A stretch of 38,637 bases of DNA from a virus (Duplodnaviria > Heunggongvirae > Uroviricota > Caudoviricetes): positions 337,301 to 375,937 of IMG/VR virus record IMGVR_UViG_3300026302_000005. One strand, 5' to 3'. Numbering within the stretch: position 1 is the stretch's first letter; each line of letters opens with the position of its first letter. Shown here piece after piece: positions 1 through 38,637 of this stretch. Made by a program: the position numbers and the translations under genes. The notes under the pieces are model-generated. The model was given only the letters and a program-made list of their open reading frames with translations, had not been told where the DNA came from and did not search any database.

Positions 1-240
1 AAGACGACGGTTTCCCGCCATGCTACGGACATCATCGTTTGCACGTAGGTCTTCCATCAGAACGTCCTCCCCACCATTTTCTCCCAGAACCTGAATCGTA
101 TATGCGGTGCCATAGACGGCTTCCATCATATCACGAACCGTGATCTTACCGAGCATTCGTCGGGTTTTTCCAATCTCATCCCGGGCATCTTCAAGTGCCT
201 CCAGATCAAGATCACTAAAGGTAAATCCAGCCATAGTCAT
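1..240 (-). CDS. hypothetical protein (3' end runs off window)
   Basis: Not in the ORF track. ATG at 240 has GGAGG just upstream and TAAATA at 254-259. The frame (MTMAGFTFSDLDLEALEDARDEIGK...) stays open to base 1. Confidence 0.7.
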   Translation of the reverse strand, partial: MTMAGFTFSDLDLEALEDARDEIGKTRRMLGKITVRDMMEAVYGTAYTIQVLGENGGEDVLMEDLRANDDVRSMAGNRRL

Positions 241-275
241 ATCCTCCGCTCTGTATTTAGCAGTATTGCAAATTT

Positions 276-515
276 TCAGTGCGTCTGATCGGGGCTGTTC
301 AATTTTTCATGAACGTCGGGAACCTCAATCGAGAGCTTTAGCTTTGCCCCAGCGATTGCCGCCACCCCTGGTTGAGCCGGATCAACATGCAGATGTAGCA
401 TCATGACCAATGGGGATTGGGGGAGGGTCTGTTCGAAGCGATACGTGGCAATGCCGGTTTCCATGAAGGTGGTTAGCTCGCCATGGGCTTCCACCTGGAT
501 TGTGTTTGATACCAT
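276..515 (-). CDS. hypothetical protein
   Basis: 79 aa ORF with AAGGAG RBS, co-oriented with both neighbours. Confidence 0.65.
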   Translation of the reverse strand: MVSNTIQVEAHGELTTFMETGIATYRFEQTLPQSPLVMMLHLHVDPAQPGVAAIAGAKLKLSIEVPDVHEKLNSPDQTH

Positions 516-537
516 CAGTGCAGTCTCCTTATGACTG

Positions 538-978
538 TCAGATGGGTATGGCAGTTCCCTGTTTCAAGGTCCTGAATCGATCCATGTCGGTCTTGGTTTT
601 CGCCTTATGACAGTCGTGACAGAGCAACTGCATGTTCTCGCTGCCGTAGTATGACAGGTCCCCACCGGCTTCAAACAGCGGCTTGATGTGATCGACATGG
701 AAATCTTTCATCAACAAGGATTTACATGAACATCCCTGACAGGTTCCGTGCTCTCTCCGGAACACAAACTTCCTGGCCTCGGTCGGGCTGTTCATGACTT
801 TCCATCGGTCTGCACAAGCCTGGTGCCAGTGCTTCCGGTTGTTCTGAACTCCACCCTCGATGATGGACTGACCACAGAACCTACAGGTGCCACGGGGACA
901 GTCCCATGATACCGGTCTTGGTGCCTGTCTGTGGTTGCCCGGTTTTCTATCCCGGGATCGCTTCTTTCTACGTGCCAT
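538..978 (-). CDS. HNH endonuclease with N-terminal Zn-binding motif
   Basis: CRFCG..HWHQAC, then RREHGTCQGC, HVDHIKPL..GG and ENMQLLCHDCHKAKT (HNH signature). Confidence 0.85.
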   Translation of the reverse strand: MARRKKRSRDRKPGNHRQAPRPVSWDCPRGTCRFCGQSIIEGGVQNNRKHWHQACADRWKVMNSPTEARKFVFRREHGTCQGCSCKSLLMKDFHVDHIKPLFEAGGDLSYYGSENMQLLCHDCHKAKTKTDMDRFRTLKQGTAIPI

Positions 979-1032
979 GATGCTCTTACCTCACTGGTAT
1001 TTGGTAAATATGTCGAACACCAAGGATTACCA

Positions 1033-3072
1033 ATGGACTTCCTCGATTGCATTCGTCACGTGACTCTGAAAGAAGCTGCCGGTAGGTTTCCGCTGGCGGA
1101 GAACTCTGCCACATACAAACAGATGATGGGGCCGGTAATCCAGGCCATGAGCAAGCTCGATCCCGGTAAAGGTGGGGCCATCTCTGACCAGGTTGCCTAC
1201 TACAAGAATGCGCTCGGTCGTGCAGATCGAATCATCTGGGCCCTACGGTGGCTTCGTCTGAGTTGGCTCAAGAACATGCTGAACATCACCGAGGACCCAC
1301 GGAATCTCGGGCGGGAAGATCATGATGAAGAATACCGCAAGCTGACCGACTGGATATGGACGGCACACCGTAAAGCCACAGCAGAACTCCTGAAATCCAA
1401 TCCAGCTTACGACGGGAACATGGAAACCCTTCTGGATCAGCTTAGCCGATTCGACAGCAGAACGTTTGCAAACCAGCTTCACCACTTCATGTCCTACACG
1501 GACAACCAATCGACCAACTACATCAAAGCGTTGGATGATATCGTGTGGCAGTGGCAAGCCCCGGACGACCTGATCAACCAACTTCTCCAGGCCGAAAAAG
1601 ATTGGAAGGAAAGTCGAGACCAGGAACTACCCCACGCCGACGATAGCTACAGTAGTGCCAAAAAGATCATTGACTTCGGTGATGGATATGCATGGTGGAA
1701 TCTCGACGTCCAATATTGTGACGACGAGGGGTCCAGTATGGGCCACTGTGGGAATAACTCCCACATGAAGAAGGATGGTGATATCCTACTGAGCTTCCGT
1801 CAAGAGATCGTTCGTGGTGGGGAACGCTTTCATATCCCATACATGACGTTCATTCTTAACAACGGGTGGCTGGGGGAGATGAAAGGGCGGGGTAACGAAA
1901 AGCCCGCGAAGCGGTATCACCCATACATCGTTGCGTTGTTGAAGTCCAAGTATATCGAGGGGATTCGGGGCGGGGGATATTTGCCGGAGAACAACTTCTC
2001 CGTCTATGATCTGACTCAGGAGCAACGGGATGATCTGATCGCGGTCAAACCGTCTCTTGAACCATTGCTGGACAAATACAAACGTATGGGAGCCACACCA
2101 GAAGTCATCAAGATGGCCCAGGATGAAGCGTATAACGCCAGTCTACCATCAATCTATGGCATCGAAGAGGATGGAACCGTAGTCTTGCAGCACTGGGATG
2201 ATCTAACCAGACTGGCAGGCGATGTGTATGGGTTTGCCCCACTGGATGCTATCGTTAAGGCCATCGAAGACCCCGATGAAATCGATCAGGATAAGCGAGA
2301 TGCCGCCAGCGATAGACTCAATCTGGACGATCAGGACGTGTTCGAATTTCTGACCTACCTCCCAGAGCAATATGTCAAGAAAATCGCAGACAGCCTGGGT
2401 CTATCTGGGGATGTGACATCACGCAGGTTCCTGGAGAAGATTGCCCTACACGTGGATCGGTCTAAATTTCGTAGATTGATCGCCGATTCGTTCGTAGCGA
2501 CCTCCACGTTCTCCGGCATCACCGAAGAGCCAGAATTCACCGACTACATCAGTCTAGTCCTTCAAACGCTAGAACGCGGAACTTATCTAGGAAGTGCCGG
2601 TCTGCGGTGGGATGGTGATTTCGACGATCCGGTGCGACTTGAGATTTCATTCGGGGATTTTGTCTCAGGTATCGATGATGCCATGGGTGGCGATGACTAT
2701 GATTCCGATGATAGTGGCTTCCGCAATCGTGTCGGATCATCAGACTGGTTCGAAGCAGAGGGCTACAACATTCGAGATGCATGGGAAGAGTATGATCCCA
2801 AACAGAGCAACCAAGACATTCAGACCTGGAACAAGGACGGGATTGAACTTCGCAAACAGTTTGATGGCCCACTAGGATTGAATAAGAAGAAGGGTGATCC
2901 GGATTCTGATGATCTCATCATGGGTGACATCGATCACCGGGAGGCCGCTCGGTGGTTTGTCGATCACCTTGATTCGATCAAGCACCAGTCAAAGGGGTTG
3001 TTCAACTCCAAAAAGCCCAAGTCGGAGTTCGACAAGCTTCTGGAAGAGATACGAAAAAGGGCCGGTCTCTAA
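1033..3072 (+). CDS. PcfJ-like domain protein, putative head-packaged protein
   Basis: Motifs DEGSSMGHCG, LLSFR and GEMKGRGNEKP..RYHPYI resemble PcfJ-like domains. Start moved to ATG 1033 (AAGGA RBS; TAAATA at 1005-1010), because the track start at 931 overlaps the divergent HNH gene. Confidence 0.7.
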   Translation: MDFLDCIRHVTLKEAAGRFPLAENSATYKQMMGPVIQAMSKLDPGKGGAISDQVAYYKNALGRADRIIWALRWLRLSWLKNMLNITEDPRNLGREDHDEEYRKLTDWIWTAHRKATAELLKSNPAYDGNMETLLDQLSRFDSRTFANQLHHFMSYTDNQSTNYIKALDDIVWQWQAPDDLINQLLQAEKDWKESRDQELPHADDSYSSAKKIIDFGDGYAWWNLDVQYCDDEGSSMGHCGNNSHMKKDGDILLSFRQEIVRGGERFHIPYMTFILNNGWLGEMKGRGNEKPAKRYHPYIVALLKSKYIEGIRGGGYLPENNFSVYDLTQEQRDDLIAVKPSLEPLLDKYKRMGATPEVIKMAQDEAYNASLPSIYGIEEDGTVVLQHWDDLTRLAGDVYGFAPLDAIVKAIEDPDEIDQDKRDAASDRLNLDDQDVFEFLTYLPEQYVKKIADSLGLSGDVTSRRFLEKIALHVDRSKFRRLIADSFVATSTFSGITEEPEFTDYISLVLQTLERGTYLGSAGLRWDGDFDDPVRLEISFGDFVSGIDDAMGGDDYDSDDSGFRNRVGSSDWFEAEGYNIRDAWEEYDPKQSNQDIQTWNKDGIELRKQFDGPLGLNKKKGDPDSDDLIMGDIDHREAARWFVDHLDSIKHQSKGLFNSKKPKSEFDKLLEEIRKRAGL

Positions 3073-3085
3073 GACCAGCCCTTTT
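3054..3085. terminator. bidirectional intrinsic terminator
   Basis: AAAAAGGGC-C-GGTCT-CTA-AGACC-A-GCCCTTTT: a hairpin with A and T tracts on either side, between convergent genes. Confidence 0.7.
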
Positions 3086-3107
3086 CGTTCCCAGCCGATC
3101 ATATAGA

Positions 3108-3254
3108 TCAAACCGAGCCGTAAGCCGTTTCACGGGCAATCGTCTCGATGTCGCAGCGGGAGATGCCAAGATCACGCAGTTCGTGGTCGGACAGGCGGCT
3201 CAGTTCGTTGCGGGTGGTGCGGGCCATTTTCAGCTTGCGCAGGTAGTTCAACAT
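3108..3254 (-). CDS. DUF1127 (YjiS-like) small protein, 48 aa
   Basis: Missed by the ORF track. Manual translation gives MLNYLRKLKMARTTRNELSRLSDHELRDLGISRCDIETIARETAYGSV; EL..LSD.EL.DLG.SR.DI is the DUF1127 signature. GAGGA RBS present. Confidence 0.88.
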   Translation of the reverse strand: MLNYLRKLKMARTTRNELSRLSDHELRDLGISRCDIETIARETAYGSV

Positions 3255-3301
3255 GATAGTTCATCCTCGATTGGTTAAATGCTGCGGTGCAGCACACCTG
3301 G

Positions 3302-3378
3302 TATTTAAGGATGAAATCGATGGGTGTCCAGCCGAAACAGACTGATTCTGGTGAGAACCCGTCATGCATAAAGCGCAT
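3302..3378 (-). promoter_or_regulatory. promoter (TGGACA-N17-TAAATA) with upstream LysR-type T-N11-A palindrome
   Basis: -35 at 3325-3330, -10 at 3302-3307, and palindrome ATGC-N7-GCAT at 3364-3378. Confidence 0.5.
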
Positions 3379-3415
3379 GGCTAGTGTCACAAATGTGTTA
3401 GCTTGTGGGTGATTG

Positions 3416-3489
3416 TGGAGGCCAGGAAGGGAGTTGAACCCCTCTTACGGGATTTGCAATCCCGCGCATAACCGCTCTGCCACCTGGCC
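3416..3489 (-). tRNA. trnC: tRNA-Cys(GCA) with encoded CCA
   Basis: Reverse complement GGCCAGGTGGCAGAGCGGTTATGCGCGGGATTGCAAATCCCGTAAGAGGGGTTCAACTCCCTTCCTGGCCTCCA folds as a cloverleaf with anticodon GCA and T-loop TTCAAC. Confidence 0.95.
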
Positions 3490-3529
3490 GTCATATGAAG
3501 CTGCGTGGCTTGCCTTGCTTCATACTGTG

Positions 3530-3558
3530 TATTTATGGAATCACTTCTGGTTTGTCAA
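3530..3558 (-). promoter_or_regulatory. tRNA promoter TTGACA-N17-TAAATA
   Basis: TGTCAA at 3553-3558 and TATTTA at 3530-3535 on the + strand, with a 17 nt spacer. Confidence 0.65.
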
Positions 3559-3571
3559 GAGTGATCTGCTA

Positions 3572-3997
3572 TCAGTGTTGAATTTCGATGCGTTCCAGGT
3601 CCCGCATGGTGTCCAGGATGTTCTTGGCCCCAATCGGGTTCTGCGAATGAACCACATATTGGAAGCCCTCAAACACCCGAAGCTCTCCATCCAGGACCAT
3701 CTCGACGATAGCCTTGGCCACATCGTGGCCAGTCATCCGGTTCTCACCCAGGTCATGGTCGAAGCTGATGCCATCAGGGAGTCCATCAGGGGTCAACCGA
3801 CGGAGCATTTCCATCAAGGCTTCACCGGTGCGGAAGATAACCCAGTGGCGATCCGGACGTTCGACCGGCTCACGCTCATCATCCAAGAACCACCAGAGTT
3901 CGGGTGCTACAGGTGCATCATGCCCGAGGACCAAGGTGATGGTCCGGGAGATCGTGAACAACGGGGGTGTCTGTGGTTGTGTGGCTTTGGTTTTCAT
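3572..3997 (-). CDS. cyclic-phosphate-processing receiver-like domain protein
   Basis: Motifs FLDDER, ISFDHDLG...TGHD and HSQNPIGA. Start set at MKTK, downstream of a TTGACA promoter at 4030-4035. Confidence 0.75.
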   Translation of the reverse strand: MKTKATQPQTPPLFTISRTITLVLGHDAPVAPELWWFLDDEREPVERPDRHWVIFRTGEALMEMLRRLTPDGLPDGISFDHDLGENRMTGHDVAKAIVEMVLDGELRVFEGFQYVVHSQNPIGAKNILDTMRDLERIEIQH

Positions 3998-4031
3998 GAT
4001 GACCCAGTATATCGGGATCATCCGCCGAATG

Positions 4032-5534
4032 TCAACCCAACGCCTGAATCATTTCTTCGGCTGAGTTGAACTTCCGACTGTTCATGAAGAACCGCCCGGA
4101 CCCGCGATGCACCGTGATATAGTCACGGAGTTCCCGTTTGGCCTGTCGGGTCGGTGGGTGGTCGAACTGAATGACCAGTTCTCCAGTCCCACGTGCATGA
4201 GTGCGAACCCGTATCCATCCATGCTCCAGACCCACTTCCACCGCGATCTCCCGACTATCCGCGTCGTCTTCGTCTTCCAACCGCTGATCCACGATGGCGT
4301 CTAGTTCTGGATCATCGAAGACAAACTCAGCATGGTGGATCGGCTCCATGGGGTTCGGCTCCAGATGCAGAACTTCACCGTTCGGCTTGACCCAACAACC
4401 ACCCCATTCCAATTGGGACTCGGAGATCGGGTCTTGTGACACGATGCGTATCCTTTTCGGATCAAAGACGGCGTAGTCACGACGGATCACCGTATCATAC
4501 AGTAGATCGGTGTCGGACTGCTCAATCACGATGCCATCATATCCCTGACGGATGAGTGCGGTCCGCATCTGCTTGTTGCCATTATAGTTGTCGAAGTCGG
4601 CCAGGAAGTCCTGGTAGGTATCATAGGATTTCATTTTGTTCAGGTCGATGCTGGCAGTGACCAGAACCGGATTATCATCAACCATACGCTGGGCAGACCT
4701 ACCGATGTATTTTGCAACCTCTGGGTTCTCGGTGAACCAGATGCCGATACCGCTCGGATGAAATTTGTTGTCCTGGCTATACATCCGACCAGTGATCTTT
4801 CGTGGGGCCCCATGATAGAGTGTATGATCGGCCATCTCATTGCGGATAACATCGATCAGTCCCGGAGACATCACCATCCGCACGGTAGCAGCGGGCCCAC
4901 CACCCATGTAGTTGTCCTGGATACCAACAACGTCTACGATATCGAAGCCAAACTCATCCACGATGGCGGCTAGACTGTCGGTGCTGATTCGGTTGCCATC
5001 GCCTCGGACCTGGTTGGCAAACTGGGCCAGTGCATGATCGATCTGATCCTGCTGGATACCCGCTGATCGTAGTCCTTGTCGCACTGAATCAATACTGATG
5101 CCCCGGAAGTTCTGTCCCCGCCCGTTGATGGTGAGGGTTTTGCCAGGTTGGACGTGAACCGGTATGATGCCGGGAACTGCGGCCTGGTGATCGAATGCCA
5201 GTTTGTCATCGGCGTAAGTCTTGGCTACAGATCGATTGTTCGTCAAGAACACCGGTGAACGCACCTTCTTGAATTGGGTAAGCTTGGCGATTGCATCCAA
5301 CAAATCCCAGTATTTCGGTGGGCGATCCTGACCGGTCATCAGCGGCATCTGCGCAATCTGTGCCTGGATAGCCTTCCATTGATCGGGATCGGTGATGTAG
5401 CTGACCGATAGTGTGCGGTTCTCGAACTTGGTGAAATTCTGGAGTTCCGGGGTGCCGTGATACCACACAGTAGTGTCGGCCTCGTTCACCGAGGGGGTAT
5501 GGGTTTGGCTATGGAATAGTTCTAGCAGTCGCAT
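4032..5534 (-). CDS. three-module protein with two ADP-ribosyltransferase-like (ART-PolyVal-like) domains
   Basis: Module 1: WYHGT...VFLT....AKTYA...GFD. Module 2: LYHG...GIWFT....AKY...GYDGIV...YAVFDP. Module 3: GCWVKPNG...HH...GWIRV. Starts MRLLELF; TAAATA at 5553-5558. Confidence 0.7.
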   Translation of the reverse strand: MRLLELFHSQTHTPSVNEADTTVWYHGTPELQNFTKFENRTLSVSYITDPDQWKAIQAQIAQMPLMTGQDRPPKYWDLLDAIAKLTQFKKVRSPVFLTNNRSVAKTYADDKLAFDHQAAVPGIIPVHVQPGKTLTINGRGQNFRGISIDSVRQGLRSAGIQQDQIDHALAQFANQVRGDGNRISTDSLAAIVDEFGFDIVDVVGIQDNYMGGGPAATVRMVMSPGLIDVIRNEMADHTLYHGAPRKITGRMYSQDNKFHPSGIGIWFTENPEVAKYIGRSAQRMVDDNPVLVTASIDLNKMKSYDTYQDFLADFDNYNGNKQMRTALIRQGYDGIVIEQSDTDLLYDTVIRRDYAVFDPKRIRIVSQDPISESQLEWGGCWVKPNGEVLHLEPNPMEPIHHAEFVFDDPELDAIVDQRLEDEDDADSREIAVEVGLEHGWIRVRTHARGTGELVIQFDHPPTRQAKRELRDYITVHRGSGRFFMNSRKFNSAEEMIQALG

Positions 5535-5573
5535 CTGTGGCCCTCGCTGTGGTATTTATGGGCACAATCGGTC

Positions 5574-5602
5574 TTGACACCTGGTTCACCCATCGCTATG
5601 AC
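5574..5602 (+). promoter_or_regulatory. sigma70-like promoter TTGACA-N17-TATGAC
   Basis: Lies ahead of the GGAGG RBS of the 5623 gene. Confidence 0.6.
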
Positions 5603-5622
5603 TGTCGCAAACGGAGGACTTC

Positions 5623-6063
5623 ATGCTCAACACCTCACCCATCAACCTGATCGGAGCCGCCTTTATGATGGCCCTGGCCGTGATCTTCGGAACATCCATG
5701 AACACCGTGGGCCAATACACCACCCCACAGGCATGGGAGATCAGGTTTCAAAGCGAAATGGTGTTTGCACCCACCGAGGTGTATCGAACAATCGTTGATG
5801 ATGTGGTGTGGCGGTTCGAGAAGAACCCCGAATACGTCGTAGTCATCAATGCACATCAGAGCCCAGACCTCCCAGATGGAACCGGTCTGGCGTGGGCTGA
5901 ACAACTCAAGACCACGATGGTCAATCATGGAGTTGATCCTGCCAGCATCCTGGTGAGCGATCATGGTAGCTCGATGGCCCCGGAACGAGGTGCTCACGAA
6001 ACCCACGCCCTGTGGGAAAAGCGTCTGAACCGGGTGGTCGTCGAAATGCAATGGGGGAACTGA
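5623..6063 (+). CDS. membrane-anchored OmpA-C-like protein
   Basis: N-terminal hydrophobic helix. GVDPASI.V..HGSSMAP...NRVVVE resembles the OmpA-like C-terminal domain but is divergent. Confidence 0.5.
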   Translation: MLNTSPINLIGAAFMMALAVIFGTSMNTVGQYTTPQAWEIRFQSEMVFAPTEVYRTIVDDVVWRFEKNPEYVVVINAHQSPDLPDGTGLAWAEQLKTTMVNHGVDPASILVSDHGSSMAPERGAHETHALWEKRLNRVVVEMQWGN

Positions 6064-6785
6064 TGAGCAATAAACTCACACCCAAGGGAACACGCGCTCC
6101 TGTATTTGTATCCGATCTCAAGATCGATCCAAATCCCGGTGTCACTGCATCGGATCGAAACAAGATCATTGCTGGCACGTTTCTTACCGGCACCGCGTTG
6201 GCAAACCAACTGATCACGTGGCCGGGTATCGGTGAATTCTGGATCGCTGGCAACATCATGATCGGCATCATGATTGGAGCCGCAACATGGATGGTGATTC
6301 GGGTTCGTAAGACGCCCCGGCAGATTGCGATCCGACAATTCCGTCATCTGGGGGTCAGCGACGATCTGATTGAGAACGTCGTGATCAAAGGTCACGAGAT
6401 GGCGTTGAAGTTTGAAGAGATGGCCAAAACCATCAAGAGCCCGATGATCGGTTCCCAACTCGTCAAGATCGGCCAATTGATGCTTGACACGATCAAGGAC
6501 TTCGAGCATGATCCCACCGATATCCGTTCGTCACGCACGGTGTTCGCTCGGGTTATCGAACAGACGCCGAAGATCATCGACAACTTCCGGGTGATCGAAA
6601 CGCGCAAAGAATCGATGTCCACGGAAGAATTTCTTGAGCTTGCTATGGAAACAGAGCATGCCATGAACACAATGATCGCGGCATTGGAAACACAACGCTC
6701 CGCGAACAGCGATAACAACCGTCTAGCCCTCGGGGTGGACATCCAGGTAACCCACGATTTGCTCCAGAGAAGGACCCCCGCATGA
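6063..6785 (+). CDS. xpaC: XpaC-like (5-bromo-4-chloroindolyl phosphate hydrolysis family) membrane protein
   Basis: Two TM segments, then a helical domain with DFEHDP.DIRS.R..F. Directly upstream of TelA, the usual pairing. TGATG-coupled start at 6063. Confidence 0.65.
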   Translation: MSNKLTPKGTRAPVFVSDLKIDPNPGVTASDRNKIIAGTFLTGTALANQLITWPGIGEFWIAGNIMIGIMIGAATWMVIRVRKTPRQIAIRQFRHLGVSDDLIENVVIKGHEMALKFEEMAKTIKSPMIGSQLVKIGQLMLDTIKDFEHDPTDIRSSRTVFARVIEQTPKIIDNFRVIETRKESMSTEEFLELAMETEHAMNTMIAALETQRSANSDNNRLALGVDIQVTHDLLQRRTPA

Positions 6786-8212
6786 GCAAGAATACAGCGA
6801 CCAAGTTGAATCCGATGACGGAAATCACCGAAGCGGAAATCACTTCCGTGATGGGTGAGATCGATCTGACCAACACCAACAGCATTACCCGGTTCGGTGC
6901 CAGTGCATCCGAGCAGGCAACCCAGGTCAGCCGCCAGATGCTGACGGGCGTTCGTAACAAGGATGTCGGCCCGGTTGGCGATGTGATGAGCGAGATGATT
7001 CTCCAGATCAAGGGCCTTGATCCGACCTCTCTTACCGGTGGTGGCATCCTGGGATGGCTCAAGTCGAAAGCCTCGCGTGTTGCAGGCTTTGTCCAGAAGT
7101 TCGAGGAAGTCAGCGAGCAGATCGAAGCCATGGGCGACAACCTGCGTGGGCATCAGGTCACCCTGATGACATCCGTCGCCATGATGGATCGCCTCTACGA
7201 TGTGACCGTGGAGCAGTTCCACCGACTGGAAGTCTACATCCTGGCCGGTGAGCGTGTGCTGGCCGATCTGAATGAGAATGCTATCCCCGCGATGCAGCGG
7301 GAAGTCGAGACCGGTCAACCCGGCAAAGATGGCACTCCGGCTTCGTTGATGCCCCAGGCGTTCAGTGACCTCCAGAACCGTCGGGATCAACTGGACCGCA
7401 AGGTGCATGATCTCAAGCTGGTCCGCATGGTTGCTCTGCAATCGCTGCCGAAGATTCGTATCACCCAGGATACGGACAACTCGCTGATCTCGAAGATCGA
7501 CACGATCATCGCCACCACGATCCCGTTGTGGTATTCGGAAATGGCAATGGCCCTGGAAATCAACAAGACCATGCAGGCTGCGGAAGTCACCAGCGATGTG
7601 GCCGAGGCGACCAACAAGATGCTCACCCGTGGTGCAGATCAGTTCCAGAAGGCAACTCTGCTGGCTCGCAAGTCGGTCGAGAAGTCGGTGGTTGGTGTTG
7701 AAGCTGTGAAGCACATCAACGATACCATGATCAAGACCCTGGACAGCGTGGTGCAGATCACCAACGATGGTCGCAAGGCCCGTCGTGATGCCGAGCAATC
7801 CCTGATCGGGATGGAGACGGCCCTGCGTGATGCCCTCAAGCAGACCGCAGACGCCCGGATTGAAGCACCGAAGTCGCGGCCTGGTATGCGTCTACCGACA
7901 CCGACGGCCCGGACTGCGATCCCGGAACCGCGTCGGAGCCACCACGATGATGCCCTGGTGAGCAGTGATCCGTTCAACATGCACACCATGACCATGGCCA
8001 CGATCATCGCCGCCGATGACCCGCCGCCACGTGTGCATCACCGGACCTGGGATGACACCCCGTCCAGTTCCTCTCGGGATGACAGCTATGGTGGCAGCAG
8101 CTATGGCGGTGGCGGGCGTGACAGTGGTGGTTACAGCAGCGACTCCGGAAGCAGCTACAGCAGCGACTCCGGAAGCAGTGATGGTGGTGGTGGTGGTGGT
8201 GGCGGTGACTGA
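6782..8212 (+). CDS. telA: toxic anion resistance protein TelA/KlaA family with Gly/Ser-rich C-terminal extension
   Basis: SITRFGA..Q...S, VRNKDVGPVG..MSEM, KFEEVSEQIE, IRITQDTDNSLISKI..TTIPLW. Confidence 0.88.
   Translation: MSKNTATKLNPMTEITEAEITSVMGEIDLTNTNSITRFGASASEQATQVSRQMLTGVRNKDVGPVGDVMSEMILQIKGLDPTSLTGGGILGWLKSKASRVAGFVQKFEEVSEQIEAMGDNLRGHQVTLMTSVAMMDRLYDVTVEQFHRLEVYILAGERVLADLNENAIPAMQREVETGQPGKDGTPASLMPQAFSDLQNRRDQLDRKVHDLKLVRMVALQSLPKIRITQDTDNSLISKIDTIIATTIPLWYSEMAMALEINKTMQAAEVTSDVAEATNKMLTRGADQFQKATLLARKSVEKSVVGVEAVKHINDTMIKTLDSVVQITNDGRKARRDAEQSLIGMETALRDALKQTADARIEAPKSRPGMRLPTPTARTAIPEPRRSHHDDALVSSDPFNMHTMTMATIIAADDPPPRVHHRTWDDTPSSSSRDDSYGGSSYGGGGRDSGGYSSDSGSSYSSDSGSSDGGGGGGGGD
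8082..8209 (+). repeat. low-complexity coding repeat in the telA tail
   Basis: Near-perfect 24 nt unit TACAGCAGCGACTCCGGAAGCAG(C) twice, followed by a (GGT)n run. Confidence 0.8.
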
Positions 8213-8234
8213 TACCGTCCCAAAACCCCCGAAG

Positions 8235-8465
8235 ATGCCGACCAAACCGGCACTGGCAAACCTATGGCTGGCAGAGTTCAGCCATAGGGGCCATTGCTGT
8301 ATCTGTGGCAATCATGGAACCATTGATACTCGTGGAAAAGTATTCACCCCTGCCGGATACGAGTGTGGTGATCTGGTATACTGCATATGCCCGAATGGTC
8401 GGGTAATGAAAAAGCATGACAAGGACGGATCATGGTTACGGCAGCAGAAGCTCAAGAAGAACTGA
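8235..8465 (+). CDS. small Cys-rich hypothetical protein
   Basis: CCICG...YCICPNG. The start may instead be GTG 8205. The upstream part of the track ORF is a shadow of the telA repeat. Confidence 0.55.
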   Translation: MPTKPALANLWLAEFSHRGHCCICGNHGTIDTRGKVFTPAGYECGDLVYCICPNGRVMKKHDKDGSWLRQQKLKKN

Positions 8466-8881
8466 TTTACAACGCCATTCGTATGGAAAAGATCATATGG
8501 ATTGGTGGATGTCGAGAGGGGTTCTCCGATTCGGATTTCTTTGACGATCTACGTGATCTCACCGAAGTGGGGAATAAGATCGAACCTTCAATGAAGCCAA
8601 TTCTGGATGCCCCAGAATGGGCCTGGGATGATGAGGATGCATTCCTCGAATGGTGTTACAATACCAGGATCAACGGTTTTGTGATCGAGGTGGAATCACC
8701 AGTCCCCCAGTGGAGTGGTGATGATGAAATCGGAACCCACAGCTATTCATGGGGCTGCACCTACTCGACGTCCTTGTATGTGGAGAATCCACTGGATGCT
8801 GTTGCCCTAGCGGTGGCATGGAAAGATGCGCTTCATGCAGAGCTTTACGCCAAGTTCCTAGCGAAGAAGGCTACGATCTGA
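8432..8881 (+). CDS. hypothetical protein
   Basis: 149 aa acidic ORF continuing the operon. Confidence 0.65.
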   Translation: MVTAAEAQEELIYNAIRMEKIIWIGGCREGFSDSDFFDDLRDLTEVGNKIEPSMKPILDAPEWAWDDEDAFLEWCYNTRINGFVIEVESPVPQWSGDDEIGTHSYSWGCTYSTSLYVENPLDAVALAVAWKDALHAELYAKFLAKKATI

Positions 8882-9860
8882 CATTGCCGAACGATGCGAT
8901 CTGTTCCGGCGTGTAGTCCATAAGCTGCGATTTCCCCAACGACACCCTCAGAGGGGCAATCTGCAACACGGCCAGTTCGGTGTAATCCTGATGTAGAGCA
9001 AGAATCGCGTCTCGCATCTGCATGGCCATGTCCCAGTCATGTGGTTGAGTCATAAGCTTAACCTCGACGGAAAACGCCGGATTGGTGGTAAGCCTGTGTT
9101 CGATCATCGTCTGGATGTTCTTGAGCATCAGTGGCATCTTGGCGAATTCAAAGTGGATACTGATCGAGATCGCATCAATCCACGGAATCAGTGTGGACCA
9201 ATACTTGGTTCCCCGCGATCCGTTGGTGGTCAGATGGGTCAAATGACCCAAAGACTTGATATACTTACACAGGTCCAAAAACTGAGGATGCAACGTCACT
9301 TCACCACCGGCGAAGCAGAACCGCAGAGGCTTGCCCTTGGCATGCTCATGAAGCTGATCAACAACACGCACCAATACATCAAATGGTTTATGTGATTCGG
9401 TATCGTTGTGAACCCCTTTGGGTCCCTTCGGGCAATAGGAACAGTCGTAATTGCAGAACCTACCCAGGTCCCACTGAACATGGATGATCATATCCTGGAT
9501 AAAGGCAGCAGAAACAATCGCCTCAGTATCAATCGTTCCGGCTTCATCTGTTCCATTCGACAACAGAGATTCGTATCCCGGTTTGAACTTGGGAAGCTTG
9601 ATCTCGGTTCCACAGTTGCATTGGGATTTGGTGCAGGTGGTCCACTCGGTGGGTGCGGTCCATCCATCGAAGATATTTCCCAGGCTTCCACCTACTCGGC
9701 AAGTGCCGACCCACACGCCCCCATCGAAGTCAATGTGGATGCTGTTGATACCAACAGAACATCGCCACCCCTTCCATTGGTTGAGGCGTTGGGCTTTAAT
9801 CTCAGAAACATCAAAGTGTTTCCGATTGTCATTTTCATCTTGGAGACAAATGATTTTCAT
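8871..9860 (-). CDS. radical SAM protein with N-terminal SPASM/twitch-like Cys domain
   Basis: CNYDCSYC and FAGGEVT in the core; N-terminal C..G.....DFDG.V..GTC...C....CNC. Confidence 0.85.
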   Translation of the reverse strand: MKIICLQDENDNRKHFDVSEIKAQRLNQWKGWRCSVGINSIHIDFDGGVWVGTCRVGGSLGNIFDGWTAPTEWTTCTKSQCNCGTEIKLPKFKPGYESLLSNGTDEAGTIDTEAIVSAAFIQDMIIHVQWDLGRFCNYDCSYCPKGPKGVHNDTESHKPFDVLVRVVDQLHEHAKGKPLRFCFAGGEVTLHPQFLDLCKYIKSLGHLTHLTTNGSRGTKYWSTLIPWIDAISISIHFEFAKMPLMLKNIQTMIEHRLTTNPAFSVEVKLMTQPHDWDMAMQMRDAILALHQDYTELAVLQIAPLRVSLGKSQLMDYTPEQIASFGNVRS

Positions 9861-9890
9861 ACACCGAAGGTAGTCCGTTGAGACGCTGTG

Positions 9891-10415
9891 TCAAGCGATC
9901 CGGAATTCCTCAGCACGGTTTAACCATCCATCGATGAAGACTGCCTGTGATGGATCACGAGCAACAATGGAGTTGAAAAACCGAACTCGCTCATCAACCA
10001 GGGCGTTGTTTAGGAGCTTACCCATCTTCTTCTGGGCAGCAGTAATGGCGTCCCGTGTCCGAGGACCGAGGACACCATCCACACTGATTGGACCGAAGCC
10101 AGCGGCATTCACCACCCGCTGTAGCATACGGATGGCGTTGACCGGGCCATGGTTGATAGCCATGTCCAACAGATGGGTCCGGAGAGGCTCCGCCAGCAAA
10201 TGGATACGAGGGCCGGTGAGATAGCTGCGTTCGTAAATCTCGCGGGCGGTATCCTCAGTCATATCCTTGACTTCTTGAAGGCTGGCTGGACGCCCGAGAT
10301 ATTGAGAATAGGTCCGAATGGTAACCCCAAACTTGGTCGGTCCACCCTTGTCGGCTTTGTGGTTGACAAACCCACCCTCGTTGTGCAAGACTACGCTAAT
10401 CGGATCACTGCTCAT
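9891..10415 (-). CDS. GH108 lysozyme (endolysin) with peptidoglycan-binding C-terminus
   Basis: EGGFVNHKADKGGPTKFGVT, DMAINHGP, LQR, DGVLGP.T and GWLNR. TAAATA at 10434-10439. Confidence 0.92.
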   Translation of the reverse strand: MSSDPISVVLHNEGGFVNHKADKGGPTKFGVTIRTYSQYLGRPASLQEVKDMTEDTAREIYERSYLTGPRIHLLAEPLRTHLLDMAINHGPVNAIRMLQRVVNAAGFGPISVDGVLGPRTRDAITAAQKKMGKLLNNALVDERVRFFNSIVARDPSQAVFIDGWLNRAEEFRIA

Positions 10416-10452
10416 GATGATTCTCCTCGTGGGTATTTATGGAGGTATTGCT

Positions 10453-10716
10453 GTGCAGGACAATCGCATCACCCAACAGGAACTTATTGCTCTGTTCGGG
10501 GAGAACATGCCGATGGAGGCGGCGGCGTTGCTGATGCACAGCCAGTTACCAGTGGATGAAATTCGAGTAAAACTCCGAGAGATCGCCAAGACCTGGGGAA
10601 CCCACATACTCTCCGAGTGCCTCCGAGATTTGGTATTCGCAGCGGAAGACGATGACCTGGAAGCTGCCCTTCGAATTCGGTCCTACATTTTGGAGAACTA
10701 TCAAAAGATTTCTTGA
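10453..10716 (+). CDS. hypothetical protein
   Basis: GTG start after GGAGG at 10441. The longer track start overlaps the lysin gene. Confidence 0.5.
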   Translation: MQDNRITQQELIALFGENMPMEAAALLMHSQLPVDEIRVKLREIAKTWGTHILSECLRDLVFAAEDDDLEAALRIRSYILENYQKIS

Positions 10717-10741
10717 CGAATCATCTCCGATCCGGTATACG
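10713..10741 (+). promoter_or_regulatory. early-type promoter TTGACG-N17-TATACG
   Basis: Nearly identical to the promoter at 11880. Confidence 0.7.
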
Positions 10742-10768
10742 AAATGGGTAACCAACCTGGAGCCACGC

Positions 10769-11410
10769 ATGTCCGCTGTCGCCAAACTCGCAGAGAATGC
10801 CATTCGTGTCTATCCGATGTTGTATCCGAATCGTCTGCGGTTTCTCCAAACAGTGTTCTCTCGCTACGGCAGCAACTACCAGGTTGACCGTGAAACCGGC
10901 GATCTGGTTAGCAGTGATGGCATTCATGACACCGATCAGTATGTCCCCGATGCGAAAGAATCATCGAGTGATACGGCAAACACCGTTAACCGCCGTGATG
11001 CGATGATCGCACAATGGACGTCCGAGAATGCCGCAGCCATCGCCGAGCATTCCATCTACGACGAACTGGTATCACTGACCGAGCTTGCATGGCCGACCTA
11101 TGGCTTCATGGGCGAAGAGGTCCCAGTGGAAGCCATGTCCAAGGATACCCGTGATGCCTTCTGGGAAGTGCTGCATACCTACACAGAGGCATATTCCATG
11201 GCAAAGTCCAGGGATACCGACCGGACCATGCAATACTACTGCACCGGGAAATCCTGGAACCTGGCCTGGAACCATCAAGTCGAAATCTTCGAGGGTGCCA
11301 TGAAACTGCTTGAGCGGCTCACCGGCATGACCCATGAACAGCGTGTGGCGGAGCAAACCGCGACCATGGAAAAGATCATCGCGGAAATGAAAGAAGAAGG
11401 GACCTGGTAA
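10769..11410 (+). CDS. hypothetical protein
   Basis: ATG 10769 follows the promoter and a GGAG RBS. Confidence 0.7.
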   Translation: MSAVAKLAENAIRVYPMLYPNRLRFLQTVFSRYGSNYQVDRETGDLVSSDGIHDTDQYVPDAKESSSDTANTVNRRDAMIAQWTSENAAAIAEHSIYDELVSLTELAWPTYGFMGEEVPVEAMSKDTRDAFWEVLHTYTEAYSMAKSRDTDRTMQYYCTGKSWNLAWNHQVEIFEGAMKLLERLTGMTHEQRVAEQTATMEKIIAEMKEEGTW

Positions 11411-11559
11411 TGCAGATCAAACATCACATCGGCACCGGCTACAAATGCAACTGGTTCACCATCGTGGATGGGGCCGGTATGGTTCTGCATGAGGTCTACT
11501 ACAACAAGGGGGACCGAAAGGGTCGAGATCGAGCAGAAGCGGAGGCCAAATCATGGTGA
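11410..11559 (+). CDS. small hypothetical protein, 49 aa
   Basis: Below the track cutoff. MQIKHHIGTGYKCNWFTIVDGAGMVLHEVYYNKGDRKGRDRAEAEAKSW, TAATG-coupled, fills the gap between neighbours exactly. Confidence 0.55.
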   Translation: MQIKHHIGTGYKCNWFTIVDGAGMVLHEVYYNKGDRKGRDRAEAEAKSW

Positions 11560-11870
11560 CCGAGCTTGTTCTTCACCCGCAGCGTTATCCCGTGCATGGG
11601 CCCAGTGGGAGCCGTGGCACCGATGCCAACAAAGGCCAGGTCTATGGTGGTGCCTGCAACACCACGCGGTGTGAATCCCACGAGGCGGTCTATTGGAATT
11701 CCGCCACTCGGGGGCTCTACTGCTGGCAGTGTGCCAAAGGCATCAACTTCAATCCCCGGGAACCCGACCTCTGCATCGACTATGGCAAGAAGCCAGAAAC
11801 GGTCGAGGCGATGGACGCGATCAGCGATAAGTTTGCCATCGATATTGGGTGGAAAAAAGCTCCCACCTAA
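11553..11870 (+). CDS. Cys-rich (putative Zn-binding) phage protein
   Basis: KG..GGACN.T.C.....YWN..T..LYC..CA..IN pattern; GGAGG RBS. Confidence 0.7.
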   Translation: MVTELVLHPQRYPVHGPSGSRGTDANKGQVYGGACNTTRCESHEAVYWNSATRGLYCWQCAKGINFNPREPDLCIDYGKKPETVEAMDAISDKFAIDIGWKKAPT

Positions 11871-11879
11871 ATTTGGTTC

Positions 11880-11908
11880 TTGACGAATCAATCCGATCCC
11901 GGTATACC
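11880..11908 (+). promoter_or_regulatory. early-type promoter TTGACG-N17-TATACC
   Basis: Followed by an AGGAG RBS and ATG 11936. Confidence 0.7.
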
Positions 11909-11935
11909 TGTGTCATCGGAACAGGAGATGACACC

Positions 11936-12763
11936 ATGGCTCGTATGACCTTCGTCGAACTGAACGCCGCTCTGGACGCCTGCATCGCTGCTGGTGCGAT
12001 CTTCAACGTAGACTACCAGGATTGGAAGACCTACGTCGCGACCCGCATGCTGGAAGCCGACATCGACCAAGTGACCCGTGCCCTGTATCTGGACATCCCC
12101 CACGAGAGCCGCACCGACATCGATGGCGAAATCTACTGGGCCAAAGTGGGCGTTTCGATTGTGACCTTCCCGTCCAAGAAGTTTGCCGCTGCCATCCAGG
12201 CCGACACCGCCTATGCCGAGGGTCTGCGTGAAGTTGCCGCCCAGTGGACCCCGGTGGCCGAGAAATTCCGCACCCTCAAATCGATGATCGTCATGGGCCG
12301 CAAGCCCGCCGAGACCCCCCGCCAAACCCCGGTTCGCACCCTGGACAACACCGGCACCTGCTCGTGCTGCTCGATGAACGTCAAGCTCAAAGATGGCAAG
12401 ATCGTCTCGCACGGCTTCACCATCCGCTATGGCTGGCAGCAGGGTGTGTGCTTCGGTCGCGGCTACGCCCCGTTCGAAGTGTCGCCGGAAGGTGCAGTGG
12501 CCTACAACGAAATGCTGGGCAACATGCTGGTTCGGATCAGCCTGAACAAAACCAACCTGATCGCCAAGCGTCCTGACCTGGAAATCCGCGACCGCCACAC
12601 CGGCAAGGTCACTGCAACGCTCCAGGACGGCCACAAGAATTACGACCGCGTTCTGGAAGGTCGGGTTCGTGAGATGGAAGCAGAAATCCGCCAGATCGAA
12701 TTCGAGATCGGCCACTTCACCAAGAAGATCGCAACCTGGACCCCCGGCGTTCTGCCGGGGTGA
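11936..12763 (+). CDS. hypothetical protein with Cys/His cluster
   Basis: GTCSCC...SHGF...GVC.G motif. Strong C/G third-position usage by eye. Start corrected to ATG 11936. Confidence 0.8.
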   Translation: MARMTFVELNAALDACIAAGAIFNVDYQDWKTYVATRMLEADIDQVTRALYLDIPHESRTDIDGEIYWAKVGVSIVTFPSKKFAAAIQADTAYAEGLREVAAQWTPVAEKFRTLKSMIVMGRKPAETPRQTPVRTLDNTGTCSCCSMNVKLKDGKIVSHGFTIRYGWQQGVCFGRGYAPFEVSPEGAVAYNEMLGNMLVRISLNKTNLIAKRPDLEIRDRHTGKVTATLQDGHKNYDRVLEGRVREMEAEIRQIEFEIGHFTKKIATWTPGVLPG

Positions 12764-12783
12764 TCCCTCACCGAGGAACCGAC

Positions 12784-13410
12784 ATGATGGAATTCATACC
12801 CTATACCTGGACGACTGATGGCACAGGTGAAACCGTCTGGCAGGGTCTCCGTCCTGTTGCGTTCTTTCCGAAAGGTAGCGATTTGTTCCTGGACTATCAT
12901 ACTGGAACCTGGCTCCCACGTGATCCAGTTAAACCTCCGGTCCCGGAAAAGTCATCGCGATGGGAAACCATCCTGGCCCTGGCCGTGCTGGTGTTCTTCA
13001 CCACGCTGCCGGTATGGGCGCAATGCACCACCCCGGCCCCCGATCTACCCTACGGCATGGGCCCGCATGAGTATAGCTGGGTCAATGCCTATGATGGGTT
13101 CGTCAGGGTCGGTGAGGTCAACGAAATCCAGTGGATTCCGGTGTGCCATGATGGTCAGCAATTCTATGCCGTCTACTATGGGGCAGAGGGCCCCGAGGCG
13201 TTCCACAGTGTGGCACTACTGTTCGCGGAACAATACGGCGACTCAGAGGGGGTCAACATCGAGATCATCGGGAACATCGATCTACGAGGGGTCTCCGGGG
13301 TTGGTCTGTTGTGGGAAGACGAGCAGGTAAAGCTGGATCAATCCCATACGGGATATCCACCACTGCCGTTGTGGGACTTCCACGGAGAACTGAATCGCCT
13401 GTATTGGTGA
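12784..13410 (+). CDS. hypothetical membrane-anchored or exported protein
   Basis: Internal hydrophobic stretch ILALAVLVFFTTLPVWA; GAGG RBS. Confidence 0.65.
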   Translation: MMEFIPYTWTTDGTGETVWQGLRPVAFFPKGSDLFLDYHTGTWLPRDPVKPPVPEKSSRWETILALAVLVFFTTLPVWAQCTTPAPDLPYGMGPHEYSWVNAYDGFVRVGEVNEIQWIPVCHDGQQFYAVYYGAEGPEAFHSVALLFAEQYGDSEGVNIEIIGNIDLRGVSGVGLLWEDEQVKLDQSHTGYPPLPLWDFHGELNRLYW

Positions 13411-13417
13411 ATGCTTC

Positions 13418-13446
13418 TTGACAAACAAACGCAATCCGGGTAGACC
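13418..13446 (+). promoter_or_regulatory. early-type promoter TTGACA-N17-TAGACC
   Basis: Upstream of the AGGAG RBS of 13474. Confidence 0.65.
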
Positions 13447-13473
13447 ACACACAACGCAACCAGGAGATTCTCC

Positions 13474-14010
13474 ATGCTTATCGGCATCTACATCAAGGAC
13501 ATGTTTCTCGGAACCCCGGAGCAATTCGATGATACCTTTGGGGGTGGGATCGAGTGGGACCTGGTTGGGGACAACCCCTGTGATGTCGAGATGATCAGCA
13601 CCTGGACCCGACCGGCCTCACCCGACCACACTGACATCCTGATCCAGGAATTCCCGACCGAGGATGCCCGTGACGAGTGGTTCCGTCGCACCAACGAACA
13701 GATCGATGCAGATCAGCCCGGACAGGACAAATCCACGTTTCCGTTTGATGTGGCAACCTACGACCTGATCCGGTCGAAGATCAAGGACCTGTCGTGGTTC
13801 AAGGATGATGCCTCCTGGTCCCACGAAACCTGGACCGCCTATGGCGTCGAAGAGCATCGCCTGACGATGGACCCGGCGACCAAAACCATCGAGTATTGGG
13901 CCGAGGGCGAGGGCCCGGTTTATACCGATATGAACGTGGCCAAGGCTGCGGTCAACGAGCACCACAAGGATACCGTGATGCGGGAGTTTTTCCAACTCAC
14001 GGCTGGTTGA
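13474..14010 (+). CDS. hypothetical protein, paralog family A copy 1
   Basis: IGIYIKDMFLGTPEQFD...W...FPTEDARDEWF. Confidence 0.75.
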   Translation: MLIGIYIKDMFLGTPEQFDDTFGGGIEWDLVGDNPCDVEMISTWTRPASPDHTDILIQEFPTEDARDEWFRRTNEQIDADQPGQDKSTFPFDVATYDLIRSKIKDLSWFKDDASWSHETWTAYGVEEHRLTMDPATKTIEYWAEGEGPVYTDMNVAKAAVNEHHKDTVMREFFQLTAG

Positions 14011-14035
14011 CGAATCACGAAACTCCGGCTACGAC
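14007..14035 (+). promoter_or_regulatory. early-type promoter TTGACG-N17-TACGAC
   Basis: Shares TTGACGAATCA with the promoters at 10713 and 11880. Confidence 0.6.
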
Positions 14036-14060
14036 CGGATCAACACAACAGGAGATCGAG

Positions 14061-14525
14061 ATGGACCCGGTTATCAGCATCTACGTCAAAGGCATGTTTC
14101 TCGGGACATCGCAGGACTTCGATGTCGCCTATGGCGACTACATGATCTGGGAGGACACGTTTTTCAATGAAACCGGTCGTCAACATCTGATCGACTGCAT
14201 CTGGGGCCAGATCGATGTTCCCCGGTCGGACATCGATGTGCAATTCCACTACACCGAAGCGGATCAGACCGAGTGGTTTGATAGCAAGAATGAGCAGACC
14301 GAGGTGGTCCCCCAGATCAGCGAGACCGACTGGGCAACCGCTCATGTCATGAACGCCCTGATCGATCTCGGCCTGGGCGAACAGGTGAGCCAAATGGTCG
14401 AGGTGGTCGATCAACTGGAACGTCGCATCACCGATGCGGATGCGGCTGTTCCCAAAATTCTCACCATCCTTGGATACGGATGGGACGAGGAAGAGGGCAA
14501 CATCATGGTCGGTCAACTGAAATAA
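14061..14525 (+). CDS. hypothetical protein, paralog family A copy 2
   Basis: ISIYVKGMFLGTSQDFD...W...HYTEADQTEWF. Start at ATG 14061 after AGGAG. Confidence 0.75.
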   Translation: MDPVISIYVKGMFLGTSQDFDVAYGDYMIWEDTFFNETGRQHLIDCIWGQIDVPRSDIDVQFHYTEADQTEWFDSKNEQTEVVPQISETDWATAHVMNALIDLGLGEQVSQMVEVVDQLERRITDADAAVPKILTILGYGWDEEEGNIMVGQLK

Positions 14526-14526
14526 G

Positions 14527-14817
14527 ATGACCAACAGAGAGGAATACCAGATGATCGACCGTTACGCATACACCGGCATCTATCTCCAGCGTGGTTCCAC
14601 CTGGCTGACCGGAACCCCCATGGATTTCCCGGATGTCTTTGACAAGGCCGATGTCGGCTGGGAATTCTGGCAAGCCAATGACCAGGATCAACAGACCGGT
14701 CAAGCTCTGATGGAAGCGTCTGCACCCAAGGATGCAGTCGTGATCGTCAAGATTTTCCCCACCTATGATGCCCGGGAGGAATGGTTCCGGTCGGCACAGC
14801 CGAAAGGATTCGTCTGA
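14527..14817 (+). CDS. hypothetical protein, paralog family A copy 3
   Basis: TGIYLQ....LTGTPMDF...W...FPTYDAREEWF. Confidence 0.7.
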   Translation: MTNREEYQMIDRYAYTGIYLQRGSTWLTGTPMDFPDVFDKADVGWEFWQANDQDQQTGQALMEASAPKDAVVIVKIFPTYDAREEWFRSAQPKGFV

Positions 14818-15266
14818 TGCACTTGGTCGAATTGAACATCACCACCTTTCGGGGCTCCATCGGCGGCGAGCACTACTACGGACAATTCAGGGTTCACGGA
14901 AACCCTGAACATCCCCTGTATGGCACGTCTGTCGAACGACCTGTCGATCAGGCCGAGGCTGACTATCTGAACGAGAAGGATGGCAACCAGCGGGGCTATT
15001 ACTGGATCGAGGCCGGTGATATGGTATCCCGGTTCAACTCGATCCAACAGTTGACTGAGCGGGCGGCAGAGGTCTTTCCGTCGCTGTTTCACCCAGGGGT
15101 TCTGTTTCACAATCCACAGCGGGAAATCGATGATCCGACTGATGGTCGGTATTGGGTGGATGACTACGTGGTGCTATGGGGTGCGGATCAGGCATCGGCT
15201 TTGGCCGAGCAGACAACACGCACCGCACGGCTCATTCTGAAATCCCTGCAAGAGCAGCCGACATGA
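14817..15266 (+). CDS. hypothetical protein
   Basis: TGATG-coupled start at 14817. Confidence 0.65.
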   Translation: MHLVELNITTFRGSIGGEHYYGQFRVHGNPEHPLYGTSVERPVDQAEADYLNEKDGNQRGYYWIEAGDMVSRFNSIQQLTERAAEVFPSLFHPGVLFHNPQREIDDPTDGRYWVDDYVVLWGADQASALAEQTTRTARLILKSLQEQPT

Positions 15267-15490
15267 TCGACTGGATACCCATGAAGGACCGCCTGCCAGA
15301 GCCTGGGCGGTCCTATCTGATCCTGGCCTACCGGTGTGGACCGGTGGCGGATGTGGCCTTCTACGAGGGGATAAAGCCCGGTGGAGAGCATTGGTGGATA
15401 CTGTCGGATGTGACACTGGATCATCACCTGATCTCGTATTGGGCAGAACTGGATTATCCAGAGGAAAATGAAGATGTTCTACGGGTATGA
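15263..15490 (+). CDS. DUF551-like small phage protein
   Basis: WIPMKDRLPE..R.YL....ISYWAEL motif; ATGA-coupled. Confidence 0.65.
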   Translation: MIDWIPMKDRLPEPGRSYLILAYRCGPVADVAFYEGIKPGGEHWWILSDVTLDHHLISYWAELDYPEENEDVLRV

Positions 15491-15719
15491 AACTCGACCC
15501 AGGTGTTTAGATAAAATTCCCGAGAAATCTATCAATCGGGTGCCTTTTCGCAAGTGTAGCACTGGTCGCGTATGTCGTGGTGAGTTTCCTTTTCGACACC
15601 CTGATGGTTCAGTGTGGTGGCGGTTCATTTACCAAGATGGCGATCCTGATGATGGCATAACGATCTCCAAATGCACCACTACCATAGGCCAGAATACATT
15701 CACATGGTTCGAAGAATGA
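15468..15719 (+). CDS. hypothetical protein
   Basis: 83 aa ORF with GAGG RBS. Confidence 0.55.
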   Translation: MKMFYGYETRPRCLDKIPEKSINRVPFRKCSTGRVCRGEFPFRHPDGSVWWRFIYQDGDPDDGITISKCTTTIGQNTFTWFEE

Positions 15720-15753
15720 TACTGGACATTCTGGCTCAATTCTGGTAAGATGA

Positions 15754-16026
15754 ATGCAACAGCAACTGGAGCCTGACATGAATCTCGTGGGAATTGAACT
15801 GAACGGCCTCTACGTCACCGCGTGTGGATACATCATCAAGATGGTGAACACGCATGAGATGAAGGATGGCACGGTTGGCTTCGTCGGCACCCAGATGTAT
15901 CGGCATCGCGACGGCACTCTGGAAGAGGACGCCGCTGGCTGGCACTATGATCGCCTTGGCGGTCACCAGTATGGGGATGAAGGACTGAACATCATCGGTC
16001 GTTTCGTCGAGCGGGACGGGTATTGA
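15754..16026 (+). CDS. hypothetical protein
   Basis: 90 aa ORF; possible TGGACA...GGTAAGAT promoter upstream. Confidence 0.6.
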   Translation: MQQQLEPDMNLVGIELNGLYVTACGYIIKMVNTHEMKDGTVGFVGTQMYRHRDGTLEEDAAGWHYDRLGGHQYGDEGLNIIGRFVERDGY

Positions 16027-16029
16027 GGA

Positions 16030-16587
16030 TCAGCCCAGTCTGATCTTCTTCCCGATCTCAAAGTGCCGTCGTAGCTTTGCGATGACACCGGCAGATGCCT
16101 GTCGTAGATCACCCGGGTATTTCCACCCCTGAAATGGAGTCTCCCACCCCTTGGTGGTGATCTTCTCGCCGGTATCGAATTCCACACCACGAGCGGACTC
16201 AATCCACCCATGTAGTCCATATCGTTCCCGTGCCCAAGCATCGATTGGGATCACCCTGGTGATCTTGATCAGATTGAAGTGGTCGGCATCAACAAAGGTC
16301 TCTCCACCCCATCGTCCGAGGCGATCCAACTGATAGACAGCAGGATCGACTGCAAACTCAACCACAAACGGTCGTAGGTATCCATGCCCGTTCACCCATT
16401 TCTCGACATCAGCAGTCAGATATATGCCCCGGTTTCCTTCCCGAGAGGATATTGAGATTGCGTTGTCTTCCGGGGCAAAGTTGGGATCAAGGACGAATTT
16501 GGCATTATCGGTCAAATGATATAGCAGCGTGGGCTGCTGTTGTTCCACGATTCGGGTCCTGTGAGATGATAGATCATGAAGTCTCAT
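16030..16587 (-). CDS. ADP-ribosyltransferase-like single-domain protein
   Basis: LLYHLT...F.....GIYLT......GE.FV. Starts MRLHDL...RIVE. TAAATA at 16654-16659. Confidence 0.55.
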   Translation of the reverse strand: MRLHDLSSHRTRIVEQQQPTLLYHLTDNAKFVLDPNFAPEDNAISISSREGNRGIYLTADVEKWVNGHGYLRPFVVEFAVDPAVYQLDRLGRWGGETFVDADHFNLIKITRVIPIDAWARERYGLHGWIESARGVEFDTGEKITTKGWETPFQGWKYPGDLRQASAGVIAKLRRHFEIGKKIRLG

Positions 16588-16614
16588 ACTACACCTACCG
16601 AGCGGAACAAAGTC

Positions 16615-16643
16615 TTGACATGCCCGGAAATCCCTGTTAAAGC
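16615..16643 (+). promoter_or_regulatory. sigma70-like promoter TTGACA-N17-TAAAGC
   Basis: Upstream of the RNA ligase, divergent from the late promoter at 16654. Confidence 0.55.
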
Positions 16644-16672
16644 TGCTGCATCGTATTTACGGAGGAATCATC

Positions 16673-17908
16673 GTGAAGCACTATCCGTTCCCTTCCATCC
16701 GGACCCTGGATGATCTTCTTCCCGCCATCGAAGGCCGCGAAGAGATCAAGGTGATGGACCGTGGCGACTACCTGGTGGTCGATTACCTCTATGTGCTTCC
16801 GGACACGTTCCCGCCGATCCCGGATGATCCGACCACGCCGGAATGGCGACTGGCCGTGCTGCGGCGTGAGTGCCGTGGCATCATGTTCCACAAGGATGGC
16901 ACCCTGCTGTCCCGTCGTCTCCACAAGTTCTTCAACATGGGCGAACGTGAAGAGATGCTGCCGGAGAACATCGATTTCTCTCGGCCCCACCACATCCTGA
17001 ACAAGGAAGATGGATCGATGATGTCGCCGTTCCTGGACCCCCAGGATCAGGTGAAGTGGGCGTTCGAGCAGGCCAAAGGCTACACCCAGCGAGTGTTCTG
17101 GGGCACCATGATGGGCTGGACCGATGTGGCCCAGAACGCCGAGAAATTCATCGCATCGGCAAACCAGGACTACGAGGGCTTTGCCCGGATGTGTCTGGTC
17201 GGTGGCTGGACCCCGATCTTCGAATGGTGTTCGCCGGATTCCCGCATCGTGTTGAAGCACGAGCGGGCCAAGCTGACGCTGCTGGCGATTCGTCACAACC
17301 AGACCGGTGTATACAAGACCTACGAAGATGCTGCAAACTGGGCCGATGCCTGGGGCATCCCGATGGTGGAGTCGTTCGGTTCCGTCGATGGGTCGGCAAA
17401 GGCATTCATGGAACGGGTGAAGGATGAAACCGACACCGAGGGCTACGTTGTTCAGTTCGACAACGGCCACTGCATGAAGATCAAGACCGCGTGGTATCTG
17501 CGCTTTCACAAGGCCAAGGAAAACCTGGTGTTCGAGAAGGACGTGATCAACCTGATCATGGAAGGCGACATGGATGACGTCATGCCGGTTCTGATGGAGC
17601 ATGACCGAATCCGGTTGGTGCAGTATCATGAAGACTTGATCGATTGCATGGCGGCTGCGACTCGCAACCTGGCTGCACAGGTCGGGTTGATGCGTGGCCA
17701 GACCGGTTCCGACCGTGGTGCCTATGCGGGGCTGGTGAAGGCCAATTCCGATCTACCGGGGCCGCTCAAGGCAATGGCGTTCAAGCTGTTCCAGGATGAC
17801 GGAACCTATACGGCTGCTGGGCTGATCCGACAGTTCGTGGCATTGTCGGTCGGGAACAAGACGGCGGTCGATGACATGCGGAAGATCGTTCCCGTTCAGC
17901 CATGGTGA
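16673..17908 (+). CDS. T4 Rnl1-like RNA ligase
   Basis: RECRGIMF, LHKFFNMGE, motif I KEDGSM, TPIFE, EGYVV and KIKTAWY. Confidence 0.9.
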   Translation: MKHYPFPSIRTLDDLLPAIEGREEIKVMDRGDYLVVDYLYVLPDTFPPIPDDPTTPEWRLAVLRRECRGIMFHKDGTLLSRRLHKFFNMGEREEMLPENIDFSRPHHILNKEDGSMMSPFLDPQDQVKWAFEQAKGYTQRVFWGTMMGWTDVAQNAEKFIASANQDYEGFARMCLVGGWTPIFEWCSPDSRIVLKHERAKLTLLAIRHNQTGVYKTYEDAANWADAWGIPMVESFGSVDGSAKAFMERVKDETDTEGYVVQFDNGHCMKIKTAWYLRFHKAKENLVFEKDVINLIMEGDMDDVMPVLMEHDRIRLVQYHEDLIDCMAAATRNLAAQVGLMRGQTGSDRGAYAGLVKANSDLPGPLKAMAFKLFQDDGTYTAAGLIRQFVALSVGNKTAVDDMRKIVPVQPW

Positions 17909-18093
17909 GTGATGTTGCTCGAACTGTGGACGAATTCATGTGGGTGCGTGGTCATTGGTTTCGCATGACAGACCTTCGTGACGCGGCTTATGCAAAATGG
18001 GGCGTATGGCGACCAATGTTCTATACAGGATCGCCATACGCGGATGAACTATTATCACTTGGGGTTTCCCCGGTGGAACGGAGATCGGCATGA
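17902..18093 (+). CDS. hypothetical protein
   Basis: Coupled small ORF. Confidence 0.5.
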   Translation: MVSDVARTVDEFMWVRGHWFRMTDLRDAAYAKWGVWRPMFYTGSPYADELLSLGVSPVERRSA

Positions 18094-18335
18094 CAATACC
18101 AGAAACCTATTGGAGACAACCCGTTGACCGTAACGGGCTGTTCGAGACCCTAAAGGATCGCATTCGGGTCATTGACCATGCATGCGGAACCTGGTATTAC
18201 GGCCATGACGATCTCTTTGAGGGCGGATGCTACGCCTGGATGCGGTCGCGGGAGGTTGTGGATCGCAACCACAATGATGTCCACCAGATGGTGGTGGTCG
18301 ATGGAATATGGGAGCTTCGTGATGGGCGTGTATAG
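18090..18335 (+). CDS. hypothetical protein
   Basis: ATGA-coupled 81 aa ORF. Confidence 0.55.
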   Translation: MTIPETYWRQPVDRNGLFETLKDRIRVIDHACGTWYYGHDDLFEGGCYAWMRSREVVDRNHNDVHQMVVVDGIWELRDGRV

Positions 18336-18726
18336 ACGACTGACCGAGAAACAGGTCGATGTGGCGGCACTGAAAATCGTGAAGTTCGTGCGGAGTAAGG
18401 TTCCGCTGGAATTCGCTGATGCTGTGGCCCCTTTCCCGGGATACGACACAGTGAGCACCAGCGTGGAACTGGAAGACAGTCCGGTCGGGAAAGTGCTGTT
18501 CTCGATGAGCTTCGATGACCTGGGGCTGTTCCTGCATGTGCGGGTGCGTGACCCCAAGCGGTTCACCTACTGGAACGACGGTTACAACCATCACTCGGGA
18601 AAGTTCAACCTGCATCGGCATCGGGCGCAATACCGGAACTTCGATGAATTCCTGACGGCTTGCCAGATGGATGCGGTCGAACACATCCAGGAAATTCTGA
18701 ACTACGAAGCCAAGGTGGCAGCATGA
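18322..18726 (+). CDS. hypothetical protein
   Basis: ATG 18322 after GGAG; coding-like codon usage. Confidence 0.65.
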   Translation: MGVYRRLTEKQVDVAALKIVKFVRSKVPLEFADAVAPFPGYDTVSTSVELEDSPVGKVLFSMSFDDLGLFLHVRVRDPKRFTYWNDGYNHHSGKFNLHRHRAQYRNFDEFLTACQMDAVEHIQEILNYEAKVAA

Positions 18727-18971
18727 GCACGAAGGGGAAATACGTGATCCTGGACGGATACCTCTGCGAACTTCCGTTCATCTTCCACAACTCGATCAGT
18801 CATGACAATTTTGCGCAAGCTCTTTCCCACCTGGGAAAGCCGGTGAGTGCCGGGTTCGTAGATGTGGTGGATGGGGAAGTGTCGGCTCATGGCAAATCCT
18901 ACAGTCTCAAGTTGGGATCACGCCCGGTCGATTCGGAAATCATTCAACGGCTTATGGGCCAAACGGAGTAG
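18723..18971 (+). CDS. phage hypothetical protein
   Basis: KYV.....PFIF...ISH....VSAGF......G.S.SL...SR..D pattern; ATGA-coupled. Confidence 0.7.
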   Translation: MSTKGKYVILDGYLCELPFIFHNSISHDNFAQALSHLGKPVSAGFVDVVDGEVSAHGKSYSLKLGSRPVDSEIIQRLMGQTE

Positions 18972-19057
18972 GTCAGCGGACGGTGCCGGGAACTGATACC
19001 CTTCCCAAACATCCGCAGCAGAAGCCGGGGCCCTCCTTTTACCCTGGTGATTCTGCC

Positions 19058-19090
19058 ATCGGCCCGGGAGTGATCCCGGGCCGATCTTTT
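19058..19090 (+). terminator. intrinsic terminator
   Basis: Perfect 12 bp stem ATCGGCCCGGGA/TCCCGGGCCGAT with a GTGA loop, followed by CTTTT. Confidence 0.85.
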
Positions 19091-19962
19091 CAATCAATCT
19101 CAAATGCGGATCGAGATGGAGGATTTGTCAGATCGATCTGTTTCACACCTTCGAATTCCGGCTTGGTCCTGGGCTGATAATACCCACGCGAGTTGTTCAC
19201 GAACCTGATACCCTCGGCATCAAAGTCATAGCTATCATGGGTGTGTCCGAAGACCCACGCCTTGATCTTTTGTGCCTTATCCGCGATCCACACCTGGCCC
19301 ATGATGGCGTTCATGTATGAACCATTGAGATGGCCCCACTGGTGGTTGTCCGGAAGCAAACCCTTACGATGTGGGATCGTATGGGTAACCACCACCACGT
19401 GTTTGATATCATCGCGGTTCTGAACGGACTCCACGATCTCCCGCAGCTTTTCCGCATGCTTGGTGGCCAGCTTATCCGGATATCCACCGGGGTCAAACCG
19501 AATGCATTTGGAATCGTTCGATTCGGACTTCCAGAACTGATGCTGTTGGTCCCGACTGGTCCAACTGTGCGAGGTCCAATCATACCACCCATTGGCCCCA
19601 ACAAACAGAGTATCACCGAGCAATACCCAGGATGCATTCAGATACGACACCGATGGGTGTGTCTCCGAATACTCTTGAAAAAGCTGAGTGTTGGACCCAA
19701 CGGTGACATCACTCCGCCTATACCCATCATAGTGCTCGTGATTGCCATCGGTGAAGATGACATGAGGGTAGAATTGCGAGGCTTCCTCGATCACCGCAAG
19801 GCTTGTATGAGCATCGTTGCTGCAATCACCGGCAATCACCAGGACGTCGGATTTCCGCTCCAGGTGCCATGGGTAGATCGAACTCATCCCATCGAATGCG
19901 GGGTGATCCTCCCACATGGTGTTGTGGGTGACATGCATGTCTGAGATGAGATCGAATTTCAT
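19090..19962 (-). CDS. calcineurin-like metallophosphoesterase
   Basis: SDMH, AGD, GNHE, TH and FGHTH motifs. True start MKFDL at 19962 with AGGAG RBS. Confidence 0.9.
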   Translation of the reverse strand: MKFDLISDMHVTHNTMWEDHPAFDGMSSIYPWHLERKSDVLVIAGDCSNDAHTSLAVIEEASQFYPHVIFTDGNHEHYDGYRRSDVTVGSNTQLFQEYSETHPSVSYLNASWVLLGDTLFVGANGWYDWTSHSWTSRDQQHQFWKSESNDSKCIRFDPGGYPDKLATKHAEKLREIVESVQNRDDIKHVVVVTHTIPHRKGLLPDNHQWGHLNGSYMNAIMGQVWIADKAQKIKAWVFGHTHDSYDFDAEGIRFVNNSRGYYQPRTKPEFEGVKQIDLTNPPSRSAFEID

Positions 19963-20001
19963 GGCAGTTCTCCTGATACCCCAATGTAGGTGATATTTCG
20001 A

Positions 20002-20030
20002 TTGACACAACCCATAAATCCTGGTAAAAA
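20002..20030 (+). promoter_or_regulatory. sigma70-like promoter TTGACA-N17-TAAAAA
   Basis: Resembles the minus-strand promoter at 35051-35079. Confidence 0.6.
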
Positions 20031-20055
20031 GATGGCAACAGATATGGAGATGGAC

Positions 20056-20511
20056 ATGCCGACAGTTCGCGTCACTATGGAAAACCGCCTGGGCCTGTTT
20101 GGTCGTCGTGTCCTGACCATCTACGGGGCGATGTTTCCGACCGTCGAGGGCATGATCGTGAACCAGCGACTGTCCGAGCGTGGCATCGAACTCTACGTGA
20201 AGTTTGACCGCGAATACGAGGGGATGGAAGGTCAGTGGGTGTCGCAGTTCTACGAGAATGCCCACAGCGAAATCGGCCATCACCTGCTGGCCGACGTGTG
20301 GGGCCCGGATGAGGCATTCGGCGATTTCGTCGAAACCGCCGAAGGTATCATGCGGGCCATCGGGATGCACTACAACCCGGGCGACTGGACCGATGATCTC
20401 CAGGAATTCGCCGATGCCGAGGAAGCTGGTCAGACCCCCCGGGAGATGGCGGTGGACTGGATGCAGAACTACGATGAACTGCGGGCCAACTACAACGAAG
20501 AGGTTGAGTGA
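20056..20511 (+). CDS. hypothetical protein
   Basis: ATG after GGAG; acidic protein. Confidence 0.7.
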   Translation: MPTVRVTMENRLGLFGRRVLTIYGAMFPTVEGMIVNQRLSERGIELYVKFDREYEGMEGQWVSQFYENAHSEIGHHLLADVWGPDEAFGDFVETAEGIMRAIGMHYNPGDWTDDLQEFADAEEAGQTPREMAVDWMQNYDELRANYNEEVE

Positions 20512-20999
20512 TGGGCAACTACGTCGGGTTTACCAAAGACCAGATCGAGCAGCTTCTGGTGGCCGAAATGGGATTCTCGCAAATCCCATCGAAGAGTGAA
20601 TTCGTCTATACCCGCCCGGTCATCACCAGATCGGGAATTGAATTTCCATATGCGATCCAGGTCTACTCGTCCGTGCTGACCTCGACCCGCTACACCGATG
20701 AATCCGGTGCCGATGCTATCCGCGTGGTTCTGTTGGACACCGTGACCGGTAAGCCCGCCGTTGGCAAGCAGAAGCGGGTGCATCGCACCAAGAATGCGTT
20801 CCCGAACCTGCGTGAGCGTTGCCGCGATCTGTTCAAGATCGTGCTGGAAGGGGAGAAATGCCCCAAGTGTGCAGCACTGATGGCGGTCCGTGCAAATAAG
20901 AAGGACGGACACCAGTTTTTGTCCTGCACCCATTACGCCCCGGGCAAGCCCTATCATTGCACCGGGACGAAAGCCCTGACCCAAGGAGAACCAGCATGA
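20508..20999 (+). CDS. hypothetical protein with C-terminal topoisomerase-type C4 Zn ribbon
   Basis: CPKCAALMAVRANKKDGHQFLSCTHY..CTGT. Confidence 0.75.
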   Translation: MMGNYVGFTKDQIEQLLVAEMGFSQIPSKSEFVYTRPVITRSGIEFPYAIQVYSSVLTSTRYTDESGADAIRVVLLDTVTGKPAVGKQKRVHRTKNAFPNLRERCRDLFKIVLEGEKCPKCAALMAVRANKKDGHQFLSCTHYAPGKPYHCTGTKALTQGEPA

Positions 21000-21298
21000 A
21001 ACTCGCATTGATCGCCGCACTGATGACCGGCCTTGGTGTCGCCCCGCTGATGGCCCAAGAAGCCACACCCGGGGTGGACATGTCCGACCCCTACTGGACC
21101 TCAGTGGAGTTCGTCCAGGGCTACTGCCAGCACCGCAATGCCGTCTACAAGGATGCGATGGCACGTGGTATCGAGGTGAACCCAAGCGATGCGGCCTTTG
21201 AAACATGGATCGTGGAGGATTTCATCGGTATTTTCACGGGGATCGGCATGCGTGTGATCGGCGAACAGCCCACGCTCACCCCAGACATGTGTTTGTGA
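20996..21298 (+). CDS. putative exported protein
   Basis: Signal peptide MKLALIAALMTGLGVAPLMAQE; GGAG RBS. Confidence 0.7.
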   Translation: MKLALIAALMTGLGVAPLMAQEATPGVDMSDPYWTSVEFVQGYCQHRNAVYKDAMARGIEVNPSDAAFETWIVEDFIGIFTGIGMRVIGEQPTLTPDMCL

Positions 21299-21305
21299 GG
21301 AAATC

Positions 21306-21596
21306 ATGGCATTCGCAACATGCGTGATCATCGCCGGGTCTCTGTGGATGACCGGCGATCCGGGCAGCGACATGATCCAGGCAGTCCGGATTTCCAAAGA
21401 GCCTGCATACGAAACCGTGCAGGTATGGGATGGTGCCAACTTCCAATACCAGTATGATGTGCATCAACATCAACTTCGCATGGGGACGGAAGAATTCCTC
21501 TCCGACTGCATCGCCATGGGCTATACGATGCCGGTGCCGCAGGCCGAGCCCTATGATGACATCGATGATGAAGAGACAACAGGAGTGGGCGAGTAA
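21306..21596 (+). CDS. putative membrane-anchored small protein
   Basis: N-terminal hydrophobic segment; GAGG RBS. Confidence 0.6.
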   Translation: MAFATCVIIAGSLWMTGDPGSDMIQAVRISKEPAYETVQVWDGANFQYQYDVHQHQLRMGTEEFLSDCIAMGYTMPVPQAEPYDDIDDEETTGVGE

Positions 21597-21955
21597 TGAC
21601 CGCAGTCACATATCACTACAATGGCATCCTTACCCAGCAGGTAACGGATTGGGTGCATGGGATGTTGCAGGACTATCCGTTTGTCCTGGAAGTGATCCAC
21701 ATGGCCCCGGTCGTCGATTTCGATGCGCTGTTCGCCGACCGTAGCTGGGAATCCGCTGGCGAAGACTGCATGGGACAACGCACAACCATGCATCGAACCG
21801 GTGTTCCGTTCGGGTATGTTCGGAAATACGACTACCACAACGACGATCTGACCGGGTTCCTGTTCTTGAAGGATTCGGATTCTTACAGGCGGTTCATCGA
21901 GCGGTTCCCGGAACTGATTGTAAACCCGACACCGTTTCGAACTGAGTTCGCCTGA
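21596..21955 (+). CDS. hypothetical protein
   Basis: TAATG-coupled 119 aa ORF. Confidence 0.65.
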   Translation: MTAVTYHYNGILTQQVTDWVHGMLQDYPFVLEVIHMAPVVDFDALFADRSWESAGEDCMGQRTTMHRTGVPFGYVRKYDYHNDDLTGFLFLKDSDSYRRFIERFPELIVNPTPFRTEFA

Positions 21956-21995
21956 CAGGGTTGCTTTTACAGAGGACATTTCAGAGCGATCAGAC

Positions 21996-22001
21996 TAAAT
22001 A
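21996..22001 (+). promoter_or_regulatory. late-type promoter TAAATA heading the 12 kb operon
   Basis: Intergenic, 27 nt before ATG 22028. The same hexamer precedes the lysin and PAAR genes. Confidence 0.65.
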
Positions 22002-22027
22002 TCGGAGAACCTCTGGAGAATTCCCCG

Positions 22028-24337
22028 ATGAAATCGTCCCTCGTCCACCACTTGATGGAAAACGCCAAAATCTCAAAGTCTGCACCGGGTGAAATGCACA
22101 AGCCGGGTTATGAGAACATTCATACTCCAGACAATCACACAACGGGCAAGAAAAAGCGTGAAGTCGATGGGTCTCGTAATCTCGGCGGGACACCCGACGG
22201 TGCCAAGCGAACACCACAGGTTCAGCCCCCAAAGGCCAAAGAACGTCGCAGCATGACGGAGAATTCCGTCGTTGATGCCATCATGGGATTCATGATGAAG
22301 ATGTCCGGGCCCAAATTTGGTCGTCAGCTTTACGACCAACTCAAGAACGAAGAGCCGGGACTTTACAAAGAACTCGTCGATATGTTCACCAGCCTGGTTA
22401 GCCGTGGCAATCTGACGGATCGTCAGATGATGGCCGCTCTTCAACAGGACCCGAGGGCTATGCCATTGGCGATGAAAATCCGCGATTGGGCCCAAGACAA
22501 ACTACCCCCACAATTCGATGATTGGGCGGAAAAGAAAAGCCGGAAGCTCGGGCTGGGCGAAGACTTCGCCGATAACCCCGATGGCAAGGCCGTGCCGGTG
22601 ACATCCAAGGCCAAAGACAAAGACGAAGGTATGAAGAAGCCATCGGTTGCCAAGGCCGGTCCAGTGGCCCGTGGTGCCCGTATTGGATCGATTGGTGACA
22701 ACAAGGACAACCCCGCAGACATCGGTAAGGTCCGCAAGCTCCCTGCCGGATACACCGGTGGGGTGTCAGCACCGATCAAAAAGATTCGGGAAGGACTGCG
22801 GTCTCTCACCAAAGACCTCGGCAACCTCAAACTGGACCCCAGTGTGATGCGGGATGTGTTCGAAAACTATCCAGACGATATGGATTGGAATGTGTTCGAC
22901 CGCTACATGGGGACAGGCGATGATGAGGCCGCATATGATGATGCTATGGAGCAAATGCGGGATGCCGTAGAGCATGCCATCGGCAAGGACCTACAGGCAT
23001 ACGCCCGAGAGATCAAATCGAGTGATGATCCGGAATCCCGTATGGAGTCCATTACAGGTTTCTACGAGGCCATTCTTGATGTTGCAAGTGAGGCCATGTC
23101 GGAATTCGATGATGCCGACTACGTTGGCCACGTAAACAAACAGTTCATTGCGGCACTATCCCGATACGTCGATAAGGGCGAGATCAAGCAGGCCATTCGT
23201 GATTACACCGGGAATGAACCGGTGGAAGAGATGTCTTCTGGTGGGGCCGTGGGTGCGGGTGCCATTCCGGCTACCACTGTGGCCGGTGGTCAACGTCATC
23301 GCAGCCAGCTATTCGCTGATGCTGAGGCTGGAAAAAACCCGGATGGAATCGACTTCATTCCACAAACCGTCAAGTCTTACATTATGGCGTTGGATGCCTA
23401 TATGGAGCCTACCCACGGATTGACCTGGGATGCCATTGGAGCAGATTCGGTGCAGATCAAGCGAGCCATCCAAGCTGGAATGACCCCACAGGAGTTTGCC
23501 GATGGTATCGCCGAACACATGGGGCTGACAGACGATCCAATGGAGTCTTCCGGAAAAAAGCCGTTTGGCGGGCCCGGTAGAAACCGTAAGCCCGCCGTCG
23601 AGGCTGGTGGCTACGATCCCTACCCAGGACATCACCCGGCTGGCAAGCCGCAATACAAGACGTATCGCGATCTCGTCAACCTCGTGAAGGAACGATTGAA
23701 GGCACCCGGCAATACCCTGACCACACAGCAAATGGCCGGTCAGGTTGCAAGGGAATTCGCCGGTCAGTTCGGGCCCTTCGAGCGCACCTTCGATCAACTG
23801 ATGCAATTGATTCGTGGTGATGAGATTGGCACTCGTCATGGTGTGAAAGAAGATGGTGAAGACATCTCCACCTATGGCCAATACGCAGACAAACTTCGTA
23901 GTATGGGAATTCGCAGTATGGGCGGCAGCAAAGCCGAAACTGTGAACAATGCGATGGCATTCCGGTTCGCTATGCCGAAAGCCTACAACACCCCGAGGGC
24001 CGGAACCCTGGATGTCTATGTGCGTGGAGATGCAGAAGGGCCGTTCAATCCCCGACCCGTAATCGGATGGAGGATGTCCCAGGTTCCGCACCAATTCACC
24101 GGTCTCGGAAAAGGATGGGATGAACTGGTTCAACGTCTTGAAGCTCTGGACGGAAATCCGAAGACCGAGGACGCCCATGACATGATGCCCCGGCAGACCC
24201 AACAGATCGACCGGGGTAACGCGATGGGGTTCAAAGACGCGGATGAAATCCTTGACCCGGCCAGCATTCCGTATGGTCCGAACTCCGGTGATCCCCGGGC
24301 CAACGAAAGTGTCAAGCGTCCAAGCCGTTACAAGTGA
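22028..24337 (+). CDS. large putative internal head/core protein with many [LVIM]-x-E sites
   Basis: Charged and low-complexity segments separated by LME, MTE, LGE, IRE, VEE, PME, VKE and ANE; no catalytic motif recognised. Confidence 0.6.
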   Translation: MKSSLVHHLMENAKISKSAPGEMHKPGYENIHTPDNHTTGKKKREVDGSRNLGGTPDGAKRTPQVQPPKAKERRSMTENSVVDAIMGFMMKMSGPKFGRQLYDQLKNEEPGLYKELVDMFTSLVSRGNLTDRQMMAALQQDPRAMPLAMKIRDWAQDKLPPQFDDWAEKKSRKLGLGEDFADNPDGKAVPVTSKAKDKDEGMKKPSVAKAGPVARGARIGSIGDNKDNPADIGKVRKLPAGYTGGVSAPIKKIREGLRSLTKDLGNLKLDPSVMRDVFENYPDDMDWNVFDRYMGTGDDEAAYDDAMEQMRDAVEHAIGKDLQAYAREIKSSDDPESRMESITGFYEAILDVASEAMSEFDDADYVGHVNKQFIAALSRYVDKGEIKQAIRDYTGNEPVEEMSSGGAVGAGAIPATTVAGGQRHRSQLFADAEAGKNPDGIDFIPQTVKSYIMALDAYMEPTHGLTWDAIGADSVQIKRAIQAGMTPQEFADGIAEHMGLTDDPMESSGKKPFGGPGRNRKPAVEAGGYDPYPGHHPAGKPQYKTYRDLVNLVKERLKAPGNTLTTQQMAGQVAREFAGQFGPFERTFDQLMQLIRGDEIGTRHGVKEDGEDISTYGQYADKLRSMGIRSMGGSKAETVNNAMAFRFAMPKAYNTPRAGTLDVYVRGDAEGPFNPRPVIGWRMSQVPHQFTGLGKGWDELVQRLEALDGNPKTEDAHDMMPRQTQQIDRGNAMGFKDADEILDPASIPYGPNSGDPRANESVKRPSRYK

Positions 24338-24352
24338 TTATGAGGAAACCCC

Positions 24353-24820
24353 GTGCAATTTCGCCAGCTATTCGAGAACTCCGACAACGGAACATTCATT
24401 GGCGTCAGGCTGACCACGGCCAGTGCCAATGATGTTCTGACGTGGCTCGATCAGAACAAGATCAAGAATCCCACTCCGTTTCGAGAATTGCACGTAACCC
24501 TTCTGTTGGACAAAACCAGTCCCATCGATCATTCCCCGACGCGATACGATCCTCCACTGGTGGCCGATCCTGATAGCTACAAGATCGAACTATTCGGCAG
24601 AAATCAGGACATACTGGTTCTTACGTTCGATTGTCCCCAACTGGAAGCCCGTCACACAATGCTTCGGAAGAAGTATGGAGTCCATTGGGACTGGGACGAA
24701 TACAAACCCCACATCACGTTGACCACCACAGTTCAAGAGGTCACCGAACCACTAGAACCCCCGACATTCAAAATCGAAATGGATCGGGAGTATGTGACGG
24801 AATTCGATCCATCATGGTAG
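24353..24820 (+). CDS. 2H phosphodiesterase, T4 gp57B/Acb1-like (anti-CBASS candidate)
   Basis: Two HxT motifs (LHVTL, PHITL) plus NPTP, LVLTFD..L..RH, D.YKPHITL and DREY....W, as I recall them from gp57B. GTG start with GAGG RBS. Confidence 0.8.
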   Translation: MQFRQLFENSDNGTFIGVRLTTASANDVLTWLDQNKIKNPTPFRELHVTLLLDKTSPIDHSPTRYDPPLVADPDSYKIELFGRNQDILVLTFDCPQLEARHTMLRKKYGVHWDWDEYKPHITLTTTVQEVTEPLEPPTFKIEMDREYVTEFDPSW

Positions 24821-26133
24821 CCCTGACCGAGAAGAGCAAAGACAACATCACGTTGTATCGCGGAGATTCATCCGAGGTCAAGCAATACCTTCTCGGGAAG
24901 GCCGATCCGGATGCACTGGTTGGTCGCGGTATCTATCTGACCAGTTCTTTTGCCGTCGCAAAAGACTACACCATCAAGGGAAACCAGGAGGGGGTTGTCT
25001 ACAAATCCGAACCCAATATCGACCCCCGGGAATTCCTTCGACAGGAGTTCCATAAAAAGCTCTCTGGGCCCCAGGAAATCATACTGCGGGCATTTTCTAC
25101 GGCGATTGATGATGAGGTATACCGGTTCTCCACCATCGCCCAGAACGAGATTGATCAGACCATCGGAACAGGTCGGGATGCACGACAGCACCCTCGTTAC
25201 AACGAACTTACCAGGTGGCTCTCATTGGCTCGATCCTACTGCACCGCATACCTGTGGAAGATTTCGCAGCCCGTGCTGTTCAAACATCTTCGTGGCCTCT
25301 TTGACCAGACGTATGCGGACTTCAAACAGAGCTTTGAAGGCACCCGTATGCTACAAACGGTGCTGAAAGAATTGGTGGTGCTCCGTGACGATCAGATCGG
25401 ACAAGTAGCAAGATTTCGAGTTCCAAAGAACTACCTGGATCGGACATACCGGGTTGACGATCCCATGCCGGGGTGGCTGATCACGTGGATCGCCCGCTAC
25501 AGCCATGATGTCACCGGCCAGGATATCTCTACCAAAAGAGTCGATCTTCGCTACAATGATCCCACCAAGGGTGAAACCCATGCGGATAATCTCGGGGATT
25601 GGTTGGACAAGTTCCGCGAACATGGCATGCGGTATGCATGGAGTGAACACAATGTTGGGGGCAATGGGGAGAACCCGTCACTGCTGGAATTCATTCTGGG
25701 CACCCATTTCGGCGGTATGCTCCAGCATCAGCCCGTGAAGGAGAATCAGAAACCTCTGTGGGATGCACTGATCGACTTCCTGATCACCCGGGGTTACAAG
25801 GGGTTCCACTATCAAGGTGGTCGCAGAACCGGTGGAGGACACTTTGCAGGCGGTTCGCCTATCAAGCATGATGCCTATTCCCTATGGATCGAAAAGGACA
25901 TCCAGGGCTTCCGTGTGAGTGCCAAACCACTAGGGTTGGATGGCACCGATCCCAGGCTGTTTCAGCGGTTCCGGTTCGACACGACGATGAACCAACTGAA
26001 CCAGTATTTCGACTATCATACCCGCCCGCTCAAGTATCGCGATGATGTTGCCAATGTTGCCCAAATAGAGGATACGGCTCAAGCATGGTTGTCGTCCGGA
26101 GCACTCGATAAGAAGTTGGGAGTCGAAGTATGA
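24814..26133 (+). CDS. ADP-ribosyltransferase-like protein
   Basis: ITLYRGD......GRGIYLTSS..VAKDY and a late GYKGFHY motif. Start MVALTE at 24814. Confidence 0.6.
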   Translation: MVALTEKSKDNITLYRGDSSEVKQYLLGKADPDALVGRGIYLTSSFAVAKDYTIKGNQEGVVYKSEPNIDPREFLRQEFHKKLSGPQEIILRAFSTAIDDEVYRFSTIAQNEIDQTIGTGRDARQHPRYNELTRWLSLARSYCTAYLWKISQPVLFKHLRGLFDQTYADFKQSFEGTRMLQTVLKELVVLRDDQIGQVARFRVPKNYLDRTYRVDDPMPGWLITWIARYSHDVTGQDISTKRVDLRYNDPTKGETHADNLGDWLDKFREHGMRYAWSEHNVGGNGENPSLLEFILGTHFGGMLQHQPVKENQKPLWDALIDFLITRGYKGFHYQGGRRTGGGHFAGGSPIKHDAYSLWIEKDIQGFRVSAKPLGLDGTDPRLFQRFRFDTTMNQLNQYFDYHTRPLKYRDDVANVAQIEDTAQAWLSSGALDKKLGVEV

Positions 26134-28037
26134 GATTTTTGGAGTTCATCAAAACACCGAGCACTACAACAACGGTGAAGCTGGTGGAATCTGATCGCAT
26201 TCGCGTTGGCATGTCCAGCTACGATGTGGACTACAACGATCATGGCGGTCGTATCACCATGGACGTCACCCAACAGGGCATGACGGTGGCCGAGCTTGTC
26301 TATGAGGGTGATGAGATCGTATGGATACACGTAGAGCCGTGGTTCCGCAAGCAGGGGCTGGCACAGGCCATGCTTGATTATCTACGGGGTCGCGGGCTCA
26401 AGGTTCAAATGCCGGATGCAAGGACACAGGATGGCAAAGGCTTCTTCTCTGCCATGTCTCAGCGTGGCAAACTGGATGAGATCGAAGACATCGGCACCCT
26501 GGATGACACCGACAATGCCCATGAAGCATCCACGATGGTTGTCCCACCCGGATCAAAGCCACTGACAACATTTACGGTTGGATCAATGCAGGTGGTGTTG
26601 CACCTGACGGTATCCCGGGAGTTCGCATTTACGGTCAACGATAAAGTCGAAGGCTTTGCCAGCTACAGCACCGGGACCAAGGATCAGATCGGTAAGTGGA
26701 TCGAAGTCGGTCATATCTGGTTGAGCCCGATGATCCGTCACAAAGGATTGGGAAAGCAGTTCTACAAGTTCTTGTTGGATCAGCAGAACTATGCGATCAT
26801 CAGCGATGACTACCAGTCCGAGGCTGCACAGACCGTGTGGATGCGGCTGGTGGATGAATACGAAGCCGCAATCCTTCACGATGGGGTATACGTCGAGCCG
26901 TTGACCAGGTTCGAGCAATTCGACAGTGCCTACTACACCACTGACGGTGAAGGCAACGAACTGGACTATTCCATCACGATTGCCGTATTCCCACGCAAGC
27001 GGACCACGCCGCTACAAGAATCGCTCACCGAGGATGATGGGGAATTCGATTGGTCCAAACCCACCACGTTGTATCGCGGTGTGGTCGATCCTGCACATGC
27101 TGAGAAACCATTCTCCGGCACCCGACTGGGTGTCCCGACGTTTACCGACAACTGGCACATAGCGGATGTCTATGCCACCAGTCCGAATAATCGTGCCGAC
27201 GCAGGGAAGTCCGATCAGGTCTATGCGTATCGGCTGAACATCCAGAAACCGATCCATCTGAATGAGGGTCGAGAGGATGTGACCGAGGCCAACAACATCC
27301 TACCAAAGCTTGGTATCACCAATGTTGATCAGGCATGGGCCGCGTTCCGGAAACTCTACGCAGCTATGGAACAGGCCAGGGAAAACACCTGGAGATGCAA
27401 TGGTGAAACCTTCCTGACAGACGAAACCCCACCATATCGGATCGAGGGAATCGACAATGGAAAGGGATTTGCATTCCCGGATCGTGAATACACCAACCTG
27501 AAAGAGATATTCTACGAGCACTGGCAGCACAATTGGCCTGGACTGTATTGCACCAGTTTCAACCTGGCCAATTCCACCACGTTCCAACAGATGTGCCGGG
27601 ATGCCGGGTTCGACGGGATTGTCATGTATGGTTACAATCAGGGGCCGGATTACGAGGATGACGATGACATCTTCACTGGAACCAGCTATGACGGAACCAC
27701 CGTCATGGAGTGGAGAGCTTTGTATCCGGAGCAGATTGAATTCCTGGGACCGGCTGGTGATCCACGGTCACAGTCGATGACGGAATCTCCAAGCCTGACC
27801 AAAGCAGTTCCATTCAAGGTTAATTCCGTCAACGATAAAGAAGTTGAGTATGTGTTCATTCAAGCTGGGACCGAGTATCTGGTCCAATTCTCACGACATT
27901 TTAACAATGGCGATGCGGTAAGCGAATTCATAACGTTCGATGCGGGTAAACAGACACCAACTGACAATTGGTCAGTCGGGATGACACAATCCGATTGGGG
28001 GGGCAGAACCCTCCAATACCTATCGCGATGCACTTGA
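26130..28037 (+). CDS. polyprotein part 1: GNAT + GNAT + ART-like + start of repeated domain
   Basis: VEPWFRKQGLA and LSPMIRHKGLG (acetyl-CoA motif A); TLYRG..PTFTD...A..YA..GFDGIV. Starts MRFLEFI. Confidence 0.75.
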   Translation: MRFLEFIKTPSTTTTVKLVESDRIRVGMSSYDVDYNDHGGRITMDVTQQGMTVAELVYEGDEIVWIHVEPWFRKQGLAQAMLDYLRGRGLKVQMPDARTQDGKGFFSAMSQRGKLDEIEDIGTLDDTDNAHEASTMVVPPGSKPLTTFTVGSMQVVLHLTVSREFAFTVNDKVEGFASYSTGTKDQIGKWIEVGHIWLSPMIRHKGLGKQFYKFLLDQQNYAIISDDYQSEAAQTVWMRLVDEYEAAILHDGVYVEPLTRFEQFDSAYYTTDGEGNELDYSITIAVFPRKRTTPLQESLTEDDGEFDWSKPTTLYRGVVDPAHAEKPFSGTRLGVPTFTDNWHIADVYATSPNNRADAGKSDQVYAYRLNIQKPIHLNEGREDVTEANNILPKLGITNVDQAWAAFRKLYAAMEQARENTWRCNGETFLTDETPPYRIEGIDNGKGFAFPDREYTNLKEIFYEHWQHNWPGLYCTSFNLANSTTFQQMCRDAGFDGIVMYGYNQGPDYEDDDDIFTGTSYDGTTVMEWRALYPEQIEFLGPAGDPRSQSMTESPSLTKAVPFKVNSVNDKEVEYVFIQAGTEYLVQFSRHFNNGDAVSEFITFDAGKQTPTDNWSVGMTQSDWGGRTLQYLSRCT

Positions 28038-28038
28038 G

Positions 28039-30543
28039 GTGTTTTCCACCACCTTAGCGGTGATGTCTGATTTTGTGGACAGATTTAAGCCAGATCGTAT
28101 GGACCTACAAACGGCAGGAGTAAGAGCGACCCTCTATAAGAAACTCCTACCTGGATTTGCCAAACAAAACGGTCTTCAATTCCGTATCAATCGCGACGAG
28201 GATTCCTATGTTTCAATAAGCCTGATAAATCCAAAGGCGTCCGTGACCGAAGCCTTGACCAGTTCTCTTCCGTTCCAGAAGCGGGCAGGTGATGTATTGG
28301 TGAACTACGACTTCGAATACCAGGGCCAGGAATTCCGGGTTGGGTTCAAGCGCACGTATGATGCATGGAACGTCGTGTTCGTGAACAAGAACCAGGACGT
28401 CCCGTTCGAACCCACCGGTCTGGGTGGTGGCATACCGGTGTTGTCCACTGTGATGGCAATCGTCAAGGATTTCGCACAGACCACACCGACAGCAACGGCA
28501 ATCCGGTTCTCCGGGGAAAACCATAACGGGCTGGCCGATCTCTATCGACAGATCGTCCGAACCATGTCCAAACGACTGGGCCTGCGGTATGAAGAAGACC
28601 GGCTGCGTGGTCAGACCCAATTCCTGGTTCATCTACGTAAGACGGTGACCGAGGCATTCGATACGACTCCTGCACAGTTCACGCTTTACAGCATGGAGCC
28701 ATCAGAGGCGTTCTACTACTTCACCGCCAATGATATGGAGTTCGAGGTTGAGTTCTCGTTCGAAGACCGTGATGATAGCGGTATGAGACTGTCACAACCG
28801 TATTGGAAAATCCTGTATGGTCCGTCGGATCGTGGCGAATCCAAATGGGGCCCGACCGGTGCTGGTGGTGCTGGTGAAATCCTGTCCACGGTGATTGCCA
28901 TCATCCAAGACTTCATCAAGCGTAAGCCCAAGATTCAGGTCTTCCAGTTCACTGCCAGCGGCGGATCGCACGTCCGTTTGTATTCCACCATGGTGCCGTA
29001 TCTGGCTAACCGACTGAACTTCGACTACACCAAGCGTGAAAGCGAGTATGGTGGCTATGAATGGTTGGTCTATCCCCATGTTCCGTTGCACGAGACTGTG
29101 CAATACTCCGATGCCATGTTGGAGCAGTTGTTCGCTGCCATCTATCGAGACCGCACGTTTGCTCGTGAGACCTCGACCCCAATTGACGAATTTGCTCAGA
29201 GGTTGGAAGACGAGTATATCGATTATGTTCCCCCAATGGTGTGGTGGGAGCCTGGGCATCCAGATATCACCAGCACTCCAGAGTGGTGGGACGGCTTCAA
29301 GGTGTGGTTGGAGAAGCGGTATCGATATGTGGTTCGGAACATCCAGGCCGAGATCGGTGGGTATCCGGCACAAGTGATGCGAGAGATGAACGTAACGGCC
29401 CGGTGGAACCCGGCCAAACATGGTCTGGGTCTGTATTGGGCCACCCCAGGTGCGGACATCCATGCCTTTTCCGGCAAAGAGGGCCCGGAGTATCAGACTG
29501 TCCACCTGACAGCAGAAATCCAAGAGTCCGACATCAACTGGTTCGATACCATTCGCTCACGCCTGGACTTCTTCAACGGGGACGAAGAGCAGGAAATTCA
29601 ACTCAAGCCTGGTGCGATGATCAAGCTGTTGGAGATCGATGACACCCTGTATACGCATGGCTCCCAGGGCTTCCGACTGAACGTGCAGCCCGGTGTGTAT
29701 CCGTCCAGCACAAATACAACCGCATATGAATCGCTCAGTTCTGTTCAGACCCATACCCCAAAGCAGATCGCGATCAAACATGGTGTGGACGTCTCGGTGA
29801 TCTCCAAACAACTGACCAAAGGCATCGCGGTCGAGCACGAGCACACCACCAGCCCATCAGAGGCTCGCCAGATCGCCCTGGATCACCTTTGGGAGCTTCC
29901 AGACTACTATGACCGCCTGGGCAGCATGGAGCGTCAGGCGGGCCTCACAGAGGGCCCTGCGGTGCCTCTACGGGTTACCCCTACGATGGTTAGGAGAGCC
30001 GCTGACAACAAATGCCAGATCATCGTGGAGATACCGATCCAACAGTTCCTGAATATGACCACCTGGGATCAGGAAAGCCGCGACATCATCATGAAGAAAT
30101 CCCACTCGGTCATCGACTATAACCGATGGGCCAAGATGGGTGATAACTCAGATACGGCAAAGCGGTTCAACGCTATGTGGCAGAGACGGCATGAAGAGGA
30201 AACCGATGACCCCTATGAGCGGGTCTACGGGAACGATCTGATGCCATGGTTGACCATCTATCTGGACGATGATGGCAGTATGGGTCGCATCATGGGCCAC
30301 GAGGGACGCCACCGGGGTTCTGCTGCAATGCGGGCTGGTGCCAAGACCATGCAGGTTGCCCTTCGCATCCATGCTGGCAAGAACATGTTCCCGGATCAAT
30401 ACAGTCCGGACTACTTCATCACACAAGAACATCTACCCAAATACGTCATAGGTCAGTTTGACAAGGACGTGTATCCGACCGGTGGTTGGAAAATCCTTGA
30501 AGGTGATCTCCAGAAGAGAACACGAGAGAGGTTTTCGAAATGA
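28039..30543 (+). CDS. polyprotein part 2: repeated unknown domain, ART-like (EQE), DUF5661, ParB/Srx-like module
   Basis: TG.GG...LSTV..I..DF repeats; GLYW...EEQEIQL; KGIAVEHEHT..A..IALDHLWE.PDYY..L; GHEGRHR. No clear RBS before the GTG; probably continuous with the upstream ORF. Confidence 0.72.
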   Translation: MFSTTLAVMSDFVDRFKPDRMDLQTAGVRATLYKKLLPGFAKQNGLQFRINRDEDSYVSISLINPKASVTEALTSSLPFQKRAGDVLVNYDFEYQGQEFRVGFKRTYDAWNVVFVNKNQDVPFEPTGLGGGIPVLSTVMAIVKDFAQTTPTATAIRFSGENHNGLADLYRQIVRTMSKRLGLRYEEDRLRGQTQFLVHLRKTVTEAFDTTPAQFTLYSMEPSEAFYYFTANDMEFEVEFSFEDRDDSGMRLSQPYWKILYGPSDRGESKWGPTGAGGAGEILSTVIAIIQDFIKRKPKIQVFQFTASGGSHVRLYSTMVPYLANRLNFDYTKRESEYGGYEWLVYPHVPLHETVQYSDAMLEQLFAAIYRDRTFARETSTPIDEFAQRLEDEYIDYVPPMVWWEPGHPDITSTPEWWDGFKVWLEKRYRYVVRNIQAEIGGYPAQVMREMNVTARWNPAKHGLGLYWATPGADIHAFSGKEGPEYQTVHLTAEIQESDINWFDTIRSRLDFFNGDEEQEIQLKPGAMIKLLEIDDTLYTHGSQGFRLNVQPGVYPSSTNTTAYESLSSVQTHTPKQIAIKHGVDVSVISKQLTKGIAVEHEHTTSPSEARQIALDHLWELPDYYDRLGSMERQAGLTEGPAVPLRVTPTMVRRAADNKCQIIVEIPIQQFLNMTTWDQESRDIIMKKSHSVIDYNRWAKMGDNSDTAKRFNAMWQRRHEEETDDPYERVYGNDLMPWLTIYLDDDGSMGRIMGHEGRHRGSAAMRAGAKTMQVALRIHAGKNMFPDQYSPDYFITQEHLPKYVIGQFDKDVYPTGGWKILEGDLQKRTRERFSK

Positions 30544-31160
30544 CCAAGATGATCGATTTTATCGCTGGAAAGCTGACTCCCCTCACCGAGGATATCTTTA
30601 GTCTGGATGGTGATATGGGACCAATCAAAGTGTCTGCATCGCCGGTGCAGCAGCACGAGGTCAAAAAGATGATCGCTCGGGGCAAGGGTTTACGGATTCT
30701 GGTTGGTTCCGGGAAATTCAGGGATATGCTGGTCGTATGGGTTGGTGATTCGGAATCCGATGTCGGGGCAATCCATGAGACGGTTGCAGAACAGTTCGGT
30801 ATGTCCATGATTGATCGCCATGTCCCGCTGGAACTGACCGTGAGTGGACAGATGCGGCTCACCACAACTGCGGTAGGTATCTTCGACACTCCGCGTGAGG
30901 TAGAGGACGTATTGGATCGAAACAAGGAATATCGGGCGATCTTTGGGTCCTACCGTGTCAACTATCGCAACCTACATGAATCCGACGTGTTCCAGCCCGA
31001 GCCGATTTCGGTCGGGGACGAAGTTTTGGCCGGAAAGTTCAAGAACAGCAAACGAGTCGTCAAGGGGTTCAAAACCGACAAACACGGCCAACCGGTATTG
31101 AAAACCGACAAGGGTGATACCCAACTGTTCAAACCACGAATCGCGAAGTTAGACAAATGA
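30540..31160 (+). CDS. two-module hypothetical protein
   Basis: LTE and LHE boundaries; C-terminal basic module ISVGDEVLAGKFKNSKRVVKG..TDKHGQP. Confidence 0.7.
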   Translation: MTKMIDFIAGKLTPLTEDIFSLDGDMGPIKVSASPVQQHEVKKMIARGKGLRILVGSGKFRDMLVVWVGDSESDVGAIHETVAEQFGMSMIDRHVPLELTVSGQMRLTTTAVGIFDTPREVEDVLDRNKEYRAIFGSYRVNYRNLHESDVFQPEPISVGDEVLAGKFKNSKRVVKGFKTDKHGQPVLKTDKGDTQLFKPRIAKLDK

Positions 31161-31705
31161 GACTCCAAGATATCACCGAAGGGCGGGATGCCCCACTCTA
31201 CCATGGCACCAAGATGGTAAGCTTGCTGAGCATCCTATACCATGATAGCCTTGATAAAGGTATGTATTGGAATCGTCCCGGCGAACCAGATGGTCCCAGG
31301 CTGTCTAGAGCTTTTGTAACGGCCTGGTCATTTTCGGAAGATGATGGGGAAGGTCGTGATGGGGCGGTCTTAGAATTAAATCAAACACTTCTAGCACAAC
31401 GGTATCGCATAGTTCCGTATGCAGATGTAGATGGACAGGGTGAAAATTGGTCAAATGAGTCCGAAGAGGTCGTCGTAACCAAGGCAATTGCACCACTATC
31501 GAAGTATCTGACTGGTATCTATATCCCACATGCAGCCATCCAGGCGATTCTAACTGATCCCGAGCAGATGGAGTGGTGGGCCGAAGTGGAACTTGCCGCT
31601 ATGTATCCCACTGCCGATCACATCGAACAGGCATTGCTGAATTTGTCTAGACACCCCCTACGAAAGGACATGGACAACTTCATGTCTCATACCGGACCAA
31701 GGTAA
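31157..31705 (+). CDS. ADP-ribosyltransferase-like protein
   Basis: PLYHGT...LSR.F..A..F...AVLEL....NESEEVV. Starts MRLQDITE. Confidence 0.55.
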   Translation: MRLQDITEGRDAPLYHGTKMVSLLSILYHDSLDKGMYWNRPGEPDGPRLSRAFVTAWSFSEDDGEGRDGAVLELNQTLLAQRYRIVPYADVDGQGENWSNESEEVVVTKAIAPLSKYLTGIYIPHAAIQAILTDPEQMEWWAEVELAAMYPTADHIEQALLNLSRHPLRKDMDNFMSHTGPR

Positions 31706-31713
31706 ATACCGGT

Positions 31714-34020
31714 ATGAGATTCCTTGAATTCAACACGTTCGTTTCCACAGGCCGGTTCTTGACCGAACGGGATGTCATGAACGCTCCTGCAATCAAGCAG
31801 TGGGCGTTGCAAGCGGCACAGCGTGTTCAAAACCCCACGGCCCGGGCCTGGTTCCAATCCCAGGTCTACGATCACCTGATCAATCAGACCACCGATAGTT
31901 CCATGGTTCAGCGGGTTCGGGATTTGCCCCCGGAGGCTCCGGAATGGCTGGTTCAGAAGATGGATATGGGATCACCGGTCTTTACGGTCACCCCATCCAA
32001 TGCATTCAATCTGGAGATGCAAACGGTCGCGGATTGGGTCAATGCATGGATCGAGGAAAACCCAGGTGCCCGCATCCCTCATACATGGGCCCAGGCCGTC
32101 AGAGCATCGGATGAGTGGCACAAGGACCTGGCTAAGGGCGCGACCTATGGCGAAGAAGACCCTAACGATGATGGACTAAGCACCCTCATGGAGTTTCCCG
32201 ATGGTTTCAAATGGGTCATCGTATCCTCAGCCACATGCTTGAAGCGTGAGGGTGGTCGCATGGGTCACTGCGTGGGTGGATACCACCAGGATGTTGCCAG
32301 TGGCAACACCGTCATCCTTTCGCTACGGAGCCCCAGGAATACCCCACACTGCACGATTGAAGTGAACGAACCAGATCAGGTATGGTGGAACACCATGGCC
32401 AAACTGTCCCGTCTGATTGCGGCAGACAAACAGCGATCCGTGGATAACCCGAATCAACCAGAACTCGATTTTGGTATGACCACCCAGGTGCCAAAAACCC
32501 AACACGCCGGTGTGATCAATCAGATCAAAGGCAAACAGAACAAACCCCCGGTTCCGAAGTATGTGCCCTACGTTAAGGCACTGATGGATGCCTATACGTT
32601 TACCATGTCCAGCTATGGTCAGTCGGACTTGGAGAATGTGGGATACTACTTCCGTGAAGGGAAAATTCTTACACTGAAAGAGGTTGCCAAGCCATATCGG
32701 AAATATCCGTCGGGCAACGCCTGGGTGTTTGTGGAACAGACCTCAGAGTTCATCAGCCTAAAACTGGTCAACAAGTCATGGCAGCAACAGGTCAGCATCG
32801 GAGCCCACCCCACACGGGACAACCAGTTGAACAGCAGCTTCACGATCAATACCGATAGTCCCTTGCAGTTCCGACCGGAAGTGCTCGACCTGGTATCGAC
32901 CTGGAAGGGAACCATCAATCCCGGCATGGCAAAAAGTCTGTCCGATTTCGACATCTATATGAGCTACCCCACGGGTGGCCATCTACATTCGAACGAAGAG
33001 ATGCCGGAGACCGGATACAAATTCGGAACACCAGATGAGGTCTCTGATATCAAACTGGTTCTATCCGATATCGAACCGGTCATCACGATCTATCAACTTG
33101 TGAACTTCATCAACGACCGGAACTACCCGGCGATAGACTTGATGATGTTCGATGACAAGAACCGGTTTACTGGTGTAGCACCGGTTCACACTGGCAAGGA
33201 CGGTAATAAGGTTCTGGGGACGCTCAGTCTGAAACGCGACACCTACACCAGATTGCCTGAATTGATGATGGCCATCTCTAAGAAGATCGGCATTGGCATT
33301 CAGAACTCCGATCTACTCGGTATTCAACCGGATGGCTCAGTGCGTGACAAGGCATCGTATGGCGAGGAGGTCATGGATAGCCAGAACGGCGACTATGTGT
33401 TCTTCGAAGCTTCGGAGGAAGACGAGGGTTATCCAACCCTATGGGTGTTCGATCAGATTTCCGAAAATATCCCGATTGCGTGTATCGAGTTCCTGGATAG
33501 CTATCGAAATCTCAAGAAGGCCAAAATCAGATCGGCCATCTATACGACCGATAGTTGGTCGGATGGGGGCATTCTCGGATATCTCCTGTTGTGCATACAA
33601 GAGTCTGGGCAATATGACGTCACCATGAGTGAAAGTGAACTGTCCGATTACGGATGGGTCGAGTATGAAGGCTCCTATTACTACTCCGGTGGAGCCGACA
33701 ACATTCGGATCGAAGAGACTACCACAGAGACGGATTCGGAAGGTAACGATAACGTCACTGGGCCCAACGATATCCTGATGTATCAGATTGATGAAATCGC
33801 CGGTGGTTCTGAATTTGAATCCTACGGTCAGACCTACGCGGCTATCCTGGCCAACGGTCGATACCGGTATACCGATGAATCGTATGATGAAGATGAGAAT
33901 GAGGTCGGGACCGAATACTACTGGGAACTGTCTAACGGACAGCAATCAGAGGTAGGATGGTTGGAGTTTTTCGGTTACGACCATCAAATGGTCAGAAAAC
34001 TTCAACGTGGCAGCGACTAA
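31714..34020 (+). CDS. PcfJ-like domain protein, putative head-packaged protein
   Basis: REGGRMGHCVGGY, LSLRSPRNTPHCTIEV and NQIKGKQNKPP..KYVPYV. Starts MRFLEF...FLTE. Confidence 0.75.
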   Translation: MRFLEFNTFVSTGRFLTERDVMNAPAIKQWALQAAQRVQNPTARAWFQSQVYDHLINQTTDSSMVQRVRDLPPEAPEWLVQKMDMGSPVFTVTPSNAFNLEMQTVADWVNAWIEENPGARIPHTWAQAVRASDEWHKDLAKGATYGEEDPNDDGLSTLMEFPDGFKWVIVSSATCLKREGGRMGHCVGGYHQDVASGNTVILSLRSPRNTPHCTIEVNEPDQVWWNTMAKLSRLIAADKQRSVDNPNQPELDFGMTTQVPKTQHAGVINQIKGKQNKPPVPKYVPYVKALMDAYTFTMSSYGQSDLENVGYYFREGKILTLKEVAKPYRKYPSGNAWVFVEQTSEFISLKLVNKSWQQQVSIGAHPTRDNQLNSSFTINTDSPLQFRPEVLDLVSTWKGTINPGMAKSLSDFDIYMSYPTGGHLHSNEEMPETGYKFGTPDEVSDIKLVLSDIEPVITIYQLVNFINDRNYPAIDLMMFDDKNRFTGVAPVHTGKDGNKVLGTLSLKRDTYTRLPELMMAISKKIGIGIQNSDLLGIQPDGSVRDKASYGEEVMDSQNGDYVFFEASEEDEGYPTLWVFDQISENIPIACIEFLDSYRNLKKAKIRSAIYTTDSWSDGGILGYLLLCIQESGQYDVTMSESELSDYGWVEYEGSYYYSGGADNIRIEETTTETDSEGNDNVTGPNDILMYQIDEIAGGSEFESYGQTYAAILANGRYRYTDESYDEDENEVGTEYYWELSNGQQSEVGWLEFFGYDHQMVRKLQRGSD

Positions 34021-34304
34021 TTGACGTTTACCGATCCGGAGCCGTTGATTCGGCTATGACCGCAGGTATCGGCGTTGCCTTCGAAGTTCACTGGGATACC
34101 GTTGATCAACACGTTGCCTGATCCATTGGCGGTGGTCCAGTTACCAGAGCAATGGATGGCCGGAATCGGGCATGGTGGATGACCAGTTCCGATGGACCCG
34201 TCTACCGACATGAGGATGCCATTTGCGAAAACGGTGCCTTGTGGAATGGAGTTGATGGCTCCACCGGCATCGTTGACATCACCAAGACGTTGAGCTTTTC
34301 CCAT
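34017..34304 (-). CDS. PAAR-repeat spike-tip protein (T4 gp5.4-like)
   Basis: AQRLGD, TVFANG, GH.PCP..H, GS.NVLINGIP, D.CGH and GS..V.V. TAAATA at 34321-34326. Confidence 0.9.
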   Translation of the reverse strand: MGKAQRLGDVNDAGGAINSIPQGTVFANGILMSVDGSIGTGHPPCPIPAIHCSGNWTTANGSGNVLINGIPVNFEGNADTCGHSRINGSGSVNVN

Positions 34305-34334
34305 GGTTGATCCCCCGACGTATTTATCGGAGGA

Positions 34335-35030
34335 TCAGTTGTCTTGCTCAAGTTCGATGTTCCAGTAGACGTAATCGGCCCACGATTCGTGACCGAACGG
34401 ACTGGGGTAGGATCGACCTTTCTCTCGCAGTTCCCATGCATTTGGGATGTATGGTTCCCGCAGGAGTCTGAGCTTTGCCTCTTTGGGCGTTCGATCAGCC
34501 TTGGCGAAGTTGACATCACGGTGGCAGGTGACCAGGTTCAACCAGTTTGTCTTGCCACCACGCGATGCGGGCATGACGTGATCCAAAGTCAACTCTGATA
34601 TCGGATACTTGATGCCCGTATACTGACAGGTGTAGTCGTCCCGCAGATACACGTTGCCACGGTTGAACGGGGCTCGGTCTGGCATAGCTGCCATCTTGAC
34701 CAACGCCACGACCGATGGAATACGAAACTCCGTGGTGCCGGTGTGAACGTAGTCATCATACTCGGCCACAACCGAGATGATCGGGGGCTTACCCTCGGCC
34801 ATGCGGTTCCAGCCCTTGGACAGCCAGAAGAAGGCTTTGGTCCATGGGATGGTGGACAGCGGCTTGTAGCTCATCGGGATGTAGTCGGCATTCAACAACA
34901 GAACCCGACGGTTTGCCAACCGGGGAACAGATCGAGCTTGCTGCTCGTGCATGTCATCGAGATCGACCAAATCATCTTCGGTGGATACATCACCAAATCT
35001 GAGTGCTCGAATGCTGCTTTGCTTGACCAT
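34335..35030 (-). CDS. HNH endonuclease (McrA/HNH_5-like)
   Basis: RVLLLNADY.P, IPSVV.L, NR.NVYLRD..TCQY, TLDHVMP.SRGG..NW.NLVTC. TTGACA-N17-TAAGAA promoter at 35051-35079. Confidence 0.9.
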   Translation of the reverse strand: MVKQSSIRALRFGDVSTEDDLVDLDDMHEQQARSVPRLANRRVLLLNADYIPMSYKPLSTIPWTKAFFWLSKGWNRMAEGKPPIISVVAEYDDYVHTGTTEFRIPSVVALVKMAAMPDRAPFNRGNVYLRDDYTCQYTGIKYPISELTLDHVMPASRGGKTNWLNLVTCHRDVNFAKADRTPKEAKLRLLREPYIPNAWELREKGRSYPSPFGHESWADYVYWNIELEQDN

Positions 35031-35208
35031 GAGCGTCCCCCTTTCGCCCCTTCTTACCAGGTGGGCATGGGTTTGTCAATGTCTTTTGATCCCAAACACC
35101 AGTCACCCTCGTGGTGGGTTGATCCCGATTATGTAGATGGTCGGCATGAGGATTCAAGAGCCCCCGAATCGTATACCATAGCCACATAGGGGGTGATAAA
35201 TAGTAATC

Positions 35209-36480
35209 ATGACCACATCGATCAGCAAAACCTTCTGCGTTCTCCCCTGGACTCATCAAATGGTTAACCCCAACGGCAGGGTTCAACTGTGCTGTGTATC
35301 ACCCCACGATGGGTTTGGATCAGCTAATGCTCTCGACGAAGCGTGGAACAATGATACTATCCGACACGTTCGTGAGCAGATGATCAAGGGCGAGCAGGTG
35401 TCATACTGTTCCATATGCTATCAACGTGAGGCGCTTGGTAGAAATTCACCAAGAAACGAGTTCAATGGTAAATGGGCAAACGATCCAGAGATACAGCAAA
35501 CCGTCGAACGTTCAATCGAAAATGAGTTCGTCGTAGATACCAGTCCACGATATTTGGATTTGAGGTTCGGTAACCTGTGCAACCTTGTTTGCAAAATGTG
35601 CTGGGGTAATAATAGCAGTCAGATCGAGAAGGATCATAAAAGACTATTCGCGCTGGACCCAGATGGATTCCAACAATGGATCGGTGATAAGCCCCAGGAA
35701 TTTGATGGGATGGATTGGTATAACGATCAGCGGGTCTGGGAAATCCTCGACACCTATATGCCGAATCTGACCGATCTATACCTCACCGGTGGTGAGCCCA
35801 CCATGATACAGGAGAACTCCGCATTCCTGCAAAAATGCGTTGATCGTGGGTATTCCAAAAACATCACCGTTCGCTATAACACAAATGCCACAAACGTCAA
35901 CCCAACCCTACTGGAACTCAGCAAACATTTCAAAAAGACCGTGTTTGCATGTTCTATAGATGGAACCGGGTTGGTTCAGGAATACATCAGGCCACCGAGT
36001 AAGTGGAGCAGTGTTTTCAAAAACATAATGCGATTGGTGAATTTGTCCTATTCACATCCTATCGTCGTGCGGATTAACATGACCGTCCAGGTTTACAACA
36101 TCGTAACCCTGACGAGAATGCTGGACGAGTTGTGGGAACTGCTAAAAGATCATGGCGTTGGTATACACGGCGTTGGTATATCTGTCAAACCCCTGCTGAA
36201 ACCGTATAGACACAACCTTCAAAATCTACCCACTGGTATGAAAGCGCAACTCGTGCATGACATTACCGAGTGGAAAGAACGAACACAACTCGAACCCCAA
36301 CTGTTGAATGGGCTGGATTCAATTATTACCCAACTGGAAACCGATGCAAGGCATCACATGACACTGGAAGACTATCTGGGATATGCGGACTTCGTTGATC
36401 AGAACAAATCGGTCAACATCCGGTCTCATCTTCCCGAACTGGTGACCATGCTGGAAACGTATGCAGACCGAAGAACATAA
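35209..36480 (+). CDS. radical SAM protein with N-terminal twitch/SPASM domain
   Basis: FCVLPW...NG.V.LCC, C..CY..E, CNLVCKMC, LYLTGGEP, SIDG and YIR.PS.W. Confidence 0.88.
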   Translation: MTTSISKTFCVLPWTHQMVNPNGRVQLCCVSPHDGFGSANALDEAWNNDTIRHVREQMIKGEQVSYCSICYQREALGRNSPRNEFNGKWANDPEIQQTVERSIENEFVVDTSPRYLDLRFGNLCNLVCKMCWGNNSSQIEKDHKRLFALDPDGFQQWIGDKPQEFDGMDWYNDQRVWEILDTYMPNLTDLYLTGGEPTMIQENSAFLQKCVDRGYSKNITVRYNTNATNVNPTLLELSKHFKKTVFACSIDGTGLVQEYIRPPSKWSSVFKNIMRLVNLSYSHPIVVRINMTVQVYNIVTLTRMLDELWELLKDHGVGIHGVGISVKPLLKPYRHNLQNLPTGMKAQLVHDITEWKERTQLEPQLLNGLDSIITQLETDARHHMTLEDYLGYADFVDQNKSVNIRSHLPELVTMLETYADRRT

Positions 36481-36482
36481 CT

Positions 36483-36511
36483 CTTGCAGTATCTCTGAAC
36501 CTGTGATATAG
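36483..36511 (+). promoter_or_regulatory. sigma70-like promoter TTGCAG-N17-TATAGT
   Basis: Upstream of the AAGGAG RBS of 36535. Confidence 0.55.
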
Positions 36512-36534
36512 TGGGTTCAACAAGGAGATCAGAC

Positions 36535-36873
36535 ATGACCACAGTCGTTACCCCAGAGCAGATTCGCGAACTTCTCGGCAAGCACCCGGGATGGTTTGGT
36601 GTGACCTTCACCAAGAAGGATGGCAGCGAGCGTCGTATGACTGCTCAGATGGGTGTGCGCAAACACCTCAAGGGCGGGCAGGCCGCATACAGCTTCTCCG
36701 ACAAGGGGTTGATCCCTGTGTGGGATCGCAACGCTGTGGTGAAAAATCCCGACGGAACCATCAAGGATACCGGCTACCGGTCGGTAAATACCGCTGCGAT
36801 CAAGCAACTTCGTGCTCGGGGTCGCGTGTGGGAAAACCGTGAGGGTCAGATGGTCGAGGTCACTCAACGGTAA
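36535..36873 (+). CDS. SH3-like beta-barrel (WYL_2/DUF2693-like) phage protein
   Basis: FGVTFTKKDGSERRM...VWD....YRS. Confidence 0.65.
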   Translation: MTTVVTPEQIRELLGKHPGWFGVTFTKKDGSERRMTAQMGVRKHLKGGQAAYSFSDKGLIPVWDRNAVVKNPDGTIKDTGYRSVNTAAIKQLRARGRVWENREGQMVEVTQR

Positions 36874-36891
36874 CCCGCACAAGGGGGACTG

Positions 36892-37311
36892 ATGAGCTAC
36901 ATCACGGACGCGATTACCCAACTCACCAAGGATAGAGTCGAGGTCCACAAACTTCGACTCCAACTGATTGCATACCTGAGACAGACCAACGATGCGGTCG
37001 GTGGTAACGCTATGATTCAAGAGTATGTCGATGGCCTGGGCATTCATGTGCCGGGTGGCCACGACTACCTGAATTATCTACCCGACCTGATTCACCTCAA
37101 ATCGGTGCTGGCCCCGACCTGGACTACATCGCGATTCGAAAAGGTTGGGGACTTCTGGGCCATCAGCGTTCAGTCCCCAGATCAATCATACGATTGCAAG
37201 TATGTCGCAACCAACCCATTGTTCCCACTGGCGGTTTCGATCATAACGGCCCGCCTCATGGATTTTGGTAAAAAGATCGACGACATTGGCCCTGTCATTA
37301 CCAATTCATGA
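36892..37311 (+). CDS. hypothetical protein
   Basis: 139 aa ORF with GGGG RBS. Confidence 0.65.
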   Translation: MSYITDAITQLTKDRVEVHKLRLQLIAYLRQTNDAVGGNAMIQEYVDGLGIHVPGGHDYLNYLPDLIHLKSVLAPTWTTSRFEKVGDFWAISVQSPDQSYDCKYVATNPLFPLAVSIITARLMDFGKKIDDIGPVITNS

Positions 37312-38576
37312 AAAATCAACCGGTTATCGACAACGACTCATTTTGTTACATTCCCTGGACCCACCAGATGGTGCCAGGGAATGGTGCGGTGAATTTGTGT
37401 TGTCATTCTGGTAAGTCGGTTGGATCATTCCGAACTATAGAGCAGGATTGGAACAACGAAGTAATCCGCAAGATACGAGCCGATATGGTTGCTGGCCGAC
37501 CGATTGCCGCTTGTCGGGGATGTGTTGCTCATGAAAAGTTTGGGAATTATTCACCCAGGATGCGCTACAACACCCGATGGCCAAAGTCGATCACTGATGA
37601 GCGAGTATTGAAGTCGATTGAAAACGACTTTCATGTGGAAGAGTATCCGGTATCGCTGGACATCCGATTCGGAAACCTCTGCAATCTCGTCTGCAAGATG
37701 TGTGAGCCAAAGAACTCCAGTCAGATCGGTAAGGATTTCGTCGATCTCCAGAAGCTCGACCCAGTGGGGTATGCCGAAGTCATTGGGGACTCAGGGACCT
37801 CTTTCGGCTACGACGGTGACATCACGGAAGAGCATTGGAATACGTTCGAACGCTACATGCCGTTCATCAGAACTCTTTACCTGGCCGGTGGAGAACCAAC
37901 ACTATCCAAAGACAACATCCGCCTGTTGAAGCGGTGCGTCGAACTGGGGTATGCGTCGAGTATTGCCATAACCATCAACACGAACATCACCAATATCAAT
38001 ACCGATCTGCTGGAGATGCTGTCACAATTCCACTTCGTTATGATTATCGCCAGCATCGACGGCATCCATCAGGTGCAGGAATACATCCGGTATCCCAGCA
38101 AATGGGAGACCATCGACCGAAACCTCAACAGGATCGCTGCATGGGCGGCGGAGCATGTCAGTCGCAACCTGACAATTGCAACCACGGTCCAGGTATACAA
38201 CATCCTGAGTCTACCCCAGATTCTCGATCACTTCATTGGCGTGGCAAAGACACACGGGCTTGATCGGTTCAAATTCGAAATCATCGGACTGATCAGACCT
38301 GATATACTATCGATTCGCAACACCACCCCGCTTATCCGAGCCATCGGTAGGATACGCCTTCAAAACTGGTGGGATGCTCAGGATAACCCGGAACAGTGGT
38401 TCTTCGGTCAGGGGGAAGGGGTGAAGTCGGTTCTTGAGATGCTTCAAGGTGAGTCCAGGAACGACTCGACCAAAAAATTGTTGCAATACAGTAGGTTCGT
38501 GGATCAGAACAAGAAGTCGAAGTTAGAGACCGCCATCCCTGATTTATATCGACTACTGATCAGAGATGCAGGTTGA
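37308..38576 (+). CDS. radical SAM protein with N-terminal twitch/SPASM domain (paralog of 35209)
   Basis: FCYIPW, LCC, C..C..HE, CNLVCKMC, LYLAGGEP, SIDG and YIRYPSKW. Confidence 0.88.
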   Translation: MKNQPVIDNDSFCYIPWTHQMVPGNGAVNLCCHSGKSVGSFRTIEQDWNNEVIRKIRADMVAGRPIAACRGCVAHEKFGNYSPRMRYNTRWPKSITDERVLKSIENDFHVEEYPVSLDIRFGNLCNLVCKMCEPKNSSQIGKDFVDLQKLDPVGYAEVIGDSGTSFGYDGDITEEHWNTFERYMPFIRTLYLAGGEPTLSKDNIRLLKRCVELGYASSIAITINTNITNINTDLLEMLSQFHFVMIIASIDGIHQVQEYIRYPSKWETIDRNLNRIAAWAAEHVSRNLTIATTVQVYNILSLPQILDHFIGVAKTHGLDRFKFEIIGLIRPDILSIRNTTPLIRAIGRIRLQNWWDAQDNPEQWFFGQGEGVKSVLEMLQGESRNDSTKKLLQYSRFVDQNKKSKLETAIPDLYRLLIRDAG

Positions 38577-38601
38577 CATGATGGAAGAATCGCCGTATAT
38601 A
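38573..38601 (+). promoter_or_regulatory. sigma70-like promoter TTGACA-N17-TATATA
   Basis: Its gene lies beyond the window end. Confidence 0.55.
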
Positions 38602-38637
38602 GATGGTGTTGTCGATGTGGAGGTTTCCCGCGTCAGG

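Follow-up and report, generated by a model that had tools for sequence, protein, structure and literature searches.

The capsid-targeting sequence of phage T4, reportedly described by Mullaney and Black in 1996, embodies a principle that already serves to load foreign proteins into T4 heads. In T4 it is carried by the internal proteins IPI, IPII and IPIII, by Alt and by gp24, and is removed by the prohead protease gp21 (PMC9026906, PMC3012670). In the T4 genome (NC_000866) these leaders read, with a slash after the final Glu, MKTYQEFIAE/A for ipII and ipIII, MKTFKEFTSTTTPVSTITE/A for ipI, MAKINELLRE/S for gp24 and MMELITELFDE for Alt; the cleavage site of gp23 is ..FLTE/AEIGG, and ipI adjoins acb1. 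Polyvalent proteins occur in phages and conjugative elements, and their packaging and joint injection with the DNA have been predicted (Iyer, Burroughs, Anand, de Souza, Aravind 2017, PMC5512222); neither a capsid-targeting leader nor prohead-protease sites at domain joints are mentioned in the text of that paper. In the phiKZ-like giant phages (phiKZ, 201phi2-1, SPN3US), inner-body/ejection proteins are cut by the gp175/gp245 prohead protease (PMC5694885, PMC7411985, PMC10052503). In phage P1, the anti-restriction proteins of the Dar system (DarA, DarB, DdrB, Hdf) enter the head while it is being assembled and are later injected (PMC9024508, PMC12810830).

The window analysed here, a stretch of 38,637 nucleotides, belongs to the 376-kb genome of an uncultivated T4-related phage (IMGVR_UViG_3300026302_000005) with 456 predicted genes. 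It contains an operon for which the T4 capsid-targeting sequence, with the internal proteins and Alt, and the Iyer–Aravind polyvalent proteins are the closest known systems. With a probability of about 0.6, the operon belongs to approximately 25 late cargo genes distributed over the whole genome, for which we infer that a leader loads the products into the prohead, the S77 prohead protease cuts them and the separate modules are injected.

Similar to T4, an N-terminal peptide of 10–19 residues stands on otherwise unrelated proteins, with a Met-basic start, an acidic residue followed by an aromatic/Leu core, and a final L/I-x-Glu. The likeness to the T4 leaders noted in the preliminary description holds in length, charge pattern and end on comparison with the T4 genome, although the letters differ (MRLFDLFE or MRFLEF.. 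here, MKTYQEFIAE in T4). An S77 protease, a T4-ordered head module, a putative late promoter box, and predicted cargo including ADP-ribosyltransferase-type and anti-defence proteins are further likenesses. However, the cargo proteins of T4 are few, small and single-domain, whereas about 25 candidates were found here, several of them longer than 1000 residues and with up to nine modules. Unlike T4, the cleavage motif stands at every module joint, and the system is known from sequence alone.

With polyvalent proteins, the locus shares long chains of disparate enzymatic domains, including ART-PolyVal and GNAT beside ART, as well as a DdrB-like ParB-type domain and nucleotide-signal-degrading enzymes. 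Processing of polyvalent proteins was proposed to proceed via their own zincin-like MPTase domains (PMC5512222), whereas no match to the MPTase-PolyVal peptidase (PF18818) was found in the 376-kb genome; genes of polyvalent proteins neighbour virion/packaging genes, but the operon is not located beside the head genes. The phiKZ-like phages are similar in that many proteins are packed in the head, these are cleaved after Glu by a T4-related protease, in some cases at more than one position of the same protein, and conserved N-termini on diverged paralogues were read as similar to capsid-targeting sequences. However, their motif is [A/S/G]-x-Glu, their propeptides mostly exceed 100 residues and most of the cargo is either structural or made up of RNA polymerase subunits, whereas the motif here is L-x-Glu, the capsid is of the T4 lineage and the putative cargo consists of chains of small enzymes. 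In the P1 Dar system, some proteins are likewise proteolytically processed and the ParB-like polyvalent protein DdrB is included, but loading is ordered by protein–protein dependencies rather than by one common short leader, and repeated cleavage motifs at domain joints are absent.

The features of the operon and of the three leader genes outside it are as follows (a slash marks the position after Glu):

1033 to 3072, plus strand: leader gene outside the operon, 679 aa, MDFLDCIRHVTLKE/A, with its own TAAATA.
4032 to 5534, minus strand: leader gene outside the operon, 500 aa, MRLLELFHSQTHTPSVNE/ADTTVWYHGT, with its own TAAATA.
16030 to 16587, minus strand: leader gene outside the operon, 185 aa, MRLHDLSSHRTRIVE/QQQPTLLYHLT, with TAAATA 67 nt upstream.
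21996 to 22001, plus strand: TAAATA, putative late-promoter box at the operon head, 32 nt before the start of g1.
22028 to 24337, plus strand: g1, 769 aa, N-terminus MKSSLVHHLME/N.
24353 to 24820, plus strand: g2, 155 aa, leader MQFRQLFE/N of 8 residues, then the Acb1 domain.
24814 to 26133, plus strand: g3, 439 aa, MVALTE/KSKDNITLYRG.., ART-like by its YRG motif only.
26130 to 28001, plus strand: g4, first part of the polyprotein, leader MRFLEFIKTPSTTTTVKLVE/S of 20 residues.
27997 to 28003, plus strand: G7 run with a +1 frame shift inside the first DUF6934-like repeat, splitting g4 from g5.
28003 to 30543, plus strand: g5, continuation of the polyprotein after the G7 frame shift.
30540 to 31160, plus strand: g6, 206 aa, MTKMIDFIAGKLTPLTE/D.
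31157 to 31705, plus strand: g7, 182 aa, MRLQDITE/GRDAPLYHGT.., ART-like by motif only.
31703 to 31708, plus strand: second TAAATA box, 11 nt before the ATG of g8.
31714 to 34020, plus strand: g8, 768 aa, leader MRFLE/FNTFVSTGRFLTE/R, PcfJ-like domain and other modules of unknown function.

The N-termini of the seven operon proteins are exactly those quoted in the preliminary description, and those of the three outside genes (1033, 5534, 16587) likewise agree. The tight coupling it described is represented by ATGA overlaps between g3 and g4, g5 and g6, and g6 and g7, and by a 7-nt overlap between g2 and g3.

The window contains 12 copies of TAAATA versus 4.8 expected, a number reached in none of 100 shuffles. 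As had been described, the box precedes g1 (21996) and the three outside genes; it was also found before g8 (31703), where it belongs to the recurring class TAAATAYCRGYATG and is not accompanied by a Shine–Dalgarno sequence. In the whole genome, 74 of the 114 copies lie no more than 100 nt upstream of a gene in the sense orientation, and the box precedes the genes for capsid, portal, sheath and terminase as well as 12 leader genes. TAAATA is predicted to mark the structural (late) genes of this phage, and from the box we infer late timing of the leader genes.

A scan of the whole genome, one of the checks proposed at the outset, showed that the leader recurs throughout it. The pattern M-[RKQD]-[LFI]-x-[EDQ]-[LFIC], which was written after the data had been seen, starts 19 of the 456 genes, whereas about one is expected (mean of 1.05 and maximum of 6 in 2000 column shuffles), and approximately 8 near matches accompany these strict ones. 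At internal Met positions it occurs in 6 of 2905 cases. A site [LI]-x-E ending at residues 7–20 is present in 13 of the 19 leader proteins versus 17% of other proteins. The set of leader genes is not confined to the operon and comprises about 25 to 27 genes genome-wide. Among 150 homologues encoded by other metagenomic phages, which are independent of the pattern's source, 39 also start with the strict leader, and the leader was found in the relatives G002 and G003 and in an unrelated phage contig (39% GC).

It is very unlikely that the N-termini are alike through common descent or by chance and have no function. Several leader proteins start with ART-like domains, which would allow some of them to form a single family, and the pattern was drawn up post hoc; however, phmmer found no similarity between the protein bodies beyond the leader, by which paralogy as the source of the leader was ruled out, and the leader stands before unrelated folds, namely Acb1, GNAT, PcfJ, DUF5661, ParB-like and ART-PolyVal. 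Its excess over expectation and its independent recurrence among the homologues of other phages also contradict this explanation. Since synonymous positions in the leader codons vary freely, a motif at the DNA or mRNA level (recombination cassette, downstream box) was ruled out as well. The leader is a genuine feature, and the level at which it acts is that of the protein.

The T4-type prohead protease on which the preliminary description depended is present: it is encoded at G000 83691–84374 and belongs to family S77 (PF03420, 80.9 bits, over the cut-off, E 1.6e-23; phrog_207, E 6e-46), and PHROG matches for the portal and capsid proteins were also found. The head genes are arranged in the T4 order: portal, acidic protein, protease, coiled-coil protein and capsid protein. 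The protease itself carries DLIE-10, comparable to LIE-9 of T4 gp21 (PMC9026906). The capsid propeptide contains four L-x-E sites, conserved across 62 distinct relatives, the last of them located just before the region aligning with the N-terminus of mature T4 gp23; L-M-E/N of g1 is identical to the predicted capsid maturation site. The head module is located at 76–87 kb and the operon approximately 250 kb away, the link to the virion being made via the promoter box and leader only.

That distance and the indirect link to the capsid are arguments for assigning the leader and the junction motif to another process: a different cytoplasmic phage or host protease, a degradation or localisation tag, or translation start on late messages. 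Moreover, in several late genes the promoter box lies 11 nt from the ATG and a Shine–Dalgarno sequence is absent, so the first codons could matter for initiation. This explanation is improbable. Most leader genes have ordinary Shine–Dalgarno sequences, and free synonymous variation likewise speaks against a role in initiation; the motif is that of the conserved capsid-propeptide sites and of verified T4 gp21 sites, the leaders match the experimentally defined capsid-targeting sequences of T4 (PMC9026906), and no other dedicated peptidase was found in the genome.

Among the domain names proposed earlier, Acb1/2H, GNAT, PcfJ and DUF5661 were recovered by family searches, whereas the ART-like assignment of g3, g7 and the middle of g4 is based on YRG/YHGT motifs only; Pfam gave nothing for these three stretches, and PF18760 (ART-PolyVal) had no match inside the operon's own proteins. 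The protein encoded by g1 has no match in Pfam/family searches and contains long Lys-, Pro- and Gly-rich stretches; in the relative G001 its homologue lies directly upstream of the Acb1 gene. The product of g2 is predicted to be the anti-CBASS 2H phosphoesterase Acb1 (PF23474, E 3.3e-25, 89 bits versus a cut-off of 27 in Pfam); the profile begins at residue 12, and both H-x-T motifs (HVT, HIT) are present. In the relative G002, Acb1 follows a different leader (MKLLEFLDIIRE/D) and continues into a fused PcfJ-like module, the part found in g8 as PF14284 (E 4.4e-9, Pfam). No paralogue of g3 was found by phmmer, and the Pfam and PHROG searches with g6 gave no match. Outside the operon, the gene at 4032–5534 encodes ART-PolyVal (PF18760, E 7.1e-9, Pfam), and for the gene at 1033–3072 homologues exist in G002 and a paralogous part at G000 11094. 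ART-PolyVal is also encoded at G000 15495–18977 (PF18760, E 1.1e-73); leader proteins outside the operon carry a fourfold ART-PolyVal as well as NUDIX.

Together, g4 and g5 represent a single reading frame of approximately 1,470 residues, broken by a +1 shift, which joins nine modules of disparate kinds in one polypeptide: two GNAT, an ART-like, three DUF6934-like, X1 (phrog_35613), DUF5661 and a ParB/Srx-like module. In g4 the leader is followed by GNAT 1, LDE/I (26472–26480), GNAT 2, LQE/S-LTE/D (27012–27032), the ART-like module, MTE/S (27777–27785) and the start of DUF6934-like repeat 1. In g5 the rest of repeat 1 is followed by VTE/A (28243–28251), repeat 2, VTE/A (28645–28653), repeat 3, LHE/T (29086–29094), X1, AYE/S (29722–29730), DUF5661, LTE/G (29944–29952) and the ParB/Srx-like module. 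The coordinates listed earlier for the internal motifs (LQE/LTE 27012–27032, MTE 27777, VTE 28243, VTE 28645, LHE 29086, LTE 29944) are exact; LDE and AYE were added to that list, and A-Y-E is unlike the T4-type P3. The GNAT modules of g4 have Pfam matches and the g5 modules Pfam and PHROG matches, the limits of the latter being set from local matches of 150 homologues. Foldseek against the PDB gave no match at E ≤0.001, and ParB, sulfiredoxin, Osa and Noc among the weak rows point only weakly to a ParB/Srx fold of the last module.

At the position of the G7 run, the orthologues P0001, P0002 and P0155 are uninterrupted. The G7 run is covered without any difference by a contig from a second sequencing run, X2, which like run X1 derives from wastewater. 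Because the frame shift interrupts the largest precursor, this phage may fail to produce its last eight modules. Contigs from runs X3 and X4 end near the G7 run.

The weight of the junction reading rests on positional conservation and not on raw motif density, the hydrophobic-x-Glu tripeptide being common (1.86 per 100 aa). In 20 of 21 homologues of the ParB-like module, R[VI]TP is preceded at a distance of six residues by hydrophobic-x-E, and this holds for N-terminal as well as internal modules. For X1, the junction motif is kept in seven of nine homologues; since one homologue begins at the domain itself and has no leader, the motif is not part of the X1 fold. After GNAT 2, all orthologue alignments end at L-x-E, beyond which an ART, ParB-like, DUF5661 or other module follows. 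The module shuffling suggested in the preliminary description is represented by orthologue homology breakpoints falling exactly on the Glu sites, although automatic peak-calling of homology end-points returned only three boundaries because the DUF5661 and ParB-like matches dominate. In a protein of 1160 aa with four ART-PolyVal repeats, three repeats directly follow hydrophobic-x-E (LFE/A, LSE/S, MNE/D) and ISE/A closes the third repeat, whereas the motif is absent from the 544 residues inside the repeats. A small residue (A, S, G, N, T or D) follows Glu at 23 of 27 sites, these being chosen post hoc, versus a background of 36% (p = 2e-7).

Structure prediction, also proposed at the outset, placed the Glu sites in coil or in low-confidence linkers of both models. 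In the g4 model, which is of low confidence (mean pLDDT 54, poor in the ART-like part), residues 1–20 are disordered, the first strand begins at residue 22 and the junctions are in coil; in the g5 model they are located in coil or in linkers of low pLDDT. In the better model, seven of eight non-junction sites are inside helices or strands. The expected excess of the motif in linkers was only marginal: six occurrences in 131 aa of blind-defined linkers versus 16 in 913 aa of folded parts, approximately 2.6-fold (p ~0.05). [LIVM]-T-E is about twofold over composition (18 versus 8.4), which is weak support. Within leader proteins, [LI]-x-E seemed depleted (0.69 versus 0.95 per 100 aa, p = 0.005), but this effect vanished after correction for composition and was rejected.

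The modest statistics of this enrichment are consistent with an alternative in which the leader loads and is trimmed while the internal motifs, as remnants of the leaders of formerly solo genes visible via gene fusion and fission, stay uncut and the polyvalent proteins are delivered intact. Modules exist both solo with a leader and fused, and fusion of leader-bearing genes would therefore place the motif at joints automatically; in T4, many hydrophobic-x-Glu sites inside Alt escape cleavage (PMC9026906). We nevertheless consider intact delivery rather unlikely. The internal joints keep only hydrophobic-x-Glu and have lost the M-basic-hydrophobic part, a pattern expected if the site and not the address is under selection; the nearly invariant Glu column of the diverged ParB-like homologues, the lack of the motif inside the four ART repeats and the position of the sites in exposed linkers of the predicted structures also argue for cleavage.

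In megablast and tblastn searches against GenBank phages, no match was found for the operon, g8 or the ParB-like module. The search for related loci with g8 gave nothing, and the search for homologous proteins with g4 gave only one relative. The same modules occur without any leader in some relatives (G001, P0007, P0014 and P0009), so loading is not obligatory for these enzymes. The leader is absent from the DUF5661 proteins of the cultured T4-like phages Cr30 and S-SRM01.

Under the favoured reading, of loading by the leader and cutting by the S77 protease, the leader has the form M, basic, hydrophobic, x, acidic, hydrophobic, in some cases a spacer of Ser/Thr/Pro, and [L/I/V/M]-x-Glu at its end. 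If it works like that of T4 IPI–III, Alt and gp24, it would attach to the scaffolding core and thereby bring the protein into the prohead, and the gp21-type S77 protease would then cut after the leader Glu. A hydrophobic-x-Glu in the linker precedes every module of the long proteins; because the motif recurs in this way, a single leader could suffice for a chain of as many as nine enzymes. The chain would be cut into separate small proteins, which could exit via the tail together with the DNA. The candidate cargo comprises GNAT, ART-like, DUF6934-like, DUF5661, ParB/Srx-like, Acb1 and PcfJ-like modules. Enzymes needed in the first minutes would be made late, from the promoter of structural genes, for the next infection; Acb1, acting against cyclic-nucleotide defence signals, and the ADP-ribosyl- and acetyl-transferases may represent such early-acting cargo.

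More tentatively, and with some doubt, these features may represent a portable ‘address-and-cut’ grammar of a large, mostly uncultivated T4-related branch, consisting of the leader M-[K/R]-hydrophobic-x-[E/D]-hydrophobic..hydrophobic-x-E together with hydrophobic-x-E as the joint in front of each module, by which any enzyme, single or chained, could be loaded and released as separate injected proteins; the G7 run might be a slippage site setting the amount of distal cargo. Injected effectors and anti-defence proteins would then be readable directly from sequence. If the favoured reading is right, a few residues would identify the proteins injected ahead of the phage's own gene expression, a class (here Acb1, ADP-ribosyl- and acetyl-transferases and NUDIX) that is otherwise hard to find. 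The passage of very long polyvalent proteins through the tail channel would be explained by cutting inside the head, with the head protease taking the place of the proposed self-processing peptidase. The T4 capsid-targeting principle would thus extend to far more phages and to multi-protein cargo, and about a dozen unannotated modules of the operon would become candidates for early host-takeover or counter-defence functions.

The pattern M-[RKQD]-[LFI]-x-[EDQ]-[LFIC] was found at the start of 19 of the 456 genes predicted by a simple in-house gene caller in the phage record G000 (375,937 bp, G+C 53%, estimated completeness 93%), for example as MRLFDLFE, MKLLDLFE, MRLLQLIE and MRFLEF, while column shuffles of the N-termini averaged 1.05 such starts and never exceeded 6 in 2000 rounds. 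About eight further genes contain near matches, and of 2905 Met positions inside the proteins just 6 fit the pattern. The window forms the final 38.6 kb of G000. The leader noticed in the preliminary description on the operon g1–g8 (window 21996–34020, plus strand) thus recurs genome-wide; the N-termini, gene coupling and six internal motif coordinates listed there proved exact on re-reading the sequence. [LI]-x-E ends at residues 7–20 in 13 of the 19 leader proteins, compared with 17% of the others. Four of the ten genes longer than 1000 aa have the leader, three strictly and one (G000 19722) as a near match.

Since leader codons vary freely at synonymous positions, a DNA or mRNA element was ruled out as the source. 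Paralogy was likewise ruled out: phmmer revealed no similarity of the operon protein bodies to one another or to other proteins of G000 and two relatives. The families behind the leader, Acb1, GNAT, PcfJ, ART-PolyVal, NUDIX and a PARP-like domain, are unrelated. No match to the operon was found among GenBank phages at the DNA or protein level.

Judged by sequence, the leaders of this jumbo phage are the same kind of peptide as the T4 leaders, read directly from NC_000866 (a slash marks the position after the motif Glu):

ipII and ipIII leader: MKTYQEFIAE/A
ipI leader: MKTFKEFTSTTTPVSTITE/A
gp24 leader: MAKINELLRE/S
Alt leader: MMELITELFDE
gp23 maturation site: ..FLTE/AEIGG

Short G000 leaders resemble those of ipIII and gp24, and leaders of 18–20 residues with a Ser/Thr/Pro spacer, such as MRFLEFIKTPSTTTTVKLVE/S and MRLLELFHSQTHTPSVNE/A, resemble that of ipI. 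The T4 capsid-targeting sequence has 10–19 residues, with residues 4 and 7 needed for targeting and 8 and 10 for processing, and is the sole common feature of the internal proteins, a diverse anti-defence set (PMC9026906, PMC3012670, PMC5694885). The G000 leader is quite likely a T4-type address and propeptide. In T4 itself (L141, NC_000866 72461–75886), ipI (MKTFKEF..ITE/A) lies immediately downstream of acb1 (57B), and the Acb1 N-terminus, MMEFKDFSTG, is similar to the start of the ipI leader and lacks the cleavage motif.

A head module in T4 order is located at 76–87 kb of G000:

portal, phrog_213
acidic protein, between portal and protease
head maturation protease, Pfam S77 80.9 bits (over the cut-off) and phrog_207 E 6e-46
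coiled-coil protein, in the scaffold position
gp23-type major capsid protein, phrog_138, E 2.7e-90

The S77 and phrog_207 matches therefore supply the T4-type prohead protease that the proposed cargo processing presupposed. When 62 distinct capsid N-termini of related IMG/VR contigs were aligned, four L-x-E sites in the propeptide proved invariant or almost so; the last of them, K-x-L-x-E/[NS]-A-[ST], directly precedes the segment aligning with the mature N-terminus of T4 gp23. At residue 10 the protease carries DLIE, the counterpart of LIE at residue 9 in T4 gp21 (PMC9026906), and the g1 leader, MKSSLVHHLME/N, repeats the L-M-E/N of the capsid. L-x-E is the likely specificity of the G000 head protease. 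A late protein of 820 aa, rich in Gly and Ala (G000 78349–80811, L008:2349–4811), is encoded between the portal gene and a T4 baseplate-like gene. Its PHROG matches are annotated as peptidase and endolysin, and it may be ejected and degrade the cell wall.

The window contains 12 copies of TAAATA where 4.8 are expected; genome-wide, 74 of 114 copies lie in the sense orientation no more than 100 nt ahead of a gene, mostly 20–40 nt from its start. Because it stands ahead of the capsid, portal, tail sheath and terminase genes, TAAATA appears to behave as a late (structural) promoter box, similar to the T4 box TATAAATA, with presumably late timing. The sequence TAAATAYCRGYATG is common to eight genes, with the box 11 nt from ATG and no Shine-Dalgarno sequence:

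TAAATAYCRGYATG genes: window 31703–31716; G000 72188, 171144, 233942, 267979, 282015, 285708 and 331106

The products of four of these genes are leader proteins, and the arrangement suggests leaderless or near-leaderless late messages. A 174-aa gene (window 9891–10415, minus strand) with its own ATAAATAC box and the N-terminus MSSDPISVVLHNEGGFVNHKADKGGPTKFG looks like a candidate GH108-type muramidase gene.

Together, g4 and g5 make up one polyprotein: a DUF6934-like repeat continues across the g4 stop, with a +1 frame shift at a G7 run (window 27997–28003), and no such interruption occurs in the orthologues P0001 (1198 aa), P0002 (1136 aa) and P0155 (960 aa). The part downstream of the run has no usable start or ribosome-binding site ahead of it. 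A second wastewater run yielded a contig that covers the G7 run with zero differences, and therefore the shift is probably real in the G000 phage; it may reflect either a recent break or slippage at this site. Reading through the shift gives a chain of about 1,470 residues, with nine modules behind the leader:

leader, ends E20
GNAT 1, ends E117 (LDE)
GNAT 2, ends E297 or E301 (LQE, LTE)
ART-like module, ends E552 (MTE)
DUF6934-like repeat 1, ends E708 (VTE)
DUF6934-like repeat 2, ends E842 (VTE)
DUF6934-like repeat 3, ends E989 (LHE)
X1, the part matching phrog_35613, ends E1201 (AYE)
DUF5661, ends E1275 (LTE)
ParB/Srx-like module, last

With g5 as the query, a full HMMER search yielded 3038 matches, and local matches set the module limits. 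Hydrophobic-x-E stands exactly six residues ahead of R[VI]TP of the ParB-like module in 20 of 21 homologues, both internally (GLTE/GPAVPL-RVTP, SVTE/ARAPWL-RVTP) and N-terminally behind Met-Lys or Met-Arg (MRIDE/ITGKL-RITP, MRLRALFE/VTGRL-RVTP). Before X1 it occupies one common column in 7 of 9 homologues; one homologue begins at the domain itself and has no leader, so the motif does not belong to the X1 fold. DUF5661 shows the same tendency less cleanly. ..R-T-x-P-L-x-E after GNAT 2 is common to all orthologues and is followed by ART, ParB-like, DUF5661 or another module, and L-[DQ]-E is kept after GNAT 1 ahead of differing modules. In the relative G002, a single leader precedes a fusion of Acb1 with the PcfJ-like part of g8, with ILFE/R in the linker, whereas Acb1 is the separate g2 in G000.

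Outside the window, a 1160-aa leader protein (G000 15495–18977, L002:15495–18977) has four tandem ART-PolyVal domains (E 1e-73) with the repeat unit E/..F-R-x-W-F..YHGT. LFE/A of the leader, LSE/S and MNE/D directly precede three repeats and ISE/A ends the third, while no hydrophobic-x-E was found within the 544 repeat residues. Internal joints retain only the cleavage part, the Met-basic-hydrophobic part being confined to the true N-terminus; joints of this kind would result if each chain had one address and each module one cut. Cutting of the chains at internal joints is an evenly balanced proposition, and the main rival reading, that the proteins are loaded with their joints surviving as uncut relics of gene fusion, is rather improbable.

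In L142 of the relative G001 and in the proteins P0007 and P0014, Acb1 is fused to a ParB-like module; these fusions start directly at Acb1 and have no leader, so the same modules also occur in a form that is probably not loaded into the head. The g1 product (window 22028–24337) has no family match and contains long Lys-, Pro- and Gly-rich stretches; its segments FxMKMSGPKxG and SKSAPGEM are shared with the G001 gene L142:39–1436, also ahead of Acb1, and this gene pair is conserved in G000 and G001. The g1 product may be a basic internal head protein.

In an AlphaFold model of g5 residues 330–834 (mean pLDDT 73, DUF5661 and ParB-like parts above 90), LHE lies within a disordered 28-residue stretch ahead of X1, AYE at the end of a disordered 29-residue linker, and LTE in the 14-residue coil that links the last helix of DUF5661 to the first of the ParB-like module; of the other hydrophobic-x-E sites, 7 of 8 lie inside helices or strands. 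In the poor g4 model (pLDDT 54), residues 1–20 form a disordered tail, the first GNAT strand begins at residue 22 and three joints lie in coil. Six linkers were delimited independently of the motif, and 6 sites fell within their 131 residues, versus 16 within 913 folded residues; the linker enrichment expected in the preliminary description was thus observed, about 2.6-fold, but is modest (p about 0.05). A site is present in five or six of these six linkers, with 0.31 expected each (p about 0.01). The residue after Glu is A, S, G, N, T or D at 23 of 27 sites picked post hoc, against a 36% background (p = 2e-7). Positional conservation across contexts is a stronger argument than linker enrichment.

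Among the best 150 of the 3038 g5 homologues from public metagenomes, 39 have the strict leader and many more near matches, and it is seen on each of the different modules. Strict leader genes number 14 in G002 (capsid identity 84%) and 8 in the relative G003 (61%), and a 39%-GC phage contig with the TATAAATA box has three leader genes.

In a full-text literature search, no paper was found to combine polyvalent proteins with a capsid-targeting leader and with prohead-protease sites at domain joints. Packaging and injection of polyvalent proteins were predicted by Iyer et al. (PMC5512222), who proposed their processing by built-in zincin-like peptidases, a domain absent from G000. In phiKZ-like phages, a T4-related protease cuts head cargo at several sites, but the cleavage motif differs and the propeptides are long, unlike in G000 (PMC5694885). 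The most likely reading, at a probability of about 0.6, is that the leader proteins are late-made, head-loaded and protease-trimmed cargo. The G000 system is a variant of T4 capsid-targeted cargo and polyvalent proteins, both known, and constitutes no new category; its interest lies in its scale, modularity and predictive value.
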